64,000 bases of DNA from an uncultured Actinomycetes bacterium (GTDB lineage Bacteria > Actinomycetota > UBA4738 > HRBIN12). Below, piece after piece: positions 1 to 64,000 of this stretch (positions are counted from its first letter, which is position 1; every line of letters starts with the position of its first letter). The stretch is from assembly GCA_963704725.1 (NCBI GenBank), contig OY969934.1, positions 1,120,001 through 1,184,000 on the forward strand, given 5' to 3'. Below the pieces are notes generated by a model. The model ran no database searches. It had not been told where the DNA came from and saw only the letters and a program-made list of their open reading frames with translations. The position numbers were made by a program, and so were the translations under genes.

Positions 1-1055
1 AGGAGGAGGGCTTCCCGGGCTCCGACTACTTCGCCGGCCTCGACCCGGGGTTCGCCAAGGTGGTCGACGAGAAGATGTCGCGGGACGTGAGACCGATCGG
101 GGAGCGCGCCGGCGGTCTGACGGAGGAGGCCGCGGCGTGGACGGGGCTGCTGCCGGGAACGGCCGTCGCCGTCGCCAACGTCGACGCGCACGTCTCGGTG
201 CCGGCGGCCACCGTGACGACGCCCGGCCGGATGGTCGCCATCATGGGCACGAGCATCTGCCACCTGGTCCTCGGCGATCGCGCGGCGACCGTCGAGGGCA
301 TGTGCGGCGTCGTCGAGGACGGCGTGATCCCCGGGCTGTTCGGGTTCGAGGCCGGCCAGTCCGGCGTGGGCGACATCTTCGCGTGGTTCGTCGACAACGC
401 GGTGCCCCCCGAGTACCACGCGATCGCCGCGGCCGAGGACGTCGACGTGCACACCGTCCTGGAGCGCGAGGCCGCCGCGCTGCGCCCGGGGGAGTCCGGG
501 CTGCTCGCGCTGGACTGGTGGAACGGGAACCGGTCCGTCCTGGTCGACGTGGACCTCACCGGGCTCCTCGTCGGCGCGACGCTCTCGACGACGGCGCCGG
601 AGATCTACCGGGCGCTGATCGAAGCGACCGCGTTCGGCACGCGGGTCATCGTGGACTCCTTCGAGGCGGCGGGCGTGCGGGTCGAGGAGATCGTGGCGTG
701 CGGGGGGCTCCCGGACCGCAACCGGCTCCTGATGCAGATCTACGCGGACGTGACCGGCCGCGAGTTCCGCATCGCGGCGTCGAGCCAGACGCCCGCGCTC
801 GGCTCCGCGATGTTCGGCGCGGTCGCGGCCGGCGCCGCGGCGGGCGGGTACGACAGCATCGTCGACGCGGCGGCCGCGATGGCCCGGCTGCGGGACGAGC
901 GCTACGTGCCGAACCCCGAGCATCGCGCCACGTACGACGAGCTGTTCGCGGAGTACGTCGCGCTGCACGACTACTTCGGGCGAGCTCCGGACGGCGTGAT
1001 GAAGACGCTGAAGGCGATCCGCGCTCGCGAGCGCGTGCGGACGGCTCCCGCCTAG
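1..1055 (+). CDS. araB: L-ribulokinase, 5' end outside the window
   Basis: FGGY kinase motifs [40 protein letters not shown]; frame open to the window start; next to araA. Confidence 0.9.
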
Positions 1056-1062
1056 CGCCCGG

Positions 1063-2565
1063 TCAGAGCCCGCCGGCCAGGTGGTGGTACGCCTGGGTCC
1101 AGCGGAGCTCGTTGCGGAAACGGCTCGCCACGGTCTCGGCGGTGATCGTGGCGAGCTCGACCCCCGCGATCTCGGCCAGGTCGTCCAGGGCCTGGAGGCC
1201 GAGGGCCTGCGTGAAGCACGTGTGGTGCGGTCCGCCGGCCGTGAGCCACGCCTCCGCCGCGGTCGGAAGATCGGGCCGGGGCTCCCACACCGCCCGCGCC
1301 ACCGGGAGCCGAGGCAGGTCCGCCTCCGGCTCGACCACGTCGATCTCGTTGGCCACCAGCCGCAGCCTCGTGCCGAGGTCGACGAGCCCCACCACGAACC
1401 CGGGGCCCGGCGGAGCGGTGAACACCAGCCGGACGGGATCCTCGCGCCCGCCGATCGCCAGGGGGTGGATCTCGCACGTCGGCAGGCCGGCCGCGATGCT
1501 CGGGCAGACCTCGAGCATGTGGGCGCCGAGGACCTGCGGCGACTCGGCCCCGAGGTTGTACGTGTAGTCCTCCATGAACGAGGTCCCGCCGTCCAGGCCG
1601 GCGCTCATCACCTTCACGATCCGAACCAGGATGGCGGTCTTCCAGTCGCCCTCGGCGCCGAAGCCGTAGCCGTCGGCCATGAGGCGCTGCACGGCGATGC
1701 CGGGGAGCTGCCGGAGCCCGGCCAGGTCCTCGAACGTGTCGGTGAACGCGTTCGCCCCGACGTCCTCGAGGAACGCGCGCAGGGCCAGCTCGATCCGCGC
1801 GGCGTCCCGGAGCGACTCGTGCCGCTCCTCGCCCCGGCGGAGCTCGGGGACCACGTCGTACTCGTCCTCGTAGACCTTGGCCAGGAGCTCGACCTCGGCG
1901 TCCTCGACCTGGGCGACGCGCTCGACCAGCTCGCCGACGCCGTACCCGTTCACCGAGACGCCCAGCCGGATCTGGGTCTCCACCTTGTCGCCCTCGGTCA
2001 CCGCCACGTTCCGCATGTTGTCGCCGAGCCGCGCGACGCGAAGCCGCTGCGCCTCGGCCCATCCCATCGCCGCGCGGGTCCAGGTTCCGACGCGCCGCTG
2101 CACTCCTGGGTCCTCCCAGTGCCCGACGACCGTCTTGCGGCGGTGTCCCATGCGGGTGGCGAGGTAGCCGAACTCACGGTCGCCGTGGGCGGACTGGTTC
2201 AGGTTCATGAAGTCCATGTCGATCTCGGCCCATGGGAGATCGCGGTTGTGCTGCGTGTGCAGGTGCAGGAGGGGCTTGCCCAGCGAGCCCAGGCCGGCGA
2301 TCCACATCTTCGCCGGCGAGAACGTGTGCATCCACGCGATCACCCCGATGCACCGAGGGTCCGCGTTCGCCTCCAGACACAGGCTGCGGATCGCGTCCGC
2401 CGTCTTCAGCACGGGCTTGGGGACGACGGCGACCGGGATGGCCGTCGACGCAGAGAGCCCCGCCACGATCCTGGAGGACTGCTCCTCGACGCGGCGGAGC
2501 GTCTCGTCGCCGTACAGATCCTGGCTGCCGGTGACGAACCAGACCTCGAGCGCGTCGCGATCCAT
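1063..2565 (-). CDS. araA: L-arabinose isomerase
   Basis: [62 protein letters not shown]; 500 aa. Confidence 0.97.
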
Positions 2566-2614
2566 GGCTAGCCCACCTCCGGGGAGTGTCGGTTCGAGTC
2601 CGCGCGCACCGGGA

Positions 2615-3628
2615 TCAGCGCTCGAACCGGCGCTGCAGGACGACGTGGATCGTGACGGCGCCGACGATGATCCCGCCGTAGATCACGTCCGTCCAGTACG
2701 CCGCGACGCCCATCGCCACGAGCCCGGCCTGGATCGCGCCGATCATGAACGCCCCGATGAACGTTCCCCAGACCGTCCCTCGACCTCCGAACACCGACGT
2801 GCCGCCCACGAAGACCGCCGCCAGGGCGGGCAGGAGGTACGCGCTCCCCACGCCCGGGTAGAAGTTCGAGACCTGAAGGCTCTGCATCACGCCGGCGAGG
2901 GCGGAGGCCATGCCGACGAGCACGAACATCCGGACCCGGGTGCTCCGGATGGGGATCCCCATGAGCTGCGCCGCCGGACGGTTGTCCCCGATGACGTGGC
3001 CGTTCTGGCCGAGGCGATGCCGGAACAGCAACACCCACGTCCCGATCGCGATCAGCACCAGCCAAACGAACTGCATCGGGACGCCGAGGAGCCGTCCGTC
3101 GAGGATCCTGTACGCCGTCGAGTCCCGCGCATCGACCAGCGCGTAGCTCTTGCCGCTGACGAGGGCGAGCGTCAGCCCCCGGTACAGGAACTGCGTTCCG
3201 ATCGTCGCCACCAGGGCCGGGATGCCGATCACGGTGACGACGAGCCCGTTCAGCAGGCCGGCGATCGCGCCGACCGAGAGGGCGGTCAGGACCGCCAGCT
3301 CGGCGCTCCCCGTCGTCCGCTCGACGGCGACGAACCCGACCATGCCGAGCCCGTAGATCGAGATGAACGAGAGGTCGATGTCGCCGCTCACGATGACCAT
3401 CGTGAGCAGGAGCGCGGGGAGCGCGAAGTACGGTGTCGTCTGCGCGAACGAAACGTAGATGCGGTTGTCCAGGAACGTATTCGGGGCCAGGACGATGAAC
3501 GCCGCCCACAGGAGGAAGAAGGCGACGGTGATGCCGATCTGCGAGGCATACGCTGTGGCGAACGATCGGACCGTCCAGCGCCGCTGGTATCCGGCCGCCT
3601 CCTCGACGTTCTCCACCGCCGCCGTCAC
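2615..3628 (-). CDS. monosaccharide ABC transporter permease (RbsC/AraH family)
   Basis: [31 protein letters not shown]; GTG start at 3628 overlaps the upstream TGA (GTGA). Confidence 0.9.
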
Positions 3629-4569
3629 GACGCTCCTTCCACCTCGCCTGTTCGATCCTCGTCGCCGCCGGGCCGACGCCGCTCGGGCTCGGCGAAGCTC
3701 CCCGTGGCGGCCACGGCGCGCATGATCTCGGTGACCTCCTCGAGCGTGTATCGCGACGTCGGGAAGTCGGCGGCGACCTTGCCACGATCGAGCACCACGA
3801 TCCGATCGGCCACGGAGTAGACGTGGAAGATGTTGTGGTCGATGAAGATGGCCGACTTGCCCGCCGTCTTGATGCCCTTGACGAAGTGCAGGAGCTTGTC
3901 GGTCTCCTTCAGCGAGAGCCCCATCGTCGGCTCGTCGAGGATGATGATGTCGGCCTCGAAGTGCAGGGCCCGGACGATCGCCAGACCCTGACGTTCGCCG
4001 CCGGACAACCCGGTGACGTGGGTGTCGGGCGTCAGCACGGCCGACGTGAACCCCATCGACTCGCCCATCAGCTCGGCCGTGATCCGACGCATCCTGCGCA
4101 CGTCGAGGAAGCCCAGCCCGCGGCTGATGGGCCGACCCATGAAGATGTTGCGCCACAGCGAGAGCTGCTCGGCCAGGGCCCGCTCCTGGTACACGGTCTC
4201 GACGCCCAGGCCCCGGGCCCGTTCGACCGTGAGCCCCCGGACCTCCTGCCCGCCGAACAGGATCTGCCCGCTGTCCGGCTGGTGCACACCCGTGACGATC
4301 TTGATCACGGTGGACTTGCCGGCCCCGTTGTCCCCGACGACCCCGAGCACCTCGCCGGCGGACAGCGCGAAGCTCACGTCCTTGAGGACCCGGACGCCGC
4401 CGAACGACTTGTGGATGTGGCGGAGCTCGACGGCCACCCGTCCATCCGCGCTGCCCGTCACCTGTGCCTCACCGGGCGGCAGTGTCGCACGCGCCGTGGT
4501 GAGCCGAGGCCGGCGAGCGCTCAGCTCGCCGGCCTCAGAACCGCTCACCTCGGCGTCACCGCCCTCCAT
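3625..4569 (-). CDS. sugar ABC transporter ATP-binding protein (single NBD)
   Basis: Walker A GDNGAGKS, LSGGERQ, IILDEPT, H-loop; ATG at 4569 overlaps the binding-protein stop (TGATG). Confidence 0.9.
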   Translation of the reverse strand: MEGGDAEVSGSEAGELSARRPRLTTARATLPPGEAQVTGSADGRVAVELRHIHKSFGGVRVLKDVSFALSAGEVLGVVGDNGAGKSTVIKIVTGVHQPDSGQILFGGQEVRGLTVERARGLGVETVYQERALAEQLSLWRNIFMGRPISRGLGFLDVRRMRRITAELMGESMGFTSAVLTPDTHVTGLSGGERQGLAIVRALHFEADIIILDEPTMGLSLKETDKLLHFVKGIKTAGKSAIFIDHNIFHVYSVADRIVVLDRGKVAADFPTSRYTLEEVTEIMRAVAATGSFAEPERRRPGGDEDRTGEVEGAS

Positions 4570-5624
4570 CAGCGGATCTGCTGCTCCACCAGGGGGGCGA
4601 TCTGATCGATGTTCGAGGCGTCGACGAAGCCGCCGCCCGTGTTCACGAACAGGCCGCTGAACCCGTAGTTGTGCGTCAGGCACAGCTGCTCGACCGCCAG
4701 GAACCCCTGGAGGTACTGCTGCTGGTCGATCACCAGGTCGACGAACCCGTCCTGCACGCCCTTCACGGTCGCCGGCGAGAGGTCGAACCCCGCCGCGTAC
4801 AGGTCGTCGGGCCCCAGGTTCGCCGACTCCATGTAGGTCGGGATCGTCGAGGTCAGGTTGCCGTGGTCGATGAAGATGGCCTTGGTGTCCGGGTTGGCGG
4901 ACATGTAGCCGGTGAAGGTCGAGACCCCCGCCGCCGGGTCGGCGTTCGTGGCGTCGTCGATCTCCTGGTACTGGACGTCCATGCCGGCCTCATCGAGGCC
5001 GTCGATGATGCCCTGCGTCCGCTCCCCGCGGCCGGGCTGTGCCACCAGACCCCACACGAAGACCTTGTCGCCGGACTGCAGCCCGCCCCGATTGATGGCC
5101 TCCTGTGCAAGGGCGAACCCGGCGTCGTGCAGCACCGCGCCGACGTAGCCGGTGCCGTCGGCGGCGTACTTCGCCTCCGCCGTCGGCAGCTCGGTGTTCA
5201 TGACCGTCACCAGGATCCCCTGGCTCCTGGCGTCGTCGATCAGCGGGTCGAAGGCGTCGTCACCGGGGTGCCCCATGATGGCGATGCCGTCCGGGCTCGT
5301 CGCCATGGCCTCCGAGAACTGCTGGGTCATCTTCTGGGGGTCCCAGTCGGACCACGTGTAGGTCACGTTCGGGCCGAAGGCCTCCTGGGCCGCCTTCGCC
5401 CCGTTGTAGACGACGGTCTCGAAGCCGCCGCCCTCCGTGCCGCCCGGGAAGAAGACGATGTTCATGTCCTTGCAGAACTGCCCCGCGCTCGATGCGGCGT
5501 TGTCGGACGAGTTGGACCCGCCACCGTCGTCGCTGGTGCATGCCGCGAGCGCGAGCGCGAACGCCGCCAGCAGCGCGAGGATCCGCCAGGACCCCCGTGC
5601 GTGGCGCGGCCGGGCTCTACTCAT
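4569..5624 (-). CDS. sugar ABC substrate-binding lipoprotein
   Basis: lipobox LAAC, Peripla_BP-type sequence (PDGIAI, AGFDL, IDQQQYLQGF); GGAGG RBS. Confidence 0.88.
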   Translation of the reverse strand: MSRARPRHARGSWRILALLAAFALALAACTSDDGGGSNSSDNAASSAGQFCKDMNIVFFPGGTEGGGFETVVYNGAKAAQEAFGPNVTYTWSDWDPQKMTQQFSEAMATSPDGIAIMGHPGDDAFDPLIDDARSQGILVTVMNTELPTAEAKYAADGTGYVGAVLHDAGFALAQEAINRGGLQSGDKVFVWGLVAQPGRGERTQGIIDGLDEAGMDVQYQEIDDATNADPAAGVSTFTGYMSANPDTKAIFIDHGNLTSTIPTYMESANLGPDDLYAAGFDLSPATVKGVQDGFVDLVIDQQQYLQGFLAVEQLCLTHNYGFSGLFVNTGGGFVDASNIDQIAPLVEQQIR

Positions 5625-5708
5625 CACGCGTCCTCCTTGCTCGAGAAGCTGCGGGCTCGGTGCCGTCACTGGGTTGAGCCGATACGCCTCCCCCCTTCGC
5701 GAGGACGC

Positions 5709-5747
5709 TTGCATTCGAGTGTATGCAAACGTATTCTCGCATGTCAA
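5709..5747. promoter_or_regulatory. overlapping divergent sigma-70 promoters with a possible LacI-type operator
   Basis: minus strand TTGACA(5747-5742)-N18-TACACT(5723-5718); plus strand TTGCAT(5709-5714)-N17-TATTCT(5732-5737); central TGCAAACGTATTC resembles a LacI/cre box. Confidence 0.6.
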
Positions 5748-5807
5748 GGCAGGTCGGTCCATCCTCTCGACACAGATCACGACGGGTCACGAGGAGGAGG
5801 TCAGCAG

Positions 5808-6526
5808 ATGCCCTCGCTCGAGCTTCGCGAACGGGTCGCACGGGCGAACCGGAGGCTGGTCTCCGAGGGGCTCGTCGCGCTGTCCTTCGGAAACGCGAGC
5901 GGGGTGGACCGGGCCGAGGGGGTCCTCGTCATCAAGCCGAGCGGGGTGGCGTGCGACGCGGTCGAGCCGGGCGACCTGGTGGTGGTCTCCCTCGAGAACG
6001 GAAGCGTCGTCGAGGGGTCGATGCGCCCGTCCTCCGACACCCCGACGCACCTCGTCCTGTACCGCCGCTTCGCCTCGATCGGGGGCGTGGTCCACACCCA
6101 CTCGCCCTTCGCGTCGGCGTGGGCGCAGGCCGGGAGGGCGATCCCCTGCTTCGGCACCACGCACGCCGATCATTTCCGCGGGCCGGTGCCCGTCACGCGC
6201 CCGTTGACCGCGAGTCCGAGATCGGCGGCGACTACGAGGGGGCGACGGGCGACGTGATCGTGGAGACGCTCCAGGGCCTGGGCCTCGACGCGGCGTCGAT
6301 GCCGGCCGCGCTCGTCGCGTCGCACGGTCCGTTCACGTGGGGAGCCGATCCCGTCGACGCGGCGACGAACGCCGTCGCGCTGGAGGCGGTGGCCGCCATG
6401 GCCTGGCGGACGCTGGCGCTCTCGCCGGGGGCGGAGCCGATCGGGGAGTCCCTGCTGGCACGGCACTTCGGCCGCAAGCACGGCCCGGACGCGTACTACG
6501 GCCAGCCGGGCGGCGACGGAGGCTGA
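5808..6526 (+). CDS. araD: L-ribulose-5-phosphate 4-epimerase, one frameshift near 6210
   Basis: SFGNASG, IKPSG, PSSDTPTH, HTHS, GTTHADHF in one frame; EIGGDYE, SHGPFTWG, RKHGPDAYYGQ in the next frame. Confidence 0.9.
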
Positions 6527-6529
6527 CGA

Positions 6530-7684
6530 TCAGGCGGCCGAGGCCGGTAGGGGCAGGGCCGAGGCGCCGTCGCTCGCGCGGCACGGATACGTCTCGCAGG
6601 TGAGCCCGGTAGCTCGCGCGTAGGCGCTCGCCACGGCGGGGCCGAACACTCCGACGGCCTCCCGGTCCACGAGCGCGACCGCGCACCCCGCGAAGCCTCC
6701 GCCCGTGAGCCGGGCCCCGAAGCACCCGGGGGCCGACCGGGCCGCCTCGACGATGGCGTCGAGGGCCTCGCTCGAGAGCTCGAAGTCGTCCCGCATGCTC
6801 CGGTGGCTGTCGCTCATCAGCGCGCCGACCGTCTCGGCGTCGCCGGCTCGCATCGCCTCGGCGGCGGCGAGGGTCCGGGCGTTCTCGGTGACGACGTGGC
6901 GGGCGCGCCGCGCCAACGGCTCGGGGAGGTCGGCGGCTCGCGAGCGCAGGTCCGGCTCGGTGACGTCGCGCAGGGAGCCCACGCCGAGCGCGAGCGCCGC
7001 GGCCTCGCACTCGCGGCGCCGGTCGTGGTACCCGGAGCTGCCGAGCTCGCGGCGCGTGCCGGTGTCGAGGACGACGATGCCGGCGCGATCCGGTATCGGA
7101 ACCCACTCCGGCTCGAGGGTCCGGCAGTCCAGCAGGATGGCGTGGCCCTGCCGGCCGCGTGCCGAGGCGAGCTGATCCATGAGCCCCGAGGCCACGCCGA
7201 CCCATCGATTCTCCGCCCGCTGGCACAGGCGCGCCATCGCCGTGGGCTCCCAGGGGAAGCCCGACGTCGTCGCGAACGCCTGGGCCGTCGCGAGCTCGAG
7301 CGCCGCGGACGAGGACAGGCCCGCTCCCACCGGGACGTCGCTCGCGATCGCGCCGTCCCAGCCGACGAGGCGGTGGCCGGCCTCGGACAGCGCCCAGGCC
7401 ACCCCCTGCAGGTACGCCCCCCACCCCTCCGCCCGGGGCTCGAAGCGGTCGAGCGCGATCGTGCGGCTCCCGAGCTCCTGCGACCGGACGTCGATCCGGG
7501 CCTCGGTGCGGGCCCGCAGGGCGATGCACAGGTCCCGGTCGATGGCGGCGGGCAGCACGAACCCCTCGTTGTAGTCCGTGTGCTCGCCGATCAGGTTGAC
7601 CCGACCCGGCGCGCGAAGGAGCGCGTGGGGCTCCGACCCGAACTCGGCTCGGAACAGCCGCACGGCCCGCGCGCTCGCCTCCAC
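6530..7684 (-). CDS. galK: galactokinase
   Basis: APGRVNLIGEHTDYN, VPVGAGLSSSAA, GLMDQ, GARLTGGGFAG; GTG start just after the galT stop. Confidence 0.95.
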   Translation of the reverse strand: MEASARAVRLFRAEFGSEPHALLRAPGRVNLIGEHTDYNEGFVLPAAIDRDLCIALRARTEARIDVRSQELGSRTIALDRFEPRAEGWGAYLQGVAWALSEAGHRLVGWDGAIASDVPVGAGLSSSAALELATAQAFATTSGFPWEPTAMARLCQRAENRWVGVASGLMDQLASARGRQGHAILLDCRTLEPEWVPIPDRAGIVVLDTGTRRELGSSGYHDRRRECEAAALALGVGSLRDVTEPDLRSRAADLPEPLARRARHVVTENARTLAAAEAMRAGDAETVGALMSDSHRSMRDDFELSSEALDAIVEAARSAPGCFGARLTGGGFAGCAVALVDREAVGVFGPAVASAYARATGLTCETYPCRASDGASALPLPASAA

Positions 7685-7685
7685 G

Positions 7686-8756
7686 CTATCCGCCGTCGTC
7701 GCCCGGGCCGGCCATGAAGTGCTCCTCCGGCTGGGCCCGGAGCCGGTCGGCCGCCGCCTCCGGGGTGAGGTCCCGGGCCGCCTCGCCGAGCAGCTCGTAC
7801 CCCGCCATGAACTTGCGGGTCGTGGCCGAGCGCAGCAGCGGCGGGAAGACGTGCGCGTGGAGCTGCCAGTGCTCGTCGTCACCCTCGGGTCCCGGCGCGG
7901 CGTGCCACCCCATGGAGTAGGGGAACGATCGCCGGAACAGGTTGTCGTACCTGGCGAGGAGCCGCCGCAGGAGCTCGGCCAGCGAGCGCCGCTCGGCGTC
8001 GTCCAGGTTCGCGAACCGCGGGACGTGACGACGGGGGATCACCAGGGTCTCGAACGGCCACACGGCCCAGAAGGGCACGACCGCGAGCCAGTCGGGGCCG
8101 TCGACGACGACCCGTGCGCCGTCGCGGATCTCGAGCTCCGCGTACTCGATCAGCAGCGGCGTCCCCGACGCCTGGCGCGCCGCGCGCTGGAGCGCATCCT
8201 CGACGGCGGGCTCGTCGGGGAGGTGGGCGCTGGCCCACAGCTGTCCGTGGGGGTGCGGGTTCGACGCCCCCATGTCCTGCCCCCGGTTCTCGAACACCAG
8301 CACCGACCGGTAGCGGGGGCTGAGCTCGGCGACCTGGTCGACCCACAGGTCGATCACCGCTCGGATCTGCGGCACCGACATCCGCGCCAGCTCGAGGTCG
8401 TGACGCGGCGAGAAGCAGAGCACCCGGCAGGTGCCCGGCCCGGTCTCGGTCTGCAGCAGCGAGCCCCCGCCCAGGGACGCCGGGGCGGTGTTCGGGTCCA
8501 GGGCGGCGAAGTCGTTGGTGAAGGCGAAGGTGCCCTCGTAGTCGGGGTTGCGCGCCCCGCCGGCTCGCTCGTTCCCCGGACACAGGTAGCACCCCGGGTC
8601 GTACCGAGGGCGTTCGTCGACGCCGGGCGCTTCCTGCTTCCCGAGCCACGGGCGGGCCGTTCGATCCGGCGAGACGAGCACCCATCGCCCGTTGAGCGGG
8701 TTCCGCCGGCGATGGGGGGACTCGGGTAACGCCGCCAGGTGCGACTCGAGGGGCAT
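7686..8756 (-). CDS. galT: galactose-1-phosphate uridylyltransferase
   Basis: HRRRNPL, CYLCPGN, FENRG, GASNPHPHGQ (HPH active site), PFWAVWPFE, KFMAGYE. Confidence 0.95.
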   Translation of the reverse strand: MPLESHLAALPESPHRRRNPLNGRWVLVSPDRTARPWLGKQEAPGVDERPRYDPGCYLCPGNERAGGARNPDYEGTFAFTNDFAALDPNTAPASLGGGSLLQTETGPGTCRVLCFSPRHDLELARMSVPQIRAVIDLWVDQVAELSPRYRSVLVFENRGQDMGASNPHPHGQLWASAHLPDEPAVEDALQRAARQASGTPLLIEYAELEIRDGARVVVDGPDWLAVVPFWAVWPFETLVIPRRHVPRFANLDDAERRSLAELLRRLLARYDNLFRRSFPYSMGWHAAPGPEGDDEHWQLHAHVFPPLLRSATTRKFMAGYELLGEAARDLTPEAAADRLRAQPEEHFMAGPGDDGG

Positions 8757-8783
8757 CTGCGCGTGACGATACGATGTGCCGAC

Positions 8784-9599
8784 GTGGCCATCATCACCGC
8801 CTCGATCCTCGACGCCGACTACTCGCGGCTCGAGCACGAGGTCACCCGCGTGTCGGCCGCCGGCGTCGACGCGTTCTCCCTCGACGTGATGGACGGGCAC
8901 TTCGCGCCGCGGATCACGTTCGGCGACTACCTGGTGGCCCGGATCCGGGACTGGACGGATCGCCCCATCGAGATCCACCTCATGGTGGAGCGACCGGAGA
9001 CGTGGGTCACGCGGATGTGCGACGCGGGCGCGGACATGATCGTGTTCCACCTCGAGGCGGCCCGGGATCCGCTCGACGTGGTCGAGCGGGTCCGCGCCGA
9101 GCGGCGATCGGTGGGCGTCGCCCTGACCCAGGAGACCGCGGTCGACGAGCTGAGCGACGATCTCCTGGCCGAGATCGACCTGGTGAACCTTCTCGCGGTG
9201 CCCGTCGGCTTCGGCGGCGGTACCTCCGCCGGGGACACCTTCGAGCGCATCGCCGCCCTGCGAGGCAGAGCCGAGACGGGCGGCCACGAGCTCGGGATCG
9301 AGGTCGACGGGGGCGTGAAGCCGGCGACGGCGCCCGACTACGTTCGCGCCGGGGCGGACATGCTGACCGTGGGCACGGGCATCTACCGCGCGCCCGACGT
9401 CGAGGAGGCGGTGCGGACGCTGCGCGAATCCACGCGGGGACCCGAGGACGAGCGGGCCCGGCGCCGTCTGCGGCACTTCCTGTCCGTGCCGAGCGCCACG
9501 CCGGTCGACGATGCCGCTCGTCGTGCCCGCCTCGAGGGCTCCCGGGCCCTCCTCGACGTCCCCCCGACCGTCTGGGCTCCGGCGGGCCCCGCCCGCTGA
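8784..9599 (+). CDS. ribulose-phosphate 3-epimerase family protein, atypical, with C-terminal extension
   Basis: ASILDAD, DVMDGHFAPRITFG, IHLMV, FHLE, GFGG, IEVDGG; TACGAT -10 hexamer 8 nt before GTG (leaderless). Confidence 0.8.
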   Translation: MAIITASILDADYSRLEHEVTRVSAAGVDAFSLDVMDGHFAPRITFGDYLVARIRDWTDRPIEIHLMVERPETWVTRMCDAGADMIVFHLEAARDPLDVVERVRAERRSVGVALTQETAVDELSDDLLAEIDLVNLLAVPVGFGGGTSAGDTFERIAALRGRAETGGHELGIEVDGGVKPATAPDYVRAGADMLTVGTGIYRAPDVEEAVRTLRESTRGPEDERARRRLRHFLSVPSATPVDDAARRARLEGSRALLDVPPTVWAPAGPAR

Positions 9600-9688
9600 C
9601 CCCGGCCGAGGCCACCTCGACGGGGCCGGAGGCACGGGAGACCGGCGTTTCCCCTTAACCTTTCGCGACCCCCTCCGACGGTTCAACC

Positions 9689-10201
9689 ATGGGTCGACAT
9701 CCGCCCAGCGCAGGGCTCCGGGAGCTCATGGATCGGTTGTGGGTCGAGCGGTACCGGCTCGAGACGCTCGAGTTCAAGCTCGTCGCCGCCAAGCTCTTCC
9801 TGGCCTCCGACGTCCGGCGCTTCGTGGTCCCCGCGCTGAGCGAGGTGGAGCGCGCGGTCGAGCAGGTCCGCGCGGCCGAGCTCGGCCGGAGCCTGGCCGT
9901 GGCCAGGATCGCCGAGGACTGGCGCGTCCCGGCGGAGCGCGTGACGCTGGGCTACCTCGTGGACCACGCGCCCGAGCCGGCGGCGGAGATCTTCGAGGAG
10001 CACGGCGAGGCGTTCCTGGCTCTCACCACCGCGATCGAGGTTCTCGCCCTCGAGAACCGGCTGATGGCGCAGGACGCGCTCGATCACCTCCGGGAGACCA
10101 TCGACGATCTGGTGGGCGCCGACGTCCCTGCGGTGTGCGGGGCCTCCGGGCTCCGAGCCGACGATCCCCCGCGGCCCCGCAGCCTGGGCGGGATCGCCTG
10201 A
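9689..10201 (+). CDS. flgN: FlgN-like flagellar export chaperone (actinobacterial type)
   Basis: LW.ER..LE.L.FKL....L.LAS...R+....EVE......R..EL.R..A pattern, TL..L...APEP...IF.EH, EN..L; helical. Confidence 0.7.
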   Translation: MGRHPPSAGLRELMDRLWVERYRLETLEFKLVAAKLFLASDVRRFVVPALSEVERAVEQVRAAELGRSLAVARIAEDWRVPAERVTLGYLVDHAPEPAAEIFEEHGEAFLALTTAIEVLALENRLMAQDALDHLRETIDDLVGADVPAVCGASGLRADDPPRPRSLGGIA

Positions 10202-10395
10202 TGCCGGACCTCGTCTCCCTCGAGGATCCGCGCCCGGATCCGCATCCGGCGCGCCTCCGTCTCGAGGCCGATGCCGACGACGCGGACCCGGTCGGCTCCG
10301 CGATGGAGCTGCGCCTCCAAGAGGTCGCGTATCGAGCGACGGTGGCGGCGATGAGCGACGTGTTGCAGCCGTCGCTCGCGGATTTCCTCCGCTAG
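10201..10395 (+). CDS. 64-aa peptide resembling only the C-terminal helix of FlgL (flagellin_C-like)
   Basis: DADPVGSAMELRLQEVAYRATVAAMSDVLQPSLADFLR* matches the FlgL terminal motif (..QPSL.DFLR); ATG overlaps the flgN stop (TGATG). Confidence 0.7.
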   Translation: MPDLVSLEDPRPDPHPARLRLEADADDADPVGSAMELRLQEVAYRATVAAMSDVLQPSLADFLR

Positions 10396-10635
10396 TCACG
10401 AAGTGCGGGATTCCCCGCCGCGGCGCGCATTCGGCTTTCCCGACGGGCCCATCGGGATCCCGGCAACGCTCGGGACCTTTGGGGCGCAAGGCATCCCCGC
10501 ATCGGCCGACGTGGTCGACCGCAGGGGGTGCACGCCCAATCGCCGCACATCGCGGCGCTCGGCGACGCGCTCGGTGTCGCGGGGGGAGCGCCTCCCATCC
10601 CGCGTGCACATCGAGATTCGGCTCCCGTGAGCTAT

Positions 10636-10663
10636 GCAGCGAGGTGCCTCCGCTCGCCGATGA
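10636..10663 (+). promoter_or_regulatory. putative sigma-28 promoter upstream of the sigma-28 gene
   Basis: GCAG-N16-GCCGATGA, 45 nt before the ATG. Confidence 0.45.
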
Positions 10664-10708
10664 ACTGGGAGCACGACAACCCGACAACACCCGAGCAGGG
10701 GCGCGATC

Positions 10709-11602
10709 ATGGGACAGGGCTCAGCGAACGGAACGGCCACCGCCACCACCGACGATCGGCGCGAGCAGGACGCGCTCATCCTCGAGCACCTCGAGCTCGT
10801 GCAGCACGTCGTGAACCAGGTGTCGATGCGGTACCCCCGACACATCGATCGGCAGGAGCTGTGGAACGCCGGCGCGCTCGGATTGGTGCAGGCGGCCCGT
10901 CGCTACCGACCCGAGACGGGCGTCCCGTTCTTCCGCTACGCGGTCACGAGGATCCGAGGCGCGATCATCGACTCCACGCGCGACGGCGACTGGGTCGCCC
11001 GCGGCGTCCGCCGGGGGGTCCGCGAGATGCGCGACGTCGAGGATCGGTTCGAGGAGTCGCGCGGCGAGCGCCCGACGGACGGGGAGCTCGCGCCGGCGCT
11101 CAACATCACGATCGACGAGCTCCGGACCCGCCGGGCCGCGGCCGCCGCCTCGAGCCTGCTCCACCTGGAGCACCGCATCGACGACGAGGCCAGCCTGGGC
11201 GACTCGGTCGCCGAGGAGCACCACGACGCCCTGCCGGAGCCCGCGCTCGAGGAGCGCGAGATGCTCGGCACGGTGCGGACCGCGATCCGGTACCTGCCCC
11301 CGATCCAGCGGGCGGTCATCACGCGGTACTACCTCCAGGGCGAGATGCTCCAGGACATCGCGGCCACGATGGGCGTCAGCGAGGCCCGCGTCTCCCAGAT
11401 CGTCTCGGAGGCGGTCAACGCGCTTCGCTCGTACCTCGGGACGCAGTTCGAGGGTGTTCCCCGGGTCGCTCCGAACGCCCCCGGCAAGCGCCAGCGCGGT
11501 GCGTACGTCTCGCTCGTCAAGACCGTCAGCTGCTGGCAGGAGCGCATGCGCGCCGCCGACGCTCCCCTCCGCGAGCCCGTGCCCGCCCTGCGGGCGATGT
11601 AG
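10709..11602 (+). CDS. fliA: RNA polymerase sigma factor, FliA/WhiG (sigma-28) family
   Basis: GALGLVQAA, YAVTRIRGAIID..R..DW, PTDGELA, MGVSEARVSQI; about 55-aa C-terminal extension. Confidence 0.88.
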   Translation: MGQGSANGTATATTDDRREQDALILEHLELVQHVVNQVSMRYPRHIDRQELWNAGALGLVQAARRYRPETGVPFFRYAVTRIRGAIIDSTRDGDWVARGVRRGVREMRDVEDRFEESRGERPTDGELAPALNITIDELRTRRAAAAASSLLHLEHRIDDEASLGDSVAEEHHDALPEPALEEREMLGTVRTAIRYLPPIQRAVITRYYLQGEMLQDIAATMGVSEARVSQIVSEAVNALRSYLGTQFEGVPRVAPNAPGKRQRGAYVSLVKTVSCWQERMRAADAPLREPVPALRAM

Positions 11603-11641
11603 CGGCCCCCAGCGTCGCCGCCTCCCGTACCATCCCTCCTC

Positions 11642-13171
11642 GTGCTCCTCGAGGAGATCGCTCGGACCTCGGCCGCGCTGGCCGGGACCTCGGGGCGGCT
11701 GGCGAAGATCGGCCTGATCGCCGGGTGCCTCGCCGCCCTTCGTCCCGACGAGGTGCCCGTCGCGGTGGCCTACCTCTCCGGCTCGCTCCCCCAGGGCACG
11801 ATCGGCGTCGGCTGGGCCTCGCTGCGCGAGCTCCCGCCCCCCGCCGCCGGTGCGACGCTCGAGCTTCTCGACGTGCACGCCTCGTTCGGCCGGATCGGCG
11901 CGGCCGCCGGCGCCGGCAGCCGGGGGGTGCGGCGGGGCGAGCTGGCGGATCTGTTCGGCCGGGCCACCGAGCCCGAGCGCCGGTTCCTCGTGGGCCTGCT
12001 CTCGGGGGAGCTGCGGCAGGGGGCCCTCGAGGGCGTCGTGGTGGAGGCCGTGGCGCGAGCGGCGTCCGTCCCCGCCGGTGAGGTCCGCCGGGCGATGATG
12101 CTCGCCGGCGACCTCGCGCCGGTCGCCGCGGCCGCGATGACCGACGGCGCCGCCGGGCTGGCCCGCTTCCACCTCACCGTGCTGCGGGCCGTGCAGCCGA
12201 TGCTCGCGCAGACGGCGGACGGCGTGGCCGAGGCGATGGGCCGCATCCAACCCGCGGCCCTGGAGTGGAAGCTCGACGGCGCGCGGATCCAGGTCCACCG
12301 GCTGGGAGACGAGGTACGCGTGTTCACGCGCACGCTGGCCGACGTCACCGATCGCGTCCCCGAGATCGTGGACGGCGTCCGGTCCCTGCCTGCCCGCGCG
12401 CTGATCCTCGACGGCGAGGCGATCGCGCTGCGCCCCGACGCGAGGCCGCATCGGTTCCAGGTCACGATGAGCCGATTCGGGAGCCGGACCGACGCCGCGC
12501 GCCAGCGCGCCGTGACGCCGCTGTCGTCCTTCTTCTTCGACTGCCTGCACGCCGACGGCGAGGACCTGCTGGATCGCCCGGCGCGGGAGCGGTTCTCGGC
12601 GCTCGATGATCGGGTGCCGGAGCGGATGCGCGTCCCCAGGGCCGTCGCGCTCGAGGTCCCCGAGGCCGAGCGCTTCCTGGACGACGCGCTGGCCCGAGGT
12701 CACGAGGGCGTGATGGTGAAGGCGCTCGACGCCCCGTACGAGGCGGGCCGGCGAGGCGCCGGCTGGCTGAAGGTCAAGCGCGCGAACACGCTGGACCTCG
12801 TGGTCCTGGCCGCCGAGTGGGGCCACGGGCGCCGGCAGGGATGGCTGAGCAACCTCCACCTCGGAGCGCGCGATCCGGGATCGGGCGGCTTCGTGATGCT
12901 CGGCAAGACCTTCAAGGGGATGACGGACGAGATGCTGGCCTGGCAGACCGAACGGCTCCTCTCGCTCGAGACCGGGCGCGACGCCTTCACGGTCTTCGTC
13001 CGTCCCGAGCTCGTCGTCGAGGTCGCCTTCGACGGCCTCCAGTCGAGCCGTCGGTACCCCGGCGGCCTGGCCCTGCGGTTCGCCAGGGTGAAGGGGTACC
13101 GGCCCGACAAGCGGCCGGAGGACGCCGACCTCATCGACACGGTTCGCGCCATCCACGACGGATCGTCGTAG
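11642..13171 (+). CDS. ligB: ATP-dependent DNA ligase (LigB type)
   Basis: EWKLDGARIQ, LDGE, FFDCL, EGVMVK, WLKVK, ALRFAR. Confidence 0.92.
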   Translation: MLLEEIARTSAALAGTSGRLAKIGLIAGCLAALRPDEVPVAVAYLSGSLPQGTIGVGWASLRELPPPAAGATLELLDVHASFGRIGAAAGAGSRGVRRGELADLFGRATEPERRFLVGLLSGELRQGALEGVVVEAVARAASVPAGEVRRAMMLAGDLAPVAAAAMTDGAAGLARFHLTVLRAVQPMLAQTADGVAEAMGRIQPAALEWKLDGARIQVHRLGDEVRVFTRTLADVTDRVPEIVDGVRSLPARALILDGEAIALRPDARPHRFQVTMSRFGSRTDAARQRAVTPLSSFFFDCLHADGEDLLDRPARERFSALDDRVPERMRVPRAVALEVPEAERFLDDALARGHEGVMVKALDAPYEAGRRGAGWLKVKRANTLDLVVLAAEWGHGRRQGWLSNLHLGARDPGSGGFVMLGKTFKGMTDEMLAWQTERLLSLETGRDAFTVFVRPELVVEVAFDGLQSSRRYPGGLALRFARVKGYRPDKRPEDADLIDTVRAIHDGSS

Positions 13172-13192
13172 CGGGCGCGGGCGCCGCCGGTC

Positions 13193-13606
13193 CTAGCCGC
13201 CGCCCTCGACCGAGTACCGCTTGGGGTTCATGACGTCGACGCGGAGGGACTTGCCGACGAACCGCTGTGACTCCGTCGAGTCCTCGATGACCGGCATCCG
13301 GCCCCCTCGCACCTTGCCGTCCCCGAACACGAGCGAACCCGCGGCCACCACGTAGCCGTCGCCGTCGATGTTCAGCCGAACCGCATACGCGACCCTCGAC
13401 TGCGAGGGAGCAACGAGGTAGAAGCCGTGGGCCATGCCCACGGGCTCTTCGTTGGAATCCCAGGACAAGACCGAGACCGACCTGTAGAGCACCTCCCGGA
13501 ACGCCACCCGCCGGATCAAGGCGTTGGCGTCGCCGTCCTCCTGGTCGAACTCCATCTCCTCGTCGCGGGCGATGAACCTGAGCCCGGTGCCTTCGTTCTG
13601 GATCAT
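13193..13606 (-). CDS. hypothetical beta-rich protein, 137 aa
   Basis: GGAGG RBS before the ATG at 13606, alternating beta-strand pattern, fills the gap between ligB and the cyclase. Confidence 0.6.
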   Translation of the reverse strand: MIQNEGTGLRFIARDEEMEFDQEDGDANALIRRVAFREVLYRSVSVLSWDSNEEPVGMAHGFYLVAPSQSRVAYAVRLNIDGDGYVVAAGSLVFGDGKVRGGRMPVIEDSTESQRFVGKSLRVDVMNPKRYSVEGGG

Positions 13607-13704
13607 CCCTGCCTCCCTGGAGCCGCGGCGGCGCATCGGCCTCGAACCGTATCCGGCCCCGGCGCGCCGGGGCAAGGGGGGTCGCGCACCCTAGACTGCT
13701 GCGC

Positions 13705-16700
13705 ATGCCGGTGTGCCCGGCCTGCGGTGAACGCAACCTCGCCCGCGCGCAGTTCTGCATGTCCTGCGGGCAGCCCCTCCCGTCCCCCGGGACCGATGCT
13801 GCCGCCGAGGTCCGCAAGGTGGTCACGGTCCTGTTCAGCGACATCGCCGGCTCGACCCCGATCGGGGAGCGGCTGGATCCGGAGGCCGTCCGCCGGGTGA
13901 TGGGGCGCTTCTTCGAGGAGATGAAGAGGGTTCTCGAGCGCCACGGCGGAACGGTCGAGAAGTTCATCGGCGACGCCATCGTCGCGGTGTTCGGCATCCC
14001 GGTCCTGCACGAGGACGACGCCGTTCGTGCCGTTCGGGCCGCGCTCGAGATGCAGCGGACGCTCGCCACGTTGAACCAGGAGCTCGACCCACTGGGGGTC
14101 TCCATCGTGACGCGCACCGGCATCAACACGGGCGAGGTCGTGGCGGGAGACCCCGCATGGGGGCAACCGCTCGTGGTCGGCGATGCGGTGAACGTGGCCG
14201 CCCGGCTGGAGCAGTCCGCTCCACCGGACGGGGTCGTGCTCGGCGCCGATACGTACGCGCTCGTGCGCGAGTTCGTGCGCGTCGAGCCGAAGGAGGACGT
14301 CATCCTGAAGGGGAAGCGCGCTCCGGTCACGACCTATCGGCTGCTCGGACTCAACACGGGATCGACCGCTCAGCCCGCGAGGGCGGAGCCGGCGCTCGTC
14401 GGCCGGCAGGGCGAGCTGGACCTGCTGAGGGCGGCGTTCGAGCGGACCGTGAACGAGCGTGCCTGTCATCTGCTCACGGTGGTTGGCTCGGCGGGCGTCG
14501 GGAAGTCGCGGCTCGCGAAGGAGTTCGTCTCCTCGCTCGGCGGAGCCGTCACCGCCCTCGTCGGCCGGTGCCTGCCCTACGGGGAAGGGATCACGTTCTG
14601 GCCCGTCTCCGAGATCGTGAAGCAGGCGACGGGGATCGCCGACGAGGATCGACGGGACGAGGCCCGCGCGAAGATCGACGCGCTGCTCGAGGGGTCGGTC
14701 GATGCCGCACTCGTCGCGGACCGCGTCGCCGCGGCGGCGACACTTTCGGATTCGAGCGTCGGCATCCAGGAGACGTACTGGGCGATCCGTCGGCTTTGTG
14801 AGTGGCTGGGACGGGAGCGGCCGCTCGTCCTCGTGTTCGACGACATCCAGTGGGGGGAGGATGCGTTCCTCGGCCTGCTCGAGTACCTGGTCGGCTGGGG
14901 CCGAGACGTTCCGATCCTCCTGCTGTGTCTGGCGCGTCCCGATCTGCTCGACGTGCGGCCGGCCTGGACCGCCGCGAGCGCCCACACATCAGCGATCTCG
15001 CTGGCTCCGTTGACGGACGGTGAGACCGAGCAGCTGATCGTCAACCATCTGGGGCCCGAAGGCCTCGATCCCCCGATCATCGATCGCTTCATCGAGGCGG
15101 GCGGGGGCAACCCCTTGTTCGTCGAGGAGCTCCTCCGCATGCTGGAGGACGAAGGCGTCCTCCAGCGGGATGAAGGTCGGTTGAGCGTGATCGGCGACGT
15201 CGTGGAGATCGTGGTCCCCAGAACGATCCAGGCGCTCTTGAGCGCGCGACTCGACCGCCTCGACCCTGCCGAGCGCACCGTGATCCGGAGCGCGTCGGTG
15301 GTCGGCAAGTTCTTCTGGTGGGGGGCCGTCTCGGAGCTCGTGCCGGAGAGGCTCCGGCCGGAGGTCGGCGCGCACTTGCAGACCCTCGTGCGCAAGGAGC
15401 TGATCCGCCCGGATCGGTCCGCGTTCGCCGGGTTCGCCGGCGAGGACGCGTTCCGGTTCCATCACATCCTGATCCAGGAGGCCGCCTATCAGGGAACGCC
15501 GAAGGAGACTCGGGTCGATCTCCATCGGCGCTTCGCGGCTTGGCTCGAACGGGCGGCCGGAGAGCGGAGCGCCGAGTACGAGGAGGTGCTCGGTTATCAC
15601 CTGGAGCAGGCCGCGCGCAACCGGACCGAGCTCGGACTCGAGGATGAGGAGACCCGATCGTTGGCCGTTCGGGCCGCGGAGCTCCTGGCGTCGGCCGGGC
15701 GGCGAGCATTGTCGCGAGGGGACATGCACGCCGCGGCGAACCTCTTGGATCGAGCCGCCGGCCAGCTGCCGGCCGATGACCCCATCCGGCTCCGCCTGCT
15801 TCCCGATCTCGGTGAGGCCCTGATGGAGGCGGGGGACTTCGCTCGCGCGGACGGCGTCCTGACCGAGGGAGCGACCCTCGCGGCCTCGGCCGGTGACCCT
15901 GGGCTCGAGGCGCATGCACGGATCGTCCGCCTGCTCCTGCAGGAGTCGACGGACCCGAAGCACCGAGCCGAGGAGGCCATTCGCGTCCTCGGGGAGACGA
16001 TCCCGGTCCTGGAGGAGCTGGGTGACCATCTCGGGCTGGCCCGGGCATGGCGCCTCCTCGGCGACCTGCGGTGGACGAGAGGGCGCTACGCCGATGCCGG
16101 GGATGCCCTCGAGCGCGCGGTCGATCATGCGCGGTCGGCCGGAGCGGTCTGGCAGGAGGTCGAGGTCCTCGGACAGTTCGCCGGGGCGGGTCTGTACGGC
16201 CCGACGCCGGTTCCCGAGGTCGTGGAGCGCTGCCGCAGGATCCTGGAACGCTCCGGCCGCAACCCGAGCGTCGAGGCTCGGGTGTTCCGCACGCTCGGCT
16301 CCCTGCGGGCCATGGAGGGCAAGTTCGACGAGGCGCGAGAGCTCGTTCGTCGGGCGCGGGAGATCCTCGTCGATCTCGGGCTGAAGCTGCGGGCGTCCTT
16401 CGCCTCGGAGGCCGCGGCGTTCGTGGAGATGCTCGCCGGTGACCCCGTGGCGGCGGAGGGGGAGCTCCGTGCCGGTTACGAGGCGGCCGAGAGCCTGGGG
16501 GAACGGGGGTTCCAATCGACCGTCGCGGCGCTCCTGGCCCACGCGCTCTGGGAACAGCGCCGTCTCGCCGAAGCGGAGCGCTATTCGCGGATCGCCGAGG
16601 AGATCGGAGCCGAGGACGACCTGTCGACCCAGGTGTTGTGGCGGAGCGCCCGAGCCCGGGTGCTCGCGGCCGCGGGGGACGAGGTCGCGGCCGAGGAGCT

Positions 16701-16917
16701 GGCGCGTCGTGCCGTCGCGCTGGCCGAGGACACCGACGACGTCAACATGTGCGCCGACACGCTCGTCGCGCTCGGCGAGGTGCTCCGCGCCGGCGGTCGC
16801 GACGACGACGCGGCGACCGCGCTGGGTGACGCGCTCGCGCGCTACGAGGCCAAGGGCAACGTGGTGGGAGCCGACGACGTCCGGCGCCGGCTCGACGCCC
16901 TCGACGCGTCGGTCTGA
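13705..16917 (+). CDS. zinc ribbon + class III adenylate/guanylate cyclase + AAA (STAND) ATPase + TPR protein
   Basis: CPACG..FCMSCG; FSDIAGST, KFIGDA, GDAVNVAARLE; GSAGVGKS, LVFDD, GGNPLF; helical repeat C-terminus; TAGACT -10 just upstream. Confidence 0.92.
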   Translation: MPVCPACGERNLARAQFCMSCGQPLPSPGTDAAAEVRKVVTVLFSDIAGSTPIGERLDPEAVRRVMGRFFEEMKRVLERHGGTVEKFIGDAIVAVFGIPVLHEDDAVRAVRAALEMQRTLATLNQELDPLGVSIVTRTGINTGEVVAGDPAWGQPLVVGDAVNVAARLEQSAPPDGVVLGADTYALVREFVRVEPKEDVILKGKRAPVTTYRLLGLNTGSTAQPARAEPALVGRQGELDLLRAAFERTVNERACHLLTVVGSAGVGKSRLAKEFVSSLGGAVTALVGRCLPYGEGITFWPVSEIVKQATGIADEDRRDEARAKIDALLEGSVDAALVADRVAAAATLSDSSVGIQETYWAIRRLCEWLGRERPLVLVFDDIQWGEDAFLGLLEYLVGWGRDVPILLLCLARPDLLDVRPAWTAASAHTSAISLAPLTDGETEQLIVNHLGPEGLDPPIIDRFIEAGGGNPLFVEELLRMLEDEGVLQRDEGRLSVIGDVVEIVVPRTIQALLSARLDRLDPAERTVIRSASVVGKFFWWGAVSELVPERLRPEVGAHLQTLVRKELIRPDRSAFAGFAGEDAFRFHHILIQEAAYQGTPKETRVDLHRRFAAWLERAAGERSAEYEEVLGYHLEQAARNRTELGLEDEETRSLAVRAAELLASAGRRALSRGDMHAAANLLDRAAGQLPADDPIRLRLLPDLGEALMEAGDFARADGVLTEGATLAASAGDPGLEAHARIVRLLLQESTDPKHRAEEAIRVLGETIPVLEELGDHLGLARAWRLLGDLRWTRGRYADAGDALERAVDHARSAGAVWQEVEVLGQFAGAGLYGPTPVPEVVERCRRILERSGRNPSVEARVFRTLGSLRAMEGKFDEARELVRRAREILVDLGLKLRASFASEAAAFVEMLAGDPVAAEGELRAGYEAAESLGERGFQSTVAALLAHALWEQRRLAEAERYSRIAEEIGAEDDLSTQVLWRSARARVLAAAGDEVAAEELARRAVALAEDTDDVNMCADTLVALGEVLRAGGRDDDAATALGDALARYEAKGNVVGADDVRRRLDALDASV

Positions 16918-16919
16918 CC

Positions 16920-18230
16920 CTACCGGGGGCCGCGCTCGCGGCCGAGCGCTTCGATCAGGTCGGCGGCGCGCGTCTTGCCGTCGCGGGCCCGGATCCGGGC
17001 GCTCTCCGAGGCCATCCGCTCGCGGAGCGCGCCGTCGCCGAGGAGACGGTCGACGGCGTCGGGGAGCTCGCGATCCTCGAACGCGTAGGTGTCGAGCCGC
17101 TCGCCGAGCCCGAGCTCCTGCACCCGCTGCGCGTTGTCGTACTGGTCCCAGAACAGCGGCAGCACCACCATCGGCTTGCCGAAGTGCAGGGCCTCCGTCG
17201 TCGTGTTGTTGCCGCCGTGCGTGATCACGAGGTCGACGAGGGGGACGATCGACGTCTGCGGCACGCGGGCCTCTCCCCACATCGAGTCGGGGAGCTCGAT
17301 CTCGTCCGCGCGAGGGCCCTTCGACACGACGTAGCGGTGGGGCGTGCGCGACAGCACGTCCACGAGGCGCTTCATCAGGTCCACGTCCGCCGAGCCGAGC
17401 GAGCCGAGGGACAGGTACACCAGCGAGCCGTCGCCGCCCCGCAGCGACTCGGGGACCTCCCAAGGCTCCTCGGTCTCGCGAACGCTGGAGTCGAGGCGGT
17501 GCCACGTCGGCGCGAGCGGGCGCGAACGCGGGTAGTCGGCGGCCTCGGGGTACACGTACAGGTTCAGGTCCGGCGACTCGTGGATGAACTCCAGGTCGGG
17601 CAGGTGCGGCGCCCCCTGCTCGGTCACCCACGCGTCGAACGAGGCCCACAGCTCGCGGTGCGTGCGCTCGTACTCGGCGCGGAACTCGTCCCACCCCGAG
17701 CGGTCGTCGTGCGGGTATCCGCTGAACGCCGGCGCGAGGTCGGGGTCCTTCATCTCGAGCGGGTTGCAGCTCAGGATCCGGACCCACGGCGCCCCGTGTG
17801 TCAGCAGCGCGGGGAAGGCGCTCACGTTGTCCTCGACGATCACGTCGGGCCTCGCCCGGTCGAGGATCTCGCGGAGCGCGGGCTCGCAGTACTTCGCGCC
17901 CTCGATCAACGACTCCCACACCGGCTTGATGAACGTGCCGAGCTGCTCGATCGTTGGCCTGCGGAACTCGGGCGCGGTCTGGATCACGAAGTCGGTCCAG
18001 AACTGACCCGCGTCCTGCTCGGTCTCTGCCTCTTCCGGCGCCGGCGGCGCGAGGTCGACGAGGTCCTCCTCGAAGCCGAGCGGCTCGAGCCGGCCCTTCC
18101 AGGACGCCTCGGCGGCGAACACGACGCGATGCCCGCGCCGCTCGAGGATCTTGCCGATGCCGATGCAGTTGTTCGTCGGCCCGTACGCGCTCTCGGGCAT
18201 GAACACGATCATCAGCCGTTCGCCGCTCAT
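16920..18230 (-). CDS. GT1 glycosyltransferase (MGT/OleD-like)
   Basis: YLSLGSLG, VPQ, ITHGGNNTTTEALHFGKPMVVLPLFWDQYDNA (UDPGT signature). Confidence 0.9.
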   Translation of the reverse strand: MSGERLMIVFMPESAYGPTNNCIGIGKILERRGHRVVFAAEASWKGRLEPLGFEEDLVDLAPPAPEEAETEQDAGQFWTDFVIQTAPEFRRPTIEQLGTFIKPVWESLIEGAKYCEPALREILDRARPDVIVEDNVSAFPALLTHGAPWVRILSCNPLEMKDPDLAPAFSGYPHDDRSGWDEFRAEYERTHRELWASFDAWVTEQGAPHLPDLEFIHESPDLNLYVYPEAADYPRSRPLAPTWHRLDSSVRETEEPWEVPESLRGGDGSLVYLSLGSLGSADVDLMKRLVDVLSRTPHRYVVSKGPRADEIELPDSMWGEARVPQTSIVPLVDLVITHGGNNTTTEALHFGKPMVVLPLFWDQYDNAQRVQELGLGERLDTYAFEDRELPDAVDRLLGDGALRERMASESARIRARDGKTRAADLIEALGRERGPR

Positions 18231-18275
18231 CGCGGCCGAGAGCCTAGGCCAGGGCGGGCCCCGGCGGCGACCCCG

Positions 18276-18629
18276 CTACTGAACGGTGATCGTGCCGGTC
18301 ATCTCCGGGTGGATCGAGCAGTGATAGCGGAACGTGCCCGTGTGGCGGAAGCGCCGGGTGAACGAGTCGCCCGGCGACACGCGCGCGTCCCAGTCGCCGT
18401 CGTTCGACGTGGTCGTGTGGGTGATCCCGGCGGTGTTCGTCCACCGCACGCGGTCGCCGCGGTCGATCGTGATCGCCGCCGGGCGGAACCGGTTCCGGGC
18501 GCCGCTCCTCATCGTGATCCGGTGGACGGTCGAGGCGCGCCGGTCGTCGCTGCTTCGGGCGGCCGCGGGGACGACGAACGTCAGCGCGACGAGCGCGACG
18601 AGGGCGATCGCGACGAGGGTGCGCTTCAT
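18276..18629 (-). CDS. secreted cupredoxin (plastocyanin/azurin family)
   Basis: signal peptide; F.PA.ITI..GD.V.WTN..H; YHCSIHPEM type-1 copper ligands. Confidence 0.88.
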   Translation of the reverse strand: MKRTLVAIALVALVALTFVVPAAARSSDDRRASTVHRITMRSGARNRFRPAAITIDRGDRVRWTNTAGITHTTTSNDGDWDARVSPGDSFTRRFRHTGTFRYHCSIHPEMTGTITVQ

Positions 18630-18701
18630 GGTTCGGCTCCTTCTGGGCTCGGGGGGTTCGGTGATGGTACGTGCGGCGCCCCCCACGGGATGCCGCCGGA
18701 C

Positions 18702-19133
18702 TCAACCCAGGGTGGCGGTGAGCACGATCTCGGGAACCGCGGCCAGCGCCTTGGACACGGGACAGTTCTCCTTCGTCCCGGCGGCGATCTTCTGGAAGGT
18801 GGCGTCGTCGATCCCGCCGCCCACCCGAGCGCGCGTGTCGAGCTCGATCCGGTTGATGGAGGAGCCGGCGTCCCCGCGCTCGATCCGCACCCGCGCCGTC
18901 GTCTCGACGTGCTCGGGCTGGAACCCGGCCTTGACCAGGTCCCCGGACAGGGCCATCGAGAAGCAGCCGGCGTGGGCCGCTGCGATGAGCTCCTCGGGGT
19001 TCGTCCCGGCTCCCTCCTCGAATCGGGAAGAGAAGGAGTAGGCACCGTCGAACGCGCCACCCTCGAGGCGCATGTGCCCCGAGCCCTCGCGCAGCGTTCC
19101 GGTCCACTCGGCGTCGGCTCGGCGGATGGGCAT
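18702..19133 (-). CDS. osmC: OsmC family peroxiredoxin
   Basis: YSFSSRFE, GTNPEELIAAAHAGCFSMAL, CPVSKAL. Confidence 0.95.
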   Translation of the reverse strand: MPIRRADAEWTGTLREGSGHMRLEGGAFDGAYSFSSRFEEGAGTNPEELIAAAHAGCFSMALSGDLVKAGFQPEHVETTARVRIERGDAGSSINRIELDTRARVGGGIDDATFQKIAAGTKENCPVSKALAAVPEIVLTATLG

Positions 19134-19331
19134 GTCGATCTCCTCCTCAGGTCTGGTCCCTGCGAACCTACCCGAGGTCGCCCCGCTCGCGCTGCGCGGA
19201 AAGGCCGCCGGGGTCGTTGCATCGGCCTCCGGGCGGCCGTACGGTTCTCAGCCCCAGCCCGCGGGGGCTGTCTCTCGCGTGCGCCGGGGCCCAGAGCTCG
19301 ACAGGACGATCGTTTCCGGGAGGCGATCGAG

Positions 19332-21026
19332 ATGTCGGTCGAAGACCGAGGCACCTACCCCACCGACGACGAGGATCCCCAGGACCCCGGCGTCGTTCGC
19401 AGGATCCACGGGAGCGGGGGAGGCCGGCACCGCCGCGGCCGGGCCGCCGCCGCCGCGGAGGCGGCGCTCGCGACCGAGCCCGAGCCCCTGTTCACCACCG
19501 TGACCGAGTTCGATCCGTTCGAGCCGGCGCCGGAGCTGGTAGTCGACCTGGCCGAGCCCGAACGCCGCGTGGAGGAGCTGGCGCAGCGCGCCGTCGTCCC
19601 GCCCGGTCCCGAGCCGGCGCCGCCGGCGACCGGCCCGATCGAGGCGCCGGTCCGGCCGGGGCTGTTCTCGAGCTTCCGCGGGTGGTGGCGGCAGGAGTCG
19701 ATGGCCCGGGCCGCCCAGAAGCGGGCGTTCGCCACGGCCGAGGCCATCATGCGGGCCCAGGCCGTCGAGCAGACCACCACGCAGCCGCTGGAGAAGGGAC
19801 CGACCCCCGAGTCGTACAGCCAGGCCGTGCGGAGCGTGATGACGCTCACCGAGGAGCGGTTCCAGGCCCTCGGGCTTCGCTCCGACCGGCTCCAGGACGA
19901 GCTGCGGGGGATCTCCCGCACGATGAGCGAGCTTCACGGGCTCGTGTTGACCGGCGGGTTCGAGGGCGTGGGCGAGGCCGCCCAGAGCGCGCTCGGCACG
20001 CTCGAGGAGCGGTTCGACGCGCTGCTCACGGCGCTATCGGACGAGTTCCACCGCCGCGCTGCCGACACCGACCGGCGGCTGGCCGAGCAGCTCACCCTGC
20101 AGAGCGCCGAGCTGGCCGCCCTGCTCGAGAGCGCCGTCCAGCGCATCCGCGACGCCATCCCGGAGGGGTTCCAGGAGCTGAAGGCGGCGATCCCGGAGGG
20201 CTTCGACGCCGTGCAGAAGGCGATCCCCGGCGAGATCGAGCGGATCCGCTCGGTGATCCCCGAGGAGATGGAGCGCCTGCGAGCGCTGCAGCACAAGGAG
20301 CTCGACCAGATCCTCAACGTGTCCCAGAAGCAGATGGACGTGATGCGGGCGATCCAGCACGAGGAGCTCGAGAGGATGCGCGCCGCGATCCCCGAGGGGT
20401 TCGGCGAGGTCCGCGCCATGCTGCCCGAGGAGCTCGAGAAGATCCGCGCGACCGTCCCGGTCGAGATGGAGAAGATCCGCGAGATGCTCCCGGGCGAGAT
20501 CGATCGGGTGATCGAGGCCGGCGCCGACGAGTTCGACCGCATCCGGGCGCAGATCCCGGACGAGATCGAGAAGGTCCGCCTGACGATCCCCGCGGAGATC
20601 GAGCGCGTCAAGGCCTCGATCCCCGAGGCCATGGGCCGCGTGATCCGCGTCATCCCCGGCCAGGTGGAGCGGCTCACCGCGGAGAACGCCGAGATGCTCT
20701 CGGCGCTTCGGCTGCAGACGGCCGAGGCGCTGGAGCGGCTGCGATCCTCCAACGAGGAGGTGCTGGAGGAGCTGTCGAGCTCGCTCAACCAGGTCACGAC
20801 GGGGGAGCTCGAGCGGTTCCGCGAGCAGGCCGACCAGCAGATCGACCGTGTCCGGTGGGCCATCCCCGCCGAGGTGGAGAGCGCCCGCGGCACGAGCCTG
20901 GAGGAGCTCGATCGGATCCGGGGCGAGATGGCGGAGCTCTCGGCTCAGGTGGGCGAGGTGATAGCCCAGATCGGGGCGCTCACCTCCGCGGTCTCGGGCG
21001 AGGGGGATGGCGCCGAGTCGCGCTAG
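19332..21026 (+). CDS. hypothetical protein with about 20 tandem 11-residue amphipathic helical repeats
   Basis: GGAGG RBS, strong GC3 bias, repeats such as IRSVIPEEMER / IRAQIPDEIEK / VRLTIPAEIER. Confidence 0.8.
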   Translation: MSVEDRGTYPTDDEDPQDPGVVRRIHGSGGGRHRRGRAAAAAEAALATEPEPLFTTVTEFDPFEPAPELVVDLAEPERRVEELAQRAVVPPGPEPAPPATGPIEAPVRPGLFSSFRGWWRQESMARAAQKRAFATAEAIMRAQAVEQTTTQPLEKGPTPESYSQAVRSVMTLTEERFQALGLRSDRLQDELRGISRTMSELHGLVLTGGFEGVGEAAQSALGTLEERFDALLTALSDEFHRRAADTDRRLAEQLTLQSAELAALLESAVQRIRDAIPEGFQELKAAIPEGFDAVQKAIPGEIERIRSVIPEEMERLRALQHKELDQILNVSQKQMDVMRAIQHEELERMRAAIPEGFGEVRAMLPEELEKIRATVPVEMEKIREMLPGEIDRVIEAGADEFDRIRAQIPDEIEKVRLTIPAEIERVKASIPEAMGRVIRVIPGQVERLTAENAEMLSALRLQTAEALERLRSSNEEVLEELSSSLNQVTTGELERFREQADQQIDRVRWAIPAEVESARGTSLEELDRIRGEMAELSAQVGEVIAQIGALTSAVSGEGDGAESR

Positions 21027-22090
21027 CAGACCTTCAGCAGGAACGGGTTGGGGTCGACCGCCGGCCCGTTGTCCGGGTGCCACTCGAAGTGGTCGTGGTT
21101 GGCGCCCGTGTCGCCGGTGTGACCCACGTAGCCGATGATGTCTCCGGCCTCGACGGGGCCGAGCTGTCCCAGCCGGGACAGGTGGGCGTTGTACACGTAC
21201 CCGTACTCCCCGTACACCTTCACCGCCAGGCCCCCGATGTGGTTGCGCGCGTTCACGGCGATCCCGTCGAACGGCGCCACGATCGGCGTCCCCTCCGCCG
21301 CCATCATGTCGTTCCCCTGGTGGACGTGGGGTCCACCCCACTTCTTGGACCGGATCACCCACACGCCGAAGTTGTCGGCGATCGCCACCGGCCCGTCGAC
21401 GGGACAGACCTGGAGCGGGCGCCACTTGGCGATCACGTCGAGCACGTCGTCCTTGTGCACCTTCAGCCGGTCGAACAGGCGCTGGGACTCGGCCAGCCGC
21501 TGCCGGAGCTCGACGCGCTGGACTGCGAGCTGCTGCAACGCGAGCTGGCGAGCGCGCTCCAAGCGTAGGAACTCGGCGCGGCTCCGCGACAGACGCTCCG
21601 CGTTCTGCTGCACCTTGGCGGCGAGCACGGAGTCGCGGCGGTTCATCTCGGTGATGAAGGAGAGACGCTCCGCGGCCTCGCCGGCCGAGGTGGCGGTGAG
21701 CAGGTACAGGACCGGGGCGCCCGGCCCCTGGATGTAGGCCTGGCGGTTGCGCTCGTTCAGGTGGGTCTGCAGGCCGGCCGTGCGAACCTCGAGCACCGCG
21801 ATGGAGAACTGCAGCGTCTCCATCTTGTCGTCGGCCGCGGCGATCTGCGACTCGTTCAGGGCGATCTCGGTGGCGAGCCGGTTGAGGCCCCGCTGCAGGG
21901 CGTTGAGCTTGCGGGCCCGCTCGCGGATCCGGGCCTTGGTCTCGCGAAGCTCAACCCGTGCCTGGTGCAGCTCCTTGTCCACGGCCTGCCCGGTCCCCGG
22001 CGCGAGCGTGAGCGCCATGCCCATCGCGAGCGCGATGACTACCGCGATCGCGCGTGCCGAACGCACCCTGGCGGATCTCGAACCCCTCAC
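21023..22090 (-). CDS. secreted coiled-coil M23 peptidoglycan endopeptidase
   Basis: signal peptide, long coiled coil, HQGND (HxxxD), YNAHL, IGYVG.TG, HDH (HxH); TACCGT -10 7 nt before GTG. Confidence 0.9.
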   Translation of the reverse strand: MRGSRSARVRSARAIAVVIALAMGMALTLAPGTGQAVDKELHQARVELRETKARIRERARKLNALQRGLNRLATEIALNESQIAAADDKMETLQFSIAVLEVRTAGLQTHLNERNRQAYIQGPGAPVLYLLTATSAGEAAERLSFITEMNRRDSVLAAKVQQNAERLSRSRAEFLRLERARQLALQQLAVQRVELRQRLAESQRLFDRLKVHKDDVLDVIAKWRPLQVCPVDGPVAIADNFGVWVIRSKKWGGPHVHQGNDMMAAEGTPIVAPFDGIAVNARNHIGGLAVKVYGEYGYVYNAHLSRLGQLGPVEAGDIIGYVGHTGDTGANHDHFEWHPDNGPAVDPNPFLLKVC

Positions 22091-22428
22091 GATCGCGACG
22101 GTAGGGCGGCGATCGGCGCGTCTCTACCGCGCAACGACCTCCCCCGAGGGCGCGGCGGCCACTCGCCCCCTCGGCCGATGCCGATGGGTCGTTCGGTGCC
22201 GCTCGGGGGACAGGCACCCGTGGCCCGGCTCCGGGCTCGCAGGTCCCCCGCTCGGCGGGTCGATGCTCCCTTCCCCGGCAGGGTGCCCGGTTGGAATGTC
22301 AACCGAGCCCTGCGGCGGCGGAACCGAAGACCCGGTTCGCGACGTCTCGGGGCCGTGGGGGCCTGGATGGCCGGGCGGGATCGAGCCGGCCGATGGCGGG
22401 GCGATCCGCCGGGAAGGAAGGACCGGGC

Positions 22429-23853
22429 ATGAAGGGACACGCACGCACGTATGGATTCCGGCCGGCGGTGCTGGTCTCGCTCCTGGGGTTGGTGCGTCCT
22501 CGGGCTCGCGACGCCGGCCGCGGCGGCGCCGCCGAGTCATCACGGCGTTCTCGCCGAGGTCGGGGCCGGCAGGGACGTCGGTCACCATCTCCGGGACGTT
22601 CGGGTGCCCCGTGCCCACGCTGGCCACGCAGGTGACGTTCAACGGGGTGAACGCGTTCAGCTACACGGCGCACGGCCGCCACGATCACGGCGATCGTCCC
22701 CATGACTGCCACGACCGGGCTGATCGTGGTCACGGAATGCCGACGGCACCGATGACACGAGCGGCCTCGTGACGCCGAACTTCACGGTCACGGCGCTGCC
22801 CGCTCCCACGGTCAGCTCCATCTCGCCGACGTGCGGGCGCGCAGGGGTCGACGGTCGCGATCACCGGCACGGGCCTGATCGGCACGGCACCGTGACGTTC
22901 GCGCCGGACAAGATCGCCACGTTCACCGATCGTTGTCGCCGACGCAGGTGAAGCGCGACCGTTCGGCCGCGCCGTCGCCGCGGCGGTGACCGGGGTGATC
23001 TCGATCACGACCTCGGCCGGGGCCGAGTGGCGGAGGGACCGTGAACACGCCGACGTTCAACGTCTCGGCGACCTGTCCCACGGTCTCCTCGTTCACGCCG
23101 ACGCTCGGCGGGGTGGGGACCGTCGTCACGATCACCGGGACCAACTTCACGGGCGCGACCGCCGTCCGGTTCAACAACGTCACGTCGACCTTCTCGGTGG
23201 TCTCGTCGAGTCAGATCACGGCGACGGTGCCCACGAACGCCACCACCGGCAGGATCTCGGTGACCACGCCGAGCGGGACCGCCACCAGCGCGGCGAACTT
23301 CACGGTGATCCCCGCCCCGACGATCACGTCGTTCACGCCCACCAGCGGACCCCGGGGGACGGTGGTCACGATCGTCGGCACCAACTTCAGCGGGTCGGGC
23401 TTCACGGCGACGTCGGTCACCTTCAACAACGTCGCCGCGACCTTCACCGTGAACCTGTCGACCCAGATCACCGCGACCGTTCCCTCGACCGCGGTGACCG
23501 GACCGATCAAGGTCACCACCACGGGAGGCACCGGGACCAGCGCCACGAGCTTCTCGGTGACCGGAGTCACGCACGCCCGGAGCGTGTCGCTCTCGTTCGA
23601 GGCCCTGCGGGTCTCGGGCAGCGTCACGGCCCAGGACGGCTTCGACGCGTGCGAGCAGCTCGTTCCGGTGGCGATCCAGCGCCGGGGGCATCGCGGCGGA
23701 TGGCGGCTCGTGGAGCTTCTTTCGACCAACCGGCACGGCGTCTTCGGCGGTTTCGTGCTGAACGGGTCGGCCACGTATCGGGCGAAGGCCCTCAAGGTGA
23801 CGGTCGCCTCCGGCGACACCTGCGTCAGGAGCACGTCACCGCCTCGCGGCTGA
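22429..23853 (+). CDS. secreted IPT/TIG repeat protein, several frameshifts in 22490-23040
   Basis: repeats P.ITSF.P.SG..GT.VTI.GTNF....V.FN....ITATVP..A.TG.I.VTT in several frames; RBS and signal peptide at 22429. Confidence 0.8.
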
Positions 23854-23873
23854 CGGATCGGGTTCACGGCACT

Positions 23874-23910
23874 GGGAGCCGGCCTCCGATGGGCCGGCTC
23901 CCTTCTGGTT
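23874..23910 (+). terminator. intrinsic terminator
   Basis: GGGAGCCGGCC-N7-GGCCGGCTCCC followed by TTCT. Confidence 0.7.
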
Positions 23911-23991
23911 CCCGAGTGAAGGTCCCGGTCCGCCAGGTTTCTGGGGGGCTCGCCACTACTTGCCGCGTGGTAGTCTACCGAACGTCAAGTT

Positions 23992-25431
23992 ATGACGAGA
24001 TACCGATTCCCCAACCACGGCGAGTTCCTCGACCGCCGGCAGGAGCTGGAGCGGCTGGGGCGGTGGTGGGACGACGCCGACGACCGGTTCCCGCTCATCC
24101 TCTACGGCAGGCGGCGCACGGGGAAGAGCTGGCTCCTGCGGGAGTTCGCCCACGGCAAGGACGCCGACTTCTTCGTCTGCGACACCCGCGCCGAGGGCGA
24201 TCAGCTCGCCACCTTCGCCACCCGCCTGGAGGCGTCTCTGGGCTTCCGTCCCGAGCTGCGCGACTTCCGGGCCTTCTACGACGTGCTCCTGCGGCCCACC
24301 GATCGGCAACGCCTGATCGTGATCGACGAGTTCCCCCTCCTGCTCCAGGCCGGCCGCGGAGCCGAGTCGAGCCTGGCGGCGGCGATGGAGGAGTCGGTCG
24401 AAGCATCGCGCGTTCGGCTCGTGTTGTGCGGCTCGCAGATCGCCACCATGGAGCACCTCCTGGCCGAGCGGGCGCCCCTGCACGGCAGGGGGACTCCGCT
24501 GCTCATGCGGCCGATGGCGTTCGGCGACGCGATGCGGTTCCTCGGCGATCACCGCATCGAGGATGCGGTCACGCGACACGCGATCGCCGGAGGGATGCCG
24601 CTGTACCTCCGTCGACTCGGACGAAGGGGCACGCTGAGGTCCGTGCTGTGCGACGACGTCCTCGACCCGTTGGCACCGTTCTTCGACGAGGTCCGAGAGA
24701 TCCTCACGATGGAGCTGACGACGACGGCGATCCATTTCTCGCTCCTGGCCGCGCTGGCCGGAGCTCCCAGCCTGGCCTGGGAGGAGCTGGTTCGCCGATC
24801 ACGGGTGGAGGAATCGACGGCCTCGAAGTACATCCGCGTGCTCGAGGACCTGCACATCGTCGGATCGGCGAACCCGGTATTCGCCCCCTCGAACGCCCGC
24901 CGTCGCCGCTACCGCGTCGCCGATCCCTTCGTCGGCTTCTGGTTCCGGTTCGTCTTCCCGTACCAGGCGGACCTGATGGCGGGCCTGGAACCCGGCGACC
25001 ACTTCGACCGCAACGTGGCGCCGTTCCTCTCCGAGCATGCGTCCTGGGTGTTCGAGCGCATCTGCCAGGCGTGGGTCCGGGAGCGGTTCGGGGGCACGAC
25101 CGACACCGTCGGTTCCTGGTGGGGGCCGGCCCGGAACGACCTGCGGCGGGCCGGCACCCGCTCGACCGAGGAGATCGACGTCGTCGGTGGGCGCGGATCC
25201 GTCGCCACGGTGGTCGGGGAGTGCCGGTGGCAGTCGAAGGCGATGGGGAGAGAGGTCCTCGACGACCTGCTCGAGTACAAGGTCCCCGCCTTGGCGCAGA
25301 GCGGCGTGGACACCGCTTCGACGAGGATCGTGCTGTTCTCCAGGAGCGGGTTCCGCCGGGGGCTCGTGGACGAGGCCGAGCGAAGGGGCGACGTCGAGCT
25401 CGTGGATCTGCGAGCGCTCGACCCGAGGTAG
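23992..25431 (+). CDS. archaeal-type AAA ATPase with wHTH and C-terminal DUF234 PD-(D/E)XK-like domain
   Basis: F.DR..EL, YGRRRTGKS, VIDEFP, LCGS, GGMPLYL, DPF..FWFRF, FE, WW, EIDVV...GECRW. Confidence 0.88.
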   Translation: MTRYRFPNHGEFLDRRQELERLGRWWDDADDRFPLILYGRRRTGKSWLLREFAHGKDADFFVCDTRAEGDQLATFATRLEASLGFRPELRDFRAFYDVLLRPTDRQRLIVIDEFPLLLQAGRGAESSLAAAMEESVEASRVRLVLCGSQIATMEHLLAERAPLHGRGTPLLMRPMAFGDAMRFLGDHRIEDAVTRHAIAGGMPLYLRRLGRRGTLRSVLCDDVLDPLAPFFDEVREILTMELTTTAIHFSLLAALAGAPSLAWEELVRRSRVEESTASKYIRVLEDLHIVGSANPVFAPSNARRRRYRVADPFVGFWFRFVFPYQADLMAGLEPGDHFDRNVAPFLSEHASWVFERICQAWVRERFGGTTDTVGSWWGPARNDLRRAGTRSTEEIDVVGGRGSVATVVGECRWQSKAMGREVLDDLLEYKVPALAQSGVDTASTRIVLFSRSGFRRGLVDEAERRGDVELVDLRALDPR

Positions 25432-25474
25432 GCAACGCCTCGTTTCCGTGCACCTGTGCCGATCCGTCGCTCGA

Positions 25475-25891
25475 TCAGATGCGCGGCTCGACCATGGCTC
25501 GCGCCCAAGTGACGAACCGGCCGGCGGCATCGACCCCGCGCCGAGCCTCGTCGGGGCGAGTGGGCCGAGACTCGTACGCCACGAGGTTCTTGCGCGCCAG
25601 GAGGTCGCCGAGTCGCCGGACTTGCCGGCGTCCCTCATCGTCGGGTCCGACCGCCTCTCGGAGAAGATCCTCGGCGCGAGCGTGGTCCGGGTCGGTCGAT
25701 CGTCGGCCTGCGAGAGCCACGGTCACGGCATCGGCGGCGCTGACGGCGGCGTGGATGGCATTGAGCATGGCCGCGTCGCTCCGCCCGTTGGCCAGCGCTG
25801 ATCGCGCTTCGTCCAGGAACTGGGTCGATTTGCCCAGATAGAGGCGTGCCTCTCCCCGGGGTGCGTCGACCGTCTTACGCCTGGGTGTCAT
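25475..25891 (-). CDS. HEPN domain protein
   Basis: YL.K..QFL, NAIHAAVSAADA, H, LL.RKNLVAY; directly downstream of an MNT gene. Confidence 0.75.
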   Translation of the reverse strand: MTPRRKTVDAPRGEARLYLGKSTQFLDEARSALANGRSDAAMLNAIHAAVSAADAVTVALAGRRSTDPDHARAEDLLREAVGPDDEGRRQVRRLGDLLARKNLVAYESRPTRPDEARRGVDAAGRFVTWARAMVEPRI

Positions 25892-26504
25892 CCGCCGGAT
25901 CTTCGCCCACAGGGACCCGGAGGCCCTCCCGAAGGATCTTTCTCCACAGGCGGAAGCCTGGTCGACCGGGCCGCGTGAGGGCCGCGAGGGATCCCTGCCC
26001 CACGGTGACGTTGAGCCGAGAGCCGTACCTGATCCTGACCTCCTCGGTCAATTGGTCGAGAGGGTCCGACACGTCGGTACCGTCGACGATGACGAGAGCG
26101 AGGTCGATGTCGCTCGATCCGGACATGTCTCCTCGCGCGGCGCTCCCGAACAGGTAGGCGTCCAGCACGCTCGGCGCGTGGCGGCCAGCCCAGTCACTCA
26201 GGTGCGCGATGAGAGACTCCAGGAGCGCGTCCTCGGCGGCGAACATGGACTCGAGGGCCGACGCCAGCACGTGGGTGCGGTTCGGCTCATAGAGGTCGAG
26301 ACGCACTCTCCTGGTCACGTTCACGACGCCGCGGTCTACCAGCCCCGGCATAGCCCGAAGCACGGTTGGGTGGGAGACACCCGCCAGCCGTGCGACGTCC
26401 CTGCCGCTCAGCCCTGGACCGGTCGGCGTCCTGAAGATCGCTCGCAGCACACGGACGTGGCTGCCGGTGGCGAAGAGATGATCGAGCGGTCTCGACAGCT
26501 CCAT
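25875..26504 (-). CDS. HTH + minimal nucleotidyltransferase (MNT antitoxin)
   Basis: SGRDVARLAGVSHPTV HTH; LFGSAARG...SDIDL. Confidence 0.85.
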   Translation of the reverse strand: MELSRPLDHLFATGSHVRVLRAIFRTPTGPGLSGRDVARLAGVSHPTVLRAMPGLVDRGVVNVTRRVRLDLYEPNRTHVLASALESMFAAEDALLESLIAHLSDWAGRHAPSVLDAYLFGSAARGDMSGSSDIDLALVIVDGTDVSDPLDQLTEEVRIRYGSRLNVTVGQGSLAALTRPGRPGFRLWRKILREGLRVPVGEDPADDTQA

Positions 26505-26524
26505 GCTGGTTTGGGATCGTACCA

Positions 26525-26546
26525 AGTGGTACAGATCATTACCACT
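26525..26546. promoter_or_regulatory. inverted-repeat operator upstream of MNT-HEPN
   Basis: perfect AGTGGTA-N8-TACCACT about 20 nt upstream of the ATG. Confidence 0.55.
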
Positions 26547-26551
26547 CGGGT

Positions 26552-27100
26552 CTAACCCGCCGGGCCGGCGAACGTCGGCGGGTCCCCCAACACGTCGTCG
26601 AGCGACGGGTTGGCCAGGTGCCGCTCGGACAGGATCGGCGAGGCCGACGGCCACGGCAGGCCGAGCGCGGGGTCGTCCCAGGCCAGGCCGAACTCGTCGT
26701 CGCCCGTGAACTCGCCGTCGACGAGGTACAACAACAGGAGCTCCGTCTCGGCGAAGAAGCCGTGGGCCACCCCGGGCGGGATGGCCAGCCCCACGCGCCG
26801 CTCGTCCGCGTCGATGCGGATCGAGGCGGTCTCGAGCCGGGTGGGCGAGCCCTCGCGCAGGTCTACGAGCCGGACGTGCCCGATCCCCGTCAGCACGCAC
26901 CAGTAGTCGGCCTGGCGCCGGTGCCGGTGCAGGCCCCGCAGGACCCCGGCGACGGACCGGGACAGGTTGGCCTGGACGGCCTCGCGGCCCCCGGCCACCC
27001 CCGACCGCCGGTACAGCTCGGTCAGCGAGCCCCGGGCGTCAGTGTGCGAGGACAGGTCGAACCGGCGCACGCCGGCGATCCTGAGCTCGTCTTCGCCCAC
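26552..27100 (-). CDS. rmlC: dTDP-4-dehydrorhamnose 3,5-epimerase family, copy 1
   Basis: DARG...E.YR, QANLSRS, VLRGLH, VDLR..SPT, IPPGVAHGF, WDDP....W. Confidence 0.85.
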   Translation of the reverse strand: MGEDELRIAGVRRFDLSSHTDARGSLTELYRRSGVAGGREAVQANLSRSVAGVLRGLHRHRRQADYWCVLTGIGHVRLVDLREGSPTRLETASIRIDADERRVGLAIPPGVAHGFFAETELLLLYLVDGEFTGDDEFGLAWDDPALGLPWPSASPILSERHLANPSLDDVLGDPPTFAGPAG

Positions 27101-27173
27101 GACGCCGCATCCTACGTGGGCGGGGACCAACGACGCTGGGGCAGCGACCGGCTACGAATGCGCCTACCTGGAG

Positions 27174-27192
27174 GTCTACTTGTTGGTAGACT
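27174..27192. promoter_or_regulatory. palindromic operator overlapping the -10 of the MazEF-like operon
   Basis: GTCTAC-N6-GTAGAC overlapping TAGACT just before the GTG start. Confidence 0.55.
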
Positions 27193-27198
27193 CCGAAC

Positions 27199-27438
27199 GT
27201 GAGCACGACGATCCGGGTCAGCGAGCACACCCGGGACCGCCTGGCCCGCTTGTCTCGGGCCACCGGGAAGCCCATGACCGAGCTCCTGGACGAAGCGGCC
27301 GACGCCCTCGAGCGGCAGCTCTTCTTCGACCAGCTCGAGGCGCGGTTCGCGGCGCTGCGCGAGGACCGGGACACGTGGGCCGAGATCGAGGCCGAGCGAG
27401 CGATCGAGGACCGATCCCTCGGCGACGCCTCTGCGTGA
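27199..27438 (+). CDS. RHH-type antitoxin
   Basis: STTIRVS..TRDRL..L.....M.ELLD.A; acidic tail; GTGA overlap with the toxin. Confidence 0.8.
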   Translation: MSTTIRVSEHTRDRLARLSRATGKPMTELLDEAADALERQLFFDQLEARFAALREDRDTWAEIEAERAIEDRSLGDASA

Positions 27439-27773
27439 GCCCACGTCGAGGCGAGATATGGCTCGTCGACTTCGGTGAGCCGGTCGGGAGCGAGCAAGCG
27501 GGGAGACGCCCGGCCGTGGTCGTCTCCGCCGACCGGCTGAACGAGAGCCGGGCGGGCGTGGTGATCGTGGTGCCGTGCACCACGACGTATCGAGGGCTCC
27601 CGTCGCACGTAGAGATCGACCTTTTGACATCCGGCCTGGACGAGGTGAGTTACGCGAAGTGCGAAGACGTCAAGTCGGTGTCCGATCGCTGGCTGGTTGC
27701 CCGGCTGGGTGCCGTGGACGATGAGGCGCTCTTCGGGATCGCGAGGGCCCTCCGCTTCCTGCTCGAAGCCTGA
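27435..27773 (+). CDS. mazF: PemK/MazF family toxin
   Basis: RGEIWLVDF..PVGSEQAGRRPAVVVS, VVPCTT, SYAKCEDVKSVS..RLG. Confidence 0.9.
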   Translation: MSPRRGEIWLVDFGEPVGSEQAGRRPAVVVSADRLNESRAGVVIVVPCTTTYRGLPSHVEIDLLTSGLDEVSYAKCEDVKSVSDRWLVARLGAVDDEALFGIARALRFLLEA

Positions 27774-27892
27774 GGGCCTCGTGGGCCAGGCGCACCGAAT
27801 CCTACGCGGCGGGAACCGAACGGCCGCTCTGGCGACGGGACGCGCGTCGTCCGCCCGAACCCGAGCGGCCCGCCGTCCTCGCCGCAAACGAA

Positions 27893-27920
27893 GAGAGCCG
27901 GCCCGAGGGCCGGCTCTCTC
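27893..27920. terminator. terminator hairpin between convergent genes
   Basis: GAGAGCCGGCCC-GA-GGGCCGGCTCTC. Confidence 0.65.
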
Positions 27921-27940
27921 GTTCGAACGAGTGGCGGGTG

Positions 27941-29045
27941 CTACTGAACGACCACCCGGTCCGAGCTCGAACCGCGGCACCGCCGGGTCCGCTCGAACTT
28001 GGCCTCGTACGCGGCCGTCCCGGAGCCCGGGAGCGACGTGTGGAAGCTGAACGTCGCCGTTGCGGTTGGTCGTGGCCGTTCCGATCTCCTGGTGCCCGCG
28101 CAGGATGTGGATCAGCGCGTGGCGCTTGCAGTCGTTGCGCCGGCAGCGGAGCTTGCCGTGCAGCGTGATGGCCTGGCTGGGACCTCCGGAGTCCGGAGCC
28201 CGAAGCGACAGCGACGTGTGCACCCGGTGGTGACCGCCACCGCCACCTCCACCACCGCCGCCCCCACCGCCACCGGGGCTGAACGGGGCCTGGATGATGA
28301 TGGACTCGCCGTCCGTGATGTTCGCGGTGTCGAACGAGACCTGCAGCAGCCGGCCGGTGCCCGGCGCGCCCGCGGAGGCTCCCTCGGTGATCCCCACCGT
28401 GGCCGAGGCGCCGAAGTCGTTCCCGGGGTTGACGGACTGGACGTCGAGGTAGCGGAACTCGATCTGCCCGGTCTCGAACAGCGCCACCTGGAACGTGTAG
28501 GGGTCGGCCGCGTCGCACACGGCGAAGGGGCTGACCTCGTTCCACTGGACGATGAACTGCGACCCGCCGACCGAGGGGACGACCTGCGTGTACACGGCGT
28601 CGTCCGTGCTGCAGCTCGTGACCCAGTCGTCCCACATGGGTGCGATCGTCGGCTCGGCCGGCGGCGACGTCGTGAGGTCGTCGTTGGTGAAGTCGGCGTT
28701 CCCGGCCCCGAACGTGAGTCCGCCGTTGCTGTTCACGAACACGTCCGTATAGACGGTGGGCGCGAGGGCGTTCACCCCGTAGAACGGGAAGCCACCGAAC
28801 AGGACCCCGAACTCCGGAGGGAACACGACGTCGACGGCGACGTCGTCGACGTTGTCCAGCCCCGGGACCAGGGTGCCGGTGCCGCTGATGTCCTGGAACC
28901 CCGACCCGCCGAGCGTGTTGGCGGTGTAGCCGAACGTGTCCGGTCCGAACACGTCGGCCGACGCCGGTCCGGCGAACGGTACGAGCAGGGCGAGCGCGGC
29001 GAGGGCCACCAGACCCACTTTCGCGCTCCGGGCCAATCGTCTCAT
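27941..29045 (-). CDS. secreted nidogen/NIDO-like domain protein with poly-Gly linker and basic C-terminal domain; frameshift near 28053
   Basis: signal peptide; FPFYG, VNSNG.LTF, IAPMWDD, FIVQW, TFQVALF..G.I.F.Y; the shifted frame gives TFSFHT...YEAK...CRGSSSDRVVVQ* ending just before the terminator. Confidence 0.75.
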
Positions 29046-29293
29046 CTCGTTCTCCCTCCGATTCTGTGCGCGTTCCTCGCGCCGACCCGCAGCGAACTCC
29101 CGGAGGACGCCGCGGCGGCGCGACTGCCCGGCGTGACTCTAGGTGCCAGGTGGTTGCGGGTCAACGCCATGCGATCCGGATCGCTCGCGACCCGGAGCTT
29201 CCCTACGTCAGCCTCCCGACCCGGGGCGTGGACACACCCCACATGCGTCCCCTACCCCCTTAGCAACGTCGGGGCGCGGCCGAGGTTGCCCCC

Positions 29294-29830
29294 TCAGCGG
29301 AACGGGGGCGCCTGCTCCAGGGCCTCGGCGAGCGAGGGGTTCGAGCGGTCCCGCTCGGACAGGATCGGGGTGGGGGAGGGCCAGGTGAGGCCGAGGGCGG
29401 GGTCGTCCCAGGCCACGCCGTGCTCGTCGTCCCCCGTGAAGTAGACGTCGACCATGTACAGGAGCAGGACCTCGGTCTCGGCGAAGAAGCCGTGGGCCAC
29501 GCCGGGCGGGATCGACAGCCCGTAGCGCCGCGCGCCGGCGTCGATCCGACGCTGGAACGTGCCCGAACGGCTCGGCGAGCCCGGGCGCAGGTCCACGAGG
29601 GCGACGTGGGCCACCCCGGACAGCACGCACCAGTAGTCGGCCTGGCGAGCGTGCCAGTGCAGGCCCCGGAGCACGCCGGGGTGGGACCAGGAGAGGTTGG
29701 CCTGGAGGACCTCCCGGCCGGCGGGGAGCCAGGACCGGCGGTAGGCCTCGCTCAGCGAGCCCCGCTCGTCCGCGTGCGGCTCGAGGGGCAACAGGTGCGC
29801 TCCGGCGATGTCGAGGTCGTCCGCGGCCAT
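29294..29830 (-). CDS. rmlC: dTDP-4-dehydrorhamnose 3,5-epimerase family, copy 2
   Basis: same motifs as copy 1 and visibly high similarity to it. Confidence 0.85.
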   Translation of the reverse strand: MAADDLDIAGAHLLPLEPHADERGSLSEAYRRSWLPAGREVLQANLSWSHPGVLRGLHWHARQADYWCVLSGVAHVALVDLRPGSPSRSGTFQRRIDAGARRYGLSIPPGVAHGFFAETEVLLLYMVDVYFTGDDEHGVAWDDPALGLTWPSPTPILSERDRSNPSLAEALEQAPPFR

Positions 29831-29938
29831 CGGCGGGCCATCCTACGTGGGGGAGGGCCGTTCGAGCCTGGGTCGGCCTCCGGGCCCATGCTAGAGTCGA
29901 GTGCCGCGTCGCGCCGGCGGGCCGTTCCGGCCGGGCAC

Positions 29939-29964
29939 GCAACCCCCGCTCGGCTTCCGGCGTT
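29939..29964 (+). promoter_or_regulatory. ECF-type promoter, likely autoregulatory
   Basis: GCAAC-N17-CGTT directly upstream of the ECF sigma gene. Confidence 0.6.
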
Positions 29965-29981
29965 TCGTTAGAGGGACAACT

Positions 29982-31587
29982 ATGGTCACCAGGATCACGG
30001 ACCTTCGGACGGAAGGGGACTACCGGTCCCTGGACGACCGCATGCTCGTGCTGGACTTCCAGGCCGGGCAGCCCGAGGCGTTCGTCGAGATCCACCGCCG
30101 GTACGCGCAGCTCGCCAAGCACGTCTGCCTGCGGTTCCTGCCCAACCGGGCCGATGCCGACGAGGCCTTCCAGGAGACGATGATCCGCGTCTACCAGGGC
30201 CTGCACCGCTTCAACGGGCAGTACGCCCTCCAGCCGTGGATCGCCCGGATCGCCACCAACGTGTCGCTCGACCAGATCCGGACCCGGGCCCGCCGGCCCC
30301 AGCTGGACGACGGGATGCTCGAGGACCACGAGCACCAGGATCCCTCCGACGGCCCGGACGAGGTCATCGAGCGCCTCATCCAGCGGGACCTCGTGCTCTC
30401 GGTGCTCTCGGGCCTGCCGTCCTCGCACCGGACCGCGCTCGTGCTCCGCGAGCTCGAGGGGCGCTCCCACAAGGAGATCGCGGTCGCCCTCGACATCACG
30501 CCGGCGCAGGCCAAGGCCCTGATCCACCGGGCCAAGATGAGCTTCCGCCGGAGCTGGCTGATCGCCGTGACGGAGAAGGGCGGACTGGGCGCGATCGCCG
30601 CGTTCCCGCTGGTCTGGATGCTGCGGGCCCTCGACGGGACCCGGAAGGTGGTCGAGAAGGTCGGGGGGCACGCCACGCAGGTGGTCCAGGTGGCCACGCC
30701 GGAGATCGTGACCTCGACCGCGAGCTCGCCGGCCACGGTGAGCGCGGCGACGAACATCACCGAGAAGGTCGTGGCGGCGGGCATGACCCTGCTCGTGGCC
30801 GGCGGGGTCACCGTGGGCGCGGCCACGATCGTCAAGCACCGGGCCGACCGGGACTCGGGCGACCGGGCCGTGCCGGCCGTGGTGGCGGCGCCCTCGGCCT
30901 CGCCCGCCGCGCCCTCGGCCTCGCCCTCCCCGCCGGGGATCCGCGAGCCCAACTCCCAGGAGGTTCAGCACCCGAGACGCCACCCGACGGGCGAGCACGA
31001 GCCCGTGGCCGTGCCCCCGGTGGAGACCTCGCCCACCCCGGACCCCTCGCCGAGCGGCTCGCCCTCGACGGACCCGAGCGAGAGCCCCTCGCCCGACCCG
31101 AGCCCCGTGCCGCCCGCGCGCGCCGGCCTGGAGCTACGCCTTCACGGCCTCCACGGAGTCCGTGGAGACGTGCGCGTGCGACGCCACCACCCGGTCGACG
31201 GGCCTGTTCGTGGACCGCCTGCCCGACGGGATCACGTTCTCCCAGCAGGTCAGCGGGGCCGCCCTGGACTCCGCCGGGGACCCCACCTGGCCCTTCTACC
31301 TGGTCCAGCAGGGCACGCTGGCGCCCGGAGGGTCCCTGTCGTACCACTTCGGGCTCGACTCGGGGGCCGGGCACTTCCTGTACCAGGGGGTCGCCGCCCT
31401 CGGCGAGACCGTGGCCAACGAGGACGGCTCGACCACGTACCACTTCGAGGGGACCTTCGACCTGCTCAGCCCCAGCGCGCCCGCGGCCGGCCTCCCCTAC
31501 CGGGGGTACGTCAGCGCCACGGTCGGCGTCTGGTCGGACGGGACGATCTACACCGGGTCGTTCTCGCTGACCGAGGCCGCGAGCTGA
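29982..31587 (+). CDS. ECF sigma factor with fused TM helix, Pro/Ser linker and extracytoplasmic beta domain; frameshift near 31115
   Basis: sigma2 (DADEAFQET, PWIARIATN), sigma4 (LRELEGRSHKEIA..LIHRA), hydrophobic VVAAGMTLLVAGGVTVGAATIV, PSPS linker, continuing AWSYAFTAST... in the shifted frame. Confidence 0.8.
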
Positions 31588-31834
31588 CATCCCCGAGCAA
31601 CCTTCCCCCCTCCGGATCGTTCTCTGAGTGGGGACCGGCGTGGTCCGGTCTGTTGCGTGAGCACGAAAGGGGGGGACGGATGGCCCCGGCGGCGGACGGG
31701 CCGGGGCCCGGGGAGCGGGCGGAGTGGTTGACCGGCAGCGAACGGCCATCTAGCATCCGACCGACCTCCCGCAGGGGCGTGACCCCCTGCGCAGCAACGC
31801 TTTGTTGGAGCGGAGGAGAGAAAGGAGTCTGTGT

Positions 31835-33726
31835 ATGAGCTTTCTCCGTAGAGGAGAAACTCGGCCAGGACTGGCCAGGACGGCAGCGGTAACGGTCTAT
31901 CTCGCTGGCGTCGTTCCAGGCCCTGGCGATCGTCGGAGCCCAGGTGGCTCAGGCCGTGGGGACGTGCACCTACAACCCCGCGACCCAGGCGATCAACATC
32001 ACGCTGGCCACGCCCAGCGACGAGGGCGTCGTCGCGGTGGAGACGGCGGCGGACGACCTCGACGCCGAGTCGGCGCCGGGGGCCATCCTGTTCATCCCGA
32101 CGGGACGTTCCCGTACGACTTCGACCCGGACGCTGAACAGCGCCCAGTGCGGGAGCGCCACGAACACGAACACCACGTCGATCGTGGTGCTCGGCTCGCC
32201 GAACGGTGACGAGTTCTTCGCCATCGACAACCTCGACGGCGCCGAGTTCAACACGGCCATCACGTGGGCCGTCGACATGGGTGGCAACACCGTCGGTGGG
32301 ACGGACGAGTTCGAGATCGACGCCGCCGACCAGACCTCTGGCGGCGACAACATCGTCCTGACCAGCAGCACGTTCACCCTGAACGGCGGCGGTGGGCCGC
32401 TGCTCGGCGTCGAGACCATCCAGGTCTTCGGCGGCGACGGCGACGACGTGGTCGACGGCTCGGCCGTCGGCGCCGGCACGACCCTGTTCCTCGAGGGCGA
32501 CGCCGGAGACGACTGGCTCGCGCCCGGCCTCGCGGCACCGCAGACGGTGGCCGCGACGCCGATCGGCGACGAGGTCTTCGGCGGCGCCGGGACCGACACG
32601 CTCAGCTACGGGACGCGGACCGACAGCACGGTCATCGACAACCGTCCGGGCCTCGCCGGCCACGACGCGAACGGTGACTGCGACGTGCTGGACATCGGCG
32701 ACGAGGCCGACGTCCTGGACGACGTGTTCGAGATCCTGCAGACCGGCTCGGGCAACGACTGCCTGATCGGCGACGGCGGCGGGGTCGACGAGACGTTCAT
32801 CCCCGGCGACGGTGACGACGACATCACCGGCGACGCTGCCGACGACGACGTCATCGACTGGTCGAGCTCCTCGGCCGCGATGTCGATCGACCCGGCCAAC
32901 GGCACGGCCACCGGACAGGGCACCGACACCTACACCGACGTGTTCAACTTCGTCGGCTCGGCGTTCGACGACGTCCTGCTCTGGGACGGGACGACCGACG
33001 GGTTCGTCGGCGGCGACGGGGTCGACACGGTCGACGCCACGGCGGCGGTGACCGGCCAGGTCATCAACCTGGAGACGCTGGACAACCTGGGCGGCCTCGA
33101 GGTCGACACGCTCGAGAACGCGCTCGGTGGATCGGGCAACGACACGCTGACCGGCAACGACCTGCGGAACAACCTCGTGGGCAACGACGGCGACGACACG
33201 CTGAACGGTGCAGCCGGCAACGACTCGCTCGAAGGTGGGCTCGGCAACGACACCTTCTTCGGCGGCGTCGGGGCCGACCGGGTCAGCTTCGCCGCATCGG
33301 CGAACGGCGTGACGGCCGACCTCAGTCTCGGATTCGCCAGCGGCGAGGGCGATGACGCCTTCGGCCTGGACGTCGAGATCCTGGTCGGGTCCGACCACAA
33401 CGACACGTTCACCGGCGGCGGCGGGGCCACCACCCGGAACTTCCTGTTCCTGGGTGGCAAGGGCAACGACTCGCTGACGGGTTCGGGCAGCAACGACACG
33501 CTGCGCGGCGGTGGCGGCAACGACATCACCCGCGGCGCCAGTGGTGACGACACGATGTTCGGCGGCAAGGGCAACGACCGGATGTTCGGCGGTGCCGGCA
33601 CCGACATCGGCAAGGGCGGCCCTGGTGACGACGTCTGCAAGGGCGTCGAGATCGCCAAGAGCTGCGGAAGCCAGAGGCAACCCGGGTCGTACGGGCCTGG
33701 CTGCGCACGTCGCTCGCCTCGTCTAG
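31835..33726 (+). CDS. secreted RTX/hemolysin-type Ca-binding repeat protein 1, frameshifted
   Basis: many GGxGxDxL nonapeptides; AAAGGAG RBS; shifts near 31915, about 32100-32130 and 33670. Confidence 0.8.
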
Positions 33727-33751
33727 CACCACACAGCATCACGCACCGAAC

Positions 33752-33785
33752 GGGACCGGCCCCCGAAAGGGGGCCGGTTCTGTTT
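33752..33785 (+). terminator. intrinsic terminator
   Basis: ACCGGCCCCC-GAAA-GGGGGCCGGT followed by TCTGTTT. Confidence 0.75.
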
Positions 33786-33889
33786 GTGCGGAATGGGCGG
33801 CCCCGGACCGATCGCAGTGGGATCCAGTCGCAGGCAGCCGAACTACTGTAGACGCATGAGACGTCCCGATCGGTTCCCCGCAATCGGCC

Positions 33890-33918
33890 TTGATTCCCCG
33901 CACAACCCTGCATAGGGT
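33890..33918 (+). promoter_or_regulatory. sigma-70 promoter
   Basis: TTGATT-N17-TAGGGT upstream of RTX gene 2. Confidence 0.5.
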
Positions 33919-33971
33919 GACCTGAACCCGGATGGGCCGATCCGGGACGCCTTCTCAAACGGGAGGTTCGC

Positions 33972-35846
33972 ATGCACAGAGCACGTTCGTTCACCCATGC
34001 CCGAGCGAGGCGCCGGCTCGGAGCGGCGCTATCCACCCTCGCGCTCGCGGCGTTCATCGTCGGTCTGACGGCGATCCCAGCGTTCGCGGCGGTCTCGTGC
34101 TCAGGTGGGGCGACGATGACGATCGACGTGACAGCCGGAACGGCGTTCACGATCTCTCTGAGCGGTGCACCGGCTCCGTTCGACATCGACGTGACCCCGA
34201 ACGATGGGTCGTGCGGCACATTCGACACTGGAACGGTGACATCGATCCACGTGAACGGGCTCGACGGCCAGAACGACAGCCTCACGATCGACCAGAGTGG
34301 AGCGGCAGCGTTCCCGGTGGGGAGCACCGCGACGTTCGTCCTCGCGATGGGGACGGGCACCGACTCGCTCGCGATCACGGGAGCAGCAGGCGCCGACGTC
34401 ATCGGGCTCGGCGCGAACGGCATCAGCCTCGATTCCGGACAGACTCCAGATGTGACGGGAACCGGCACCGTGGAGACCTTCACCGTGAACTCCGGGGCCG
34501 GCGACGATCAGGTCTCTGGGGCCGGAGGCGGCGGGCTCGGCGGCGTGTTCACGGCCGCGCTCGTGCTGAACGGCAGCGACGGGGCGGACAACCTGGCCGG
34601 CGGCAGCGGCGCCGACACCATCAACGGCGGGAACGGCAACGACACCCTGGCGGGCAACGACGGCAACGACACCGTCAACGGCGGGACCGACAGCGGCGCC
34701 GACTCGATGACCGGAGGTAACGGGACGGACACGCTGTCGTACTCCGGCGTGTCGGGTGCCGTGACGGTCAACCTCGCCACGACCACGGCGCAGACCACCG
34801 GCGGGGCGGGGAGCGACACGATCAACACGTTCGAGAATCTCGTCGGCGGGATCGGCGAGCCGACACGCTGACCGGCACCACGACCGACAACACGCTCACC
34901 GGAGGGAGCGGCAACGACACGCTCACCGGCGGGACCGGCAACGACTCGCTCCAGGGCGACGACGGCGACGACACGCTGGTCCCCGGCGCCGGCAACGACA
35001 TCGTGACCGGGGCCGCGGGGACCGACACCGTCAGCTACAGCGGATCAGACGGCCGCGATCACGGTCGACCTCAACATCGCGACCGGTCAGAACACCGTGG
35101 GAGCGGGCACCGACACGATCACGACGGTCGAGAACGCGACGGGCGGGACCGGCACGGACACGCTGCTCGGGAACTCCGGCGTGAACGTCCTGACCGGCGG
35201 CGACGGCAACGACCTGCTGAACGGGCGGGACGGGAACGACTCGATGGTCGGCGGGAACGGCACCGACACCGTCGACTTCTCGGCCGCGACGGCCGGGGTC
35301 ACCGTGAACCTCGGGGCGGGGACCGCGACGGGACTCGGCACCGACACGCTCTCGGGGATCGAGGCCGTGAACGGGTCCGCGTTCGACGACTCGCTCACCG
35401 GTGGCGCCGCCGCGGACATCCTTAACGGAGCCGCCGGCAACGACACGCTCGACGGCGCGGCCAGCGGCGACACGCTGAACGGCGGCGACGGCGATGACTC
35501 GCTGACGGGCGGCGACGGTGCCGACCATATGAACGGTGGCGCCGGCAACGACCTCTTCCTGGGCGTGGGCGGCAACGACGCCATGGTCGGTGGCGCCGGC
35601 AACGACCGGATGAACGGCGGCGACGGCAAGGACACCGCCACCGGCAGGTCCGGCAACGACACCCTCAAGGGGGGCAAGGGCAAGGACACGCTCTCCGGCG
35701 GCAAGGGCGACGACGGCCTCCGCGGCGGCAGCGGGAACGACAACCTGAGGGGCGGCGGCGGGAACGATACGCTCCGCGGCGGCCCCGGCACCGACACCTG
35801 CCGGCCGGGCCCCGGGAACGACTCCGAGGCGAGCTGCGAGAACTAG
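33972..35846 (+). CDS. secreted RTX/hemolysin-type Ca-binding repeat protein 2, frameshifts near 34860 and 35045
   Basis: Sec signal (..IPAFA), GGxGNDTL repeats, [14 protein letters not shown] blocks, ends DTC...SCEN. Confidence 0.82.
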
Positions 35847-35869
35847 GACCAGCGGATCGCGCGATCACG

Positions 35870-35897
35870 AGGGGCCGGGCGTCGCGCCCGGCCCCTT
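35870..35897 (+). terminator. intrinsic terminator
   Basis: AGGGGCCGGGCG-TCG-CGCCCGGCCCCTT. Confidence 0.7.
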
Positions 35898-36005
35898 GCG
35901 TATGAGCCGCCCGGATGCCGGATGCGCCGGGGCCGCCGTGTCGGTGGCTGCCGCCAGCTTCAACGGATCCCCCTTGTGACGCGCGGTTGTGTGGATTCGG
36001 TCTGG

Positions 36006-36305
36006 ATGGGGACAATTCCCGTAGATGACCGAGCCCGGCACTGCCTGTACCAGAAGCTGGAGGAGATTCTCGGGGCCGAGGAGGCCGGGACGTTGATGAA
36101 CCACTTGCCTCCCGCCGGTCTGGGCGATCTCGCCACGAAGGCGGACGTGCAGGGGCTGAGAACCGAGCTGCAGGCGCTCGAGCAACGGCTCACTGCCGAG
36201 TTCAGGGCACAGGTCGAGCAGGCCGGTCGTCGGCTCGTCATGTGGATGTCGTGCATGGTGCTCGCGACCGCCGCCCTCGCCTTCGCCGCCGGCCGGTTCG
36301 CATGA
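36006..36305 (+). CDS. DUF1640/CCDC90-like coiled-coil protein with C-terminal membrane anchor
   Basis: LY.KL.E.LG.EEA.TLM..LPP, LATKADV..L..EL beta-layer motif, terminal hydrophobic helix. Confidence 0.75.
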   Translation: MGTIPVDDRARHCLYQKLEEILGAEEAGTLMNHLPPAGLGDLATKADVQGLRTELQALEQRLTAEFRAQVEQAGRRLVMWMSCMVLATAALAFAAGRFA

Positions 36306-36345
36306 CCTCGAGCGGCGAGACGCGCTCGACCATCAGTGGCCGGTG

Positions 36346-36432
36346 CTAGTGCCTCGTGAGTGAAGTCTTCTCACGCGCGGCCTTCCGAATCAACACGTCG
36401 GCCTCCTTGGTCCACTCGAAGGGTTTGCGCTG
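36346..36432 (-). mobile_element. IS630-family remnant (transposase C-terminus and right end)
   Basis: minus strand reads RKPFEWTKEADVLIRKAAREKTSLTRH*, like the IS630 terminal PF.WTK.AD.IL.K..R...S.T.H*; the stop lies in the terminal TAG. Confidence 0.6.
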
Positions 36433-36518
36433 GCCCCTTAGGCGAGGCCGGCCCGGATCTGGGGCCGCCTTCTCGTTCTTGCCGGCGGTGGCGTCGCGAC
36501 ACGATCCGGGTTGACTCC

Positions 36519-37049
36519 ATGTCGTTCTCGGGTGCTAGCGTCCCGATCGTGGAAGGCGCGACCTGGACCGCGATCGGCCTGCTCGGAGGGACCCTGGTCG
36601 CCTTCCTCGGCGTCTTCTCCTTCTTCGGCTCCAAGATCGACGGTCTCGGCGCGCGACTCGACGCCAAGATCGACGGTCTCGGCGCGCGACTCGACGCCAG
36701 GATCGACGCGCAGGGTGCCGATCTCGGCGCCAGGATCGACGCGCAGGGTGCCGACCTCGGCGCCAGGATCGACGCGCAGGGTGCCGATCTCCACGCACAG
36801 GGCGCCGACCTCGGCGCCAGGATCGACGCGCAGGGCGCCGATCTCCACGCACAGGGCGCCGACCTCCGTGCCAGGATCGACGCGCAGGGCGCGGAGCTGG
36901 GCGGCAGGATCGACGCGCTGGGCTCCAACCTCGGCACCAGGATCGACGCCCTCGGTGCCCGAGTCGACACGTTGAGCGCGGACCTCGGCGGCAGGATCGA
37001 CGCGCTGAGCGCCCGGATGGACGATCACCTGCGGCACGCGGCCGGGTAG
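36519..37049 (+). CDS. N-terminal TM helix plus hendecad coiled-coil repeat protein
   Basis: hydrophobic WTAIGLLGGTLVAFLGVFSFF then (IDAQGADLGAR)n. Confidence 0.75.
   Translation: MSFSGASVPIVEGATWTAIGLLGGTLVAFLGVFSFFGSKIDGLGARLDAKIDGLGARLDARIDAQGADLGARIDAQGADLGARIDAQGADLHAQGADLGARIDAQGADLHAQGADLRARIDAQGAELGGRIDALGSNLGTRIDALGARVDTLSADLGGRIDALSARMDDHLRHAAG
36631..37012 (+). repeat. coding tandem repeat, 33-bp unit with 21-bp inserts
   Basis: CCAAGATCGACGGTCTCGGCGCGCGACTCGACG x2, then CCAGGATCGACGCGCAGGGTGCCGATCTCGGCG variants. Confidence 0.9.
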
Positions 37050-37057
37050 CGAAGAAC

Positions 37058-38242
37058 CTAGGCTTCGCCGGGGTCCGGCCCCGGGAGCACGAGGATCGCG
37101 TTGCTGAGCTGACGCTGGCGGCGGTCCGAGGGATGGTTCACGACCTCGCCCTCCACCACCATCTCGGTGGAGCCGCCGCCGTCGAGGTTGAGGGCGTTCA
37201 CCGCGCCGAGGTCCCGCATGATGTGCGCGAACTGGTCCAGCGTCGGCCCCACCGACCAGCGCGGCTGCCGGCCGTCCACCACGACCATGAGGATCTTCCC
37301 CCCGGCGGTGACGCCGATCCCGGTCCGGGGCTGGGATCCGCATCCGGAGTTGCACTCCCCGAGGATCTGGCCGTCCTGGATCATCAGCGGCGCCCCGCCC
37401 ACCGCGTCGAGCACGCCCGGCCATCCCACGGTCCAGTGCATGCGGATCGGCGTTCCGGGCGCGAGGGCGAGGAGCTGCGTCGCCTCGTCCGTCGCGGGCG
37501 GCGCCGAGATCACGATGCCGCCGCCTCGGTCCATGAACGACTCGGTGCATGCCGCGGTGTCGACGACGAAGTCTCGGTTGATGCCCTCGTCCGGGGCGAG
37601 CCGGACCGGGTCCTGGGGCAGGAGCCGCACCGAGCACGCGAATCCCGGAGGCCGCTCCAGCGAACCGCCGAGCGGCGTGAATCCGGCGAGCTCGCCCGGG
37701 AGCGGCGCGCCGTCGTTCCATCGGTCGAGGCGGTACGTGACGCCGGTGGTTCGGTTGGTCATCGTGACGCGGACGGAGGGCGGCCCGACGAACACCGTGC
37801 TCTCGTCGGCGGAGATGGCGAACAGGCTCGCCCCCTGCGCGGACGTCTGCACGAGCTCGCCGTCCTGCATCATCGCGTGCACGGGCCGGCCGATGCCGTA
37901 GTCCCCGTTGATGGCGGCGATCGCGTCGTGCGCGTTCGCGATCCTGGTCAGCTCGCGGTGCGCGGGGAGCGTGGCCTCGGCGAGCGCGACGTCGAGCGTC
38001 ACGGCCTTCGCCGGGTCCATCTTGAGGATGAACGTGCGGCGCGGGACCTTGCGCTCGATGATCCTGATGAACGTCAGGCCGGGCGCGATCTTGCGCGTCT
38101 TGACGATCTTGCGGCTCGGCCGCGCGGCATCACGCGGTGCGCGGTCCGCCGCGGCGGGGACGCTCGCGAGCGATGCCGTCACGCAGGCCGCCAAGGCGGC
38201 GACGATCGCGCGACGACGGATGGTAGGTTTCACGGCAACCAA
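37058..38242 (-). CDS. secreted phosphodiester glycosidase (NAGPA/DUF2233) family protein
   Basis: AAINGDY, AVGGAP, PRTGIG, VVVDGRQ..S.G, ALNLDGGGS, VNHPSD. Confidence 0.88.
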   Translation of the reverse strand: MVAVKPTIRRRAIVAALAACVTASLASVPAAADRAPRDAARPSRKIVKTRKIAPGLTFIRIIERKVPRRTFILKMDPAKAVTLDVALAEATLPAHRELTRIANAHDAIAAINGDYGIGRPVHAMMQDGELVQTSAQGASLFAISADESTVFVGPPSVRVTMTNRTTGVTYRLDRWNDGAPLPGELAGFTPLGGSLERPPGFACSVRLLPQDPVRLAPDEGINRDFVVDTAACTESFMDRGGGIVISAPPATDEATQLLALAPGTPIRMHWTVGWPGVLDAVGGAPLMIQDGQILGECNSGCGSQPRTGIGVTAGGKILMVVVDGRQPRWSVGPTLDQFAHIMRDLGAVNALNLDGGGSTEMVVEGEVVNHPSDRRQRQLSNAILVLPGPDPGEA

Positions 38243-38256
38243 TCCTAGAGGACGCC

Positions 38257-39489
38257 GTGCGTCGAGCCATCTCCATCGTGGTCATTGTGGTCTGCGCGTT
38301 CGCAATCGTGGACACAGACCGTGCACATGCGGCGTCATCGGCCTGGTCCTCCGCGAACGGCATCCTCGCGTTCCGCTCCGATCGCGACGGCGAGCCCGAC
38401 GTGTTCACCATGGACGCGACGGGCGCGAGCCAGACGAGCCTCACCGCGAACTCGGGCCTCGCCGACACGCAGCCCGCGTGGTCGCCGGACGGGCGGCGGA
38501 TCGCGTTCGTCCGCCGGACGGGCGAGCACGGCAAGCCGGACCTGTACTCGATCAGCAAGACCGGGTCGGGGCGCGCCCGCATCACGAGGACCAGCGTGCC
38601 CGAGCGCGATCCGGCGTGGTCGCCGGACGGCACGCACATCGCGTTCGCGGCGCGCACGAGCCTCGGCGGACCGTTCCGGATCTTCGTGACCCAGCCGGAC
38701 GGCGCCGGCATCGATCAGCTCACGACGCAGCCCGCCGGAACGGCCGATCGCTCGCCGGTGTGGTCGCCCGACGGCTCGAGGATCGCGTTCGTCTCGGACC
38801 GCAACGGTGGGTTCCCCGAGATCTACACGATGAACGCCGACGGCACGGGGGTGCACCGGTTGACGTCGAACTCGTTCGTCGACGGGAACCCGTCGTGGTC
38901 GCCCGACGGGACGAGGATCCTCGTCGAGCGCTGCTGCGAGGGCGGCTCCTCCGAGATCTACGCGATCGACCTCGCCACGCAAGCCGAGACCGACCTGACG
39001 AACACTCCCTCGTCGATGGACTTCGACCCCGTGTGGTCCCCGGACGGAGCGCAGATCGCCTTCGTCTCGTTCCTGGTCGGGGAGGGCAACCCCGACATCT
39101 GGACGATGAACGCGGACGGCTCGGGACAGACCCGGCTCACGAACGACCCGGCCGCCGACCTCGCGCCCGACTGGCAGCCCGATCCGAGGTGCACCATCCG
39201 CGGGACGCCGGGCCCCGACCCGGCTTTGGTCGGCACGGACGGCGACGACGTGATCTGCGCGCTGGCCGGCGACGATCTCGTGCAGGGCGGGCTCGGCAGG
39301 GATCTCATCCTGGGCGGCGCCGGCAACGACACCCTGAACGGCGACGACGACGCGGATCTGATCGTCGGCGGGGGTGGGGACGACACGCTGGACGGCGGCA
39401 ACGCCTTCGACGCCCTGGACGGCGAGCAGGGATTCGATACCTGCTTCCCCGGCCCGGACGGCGCGTTCTTCCGCCTCTGCGAGGCGTAG
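38257..39489 (+). CDS. secreted TolB-like PD40 beta-propeller with C-terminal RTX Ca-binding repeats
   Basis: repeated P.WSPDG..IAF; CTI.GT.G.D; GGxGxD repeats. Confidence 0.88.
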   Translation: MRRAISIVVIVVCAFAIVDTDRAHAASSAWSSANGILAFRSDRDGEPDVFTMDATGASQTSLTANSGLADTQPAWSPDGRRIAFVRRTGEHGKPDLYSISKTGSGRARITRTSVPERDPAWSPDGTHIAFAARTSLGGPFRIFVTQPDGAGIDQLTTQPAGTADRSPVWSPDGSRIAFVSDRNGGFPEIYTMNADGTGVHRLTSNSFVDGNPSWSPDGTRILVERCCEGGSSEIYAIDLATQAETDLTNTPSSMDFDPVWSPDGAQIAFVSFLVGEGNPDIWTMNADGSGQTRLTNDPAADLAPDWQPDPRCTIRGTPGPDPALVGTDGDDVICALAGDDLVQGGLGRDLILGGAGNDTLNGDDDADLIVGGGGDDTLDGGNAFDALDGEQGFDTCFPGPDGAFFRLCEA

Positions 39490-39509
39490 CACGCTCGAGG
39501 ATCCAGATC

Positions 39510-39545
39510 ACTGTGGTAGACTGTGGCCCATGTCCCGGACTGTGG
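39510..39545. promoter_or_regulatory. direct-repeat operator of the VapBC operon
   Basis: ACTGTGG at 39510, 39520 and 39539, around a TAGACT hexamer. Confidence 0.5.
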
Positions 39546-39554
39546 AGCCAGACG

Positions 39555-39788
39555 ATGGCGAGGAAGAACCTGACCGTCCAGCTCGATGAGGACGTGATCC
39601 GTCGCGCCAAGGTGGTCGCCGCCAAGCGGGGCACGTCCGTCAGCGGTTTGGTGGCTCGAGACCTGGAGGAGCTGGTCGCGAACGACGCTCGCTACGAGGA
39701 GTCCTGGCGGCGTGCTCGCGACCTCATGACCGGGTCGATCCCCAGAGGCGGGAGGACCTGGCGCCGCGACGAGATCCACGAACGGTAG
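39555..39788 (+). CDS. RHH antitoxin (VapB-like)
   Basis: KNLTVQLDEDVIRRAKVVAA.RGTSVS.LV; W.RDEIHER tail. Confidence 0.82.
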   Translation: MARKNLTVQLDEDVIRRAKVVAAKRGTSVSGLVARDLEELVANDARYEESWRRARDLMTGSIPRGGRTWRRDEIHER

Positions 39789-39793
39789 CGGCG

Positions 39794-40219
39794 GTGTCCC
39801 GTCGGGGCCCCACGTTCGTCGACACGAACGTGCTCGTCTACGCCCACGATCGCTCCGAGACGCAGAAGCAACCCGTCGCCCAGGGCGTTCTCGAACGGTT
39901 GTGGGCGGGGCGAGACGGGGTTCTCAGCACGCAGGTCCTTCAGGAGTTCTACGTGGTGGCCACCCGGAAGTTCGATCCTCGGATGACGCCGGCCGCCGCC
40001 CGCCGAATCGTGGCCCTGTACGGGGAATGGCCGACCGTCGAGATCGACGTCGCCCTGATCCTCGAAGCTTCCCGGCTCGAGGAGCGGCATACGCTTTCGT
40101 TCTGGGACGCCCTGATCGTGGAGGCTGCCCGCCGATCGGGGGCCGGGCGGCTCCTCACCGAGGATCTCCAGGGGGGACGCACGCTCGCCGGGGTCAGGAT
40201 CGAGAACCCCTTCGCTTGA
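39794..40219 (+). CDS. vapC: PIN domain toxin (VapC)
   Basis: FVDTNVLVYA, STQVLQEF, SFWDALI, LLTEDL. Confidence 0.9.
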   Translation: MSRRGPTFVDTNVLVYAHDRSETQKQPVAQGVLERLWAGRDGVLSTQVLQEFYVVATRKFDPRMTPAAARRIVALYGEWPTVEIDVALILEASRLEERHTLSFWDALIVEAARRSGAGRLLTEDLQGGRTLAGVRIENPFA

Positions 40220-40259
40220 TCGATCGCGTGCGCGGGCTAGGGGAGGCGAAGCGCGGGCC

Positions 40260-40646
40260 TCAGAACAGCTCGATCTGTGCCTGGTGCCCCGGCGACGTGG
40301 CCAGACGGTGGTCACAAGTGATGAGCGGTACCGAGAGCGCCTCGCTCAGCGCAACGAACGCCGCGTCGTATGCGGTCAGGTAGTGCCGGAGCTCCCACAT
40401 CCGGTCCGACAACGGCTGATGGGGGTAGCGGACGATCGTCAGGTCCGCGAAGTCCGCTCGGGCGTCGGCGGCCGTGTCCTCACTGAGGTCAAGGGCTGCC
40501 ACGAGTCGCCGGAGCGAGTGGACCACCTCGACGTCGATCAGGTGAGGTGCGTGCAGCTCCTGGCCGCCGAGTCGGGCCACCAGCTTCGCGTCGACCGGCC
40601 GCCCGATCAGGGCGTCGAGCACCGCCGACGTGTCGACGACGAGCAC
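40260..40646 (-). CDS. vapC: PIN domain toxin (VapC)
   Basis: VVDTSAV, APHLIDVEV, TAYDAAFVALSE, LITCD. Confidence 0.9.
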   Translation of the reverse strand: MLVVDTSAVLDALIGRPVDAKLVARLGGQELHAPHLIDVEVVHSLRRLVAALDLSEDTAADARADFADLTIVRYPHQPLSDRMWELRHYLTAYDAAFVALSEALSVPLITCDHRLATSPGHQAQIELF

Positions 40647-40648
40647 GC

Positions 40649-40879
40649 TCAGGGCCGGTCGCGGCCGGCCCGGACGGCCTCGACGATCTTCGACCGGTCG
40701 GTACCGCCGTGCCGGGCCCCAGATCGGGCGAGAACGTCGGCGACCGGCGGCCGATCGGCGACCCGCTCGATCTCGCGGAGCAGGTACTCGGAGAGGGAGA
40801 GCCCGGCCTGGGCCGCTCTCGAGCGGAGCGTGCGGTGCACGCCGTCGGGCACGTTGCGGATCTGGATCGTTCGGGCCAT
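40649..40879 (-). CDS. FitA-like RHH antitoxin
   Basis: TIQIRNVPDGVH..L..RAA..GLSLSEYL. Confidence 0.85.
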   Translation of the reverse strand: MARTIQIRNVPDGVHRTLRSRAAQAGLSLSEYLLREIERVADRPPVADVLARSGARHGGTDRSKIVEAVRAGRDRP

Positions 40880-40901
40880 GACCTCCAGGATACACGCCTT
40901 C

Positions 40902-40918
40902 TGCATGATCGCCATGCA
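40902..40918. promoter_or_regulatory. palindromic operator of the FitA-VapC operon
   Basis: TGCATG-N5-CATGCA. Confidence 0.55.
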
Positions 40919-40934
40919 ATCTGCATGCGCGCCG

Positions 40935-41369
40935 TCAGCGATGGCGCAGCAAGGCCTGGACGAAGGCGACGACCGCCTCCGCGGTCCCCACGTCGTGCAG
41001 CACCTCGGCCCGGTCGAAGTCCCGCCCCTCGTACTCGGCCTGGTTTCGCGTTCGTCGCATCCGCTCGAGCCGGGCGAACACCTCGGCCCCGGCTGCCTCC
41101 GGGAAGAGGATCCGACAGGCCTCGACCAAGGCGGCGTGCGCGCCGGCGCCCTTCACCCGGAGCCCGCGGGACAGGAGCAGCGACGTGAGGGACTTCCGCG
41201 CCGCGTCGTAGGCGAGCTGGTACGCACCCGACAGGTCCTCGTCGAGCGCGGCTCTCGCGGTCCGGAGATGGAGCTTCGCGTCTTCGAGGAGCCGGTCGAT
41301 CGCGCGCTGGTCGATCTCGACGTCATGGATCGCGCCGCGGGAGCGCAGCCGCTCCATCCCGTCGGTCAC
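40935..41369 (-). CDS. HEPN domain protein
   Basis: A..HL..A, AYQLAYDAARK, GAH, RRTRNQAEY; GTGA overlap with the MNT gene. Confidence 0.8.
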   Translation of the reverse strand: MTDGMERLRSRGAIHDVEIDQRAIDRLLEDAKLHLRTARAALDEDLSGAYQLAYDAARKSLTSLLLSRGLRVKGAGAHAALVEACRILFPEAAGAEVFARLERMRRTRNQAEYEGRDFDRAEVLHDVGTAEAVVAFVQALLRHR

Positions 41370-41950
41370 GCCGCCTCGACATCGAGGCGAACCAGGGGAC
41401 CCTTTCGGATCGTCCTCGCGAACGCGTCCTCGCCCTCGGCCCACCCGTTCGGCGTCCGGATCACGACATCCACCGGGAGCGCGAAGGCCCGCTCGGCCTC
41501 GGCAGCCGCCGCGTAGACCTGCTCTCGGTCGGGGTCACCGACCACCAGGACGTCGACGTCCGCAGGAGGCGGTCCCGGCCGTCCCAGGTATCGCTCCGCC
41601 CACGATCCGAAGAGGTACGCCTCACGGATGCCGGCGATCGGTCGGAGGGCGTCCTCGATGACGCGCGCGGGTCCGAACACCCGCAGGATCAGCGCCCGGA
41701 GCTCGGGCAGGTAGGTGGCGGCCGACCCCTGCCGCACGAGCCGGGAGCGACCCTCCCGGCGGCTCTCCAGGATCCCGGCCTCCTCGAGACGGTCGACCTC
41801 GCGTTGGACGGTCGCGACGTGCGCCCGGAGCCGGCGTGCGAGCTCGCTCACCGACTGTGGCTCCTCCGGCCGGGCGAAGACCAGCGCCAGGAGGCGTGCC
41901 TGGACGTCCGACCGGAAGATGGGGAGGAGCGCGGGGGCTGTCGTTCTCAT
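41366..41950 (-). CDS. HTH + minimal nucleotidyltransferase (MNT antitoxin)
   Basis: SELARRL...VATVQREV..LE.AG; YLFGSWA.R, DVDVLVVG; upstream TTGACA-N16-TATGAT 9 nt from the ATG. Confidence 0.85.
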   Translation of the reverse strand: MRTTAPALLPIFRSDVQARLLALVFARPEEPQSVSELARRLRAHVATVQREVDRLEEAGILESRREGRSRLVRQGSAATYLPELRALILRVFGPARVIEDALRPIAGIREAYLFGSWAERYLGRPGPPPADVDVLVVGDPDREQVYAAAAEAERAFALPVDVVIRTPNGWAEGEDAFARTIRKGPLVRLDVEAA

Positions 41951-41983
41951 TTCGGGCGAATCATATTGCGTCAAGCGAGACTG

Positions 41984-42808
41984 TCAACGCTCCAGGCGAG
42001 CCTTCATCTCCTCCACGTCGAACCCGGGCTCCGGGTAGCGCGGGTCCATCTCCTCGAGGATCTCGAGCAGCAGGGAGCCGATGGCCCAGTTCCGGTACCA
42101 CTTGTGATCGGCCGGGAGCACGTACCACGGCGCGGCGGGGGTGGAGCACCGGGTGAGGGCGTCCTCGTAGGCCGCCTGGAACTCGTCCCACCGGGCTCGG
42201 TCGTCGAGGTCGCCGGGGTTGAACTTCCAGGTCTTCGTTGGGTCCTCCAGCCGGGCGAGCAGGCGCTCCCGCTGCTCCTTCCTCGAGATGTGGAGGAAGA
42301 CCTTGACCGTCCGGACGCCGGCCCCGGCCAGCTCGGCCTCGAACGCATCGATGAGGTCGTACCGAGCGGACCACTCGGCCGCCGGGACGAGCTCCTTCAC
42401 CCGCACGACCACCACGTCCTCGTAGTGGGAGCGGTTGAAGATGCCGATCTGGCCGGGCTCCGGCAGGGCGCGCCGGATCCGCCACAGGAAGTCGTGCGCG
42501 AGCTCCTCCTCGGTGGGGGCCTTGAACGCGCGGACCCGGATCGACGAGGGTGAGAGCCCGCGGAAGACGTGCGTGATCGCGCCGTCCTTGCCGCTCGTGT
42601 CCATGCCCTGGAGCACGAGCAGGAGGGCGCGTGAGCCCTCGGCCACGAGGCGTTCCTGAAGGGCGGCCAGGCGGGGGCCCTGCGCCGCAGCCTCCCGCTC
42701 GGCCCGCTTGCGCGAGCGCACGCCCGGCGTGGCGCCCGGGTCGCGCCCGGCGAGGCCGGCCGGGGAGCCGGGCTCGACGACCAGGCGCTCGCGGATCGTC
42801 TTCGCCAT
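41984..42808 (-). CDS. ppk2: polyphosphate kinase 2 family
   Basis: QGMDTSGKDG, FKAPT.EELAHDFLWR, FNRSHYEDV, WKFNP.D, APWYVLPADHKW. Confidence 0.92.
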   Translation of the reverse strand: MAKTIRERLVVEPGSPAGLAGRDPGATPGVRSRKRAEREAAAQGPRLAALQERLVAEGSRALLLVLQGMDTSGKDGAITHVFRGLSPSSIRVRAFKAPTEEELAHDFLWRIRRALPEPGQIGIFNRSHYEDVVVVRVKELVPAAEWSARYDLIDAFEAELAGAGVRTVKVFLHISRKEQRERLLARLEDPTKTWKFNPGDLDDRARWDEFQAAYEDALTRCSTPAAPWYVLPADHKWYRNWAIGSLLLEILEEMDPRYPEPGFDVEEMKARLER

Positions 42809-42811
42809 CGC

Positions 42812-43675
42812 TCAGATCGGGAGCGGGATGCGGGCGGCCCGGCGCTCGCCGGCCGTGCGGCGCCGGTAGAACACGACGGCCACGCCGATGAGGATCGTCG
42901 AGGCGAACAGGGTGATGCTGGCCAGGGCGTTGACCGAGGGGAGCGGGCCCCGGCGGGCGGCGCTGTAGATCAGGATCGGCACGGTCTGCGTCTCGGCGCC
43001 CGAGGAGAGCTGTTGGCTGATCACGAAGTTGTCGATGCTGGCGGCGAACACGATCACGACGCTCGCGAGGATGGCGGGAGTGAGCAGCGGCAGCAACACG
43101 CGCCGGAGCGCGCCGATGGGCGTGGCGCCGAGGTCCATCGCCGCCTCCTCGTACTCCTTGCCGATCGAGAGCAGCCGCGCCCGCACCACGATGACCGGGT
43201 AGGCCATCATGTACATCGACAGACCGAGGAGCTGGGCCACGAACCCCGTCCCGATCCCGCCGACGAGCTGGGTGAAGAACAGGAACAGGGCGACGCCGAT
43301 CGCGATCTCGGGCGTGATGAACGAGAACAGCATGAGGAAGTTCGCCGTGCCGGCCCCGCGTCCCCGCCACCGGTCGAGCGCGAGCGCGAACGCCACCCCC
43401 AGCGGCACGGCGAGCACGACCGTGAGGCTCGCCAGCTTGAAGCTCTGCAGGAGGGCGTGACGCAGCTCGGGGTCGTCGAACACCGAGCTCACGTTGCCCG
43501 AGTACCACTGCGTGGAGAACCCCTGCCACGCCGTCAGGGAGCGCCCCCCGTTGAACGAGAACACGACCGCGATCACGACCGGCAGCAGCGTCCACAGGAG
43601 GTAGGCGATCGCGATCACCCACAGGAAGCGGGCCCGGGCCCACGGGTTGCGCAGCCACGCTCCGAGCCGGCTCAC
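42812..43675 (-). CDS. polyamine ABC permease (PotC-like)
   Basis: FSFN..R...W.GFS..WY, EEAAMDLGA EAA loop; GTGA overlap. Confidence 0.85.
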   Translation of the reverse strand: MSRLGAWLRNPWARARFLWVIAIAYLLWTLLPVVIAVVFSFNGGRSLTAWQGFSTQWYSGNVSSVFDDPELRHALLQSFKLASLTVVLAVPLGVAFALALDRWRGRGAGTANFLMLFSFITPEIAIGVALFLFFTQLVGGIGTGFVAQLLGLSMYMMAYPVIVVRARLLSIGKEYEEAAMDLGATPIGALRRVLLPLLTPAILASVVIVFAASIDNFVISQQLSSGAETQTVPILIYSAARRGPLPSVNALASITLFASTILIGVAVVFYRRRTAGERRAARIPLPI

Positions 43676-44595
43676 GAGCCCATCTCGAGCGCGCGCGAGC
43701 TCGCGCGCAGGTAGGCGAGCATCGGCAGGATCAGCAGCGCGATCAGGAGCAGCACGAGCGAGGCTCCCGTCTGCACGAGCGAGCTCTGGATCGACGTCAC
43801 GATGAGGTTGCCGATCATCGAGGTGTCGCGGGTGCCGGCGAGCAGCGTGGTCGTGAAGTAGTCGCCGAACATCGGCAGCGTCACGATCACGCATCCGGCC
43901 AGGATGGCCTGCCGCGACAGGGGCAGCGTGACCCGCAGGAACGTGGCGAGCTGCCCGGCCCCCAGATCCCGCGAGGCCTCGAGCATCGACACGTCGATCC
44001 GGTCGAGCGACCCGAACAGCGGCAGGATCATGTACGGCACGTAGCCGTACGCCAGGCCGAGGATCACGGTGGTCGGCCGGCCGGACAGCCACCCCACCGG
44101 GGCGCCGATCACGCCGGCGGACTCGAGCACCCGGTTCACCAGCCCCTCCGGCCGCAGCAGGTTGATCCACGCCAGCATCCGCATCATGTAGCTGATCCAG
44201 AACGGCGCGATGAACAGGACGAGGAACAGGGTCTTCCACCGCCCGGCGTGGCGCGCGATGAAGTACGCGACGGGGTACCCGATGGCCAGGCACAGCACGG
44301 TCGCGACGAGGACGTAGAGCAGGGTCCGTCCGAACGCCGCCTGGTAGATCGAGCCGCGGGTGAAGATGTCGCCGAGCAGGTCGCCGAACGCGCTCGTGTC
44401 CCATCGGATCGGGTCGTAGACGGGGATCGGGGTCAGGAAGATCTGGTCGAGGGCGCCGAACGCGATCGACAGGATCACGTAGAAGGGGACGACGAACAGC
44501 CCGAGGAGCCACAGCGACGCCGGCGTGGCGAACGACGGCCAGAACCACCGGGGGAACCACGCCCCGCGGGTCCCGGAGCCGGCTCCCGGTGGCAT
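43672..44595 (-). CDS. polyamine ABC permease (PotB-like)
   Basis: GYPVAY, PFWISY.MR..AW, PYMILPL, EASRDLGA. Confidence 0.85.
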   Translation of the reverse strand: MPPGAGSGTRGAWFPRWFWPSFATPASLWLLGLFVVPFYVILSIAFGALDQIFLTPIPVYDPIRWDTSAFGDLLGDIFTRGSIYQAAFGRTLLYVLVATVLCLAIGYPVAYFIARHAGRWKTLFLVLFIAPFWISYMMRMLAWINLLRPEGLVNRVLESAGVIGAPVGWLSGRPTTVILGLAYGYVPYMILPLFGSLDRIDVSMLEASRDLGAGQLATFLRVTLPLSRQAILAGCVIVTLPMFGDYFTTTLLAGTRDTSMIGNLIVTSIQSSLVQTGASLVLLLIALLILPMLAYLRASSRALEMGS

Positions 44596-44615
44596 GGGCT
44601 GGGACCCGGGCCGGC

Positions 44616-45900
44616 CTAGGCCCCGCCCGTCACCTCGGTGTAGATCTGCTGCCAGAGCTGGTTGGTGGCCGGCGCGAGCTCGAGCTCCTGGACGCCGAGC
44701 GTGAAGTCGTCCTCGACGATGAGGACGTTGGCCAGGTTCTCGGGCACCAGCTCCTCGGCCATGATCGAGTCCGGCGTGACGCCGTTGATCGGCGGCTGGA
44801 ACCCCTCGTAGGAGTAGTTCTGCAGGGCGTGGTCGGGATCGGAGAGCCAGTCGATCATGGCGTGCGCGAGCACGGGGCTCGCGCGCGCCCTTGGGGATCG
44901 CGAACATGTCGTTCGTGATGATGCCGCTCCTGCCCCCGCCCGCCTTGGGCGGCCACACGTAGCTGAATACGTCGATCGAGAGGTCCTTCGGCAGGTAGTA
45001 CTGGTAGTAGACGACCTGGCCCGACCAAGTCTGGTGGATGGCGAACGTCCCCAGCTCGTTGTAGTCGGTATGGTCGAACTTCCAGTTCATCGTGTCCACC
45101 CCGTCGAGCAGCATCTGCTTGGCCGCGTCGAGCACCGTGGGGTCGTCGGTGTTCACGTCCTCGCCCATCCGCAGGAGCGCGGCCGAGAGCGTGTCGCGCG
45201 CGCCGTTCAGCAGGTGGACGCCGTCGCCCGCGTACGCCGCGTCCCACAGGACGTCGTAGGGGTTGTCCATCGCCCCCACGTCCTCGGTCACGATGTCGTG
45301 CCGGTAGCCGATGCCGGTCGTGTACACGGTGTAGGGGACCGTGTACTGCGCGCCCTGGTCGTAGTAGGGGTCGTGGTAGGTGGCCCAGACGTTGGAGAAG
45401 TTGGGGAGATAGGTCTTGTTCAGCGGCTGGATCAGCTCGCCGAACGCGAGCTTGCCGACGTTCTCGAGGGTCACGGTGACGATCAGGTCGAAGTCGGACC
45501 CGCTCGACTGGAGCTTGGAGACCATCTCCTCCGGCGTGTCGAACACCGTGTACTCCACGTCCACGCCGTACTCCGCCGAGAACTGGTTGCGGACCTTCTT
45601 CCAGATGTAGTCGTTGTAGCCGAAGACCTTGAGCGGCCCGGCCTCTGGCGACAGGCCGTCCGCGATCGGGGGGTTGGAGTCCGAGATCGGGAGCGTGACG
45701 GGGTTGCCCGGCCGGGCGAGCCGGAGCTCCTGCCCGCCGCCGCCGTCGTCGCCCGTGAGGCCCGAGCCGCCGCCCTCGTCGTTGCCGCAGGCCGCGAGCA
45801 CCGCGGCCAGGCTCGGCAGGGCGATGCCCGTCGCCCCGGCCCGGGCCAGGAACTCGCGGCGGCTGATCGGTCGGCGGTGCTCCCTCGGACGACGGCTCAT
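44616..45900 (-). CDS. polyamine ABC substrate-binding Tat lipoprotein (PotD/F-like), frameshift near 44885
   Basis: SRREFL Tat motif, LAAC lipobox, DY.., VPY..YTTGIGY; C-terminus continues in ORF 44616..44873. Confidence 0.82.
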
Positions 45901-45982
45901 GCTTCCCCCCGTGTCGGCGCGCGTTCGGAGCAAGCTACCCCGAACGCGGGCGGGGCGCGAGGCAGCCGCCGGAGACCCCTCG

Positions 45983-46492
<510 letters not shown>

Positions 46493-46527
46493 CGGGAGCC
46501 TCCTGTCGGACCGGGGGAGCGGGCAGT

Positions 46528-47640
46528 CTACCGCCCGGTCGCGGCCGACCGGGCTCCCCGCCGGAGCCAGGGGAGAGCCGGCGGGATGTAGTGCGCGTCG
46601 TCGTACCGGTCGGACGACCACGGCGTCCGGGGCGCCATCGTCAGCCTGGCCAGCTCGATCAGGGCGACGTCGTAGTTGACCCGCCATCCGGCGAAGTCGC
46701 GCCAGCACTGGTCGCGATCCGCCCGCACGGGCACGCCGGAGTCACGCAGGCGCTCGTACGCCCCGTCGAACTCCTCCCGCGTGATCGAGATGGGGTCGTC
46801 CGGCTTCGGGTCGTCGTCCACCCGGACGAAGAAGAACCTGGCCAGGTGGCGCAGGCACAGGTACCCGGACCGGATCATGTACTGGGGCTCGGGGATCCGC
46901 TCGATGTCGACGGTGGAGTCGTACAGCGCGGCGCCGTCGAGGATGGCCCCCGCCGCCGAGACCCACGAGTGCTCCGGTTGCGTGGATCGGAAGAAGACGA
47001 GCGACGGGAACGTGCTGTGGCTTTCGTCGACGTCGGTGAACCAGTCCTCCCACTCCGCCCACAGTCCCTTCAGGTTCCCCAGCCGGCCCACCGTCCAGGC
47101 CAGCTGGATGAGGTAGACGCCCGTGGGGGGCTCGCCGGCCCGGACCTCGAGCTTGGACACGCCGCGCTCCCGCCGCTGGAACCCGGCGTACAGGCTCGGC
47201 AGGTAGGTGATGAACAGCGCGAGCATGACGAGCCCGGTGCCGGCGCCGGAGATCGTCACCGCGATCGACGCGTAGTCGTCGCGGGTCGCGAAGCCCAGGG
47301 TGAACAGCGAGGACCCGGCGAACGCGAACGCCTCGACCGGCGACCGGCCGCCGAGCGCGAAGAACATGGCGGTGAAGCCGGCGACCAGGAACACGACCCA
47401 CAGCGTGAGGAGCGCGAGGAGCGCGACCGGCGCGTAGTAGGCCATGATCCGATCGCGGTCGGCGAAGGGACGGGATCCCCGGGCCCAGATACGGAACACG
47501 CGCCGCACGGTGACGAACACCGCCCGGGCCACGTAGGCCTGCAGCGCCCGGGGAACGAGGAACGTCCGGACCACGGAGCGGACCGTGAGCAGCACGACCG
47601 CGGCCCCCAAGAGGAACAGCAGCACGCGCAGGACGATCAC
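46528..47640 (-). CDS. membrane protein with K-channel-like pore region
   Basis: TM-pore (SSLFTLGF)-TM arrangement, YLP.LY..FQRRE, ESH..FP.L.FFRS....SW. Confidence 0.7.
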   Translation of the reverse strand: MIVLRVLLFLLGAAVVLLTVRSVVRTFLVPRALQAYVARAVFVTVRRVFRIWARGSRPFADRDRIMAYYAPVALLALLTLWVVFLVAGFTAMFFALGGRSPVEAFAFAGSSLFTLGFATRDDYASIAVTISGAGTGLVMLALFITYLPSLYAGFQRRERGVSKLEVRAGEPPTGVYLIQLAWTVGRLGNLKGLWAEWEDWFTDVDESHSTFPSLVFFRSTQPEHSWVSAAGAILDGAALYDSTVDIERIPEPQYMIRSGYLCLRHLARFFFVRVDDDPKPDDPISITREEFDGAYERLRDSGVPVRADRDQCWRDFAGWRVNYDVALIELARLTMAPRTPWSSDRYDDAHYIPPALPWLRRGARSAATGR

Positions 47641-47682
47641 GACCGGGCGAGCCTACCGGGGTGCGCCGCGTCCCGCTCCGGC

Positions 47683-47820
47683 CTACGGGGCGCCGAAGCG
47701 GGTCACCGACCGCCGCGTGCTGGTCCGGCGGGAACGCCGGACGAACCGCTCGTTCCGCGCGCGGTCCAGGAGCTCGCGCTCGCGCGCCCTGGCCAGCTCG
47801 GCTCCGATCGATGTGTGCAT
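47683..47820 (-). CDS. small basic protein, 45 aa
   Basis: TGATG coupling to the SRPBCC gene with GGAGG RBS; MH....ELARAR.RELL..A. Confidence 0.55.
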   Translation of the reverse strand: MHTSIGAELARARERELLDRARNERFVRRSRRTSTRRSVTRFGAP

Positions 47821-48293
47821 CACGCCACCTCCCGCTCGACGACCTGCACGAACAGACCCAGCGACTGCGTCCACCCCGCGCCGTACTGTGCCCGCGCCGC
47901 CTCGGCGAGCTCGCCGAGTCGCTCCCACCCGCGGTGCTCCAGCTCGACCAACGTCCCGTCGCCCTGCGGCGTGAAACGGACCTCGAGCTCGGTCGGCGGG
48001 AACGGGCTCGCATTCGGCTTCCACGCCAGGACGAAGCGCGCCGGCGGCTCCCACTCGAGCACCTCCGCCCAGGGCAGGACCTCGCCGTTGGACAGGTGCT
48101 CGAGCACGCGCCCACCCGGCCGGCCCTGGAACTCGACGCGCTCGGCCCGCACGCCCCGGCCCTCGAACTGGTCGACGGCCCGCGAGTAGTCCTCGAGCGG
48201 CCACCAGGTGTCGATCCGCAGCGTGAAGACCTCGAACGCGTGCGCCGGGTCGGTCCGCACCGTGACGCTCGAGCGGATCGGTTCGATCGTCAT
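47820..48293 (-). CDS. SRPBCC/AHSA1 domain protein
   Basis: AF.VFT..I..WWP, V..WEPP.R....W, TE.EVRF, T.VELEH.GW. Confidence 0.88.
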   Translation of the reverse strand: MTIEPIRSSVTVRTDPAHAFEVFTLRIDTWWPLEDYSRAVDQFEGRGVRAERVEFQGRPGGRVLEHLSNGEVLPWAEVLEWEPPARFVLAWKPNASPFPPTELEVRFTPQGDGTLVELEHRGWERLGELAEAARAQYGAGWTQSLGLFVQVVEREVA

Positions 48294-48637
48294 CCCTTGC
48301 CTCCCTCCTCGTCCGGGCCCTCGGCGGCCTCCTTGAACGCCGCGAGCGCCGTGTCCCAGTAGGTCTCGAGGTACGCGCGCAGGGCGGCGAGCCCCGTCGC
48401 GTCCACGCCGTACAGGCGCCTCGTCCCCTCCTGTCGGTCGTGCACGAGCCCCGCCTCCTTCAGGACGCGCAGGTGCTGGGACACCGCGGGCCGGCTCACC
48501 GGAAGGCGCTCGGCGATCCGGCCCACCGGCTTCGGTCCCTCCCGGAGGAGCTCGAGGACCGCCCGCCGGGTCGGGTCTCCCAGCGCGTCGAGCACCCTGG
48601 CCGTGGCTTCCCGATGAACGGCAATTCGGTAACTCAT
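48290..48637 (-). CDS. ArsR family regulator
   Basis: ALGDPTRR..LE.L, VSRPAVSQHLRVLKEAGLV, GTRRLY. Confidence 0.92.
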   Translation of the reverse strand: MSYRIAVHREATARVLDALGDPTRRAVLELLREGPKPVGRIAERLPVSRPAVSQHLRVLKEAGLVHDRQEGTRRLYGVDATGLAALRAYLETYWDTALAAFKEAAEGPDEEGGKG

Positions 48638-48643
48638 GACTTA

Positions 48644-48663
48644 CGGTAAGTTAGCGCTTACCG
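48644..48663. promoter_or_regulatory. ArsR operator palindrome
   Basis: CGGTAAG-N6-CTTACCG immediately upstream of the ATG. Confidence 0.65.
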
Positions 48664-48730
48664 CTTGGATCGTCAAGCCGCCATCCTCAGCTTCGCCCGC
48701 CCCCTCGGCCGACGGCCCGAGGCTCCCCGC

Positions 48731-50767
<2,037 letters not shown>

Positions 50768-50861
50768 GAGCCGGCGGCGACGCGCTCGAGGCTCGGCGCT
50801 GCGCGGGAAGGGCACTGCACGATCCGCCCAGTCTACGGCCGGCTCCACTACGCTTCGGCGC

Positions 50862-52049
50862 GTGGGGACCACCGCCCGCTCGGCGCGGATCGGGCTCGGG
50901 TTCGTGCTGGTCGCAACCCTGTTCACGCTGTTCCTGGGGTTCACGCACAAGTCGCTGTGCCTGATGGGCGACGGCTTCGATGCGCGCGCCTACCGGCTGG
51001 AGTGCTACAACGACCTCGTCCCCCTGTACCGCGACGAGGGGTTCCTGGCGGGGCGGTTCCCGTACCTCGACGCCCCGAACGAGTACCCCGTGGGGACCGC
51101 CCTGCTGATGTGGACGGCGTCGCAGTACGGACGCGGTGAGGGCGCGTTCTTCCTGGCCAACGCGGCGCTGCTCGCGGTGCTCGCGCTCGTCACGTCGTGG
51201 GCTCTGTTCCGGGCCACCGGGAGCCGGGCGCTGTACTTCGCGTTCGCGCCGACGCTCGCCGTGTACGCCTTCCTCAACTGGGACCTGCTGGCGGTCGCCC
51301 TGGCCACGGCGGCCACCCTCGCGTTCCTGCGGCGCCGCGACCCGCTGGCCGGCGTCCTGCTCGGGCTCGGCGTCGCGTCCAAGCTCTACCCGATCCTGCT
51401 GCTCGTCCCGTTCGCGCTGGAGCGTCGGCGGACGGGGGACGGCAAGGCGGCGATCCGGCTGTGCGCGTGGGCGGCGGGAGCCTGGCTGCTGCTGGACCTC
51501 CCGTTCATGGCCCTGGCGTTCCACCGGTGGAGCGAGGTGTTCCGGTTCAACGCCTCGCGCCCCGTCGACTGGGGCACCCTGTGGTTCGCGGGATGCCGCG
51601 CGCTCACAGGGCGGCTCGACTGCGGGCACGTGCGGCTCGTGAACGGCCTGTCGCTCGTCGTGTTCGCGGCGGGCGCGGCCTGGGTGTGGCGCGCCACGGC
51701 CGCCCGCCACGCTTCTCGGTGGGCGCTGGCCTTTCCCCTGCTGATCCTGTTCCTGCTGACCACGAAGGTGTACTCGCCGCAGTACTCGCTGTGGCTCGTC
51801 CCGTGGTTCGCGTTGGTGCTTCCCGACCTCCGGCTGTTCATCGCGTTCGAGGCGGCGGACCTGGCGGTGTTCGTCACCGAGTTCTCCTGGCTCGGCCGGC
51901 ACTTCGGTGGGGACGGGCTGCCGGTCGGCGCCGTCGAGATCGCGGTCCTGCTCCGGGCGGCCGTCCTCGTGGCCGTCCTCGTGGCCTTCGTGCGTCGTCC
52001 GACGGAGCGTCTCGCCTCCGGGGCCACGCCCGAAATGGCCATCGGCTGA
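50862..52049 (+). CDS. GT87/DUF2029 family GT-C glycosyltransferase
   Basis: CYND..PLY, EYPV, NWDL, KLYP, KVYSPQY..W; multiple TM helices. Confidence 0.82.
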
Positions 52050-52059
52050 CCCCCGCCCC

Positions 52060-52087
52060 TCAGGTTTGGGTCGAGAGGGACCGATGG
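52060..52087 (+). promoter_or_regulatory. putative sigma-28 promoter
   Basis: TCAG-N16-ACCGATGG, 13 nt before the ATG. Confidence 0.45.
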
Positions 52088-52100
52088 AACCACGACAGCC

Positions 52101-52793
52101 ATGCAGCCTGTACCGGACGAGACGACGACCGTGCTCGTGGTCGACGACCACGCGGTGTTCTCCGACGCCGTGGCCATGCTCCTCGAGCAGCAGCCGGACG
52201 TGCGGCTGGTGGGAGCGGCGCGCGACGCCGACGAGGCCATCCGCCTGATCAACCTGGATCCCGACGAGCAGCCGGACGTCGTCCTCGTGGACCTCGACCT
52301 CCCCGGGATCGACGGCATCCAGGCGACGCGGCGGATCCGCGAGCTCTCGCCCGACTCGAAGGTCGTGGTCCTCACGGCTCTGCAGGACCCCGAGGTCATC
52401 GCCGACGCCCTCGCCGCGGGGGCGTGCGGATACGTGCCCAAGACCCGCGCCGTCGAGGAGCTCATGGACGTCGTGCGGCGGGCCGCGGCGGGCGAGCTCG
52501 TGATGCCGGTGCGGGACCTCGCCCCGGTCCTGGAGCAGCTCCGGAGCGCCCACGGCCGCCCCGAGGGAGACCTGCTGCTCCGCCGTCTCACGGTGCGCGA
52601 GACCGAGATCCTCCGCTTCCTGGCCTCGGGCGAGACGACGAGCCAGGTCGCCGACCGTCTGCAGATCAGCGCCCTCACGGTGCAGAGCCACGTCAAGAGC
52701 ATCCTGGCCAAGCTCGGCGTCCACTCGAAGATCGAGGCCGTGACGCTGGCCTGGCGCAGCGGCCTGGCGAACACCGAGAAGCCCGCGGGCTGA
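52101..52793 (+). CDS. NarL/LuxR response regulator
   Basis: VDDH, LVDLDLP (phospho-Asp), LT, YVPK; LT.RE.EIL HTH. Confidence 0.92.
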   Translation: MQPVPDETTTVLVVDDHAVFSDAVAMLLEQQPDVRLVGAARDADEAIRLINLDPDEQPDVVLVDLDLPGIDGIQATRRIRELSPDSKVVVLTALQDPEVIADALAAGACGYVPKTRAVEELMDVVRRAAAGELVMPVRDLAPVLEQLRSAHGRPEGDLLLRRLTVRETEILRFLASGETTSQVADRLQISALTVQSHVKSILAKLGVHSKIEAVTLAWRSGLANTEKPAG

Positions 52794-53500
52794 TGGGCGA
52801 GGCCGCCGTGGCCGCCACGCCCGCCCGCACCGAGCTGGGATCGCCGGTCCGGGTGCTCGTCGTCGAGGACCACGCCGTCATCCGCGGCGTGATCCGGCTC
52901 GCGTGCGAGCACGCGTTCGGGCTCAAGGTGATCGGGGAGGTGGAGACCGGCGAGGAGGCGCTCGAGCGCTGCCACGCCGATCCGCCGGACGTGATCGTCC
53001 TCGACCTGGCGCTCCCCGGCAGGGTCCAGGGGCTCGACGTCGCCCGGCAGCTCCGCGCCGAGGGCCACCCCGCCAAGATCCTCGTCCTCACGGGCCTGAC
53101 GGACGAGCACGTGCTCTTCGAGAGCATCCGGGCGGGGGTGGACGGCTACCTGGAGAAGACCGCCGGCGTCCGGTTCGTGGCCGACGCCCTGTGGCGTGTG
53201 GCGCGAGGGGAGCGGGTGTTCTCCCGCGACCAGGAGCGGGTCGCCGTGGCCGAGCTGGGACGCCTGGCCCGGCTGACCCGCGCGGCCTCCGGGGCCCAAC
53301 AGGTCCTGAGCGACCGCGAGATCGAGATCCTCGACCTGGTGGCGACGGGCCTGACCGTGAAGCAGGTGGGGTCGCGCCTGCGCCTGTCGCCGCGCACGGT
53401 CGAGACGCACCTGTCGAAGCTCTACCGCAAGCTCGGCGCGCGGAATCGGGTCCAGGCCCTGTCGCGCGCCGCCGGTCTCGGCCTCATCGACCTCGGCTGA
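52793..53500 (+). CDS. NarL/LuxR response regulator
   Basis: VEDH, VLDLALP, LTG, YLEK; LSDREIEIL HTH; TGATG coupling. Confidence 0.92.
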   Translation: MGEAAVAATPARTELGSPVRVLVVEDHAVIRGVIRLACEHAFGLKVIGEVETGEEALERCHADPPDVIVLDLALPGRVQGLDVARQLRAEGHPAKILVLTGLTDEHVLFESIRAGVDGYLEKTAGVRFVADALWRVARGERVFSRDQERVAVAELGRLARLTRAASGAQQVLSDREIEILDLVATGLTVKQVGSRLRLSPRTVETHLSKLYRKLGARNRVQALSRAAGLGLIDLG

Positions 53501-53532
53501 TCAGGGCCTTGTGGATATCCCTCAACGGGCCG

Positions 53533-53560
53533 TACAGACTTCCCGGCCCGCGGCCGATAC
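53533..53560 (+). promoter_or_regulatory. putative sigma-28 promoter
   Basis: TACA-N16-GCCGATAC. Confidence 0.55.
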
Positions 53561-53605
53561 CTCCTTCGAGAGATACGCATGACCCCGTACGTGGGTGGGG
53601 GTGAC

Positions 53606-54328
53606 ATGGCCAGCAGGGCGATCGCGGACCAATCGGAACAGGTGGCGATGCTGCGACCGCAGAAACGGCGGCTGGGCGTGATCCTCGTGGACCCGCTCGC
53701 GGTCGTGCGAGCGGGGATGTCCCTCCTCATCGAGGACCGCCCCGACCTCGAGGTCATCGCGGAGGCGGGGACCGCGGAGGAGACGCTGCTCGCCCTGGCC
53801 CGGATCCGCCGCCTGTCGGTCGTGGTGGTCGTCGGCCTCAACCTGGAGGGAGAGCACGACGCCTACTGGCTGATCCGCGCCATCCGGGAGCGGTTCCCCG
53901 CGCTCGCCGTGCTCGCGTGCGGCGCGCGGTCCGACCCGATGGCGATCTCCCGGGCCCTGTTCCTCGGGGCGGACGGCTACGTGGACAAGACCATCGACCC
54001 GGTGGAGTTCCTGCAGACGATCCGCCAGGCCGCCGACGGCGAGATGGTGCTCGCCGGACCTCCGAACGAGTGGGTGGGCGCGATCGCCGACGGCCTCGAG
54101 CAGCGCCGGGAGGTCGAGACCCGGCTCACCGACCGCGAGCGGCAGGTGCTGAGCGTGGCCGCCGAGGGCCTCACCGCCCGGGAGATCGGGGGCCGCCTCG
54201 GCGTCCGCGAACGGACGGTCACGACGCACCTCGGCCGGATCTACGGGAAGCTCGGGGTCGGGACCCGGGTCGCGGCGATCCGCGTCGCCGCGCAGTCCGG
54301 GCTCGTCTCGGTCGGCGCGCCCGAGTAG
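53606..54328 (+). CDS. atypical NarL/LuxR response regulator lacking the phospho-Asp (WhiI-like)
   Basis: VDP instead of DD, VVGLNL instead of D-L, no switch Thr; intact LTDRERQVL HTH. Confidence 0.85.
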   Translation: MASRAIADQSEQVAMLRPQKRRLGVILVDPLAVVRAGMSLLIEDRPDLEVIAEAGTAEETLLALARIRRLSVVVVVGLNLEGEHDAYWLIRAIRERFPALAVLACGARSDPMAISRALFLGADGYVDKTIDPVEFLQTIRQAADGEMVLAGPPNEWVGAIADGLEQRREVETRLTDRERQVLSVAAEGLTAREIGGRLGVRERTVTTHLGRIYGKLGVGTRVAAIRVAAQSGLVSVGAPE

Positions 54329-54329
54329 C

Positions 54330-55811
54330 TCAGCTCGCGGCGTCGCACGGCGGGAGCGGGGCTGGCGGGGCGCGGCCCTCACGGACGTAGATCAGCCCGT
54401 CGGCGTCCGCGTACACCTTCGTCCATCCCTCGGCCGAGGTCAGGGCGGCGACCAGCGGCTCCTCCGTGCTCCGGTCGACCACGAGCACGCGGACCCCAAG
54501 CGCGTCGAGCCGTCGCTCCCAGCCCGGCGCGGCCTCGGCCAGGTCGAGCGACGCCCGGACGACATCGTCCGGGAGCACCTCGAAGCGCGAGTCGACGGAC
54601 ACGGGGTGCCCGGGTAGCTCCAGCTCGAACCACGATCCCCACGCCTGGGGGTTGGCGAAGGGCTCGCCCGGCTCCAGCACCGACCGCAGCTCGGCCGCGA
54701 GCCGGCTCGGCGCGTGGGCGACCAGCCCTGGCGGCGGGCGGTCGCCCTCGTACGGCAACCAGCGGACGAGCGTGACCAGTGGAACAACGGCGACCGCCAC
54801 GCCGATCACGGTGTTCGCCCGGTTCCGGACGTCGACGGCGGGCCGGCGGCTCGCCCACGGCAGGCCCGAGAGCGTGACGGCGAGCACGATCACCCACCAG
54901 TGGACCGCTCGGCTCGAGGTTGCGGCGAGTGCGAGGAACACGACGAGCTGGACCCACCGGGTCCACGTCGGCTCACGGCGGTTCCGCCAGAGCACGACGA
55001 TCGCGAGTCCGACCGACACGAAGAAGGCCGCGCCCGTGTAGGTCCCGACCGAGGGGGGGCGCCACTCGCGGACGACCTCCCGGATCGTCGGGTCGGTGGA
55101 GAGCTCGACCACGTAGGTCCAGACGCGAGCCCCGAAGGGGGTGACGAAGGTCGCGAGCGACGCCAGCACGAGGACGCCGAGCGCGGAGCGTCCGCCGGCT
55201 CGTCTCCGGTCCTCGAGCCAGGTGACGAAGAGCAGGAAGACGCCGAGGGGGAAGCTGCCGTGGACGTTCGCCCACACGAGCAGGACGGGGACGGCCCACC
55301 AGAGCCGTTGGGGATGGATCTCCCGCCCCTCCAGGATCCACAGCAGGGCCGCGAAGAGCACCAGCCCCAGCAACTGCGCTCGCAGCTGCAGGCCGCCGAG
55401 CATCGCGAGGCACGCGACGAGCGTCGCCCATGCGGCCGCCCGGCTGACCGCGCCGGTGTGACGGCACGCCGCGTACAGGAAACCCGCGAGGGCGCCGACG
55501 AGCACCCCGCGAGCGAGCGCGAGCCCCAGCCATCCGAGCGCGTCGAACGCCCCGGCCAGGAGGAGCTCACCGCCCCACTGCTGGTTGACCCAAGGTGCGC
55601 AGTGGGCCGTGAACGTGAAGGGGTCGACCCGCAGCACCCCGCCGGACTCCAGCATGACGTGGCCGGCTCGGACGGCGTAGGCGAGATCGACGCTGGACAT
55701 GGCGCCGAAGGCCAGGGTCACCGGGAGGGCCACGGCCGCGAGGACCCACACGGTCGAGAGCCGGAGGCCCGCGCCGGAACGGATGGGCGCGGCGGGGTCC
55801 CGGGTGCTCAT
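54330..55811 (-). CDS. multi-pass membrane protein, probable GT-C glycosyltransferase
   Basis: DL....RAG, DPFTFT, W.NQQW, R.Q, WANVHGSF, EW.PP; about 11 TM helices plus soluble C-terminus. Confidence 0.65.
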   Translation of the reverse strand: MSTRDPAAPIRSGAGLRLSTVWVLAAVALPVTLAFGAMSSVDLAYAVRAGHVMLESGGVLRVDPFTFTAHCAPWVNQQWGGELLLAGAFDALGWLGLALARGVLVGALAGFLYAACRHTGAVSRAAAWATLVACLAMLGGLQLRAQLLGLVLFAALLWILEGREIHPQRLWWAVPVLLVWANVHGSFPLGVFLLFVTWLEDRRRAGGRSALGVLVLASLATFVTPFGARVWTYVVELSTDPTIREVVREWRPPSVGTYTGAAFFVSVGLAIVVLWRNRREPTWTRWVQLVVFLALAATSSRAVHWWVIVLAVTLSGLPWASRRPAVDVRNRANTVIGVAVAVVPLVTLVRWLPYEGDRPPPGLVAHAPSRLAAELRSVLEPGEPFANPQAWGSWFELELPGHPVSVDSRFEVLPDDVVRASLDLAEAAPGWERRLDALGVRVLVVDRSTEEPLVAALTSAEGWTKVYADADGLIYVREGRAPPAPLPPCDAAS

Positions 55812-55990
55812 CGCGCACATCGTAGGCGTCGGCCCGACCTCGCCTCGTACGTTCGCGACCGTACGTAGAACGACGTACCCGTCCTCCGTGGAACTCGGAA
55901 TACCAACTGGGCCATGTCAGGCCCACCATGGGGTTCGCACGGCCAGCTCGATGAGACGACGGCGACGGACGCTGGAGGGAGGTGCAAGGA

Positions 55991-56188
55991 ATGCTGGATC
56001 TGGTTTTCGCGGGCGTCAACTTCCTGCGGGCGCGGTTCCCACGTGAGGACGGCGCGGTGGCCACGGAGTATGGCCTCCTGCTGGTCCTGATCGCTCTCGT
56101 GATCGCTGCGGGTGCAACGGCCCTCGGGATCACGCTGAACAACGTGTTCAACAACGCTGACAGCTCGCTGGGCGGCGCAGCCTCCTAG
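55991..56188 (+). CDS. flp: Flp family type IVc pilin
   Basis: EDG|AVATEYGLLLVLIAL processing motif. Confidence 0.92.
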   Translation: MLDLVFAGVNFLRARFPREDGAVATEYGLLLVLIALVIAAGATALGITLNNVFNNADSSLGGAAS

Positions 56189-56203
56189 CCACCACCCGCA
56201 CCA

Positions 56204-56226
56204 GAGCGGCCTTTCGTCGGCCGCTC
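56204..56226 (+). terminator. hairpin after flp (terminator or mRNA stabiliser)
   Basis: GAGCGGCC-N7-GGCCGCTC. Confidence 0.5.
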
Positions 56227-56386
56227 ACTCCCCCCCGCCGAAGGAGGGAGCGAGGGGCCGACGAACGATCGTCGGCACGACGTCGGGATACGTCCTGCTC
56301 CGGCTCACACCCCGGTGCCAGCGGGCGCCGGGGAACGCGGATCGCAGGTCGTGCCGATGCCGACTGAATCGAACAGGGGGATACGC

Positions 56387-57190
56387 ATGAGGTCTCGAGG
56401 ACTCGTCGTGGTGCTCGCGCTGATCCTCGCCACGCTCGCGACGGCGGGGGTCTTCCTGTACTCGCAGGGCGTCAAGGAGGATGCCGTCAACGGCGGCGAC
56501 ATGGTGACCGTCGTGGTGTCCAAGGTGGACGTCCCGGCGAACACCGACCTGAACCAGCTGGTCGCCGACGACCAGTTCCGCACGCTCGAGGTGCCGCGCG
56601 ACGCCGTCATCGCCGACGCGGTGACCGAGGTCGCCCAGCTCGAAGGGCGCCGGAACAGCGTGTTCATCTTCGAGGGCGAGCAGATCCCCATCGGCCGCGT
56701 CCAGGGCGGAGAGGTCCCGGGCGGCCTCCTCAGCATCCCCGAGGGCTACCAGGCCATCACGGTCGCGCTCGAGGCTCCGGCGGCGATCTCCGGAACGCTC
56801 GCCGGCGGTGACATGGTCACGATCTACGCGACGTTCACCCAGGTCCAGATCGTGAGGCTGAACAAGAAGTTCGAGCCGGCGGCCGATCCATCGGCCGACC
56901 AGAGGCAGGCCTTCGACACGACCGTGGTGCTCGTCCCACAGGCGCAGGTGCTCCGGGTGATCCGCGAGGACGTGGGAGGTGTGGCTGGCGATGCCCAGGA
57001 TGCGACCGCGTCGTCGGCGATCCAGGTCATCCTGGCGCTCACGCCGGAGGACGCGCAGAAGTTCGTGTTCGCGCTCGAGCTGGGCAAGCCCTACATGTCG
57101 CTGCTGCCGCCGGACGGCGAGGGCGTCTCGCTCGATCCGCTGACGGCCGCCAGGATCCTGGTTCCCAGGCAGCCCGAGCAGGGGAACTAG
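56387..57190 (+). CDS. cpaB: Flp pilus assembly protein CpaB/RcpC
   Basis: N-terminal TM, SAF domain (VVV...DVPA.T, I.EGEQI), IPEG..AITV, GD.V.I, LALTPEDA. Confidence 0.88.
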   Translation: MRSRGLVVVLALILATLATAGVFLYSQGVKEDAVNGGDMVTVVVSKVDVPANTDLNQLVADDQFRTLEVPRDAVIADAVTEVAQLEGRRNSVFIFEGEQIPIGRVQGGEVPGGLLSIPEGYQAITVALEAPAAISGTLAGGDMVTIYATFTQVQIVRLNKKFEPAADPSADQRQAFDTTVVLVPQAQVLRVIREDVGGVAGDAQDATASSAIQVILALTPEDAQKFVFALELGKPYMSLLPPDGEGVSLDPLTAARILVPRQPEQGN

Positions 57191-57198
57191 GGGCAACC

Positions 57199-58419
57199 AT
57201 GGCCGAGTCGGTCATCGCCGTCGGAACGCCGCAGGGGTTCAGGACGACGGTCGCGCGGGCTCTGGAGGTCGAGGCCGATGACATCGGCTGGGCCCAGTCG
57301 GTCACGGCGGCGGAGGAGATCCTCGTCGAGTCCGGGGACCCGGTCGGGGTGCTCGTGCTCTCGCCCGAGGTGAAGGAGCCCGACGCGCTCGGCCTGGCCG
57401 AGTTCGTCAGTCGCACGGCCCCGATGACCTCGATCGTCCTGGTCCGCGACAAGACCTGGAACGGGTTGCTGCCCGCCGCGATGCGGGCCGGGATCCGTGA
57501 CGTGGTCGACCTGACGCAGGGCAGCGAGGAGATCCGCGACGCCGTCGAACGCGCCCTGATCTGGGCGGAGAGCCTGCAGCAGGTGCGCGGCGACATGCGG
57601 ATGAGGCCGTCGGTGCGCGGCGTGGTCATCTCGGTCTTCTCCTCCAAGGGCGGGACCGGCAAGACGTTCCTGACGACGAACCTTGCCGCGGCGATCGCGG
57701 AGCTCTCGGGCAAGGACACGGCCGTCGTCGACCTCGACGTCGACATGGGCGACGTGTTCAGCTACTTCGGATCCGAGCCCACCAAGCAGGTGGGCGACCT
57801 GATCGCGCTCGGGGAGGGCGCCGATCGCGACACGGTGATCGGCAGCTCCGCGCGGTTCGGGGAGCACCTGTACGGCTTCGGCGCCGTTCCCGATCCGGCC
57901 ATGCAGCCGCCGGCCGGCGAGGCCGTCGGCAAGTACCTGCGCGTCCTGCGGAACAACTTCGCGTACGTCGTCGTCGACGCGTCGGCCGACTACACGGACC
58001 TGGCGCTGGCGTGCTTCGACCTCTCGGACGCGATCTGCCTGGTCACCGGTCTCGACGTCGTCGGCGTGAAGCACCTGTCGAAGGCGCTGGAGACGCTCCT
58101 GACGATCGGCCTGCCCCGGGAGCGGTTCCGGATCGTGCTCAACCGGGCGGACAGCAAGGTGGGGCTCGACTCCGGCGACGTCGAGCGCGTCATGAAGATC
58201 GAGGTCGACACGCTGATCCCTTCGAGCCGCGCGGTGCCGACCTCCCTGAACAAGGGCCGGCCCGTCGTCTGGGAGGAACCGAACTCCGACGTGTCGGTCA
58301 GCATCCGCCGGCTCGCCGAGCGGTTCACGTCGCCGGCGCCCGAGGCGGAGATGAACGGAAGCGATCCGGCCGAGCAGGACGCGGAGCCCAGGCGGCGACG
58401 CGGCCTGTTCCGCCGTTGA
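57199..58419 (+). CDS. cpaE: CpaE/TadZ pilus localisation ATPase (receiver-like + ParA/MinD)
   Basis: AMRAGIRD, SSKGGTGKT, VDLD...GD, VLNRAD. Confidence 0.88.
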   Translation: MAESVIAVGTPQGFRTTVARALEVEADDIGWAQSVTAAEEILVESGDPVGVLVLSPEVKEPDALGLAEFVSRTAPMTSIVLVRDKTWNGLLPAAMRAGIRDVVDLTQGSEEIRDAVERALIWAESLQQVRGDMRMRPSVRGVVISVFSSKGGTGKTFLTTNLAAAIAELSGKDTAVVDLDVDMGDVFSYFGSEPTKQVGDLIALGEGADRDTVIGSSARFGEHLYGFGAVPDPAMQPPAGEAVGKYLRVLRNNFAYVVVDASADYTDLALACFDLSDAICLVTGLDVVGVKHLSKALETLLTIGLPRERFRIVLNRADSKVGLDSGDVERVMKIEVDTLIPSSRAVPTSLNKGRPVVWEEPNSDVSVSIRRLAERFTSPAPEAEMNGSDPAEQDAEPRRRRGLFRR

Positions 58420-58434
58420 CGAGGAGGCTGAAGG

Positions 58435-59757
58435 ATGTCGCTCGCAGATCGACTCGCGAAGGCCAGCCAGCGGGACCGGATCGCCGAGATCCGCATGCAC
58501 GTCCAGGAGCGCCTGGTCGAGGTGCTCGGTCCGCGCCTGTACGACGCCTCCATGTCGGACACCGAGCTCGAGGGCCTCGTCCACCAGCGGCTGCGTGAGC
58601 TGCTGGACGACGAGGAGCCGGGTCTGTCCGCGCAGGAGAAGCTGCTGATCGTCCGTCAGATCGGCGACAGCGTCCTCGGTCTGGGGCCGCTCGAGCCGTT
58701 CGTCCGCGACCCGGAGGTCACGGAGATCATGGCGAACGGCTGGGACTCGATCTACGTGGAGCGCGCCGGCAAGCTGTACTGGACCGGCGCGAAGTTCCAC
58801 GACGACGCCCAGCTCCGGCGCACGATCGACAAGATCGTGGGCAAGGTCGGCCGGCGCATCGACGAGTCCTCGCCCTACTGCGACGCGCGCCTGCCCGACG
58901 GCTCGCGCGTGAACGCGATCATCCCGCCGCTGGCGGTCGACGGCCCGGCGCTCACGATCCGCAAGTTCGCCGCCGACCCCTACCAGGCCGAGGACCTGAT
59001 CGGATTCGGGACGATGACGCGGCAGGTCGTCGAGCTGCTCGAGGCGTGCGTCCGGGGGCGCGTCAACATGCTGGTGTCGGGTGGGACCGGCGCGGGGAAG
59101 ACGACGACCCTGAACGTCCTGTCATCGTTCCTGCCCGACGACGAGCGCATCGTGACGATCGAGGACGCTGCGGAGCTCCGCCTCCAGCAGCCGCACACCG
59201 TGCGCCTCGAGGCCCGGCCGCCGAACATCGAGGGGCGCGGCGAGGTCACGATCCGCGACCTCGTCCGCAACTCCCTGCGCATGCGCCCCGACCGCATCGT
59301 CGTCGGCGAGGTCCGGGGCGGCGAGGCCCTGGACATGATGCAGGCCATGAACACGGGCCACGACGGCTCGATCAGCACGATCCACAGCAACTCGCCGAGG
59401 GACGCGCTCTCCCGTCTGGAGACGATGTGCCTGATGTCCGGGATGGACATCGGCATCCGAGCCATCCGCGAGCAGATCTCCTCGGCCCTCCAGCTGATCG
59501 TGCACCAGTCGCGGATGAAGGACGGCTCCCGCCGCATCACACACGTGACCGAGATCGTGGGCATGGAGGGCGACGTCATCACGCTCCAAGACCTGTTCCT
59601 GTTCGACTACAGCGCCGGGGTCGACTCGGAGGGGAAGTTCCTCGGAGGTGTCAAGGCCACCGGACTGCGCCCCCACTTCGTCGAGAAGATGCAGGAGCGG
59701 GGGATCGTGGTCCCCGCCGAGGTCTTCGCGCCCGTCACCGGGGGGCGAGCCGCGTGA
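58435..59757 (+). CDS. cpaF: Tad secretion ATPase CpaF/TadA
   Basis: [53 protein letters not shown]. Confidence 0.95.
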
Positions 59758-60746
59758 TGCTCTCGGTCACGTTCTGGGGTTCCGACGCCGCGCTGCTCGC
59801 CGTGCTGGGCTCGTCCTTCGTGGCCGTGTTCCTGGTGGCCACGTTCCTGATGGGATCGCGCGCCCGCAGCCGTCGCGACCGGAGCCTGGCGCTGCGCTTC
59901 GGGGGCAGGAAGCGGTCCGAGAAGGACGAGGAGCCCGTTCCCACGCAGTGGGTCCCCGAGGCGTTCGCGCAGGCCGGGCAGCGGTTCGCCACGGCCACGG
60001 GCTTCAGCGCGGCCCTCGAGCTTCGCCTGGAGCAATCCGGCGTGCCGATCCTGGCCGGCGAGTTCGTCGCGCTGACGGCCGCGAGCGCGCTCGTGGGCGC
60101 GGTCGTGGCCGCCATCTTCCTCCCCAACATCGTCTTCATCCTGATGATCGCCGGCGTGGTCGCGCTGATCCCCTACACGTTCGTCCTGCGGGCCCATCGC
60201 AAGCGCAAGGGCCTGATGGTCGAGCAGCTCGCCGACACGATGTCGATCCTCGCCACCTCCCTGCGCGCCGGGTACTCGTTCCTTCAGGCGCTGGACACCG
60301 TGTCCAAGGAGATCGGAGAGCCGTCGGCCGGCGAGTTCCAGCGCGTCGTCGCCGAGATCCGGCTGGGCCGCCCCGTCGACGAGGCGCTCATGGCCATGGC
60401 GGAGCGCGTGGACAGCGAGGACATGAAGTGGGCCGTCATCGCCATCGGCGTCCAGCGCCAGGTCGGCGGCAACCTGGCGGAGGTGCTCGACATCGTGGCG
60501 TCCACGGTGCGAGAGCGCGCCTACATCCGCCGGCAGATCAACGTGCTGTCGGCCGAGGGACGCCTCTCGGTCGTCATCCTGTCCGTCATCCCGTTCCTGC
60601 TGCTCGCCTATCTCGCCGTCGTGAACCCCGACTATCTCTCGCCGCTGTTCAGCACGACGGCCGGCATCGTGATGATCGCCGCCGGAAGCGTGTTCATGAC
60701 CATGGGGATCTTCATCATGACCAGGATCATCAAGATCGATGTCTAG
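59757..60746 (+). CDS. tadB: Tad inner membrane platform protein TadB
   Basis: QL.D...LA.SLRAGYS, EF.RV..E..LG, Q.QVGGNLAEVL, LSAEGR. Confidence 0.9.
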   Translation: MLSVTFWGSDAALLAVLGSSFVAVFLVATFLMGSRARSRRDRSLALRFGGRKRSEKDEEPVPTQWVPEAFAQAGQRFATATGFSAALELRLEQSGVPILAGEFVALTAASALVGAVVAAIFLPNIVFILMIAGVVALIPYTFVLRAHRKRKGLMVEQLADTMSILATSLRAGYSFLQALDTVSKEIGEPSAGEFQRVVAEIRLGRPVDEALMAMAERVDSEDMKWAVIAIGVQRQVGGNLAEVLDIVASTVRERAYIRRQINVLSAEGRLSVVILSVIPFLLLAYLAVVNPDYLSPLFSTTAGIVMIAAGSVFMTMGIFIMTRIIKIDV

Positions 60747-61680
60747 TCTCTGGCTCGCTCTCGCGCTCGTCGGGACGTTCCTCACCATCTTCATGGTCGG
60801 CGTCGTCGTCGACATGCTCCTGCGTGAGCGGAACCGTCCCGTGACCCTGCTTCAGTCCCAGCTCGGGCAGGTGCCCGACGCCCCCGACTTCCGCACCAAC
60901 CCACAGCTCGAGGGCTCGGTCCTGGAACGCGTCCTCATGCCGGGCGTCAAGCGACTGGGGCGCGGCCTCGTCCGCCTCACGCCCTTCGACCTGAACGCTC
61001 GGATCGTCGAGCTGCTCGTGCTCTCCGGCAACCCGCCGGCGTGGGACGCCGAGCGCGTCGTCGCCCTGAAGATCATCGGCGGCGTGGGGGGCGTGGTCGG
61101 CGGATCGATGCTGATGTCCCTCCTCCCGGTGCCGTTCCTGGTGAAGGTCGTCTTCGTCGTCGTGCTCGGGCTGCTCGGGTACACGATCCCGAGCGTGCAT
61201 CTGCGGGCCATGGCCAACGCCCGGCAGAAGAAGATCCAGCGGCAGCTCCCCGACGTGATGGACCTGCTGACGATCAGCGTGGAGGCCGGGCTGGGGCTCG
61301 ACGCCGCGATGGCGCAGGTGGTCCGCAACGTCCCGGGGCCGCTGGCCGAGGAGCTCTCGCGCCTGTCGCAGGAGATCAACATCGGCGTCTCGCGGTCGGA
61401 TTCGTTCCGTCACCTGGGGGAGCGCACCACCGTGCAGGAGCTCCGGGGGTTCGTCCTGTCGATGGTCCAGGCCGACCTGTTCGGGGTCTCCATCGCGAAC
61501 GTCCTGCGGGCGCAGTCCCGCGAGCTCCGGCAGAAACGGCGTCAGCGGGCGGAGGAGATCGCCCAGAAGATCCCGGTGAAGCTGCTGTTCCCGATGATCT
61601 TCCTGGTCCTTCCGGCGACCTTCATCATCATCCTCGGCCCCGGCGTCATCAAGATCTTCCAGCAGTTCTCCGGCAGCTGA
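60739..61680 (+). CDS. tadC: Tad inner membrane platform protein TadC
   Basis: LPD.MDLL.ISVEAGLGLD, QAD.FG.SI..VLR.Q, AEE.A.K.PVKL.FP...LP...P. Confidence 0.9.
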   Translation: MSSLWLALALVGTFLTIFMVGVVVDMLLRERNRPVTLLQSQLGQVPDAPDFRTNPQLEGSVLERVLMPGVKRLGRGLVRLTPFDLNARIVELLVLSGNPPAWDAERVVALKIIGGVGGVVGGSMLMSLLPVPFLVKVVFVVVLGLLGYTIPSVHLRAMANARQKKIQRQLPDVMDLLTISVEAGLGLDAAMAQVVRNVPGPLAEELSRLSQEINIGVSRSDSFRHLGERTTVQELRGFVLSMVQADLFGVSIANVLRAQSRELRQKRRQRAEEIAQKIPVKLLFPMIFLVLPATFIIILGPGVIKIFQQFSGS

Positions 61681-61762
61681 TCGGCTCCCGCTCCTGCGTC
61701 GACGACCCGTCCCTGCGGGCCTCGACGCAGGTCGCCGGCGGACCGCTTGCTAGGCTGCGGCC

Positions 61763-62587
61763 GTGTCCACCATCGCCTATCAGGGAGAGCCGGGCGCCTA
61801 CAGCGAGCGAGCGGTGCTCTCGCTGTTCCCGGACGCCGAGCCGATGCCGTGCGAGACGATCCGCCTGGCGTTCTCGCGCGTGACGAGTGGGGAGGCCGAT
61901 CACGGCGTCGTCCCCGTCGAGAACTCCCAGGCCGGATCGGTCAACGAGACGTACGAGCTTCTCCTGCGCTCGAGCATGGTCCACATCACCGGCGAGGTCG
62001 TGCTCCGCGTCGACCACGCGCTGCTCGGCCCGCCGGGGGCGCGGCTCGAAGGCATCCGCCGCGCCTACTCGCACTGGCAGGCCCTCGCCCAGTGTGAGGA
62101 GTTCCTGACGGCGCACCGGATCGATCCGGTTCCGGTGCACGACACGGCGGGGGGCGCGCGGATGGTCGCCGAGCGAGCCGGGGCCGACGAGGCCGCGATC
62201 GCGAGCGTCGAGGCGGGGACCCGGCTCGGCCTGACCGTGCTCGCCGAGCACATCCAGACCTACCCCGACAACTTCACGAAGTTCGCCGTCATCGGGACTC
62301 GGGACGCCGAGCTCGGGACGCCGAACAAGACGTCGCTGGTGATGGCGGGTGACGACCGGCCCGGATCGCTGTTCCGGTCCCTGAAGCCGCTCGCCGAGGC
62401 CGGCGTGAACCTCACGAAGCTCGAGTCCCGGCCCCGCCGCGGCGCCCCGTTCGAGTACGTCTTCTACATCGACCTCGACGGGTCGCTCGAGGAACCCCGC
62501 GTGGCCGCCGCGCTCGACGAGGTCCGGCTCCACACGTCGATGCTGAAGGTCCTGGGGTCCTATCCCGCGTCCAAGGGCCCCGTCTGA
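61763..62587 (+). CDS. pheA: prephenate dehydratase
   Basis: YQGEPGAYSE, PVENS..G, SH.QALAQC, N.T.F, ACT domain NLTKLESRP. Confidence 0.93.
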   Translation: MSTIAYQGEPGAYSERAVLSLFPDAEPMPCETIRLAFSRVTSGEADHGVVPVENSQAGSVNETYELLLRSSMVHITGEVVLRVDHALLGPPGARLEGIRRAYSHWQALAQCEEFLTAHRIDPVPVHDTAGGARMVAERAGADEAAIASVEAGTRLGLTVLAEHIQTYPDNFTKFAVIGTRDAELGTPNKTSLVMAGDDRPGSLFRSLKPLAEAGVNLTKLESRPRRGAPFEYVFYIDLDGSLEEPRVAAALDEVRLHTSMLKVLGSYPASKGPV

Positions 62588-62685
62588 GCGAGTCCGCCTC
62601 CGCCATCCGGCGGGCGAGCGTTCGCCCGGGACCGAGCCCGTCCGACCGATAGGAGCGCCCGGGGGACGGGGCTACGCTACGAAGC

Positions 62686-63513
62686 GTGCCTTCCTCCCTG
62701 CGGGAACGGCTCGCCCGGCGCCTCGAGGAGATGCGGGACGGCGCGGGGTTCGGGCCCACGTCGGGCGCGCCGGCCGAACCGGAGCCGACGGCCCTCGGCG
62801 CGATCGCCCTCGACGACGACGACGCTCGCGGCTGGCTCCTCGCCCACCAGCGCGAGGACGGCGGCTTCGGGCTCGTCGCCGGCCCCGTCAATAGCGACGC
62901 GCCCACCTCGCTCGCCGCGCTGGCCCTTCCTCCGGGCGAGGCCAGGGAGCGGACCCTCGACTACCTGGTGGAGCATCGCGTCGACCGGTCGCCCTCCTAC
63001 GACGTCGCGCCCCACGATCCGAAGACGCGGGGGTGGGGATGGACACGGGGCACGTTCGGATGGATCGAGCCCACGGCCCGCGCCCTGCTCGCGCTCCGCC
63101 GGTACCGGCCGGAGGCCTCCGAGGAGATCGACGACGGGCTCGCCGTGATCGCCGACCGCGAGTGCCGCGGCGGGGGTTGGAACTTCGGGAACTCGATCGT
63201 CTACGACGTGCCGCTCCCTCCCTACGCGCAGACCACCGCCATGGCCCTGATCGGGATCCGGGGCGCGCTGGCGGATCAGGCCGCCCGCGGGCTCGAGGTC
63301 CTCCGCACGCTGTGGTCGCGGGAGCCCGGCGTCCTCGGCCTGGCCCTGTCGCTGGCGGCGTTCCGGCTCGCCGGCGACGCCGAGGCCGACGCGGTCGAGC
63401 GGACGTTGGAGCGCCGCCTCGACGAGGAGGTCCTCCACGACGACGTCGTGGCGGCGGCGTGGGCGGCGATCGCGACGGGCGACGGGCTCCACGCGCTCGA
63501 GGTGCCGCCGTGA
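62686..63513 (+). CDS. prenyltransferase/squalene-cyclase-repeat (alpha/alpha toroid) protein
   Basis: WLLAHQREDGGF, GWGW....GWIEPTA..LLAL, GGWNFGN. Confidence 0.7.
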   Translation: MPSSLRERLARRLEEMRDGAGFGPTSGAPAEPEPTALGAIALDDDDARGWLLAHQREDGGFGLVAGPVNSDAPTSLAALALPPGEARERTLDYLVEHRVDRSPSYDVAPHDPKTRGWGWTRGTFGWIEPTARALLALRRYRPEASEEIDDGLAVIADRECRGGGWNFGNSIVYDVPLPPYAQTTAMALIGIRGALADQAARGLEVLRTLWSREPGVLGLALSLAAFRLAGDAEADAVERTLERRLDEEVLHDDVVAAAWAAIATGDGLHALEVPP

Positions 63514-64000
63514 CCGGCCATCGCCATCCGCCCGATCCTGTCGGGTCCGAGCCCCGGACGCTGGATCGGCGGACGTTCATCAAGCGAGCCGCCCAGGTCG
63601 CGGTGGGATCGGCCGCGCTCGGCACCGCGGGCGGCGTGCTGGTGCCGAGGCTCCTCGACCGGCTCCGTCGTCCGTGGGACGCAGGAGCCTTCCCGCCGCC
63701 GGGGACCCCGCCCGTCGCCGTGGTGCGGGCCGCCTCGTACGACGGCGACCTGGAGGCCCTCGTGCTCGACGGGCTGCGCGAGATCGGGGCCGACGTGGCC
63801 GGCCGGTCGGTGTTGCTGAAGCCGAACCTCGTCGAGTTCGATCCCGCCACGGTGATCAACACCGACCCCAGGCTGGTCGCGGCCACGGTGTCGGCGATGC
63901 GCCGCCTCGGAGCGGCCTCCGTCGTCGTCGGCGAGGGGCCGGGACACCGCCGGGACACGGGGTACGTGATCGGCGCGTCGGGGCTGCGAGACGCCCTCGC
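63510..64000 (+). CDS. DUF362 domain protein with Tat-like signal, runs off the window end
   Basis: GTGA coupling; DRRTFIK; VLLKPNLV, T.PRLV.A, V.VGEGPG. Confidence 0.8.
   Translation, partial: MTGHRHPPDPVGSEPRTLDRRTFIKRAAQVAVGSAALGTAGGVLVPRLLDRLRRPWDAGAFPPPGTPPVAVVRAASYDGDLEALVLDGLREIGADVAGRSVLLKPNLVEFDPATVINTDPRLVAATVSAMRRLGAASVVVGEGPGHRRDTGYVIGASGLRDAL

Follow-up and report, generated by a model that had tools for sequence, protein, structure and literature searches.

The locus analyzed here is probably a leftover flagellar operon in which a chaperone-peptide pair is still kept, and this pair is probably still under selection; that it works as a regulatory switch is not proven. In its full form, the reading that we favor is that of a vestige of a late (sigma-28-class) flagellar operon whose pair is retained by selection in an export-independent state, and we hold this version with about even confidence. 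The analysis covered a window of 64 kb (the whole stretch of DNA considered here) from a 3.45-Mb contig of a high-GC actinobacterium. A first-pass annotation had described a trio consisting of an flgN-like gene (9689-10201), a 64-codon open reading frame (10201-10395), and a FliA/WhiG sigma factor gene (10709-11602). This trio is present as described, and the overlap between the flgN stop and the following ATG (TGATG) was confirmed from the sequence. The features of the locus are the following:

9655 to 9681, forward strand: TTAA-N15-TCCGACGG, proposed earlier as a sigma-28-like promoter; the sequence is there, its function is not supported
9689 to 10201, forward strand: flgN-like gene, 170 aa, stop included
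10201 to 10395, forward strand: "mini-FlgL" 64-codon open reading frame, whose ATG begins on the last base of the flgN stop TGA at 10199-10201 (TGATG)
10267 to 10389, forward strand: stretch similar to FlgL, found by tblastn with the full-length FlgL P0006
10396 to 10708, no strand: non-coding spacer of 313 bp between the 64-codon frame and the sigma gene
10709 to 11602, forward strand: FliA/WhiG-family sigma-28 gene, 297 aa, intact

The product of the first gene scored E = 1.3e-3 and 19.6 bits against the Pfam FlgN profile (PF05130), which is under the cut-off of 30.5 bits. It shares 56-72% identity with proteins matched by this profile, and it sits in a family of 14 members, of which all 12 that were scanned match PF05130 at E ≤ 0.01 (alignment A5; best match 1.8e-20). 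All 30 of its Atlas feature matches were FlgN clusters (score 0.92). Judging from sequence, FlgN membership of the window protein holds by way of these relatives; the profile search proposed by the first-pass annotation thus supports the assignment through the 12 family members and not through the bit score of the protein itself. The AF2 model (pLDDT 84.8, pTM 0.72) is all-helical, with three long helices (residues 8-40, 43-78, and 98-143) and a C-terminal tail (145-170) at pLDDT <50. A PDB fold search with this model yielded no match at E ≤ 0.001, which is uninformative for a helical bundle (the top match was a MIC60 helical bundle, E = 0.24), and a single-sequence search of the PDB returned nothing relevant. 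The start at 9689 is backed by the N-terminus MxRHPxxEGLxEL, conserved in nine relatives; the database form P0001 (157 aa) begins 13 codons downstream. We also considered whether the FlgN tail was derived from FlgL and rejected this idea, since the tail is conserved in every stand-alone member and aligns with that of Salmonella FlgN. The window protein evolved fast: its branch measures 0.31-0.35 as against 0.06 in its sister P0004, and it carries substitutions at seven sites that do not vary among the other nine close members, with only P0019 having as many (8). This pattern fits relaxed constraint as well as it fits a new role.

The 64-codon frame is, as its alignments indicate, a fragment of FlgL rather than a member of the FlgL family. 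Residues 23/24-64 match the NCBIfam FlgL profile TIGR02550 at positions 348-387 of 387 (E = 5.4e-4), and 11 public proteins have C-termini similar to this region (E = 3.5e-5 to 5.8e-4). The helix is 61-62% identical to those of working FlgLs, the FlgL C-terminal end ...QPSLxDFLR is present, and all eight columns that are invariant among 12 sequences are kept. Using tblastn, the full-length FlgL P0006 aligned to 10267-10389 with 61% identity over 41 aa (E = 4.7e-10), and FlgL proteins gave nothing significant over the remainder of the window. The 64-aa product matched no Pfam family and presented no N-terminal flagellin-type domain or export signal; the full-length FlgL matches P0006 and P0007 have Flagellin_N plus Flagellin_C. 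The earlier description of the frame as made almost entirely of the FlgL C-terminal motif is accurate for the last ~42 residues and fails for residues 1-22, which are acidic and proline-rich and do not significantly resemble FlgL, the N-terminus of FlgK, or the linker of the fusions described below (p 0.2-0.9). The related claim that the C-terminal segment was kept while the export signal and structural domains were lost is borne out, with FlgL homology confined to residues 23-64. In base composition the stub resembles coding sequence (GC2 29/64, p = 2e-5; GC3 55/64, p = 0.008; compared to a spacer GC of 0.709), a pattern seen in none of 194 other short stop-to-stop frames of the window, and both of its halves have a composition of the coding type. 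A programmed frameshift from FlgN into the stub was rejected because no slippery heptamer precedes the flgN stop. The near-length search with the stub returned a single candidate, the stub itself, and this split form is known from one genome only.

Structure prediction for FlgN and the peptide, a check suggested with the original annotation, placed the stub helix in the FlgN groove with a score of 0.81, compared to 0.07 for the best of three controls. The predicted interface is formed by stub residues 30-64 and the FlgN helices, and it includes the near-invariant R124 and the invariant N123, the substrate-groove Asn kept in the window protein, which aligns with Salmonella Asn-95. Contact agreement between the runs was at least 97% and partner pLDDT at least 64. 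The score mark was met by 116 of 157 solved complexes versus 2 of 215 mismatched pairs, counts that hold only roughly because alignments made in the analysis were used. As a prediction, the model speaks for a resemblance to chaperone-substrate pairs and not for in-cell binding by this copy.

Families of flagellar, chemotaxis, FlgM, FliW, and CsrA proteins were detected neither in the 50 likely genes of the window nor in 134 further stop-to-stop frames filling the gaps (184 frames in total). The earlier statement that the 64 kb hold no flgK, flagellin, flgM, or export gene is consistent with this result: flgK is absent from the window, only the 3' end of flgL is found there, no export apparatus lies within the 64 kb, and no FlgM-type anti-sigma-28 family was matched among the 184 frames. 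The tRNA search found no genes and the Rfam search no families. In the same window, an AraD-like gene is split across two frames. Scans of genome contigs with the FlgN alignment and with the sigma factor recovered no relatives. Among the papers listed in literature searches there was no report of an orphan FlgN or of an FlgN-FlgL fusion in non-flagellated bacteria, which is weak evidence that none has been published. Flagella are described as having been lost many times in Actinomycetota (PMC10746217).

The sigma factor is indeed an intact member of the FliA/WhiG group. Its sigma-70 regions 2, 3, and 4 all score above Pfam cut-offs, it matches FliA_WhiG (TIGR02479) at E = 1.3e-51 with 175.5 bits (cut-off 189.6), in the PDB it matches S. 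venezuelae WhiG and E. coli FliA best, and a tail of ~50 residues extends past region 4. We aligned it to 6pfv_A at the WhiG contact residues named in bioRxiv 10.64898/2026.01.14.699351, which for WhiG2 (S. venezuelae numbering) are Lys57, Gly61, and Arg62 for c-di-GMP and Thr235, Leu236, Tyr239, Glu240, and Leu242 for RsiG. None of the three c-di-GMP contacts is retained (K57/G61/R62 are replaced by Q32/N36/Q37), and only one of the five RsiG contacts is (Thr, Arg, Leu, Gln, and Glu at those positions). With these contacts missing, the sigma factor looks WhiG1-like, as judged from these residues. Control of this sigma factor by RsiG and c-di-GMP was rejected, as the contact residues are absent.

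Sigma-28-like promoters had been proposed ahead of both flgN and the sigma gene, and neither rises above chance level. The 313-bp spacer holds GCCGATGA at 10656-10663, with 45 nt between it and the sigma ATG, and the octamer GCCGAT[AG]A has nine matches in the window against 5.3 expected. For the flgN site, a relaxed pattern built to include it gave one match against 2.1 expected; its -10-like element stops 7 nt short of the flgN ATG, which means that any transcript starting from there would be leaderless. Both candidate sites fail the published WhiG search rule, which requires an exact -35 as given in bioRxiv 10.64898/2026.01.14.699351. No strict sigma-28 motif was found ahead of the Flp pilin gene. 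The spacer itself presented no coding periodicity, no Pfam match for its open reading frames, no Rfam family, and no sigma-70 promoter or terminator match (RNA fold z -1.35).

The pairing of FlgN with the FlgL helix was also found in a second architecture. Two proteins, P0018 (231 aa) and P0015 (203 aa), consist of FlgN fused in frame to the middle and C-terminus of FlgL. The natural FlgN tail and stop are kept in the window and absent from the fusions, and the anatomy of the window is therefore not simply derived from them. Between the two fusions, 87 of 110 positions are identical in the FlgN part (79%) and 35 of 40 in the FlgL C-helix (87.5%), compared to 31 of 49 in the linker (63%, plus one in-frame 1-aa indel). 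Both the helix (p = 0.014) and FlgN (p = 0.049) are thus more conserved than the linker, an argument for selection that consists of two fused proteins, protein identities, and p-values of 0.01-0.05. The stub is identical to the P0015 helix at 24 of 39 positions, no higher than its identity to working FlgLs, and the conservation of its helix may thus be older than a recent deletion. In the AF2 model of the fused P0018 (pLDDT 69.3, pTM 0.38), docking of the helix in cis was not readable, and an Atlas search with this protein gave a best score of 0.77, providing leads only. Other odd forms exist as well: P0011 joins the N-terminus of FlgK to the C-terminus of FlgL, P0010 carries an FlgL C-terminal stub behind an unrelated N-terminus, and P0013 is a 71-aa form. 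This suggests that 3' ends of FlgL are often left behind.

The stub carriers also share the loss of one tyrosine. In Salmonella FlgN, Tyr-122 is reported to be critical for docking to FlhA-C (PMC8527033). The family profile aligns its TYGATG motif with LYGADG of Salmonella FlgN, which equates the family tyrosine with Tyr-122 within an alignment that is weak overall (E 0.2-0.33). This tyrosine is present in all 11 stand-alone members of the FlgN family and replaced in all three carriers of an FlgL stub (C150 in the window, Ser in P0018, and Cys in P0015), an association (Fisher p = 0.0027) that stands for a minimum of two events rather than three. Plain decay would likewise give loss of the docking tyrosine. 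Taken together, the helix model, the fused pairing, and the tyrosine loss argue against plain random decay and for a pair released from export. The interpretation offered by the first-pass annotation, that flagellar parts were repurposed rather than randomly decayed, stands in part: the helix is kept with FlgN and the pairing recurs in fusions, and the promoters invoked for it occur at chance.

According to the reading that we favor, the lineage would have given up its flagella, and the rest of the genome would presumably be devoid of them. One or more deletions took flgK and ~85% of flgL, leaving behind an intact flgN and the last ~42 flgL codons within a 64-codon frame that overlaps the flgN stop; 313 bp downstream of the stub lies the WhiG1-like sigma-28 gene. 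FlgN retains its substrate groove and, as modeled, grips the amphipathic helix at the C-terminus of the stub, and the tyrosine by which complexes of chaperone and substrate dock on the export gate FlhA is lost. With the groove kept and the docking tyrosine lost, a standing, export-independent chaperone-peptide complex would therefore form. The most likely role of the stub would be to fill the FlgN groove, stabilizing or silencing FlgN, and the sigma factor would be kept for a non-flagellar regulon. The homologies of the three products, the anatomy of the deletion, the missing tyrosine, and the conservation between the fused relatives are direct observations, and the binding is modeled; selection on the pair in this genome, like any regulatory role, is what we infer from them.

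It is possible, if rather unlikely, that the locus is instead a neutral relic, left by a deletion of fairly recent date that took out flgK and the greater part of flgL; flgN and the stub, and perhaps also the sigma gene, would not have degraded yet, and the stub frame and its coupling to flgN would be accidents of the deletion endpoint. The restriction of the split form to one genome, the stub N-terminus without homology, the long branch of the window FlgN with its seven unique changes at conserved sites (the docking tyrosine included), the other public FlgL C-terminal stubs (P0010, P0011, and P0013), and the split AraD-like gene of the window all agree with such a history. It accounts less readily for a flgN frame that has stayed open over 170 codons with a GC3 of 0.93 even though its branch has a length of ~0.3 substitutions per site, for invariant groove residues that are kept and lie inside the modeled interface, for a helix and an FlgN part that outconserve the linker joining them in the fused relatives, and for two different anatomies that both retain FlgN with the same helix. 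An error of assembly or sequencing at the flgN/stub junction is extremely improbable: the split AraD-like gene shows that frame breaks occur in the same record, but FlgN ends at the usual stop of the family with the usual tail, a loss of ~2.5 kb, comprising flgK and the greater part of flgL, is beyond the scale of a frameshift error, and the contig spans 3.45 Mb. We also consider it very unlikely that the organism is still flagellated, with a full cluster including flgK and flgL elsewhere, an FlgN working in export, and a stub that is rearrangement debris. Our view is limited to 64 kb of the contig, and 38% of WhiG1 genes are reported to lie more than five genes from the flagellar cluster (bioRxiv 10.64898/2026.01.14.699351). 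However, the equivalent of Tyr-122 is Cys here and Tyr in all 11 stand-alone relatives, none of the 184 frames is a flagellar or chemotaxis gene, and flgK and flgL are normally single-copy beside flgN, as in B. subtilis (PMC4054197).

The first-pass annotation itself had proposed that FlgN and the stub control the neighboring sigma-28 by partner switching or titration. For example, free FlgN would restrain the sigma factor or its synthesis, and removal of the stub, through proteolysis instead of export, would set the amount of free FlgN. This is unlikely in our view, even though the three genes adjoin, FlgM is missing from the window, and the disordered acidic N-terminus of the stub could serve as a degradation handle. 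Precedents also exist, since FlgN regulates flgM translation in Salmonella (PMC4054197) and Legionella oakridgensis has a working FliA-FlgM pair without flagella (PMC5655016), and the anti-sigma of WhiG1-type factors is given as unknown in bioRxiv 10.64898/2026.01.14.699351. Against this stand the sigma-28 promoter matches at chance level and the tethering of the helix to FlgN in the fusions, which is more in keeping with a permanent cap than with a switch; no finding ties the pair to the sigma factor. A broader version is quite unlikely: in Actinomycetota, most of which lack FlgM, the post-translational controller still missing for WhiG1-type sigma-28 would be FlgN with a captive FlgL helix, with free FlgN restraining the sigma factor or its synthesis and occupancy of the groove releasing it, and this controller would have survived the loss of the flagellum, split in this genome and single-chain in its relatives.

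The pair of our favored reading resembles the FlgN-FlgK/FlgL pairs of Salmonella and Bacillus in its chaperone family and in its partner, a C-terminal helix that comes from a hook-junction protein. The modeled groove contact includes the Asn aligned with Asn-95 of Salmonella FlgN, and flgN shares one operon with its substrates, an arrangement also seen in flgM-flgN-flgK-flgL of B. subtilis (PMC4054197). In contrast to these systems, the substrate in the window is reduced to ~42 homologous residues without export signal or structural domains, flgK, the FlhA-docking tyrosine, and an export apparatus within 64 kb are missing, and the relatives of the window have chaperone and helix as one polypeptide. 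In binder-regulators of the FlgN/FliS type, a protein that binds a late subunit can, when free of that subunit, have a second regulatory target; their subunit leaves by export, whereas in the window export is presumably gone and the stub is not exportable. Further binder-regulators are FliT-FliD and FliW-flagellin-CsrA, and regulation of flgM translation by FlgN in Salmonella is reportedly the subject of work by Aldridge (2003) and Karlinsey (2000). FlgN is described as acting on flgM translation and FliS on FlgM secretion (PMC4054197, PMC8527033).

The FliA-FlgM pair of L. oakridgensis and the WhiG-RsiG pair of Streptomyces likewise associate a sigma factor of the flagellar clade with a small partner in a non-flagellated host (PMC5655016, PMC8325347). 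In the non-flagellated L. oakridgensis, the pair is working and FlgM seems to be degraded rather than exported (PMC5655016). These partners are true anti-sigmas, unlike anything found here, where FlgM had no match and the sigma factor lacks the RsiG contacts. As in the WhiG1 clade, the WhiG2 contacts are absent and the gene lies beside genes of flagellar derivation. However, WhiG1 and a complete flagellar cluster usually occur together (of the genomes that have a cluster, 81% also have WhiG1 according to bioRxiv 10.64898/2026.01.14.699351), and the window has only stubs of a cluster nearby. The same source reports FlgM to be absent from almost all actinobacterial flagellar clusters.

What remains after flagellar loss shows which parts have uses beyond motility. 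If the locus is only a relic, it would still be a clean example of flagellar operon decay, indicating which residues go first, and would offer structural studies a minimal peptide of natural origin for FlgN binding. Action of the pair on the neighboring sigma-28 would, if real, speak to the question left open in 2026 of how WhiG1 is controlled without FlgM. The locus suggests that a flagellar export chaperone, freed from the export gate, can persist when all that is left of its substrate is the segment that it grips, in both split and fused form.

Three plus-strand genes make up the locus, which is flanked by genes for a ribulose-phosphate 3-epimerase and an ATP-dependent DNA ligase.

Trio ORFs with GC by codon position
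9689-10201, +, FlgN-like ORF, 170 codons (GC1 0.80, GC2 0.46, GC3 0.93)
10201-10395, +, short ORF, 64 codons (GC1 0.83, GC2 0.45, GC3 0.86)
10709-11602, +, sigma ORF, 297 codons (GC1 0.74, GC2 0.48, GC3 0.94)

The A of the flgN-like TGA stop is also the A of the short-ORF ATG, and a 313-bp spacer separates the short ORF from the sigma ORF, which agrees with the coupled arrangement described in the first-pass annotation. All three ORFs display the coding pattern of this high-GC DNA (68-76% GC across the window); by codon-position GC, the spacer does not. Relative to the spacer GC of 0.709, the short ORF deviated at second (29/64; p = 2e-5) and third codon positions (55/64; p = 0.008), and the pairing of GC2 ≤ 0.46 with GC3 ≥ 0.85 was absent from the window's 194 other stop-to-stop ORFs of 60-100 codons. 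No flagellar, chemotaxis, FlgM, FliW or CsrA family was detected among 50 likely genes and 134 further stop-to-stop ORFs filling all gaps, as had been claimed for flagellar genes in the 64 kb.

The HMM check suggested for FlgN had a divided outcome: the protein itself matched Pfam FlgN (PF05130) weakly, below the cut-off (E = 1.3e-3; 19.6 against 30.5 bits), but 12 of 12 family members scanned singly matched it (E ≤ 0.01, best 1.8e-20). These relatives came from a word-indexed search, which returned three, and a profile search, which returned 14 members (157-231 aa), all unnamed, of which 11 carry a precomputed FlgN domain. All 30 clusters from an ESM Atlas feature search were FlgN clusters (score 0.92). 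AF2 modelled the protein confidently (pLDDT 84.8, pTM 0.72), giving helices at 8-40, 43-78 and 98-143 and then a disordered tail; a fold search with this model found nothing at E ≤ 0.001 and was uninformative in either direction. The public form of the protein, P0001 (157 aa), begins at Met14 (9728), 13 codons after 9689. Because the 13 residues preceding Met14 are conserved in nine relatives, the true start is probably 9689, not 9728.

The 64-aa product matched no family in a Pfam scan; its residues 24-63 match the NCBIfam model for FlgL over that model's 40 C-terminal positions (E = 5.4e-4). Run exhaustively against 1.84 billion representatives, phmmer found 11 proteins other than the stub itself (E 3.5e-5 to 5.8e-4). 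Their own C-termini align to stub residues 23/25-64 (one match begins at residue 7), and two of them, P0006 and P0007, are FlgL-type proteins of full length that carry both Flagellin_N and Flagellin_C. The stub keeps all eight invariant columns of a 12-sequence alignment, and tblastn with FlgL proteins over the whole window found only 10267-10389 (E = 4.7e-10). Its first 22-30 residues are acidic and proline-rich and showed no resemblance to FlgL, to the FlgK N-terminus or to the linker of fused relatives (p = 0.2-0.9); a near-length search recovered the stub alone. Since FlgL similarity is limited to the C-terminal residues, the earlier description of the stub as almost entirely FlgL motif is about two-thirds true. 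Other odd FlgL C-terminal stubs exist in public data, namely P0011 (90 aa, with a FlgK-like N-terminus), P0010 (153 aa, with an NAD-binding-like N-terminus) and the 71-aa P0013; fragments produced by gene calling, or more loci in decay, could explain them.

Two relatives, P0018 (231 aa) and P0015 (203 aa, N-terminally short), are family FlgNs fused in frame to a trimmed FlgL. Their FlgN part ends about 12 residues before the family's usual end and is followed by the FlgL middle (IVNVTQRGGEVAG and LTMLETL in P0018; VVAVTQPGDEVFG and FTLLETI in the FlgL fragment P0009). About 44 FlgL residues between two similar I-x-D-x-D motifs are omitted, and the C-terminal helix comes last. Overall identity between the fusions is 77%.

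Identity between P0018 and P0015 by segment
FlgN segment: 87/110 identical, 79%
Junction plus FlgL middle: 31/49 identical, 63%, one in-frame 1-aa indel
C-terminal helix: 35/40 identical, 87.5%

Because the helix (p = 0.014) and FlgN (p = 0.049) are more conserved than the linker and do not differ from each other (p = 0.34), both ends appear to have been held more tightly than the joining part since the fusion arose, by a protein-level stand-in for dN/dS based on two sequences only. The window FlgN retains its natural tail and stop (...PRPRSLGGIA, against ...PPRRLDRVV in the family), so its anatomy does not simply derive from the fusion, and the fusions hold FlgL sequence missing from the window. 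The deletions may have arisen independently; alternatively, a first deletion was shared and separate second ones came on top of it. A tree groups the window protein with both fusions and three FlgN relatives (P0002-P0004) in a single clade (support 0.99, interior unresolved). The window branch is long, at 0.31-0.35, compared with 0.06 for P0004, its sister. Counted at sites where the other nine close members all agree, changes number seven in the window protein, eight in the family member P0019 and 0-2 in the rest. Genome-contig scans for the relatives' DNA were empty. As a lead only, ESM Atlas hit 9 for P0018 was a 51-member cluster (64-aa representative, score 0.76, no Pfam family), commonest in Actinomycetota; three clusters listed beside it (68-82 aa), in which 25-33% of members have Flagellin_C, are likewise only a lead.

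Searched against PDB sequences, the FlgN family profile aligned without gaps to 73 residues of Salmonella FlgN (5b3d_A), weakly overall (E = 0.2; 0.33 for the aligned stretch). In this weak match the family's invariant Asn123 aligns with Salmonella Asn-95, which has been implicated in FlgK binding, and the family TYGATG falls on LYGADG, whose tyrosine is residue 122 as counted from the printed alignment. Tyr-122 is reported, in the cited section of PMC8527033, as critical for binding FlhA-C of the export gate. The aligned tyrosine is present in 11 of 11 stand-alone members and replaced by Cys150 in the window, Ser in P0018 and Cys in P0015 (Fisher p = 0.0027 for tyrosine loss against stub carriage; the fusions being sisters, this represents at least two events, not three). 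These alignments suggest that FlgNs accompanied by a FlgL stub lost an export-serving residue and kept the groove, which argues against the window FlgN as a still-working export chaperone.

The complex of FlgN and stub was predicted from family alignments for both chains, with three runs and three controls. It scored 0.81 (runs 0.81, 0.80 and 0.81) against 0.07 for the best control; 116 of 157 solved complexes attain that mark, as do 2 of 215 mismatched pairs, a rough calibration since our own alignments were used. The runs share at least 97% of contacts, with partner pLDDT of at least 64, and place stub residues 30-64 against FlgN residues 27-142, N123 and R124 being among the closest contacts. 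The structure prediction called for earlier thus supports, rather than shows, binding of the stub by FlgN. To our knowledge no FlgN-FlgK/L complex has been solved, but structures of related chaperone-substrate pairs have, and likeness to them may account for part of the score. An AF2 model of the fused P0018 (pTM 0.38) was too uncertain on whether the helix folds back in cis.

The sigma factor was rightly called an intact FliA/WhiG protein: regions 2, 3 and 4 are all present, and it matches the subfamily at E = 1.3e-51 (175.5 bits, below the cut-off of 189.6). Aligned to S. venezuelae WhiG in its RsiG complex (6pfv_A), it has Gln32, Asn36 and Gln37 at the c-di-GMP contacts Lys57, Gly61 and Arg62 and retains one of five RsiG contacts, a threonine. 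Such residues tell RsiG-controlled WhiG2 from flagellum-associated WhiG1, according to the cited part of a 2026 preprint (10.64898/2026.01.14.699351); with the c-di-GMP and most RsiG contacts absent, the window sigma looks WhiG1-like. A tail of about 50 residues (247-297; 11447-11599, +) extends past the region aligned to solved FliA/WhiG chains, with coding-type composition (GC3 0.90) and no family match.

The sigma-28-like promoters proposed before flgN and the sigma gene were not borne out. In the window, the strict WhiG2-type pattern had 0 matches (1.0 expected), the WhiG1-type pattern four, none close to the trio (3.9 expected), and a relaxed pattern written to include the proposed flgN site that one match (2.1 expected); GCCGAT[AG]A occurred nine times (5.3 expected). 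The WhiG search rule in the preprint's cited part demands an exact -35 (10.64898/2026.01.14.699351), and both sites fail it. The -10-like element of the flgN site ends 7 nt ahead of the ATG, the spacing a leaderless transcript would need, and of the nine octamers the one at 10656 alone is clearly intergenic, judged from gene coordinates; both are suggestive at most. RNA folding of the spacer was not significant (z = -1.35), and a search of it for sigma-70 promoters and terminators gave no match; Rfam and tRNA searches of the window were empty.

Other features of the window
5830-6410, +, AraD-like class II aldolase, split over two frames
13705-16914, +, 1070-aa protein with adenylate/guanylate cyclase domain, AAA ATPase domain and TPR repeats
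26555-27130 and 29297-29830, both -, two paralogous dTDP-4-dehydrorhamnose 3,5-epimerase genes
30095-30540, +, ECF-type sigma, regions 2 and 4, within ORF 29895-31835
31944-33848, 33921-34868, 35097-35843 and 38257-39486, RTX calcium-binding repeat protein group
~39590-40934, two PIN-domain genes and a FitA-like antitoxin
55982-61677, +, Tad/Flp pilus locus (Flp pilin, RcpC/CpaB, ParA-like ATPase, CpaF-type ATPase, two TadB/C-type)

In other actinobacteria, WhiG is predicted to act on pilus genes; here the Flp pilin gene has no strict sigma-28 motif ahead of it. Some 2 kb separate the sigma gene from the cyclase gene downstream of it. The AraD-like profile is matched at 2-130 in the frame of ORF 4503-6254 and at 136-182 in that of ORF 5678-6523 (break ~6210-6236); the gene may be a pseudogene with a frameshift, or the sequence may contain an error. 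Between the epimerase genes of 26555-29830 lies poorly resolved coding sequence that includes a MazF/PemK toxin domain (~27446-27770, +) and a nucleotidyltransferase domain, and the RTX protein at 38257-39486 additionally bears PD40 beta-propeller repeats.

Most simply, the trio would be what is left of a flgN-flgK-flgL-type late flagellar operon after flgK and most of flgL were lost in a lineage abandoning flagella. B. subtilis has an operon of this type, flgM-flgN-flgK-flgL, as given in the cited part of PMC4054197, and loss of flagella is common in Actinomycetota according to the section cited from PMC10746217. We hold with about even confidence that selection still keeps FlgN and stub as a pair. 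A neutral relic ranks below this and seems rather unlikely to us, because the stub is intact, coupled and of coding type, the groove is retained with a modelled fit, a second, fused architecture has its own conservation pattern, and the docking tyrosine was selectively lost; that loss is in itself compatible with a changed role and with decay alike.

The first-pass annotation had FlgN and stub acting on the sigma factor as a partner-switching or titration device, an attractive idea that we consider improbable. The preprint, in its cited part, states that WhiG1 has no known anti-sigma and that almost all actinobacterial flagellar clusters lack FlgM (10.64898/2026.01.14.699351), and the non-flagellated Legionella oakridgensis offers a precedent with its working FliA-FlgM pair, seemingly controlled by degradation (cited section of PMC5655016). 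The tethered helix in the fused relatives resembles a permanent cap more than a switch. For a pair kept by selection, the most likely role of the stub would be to cap the groove of FlgN.
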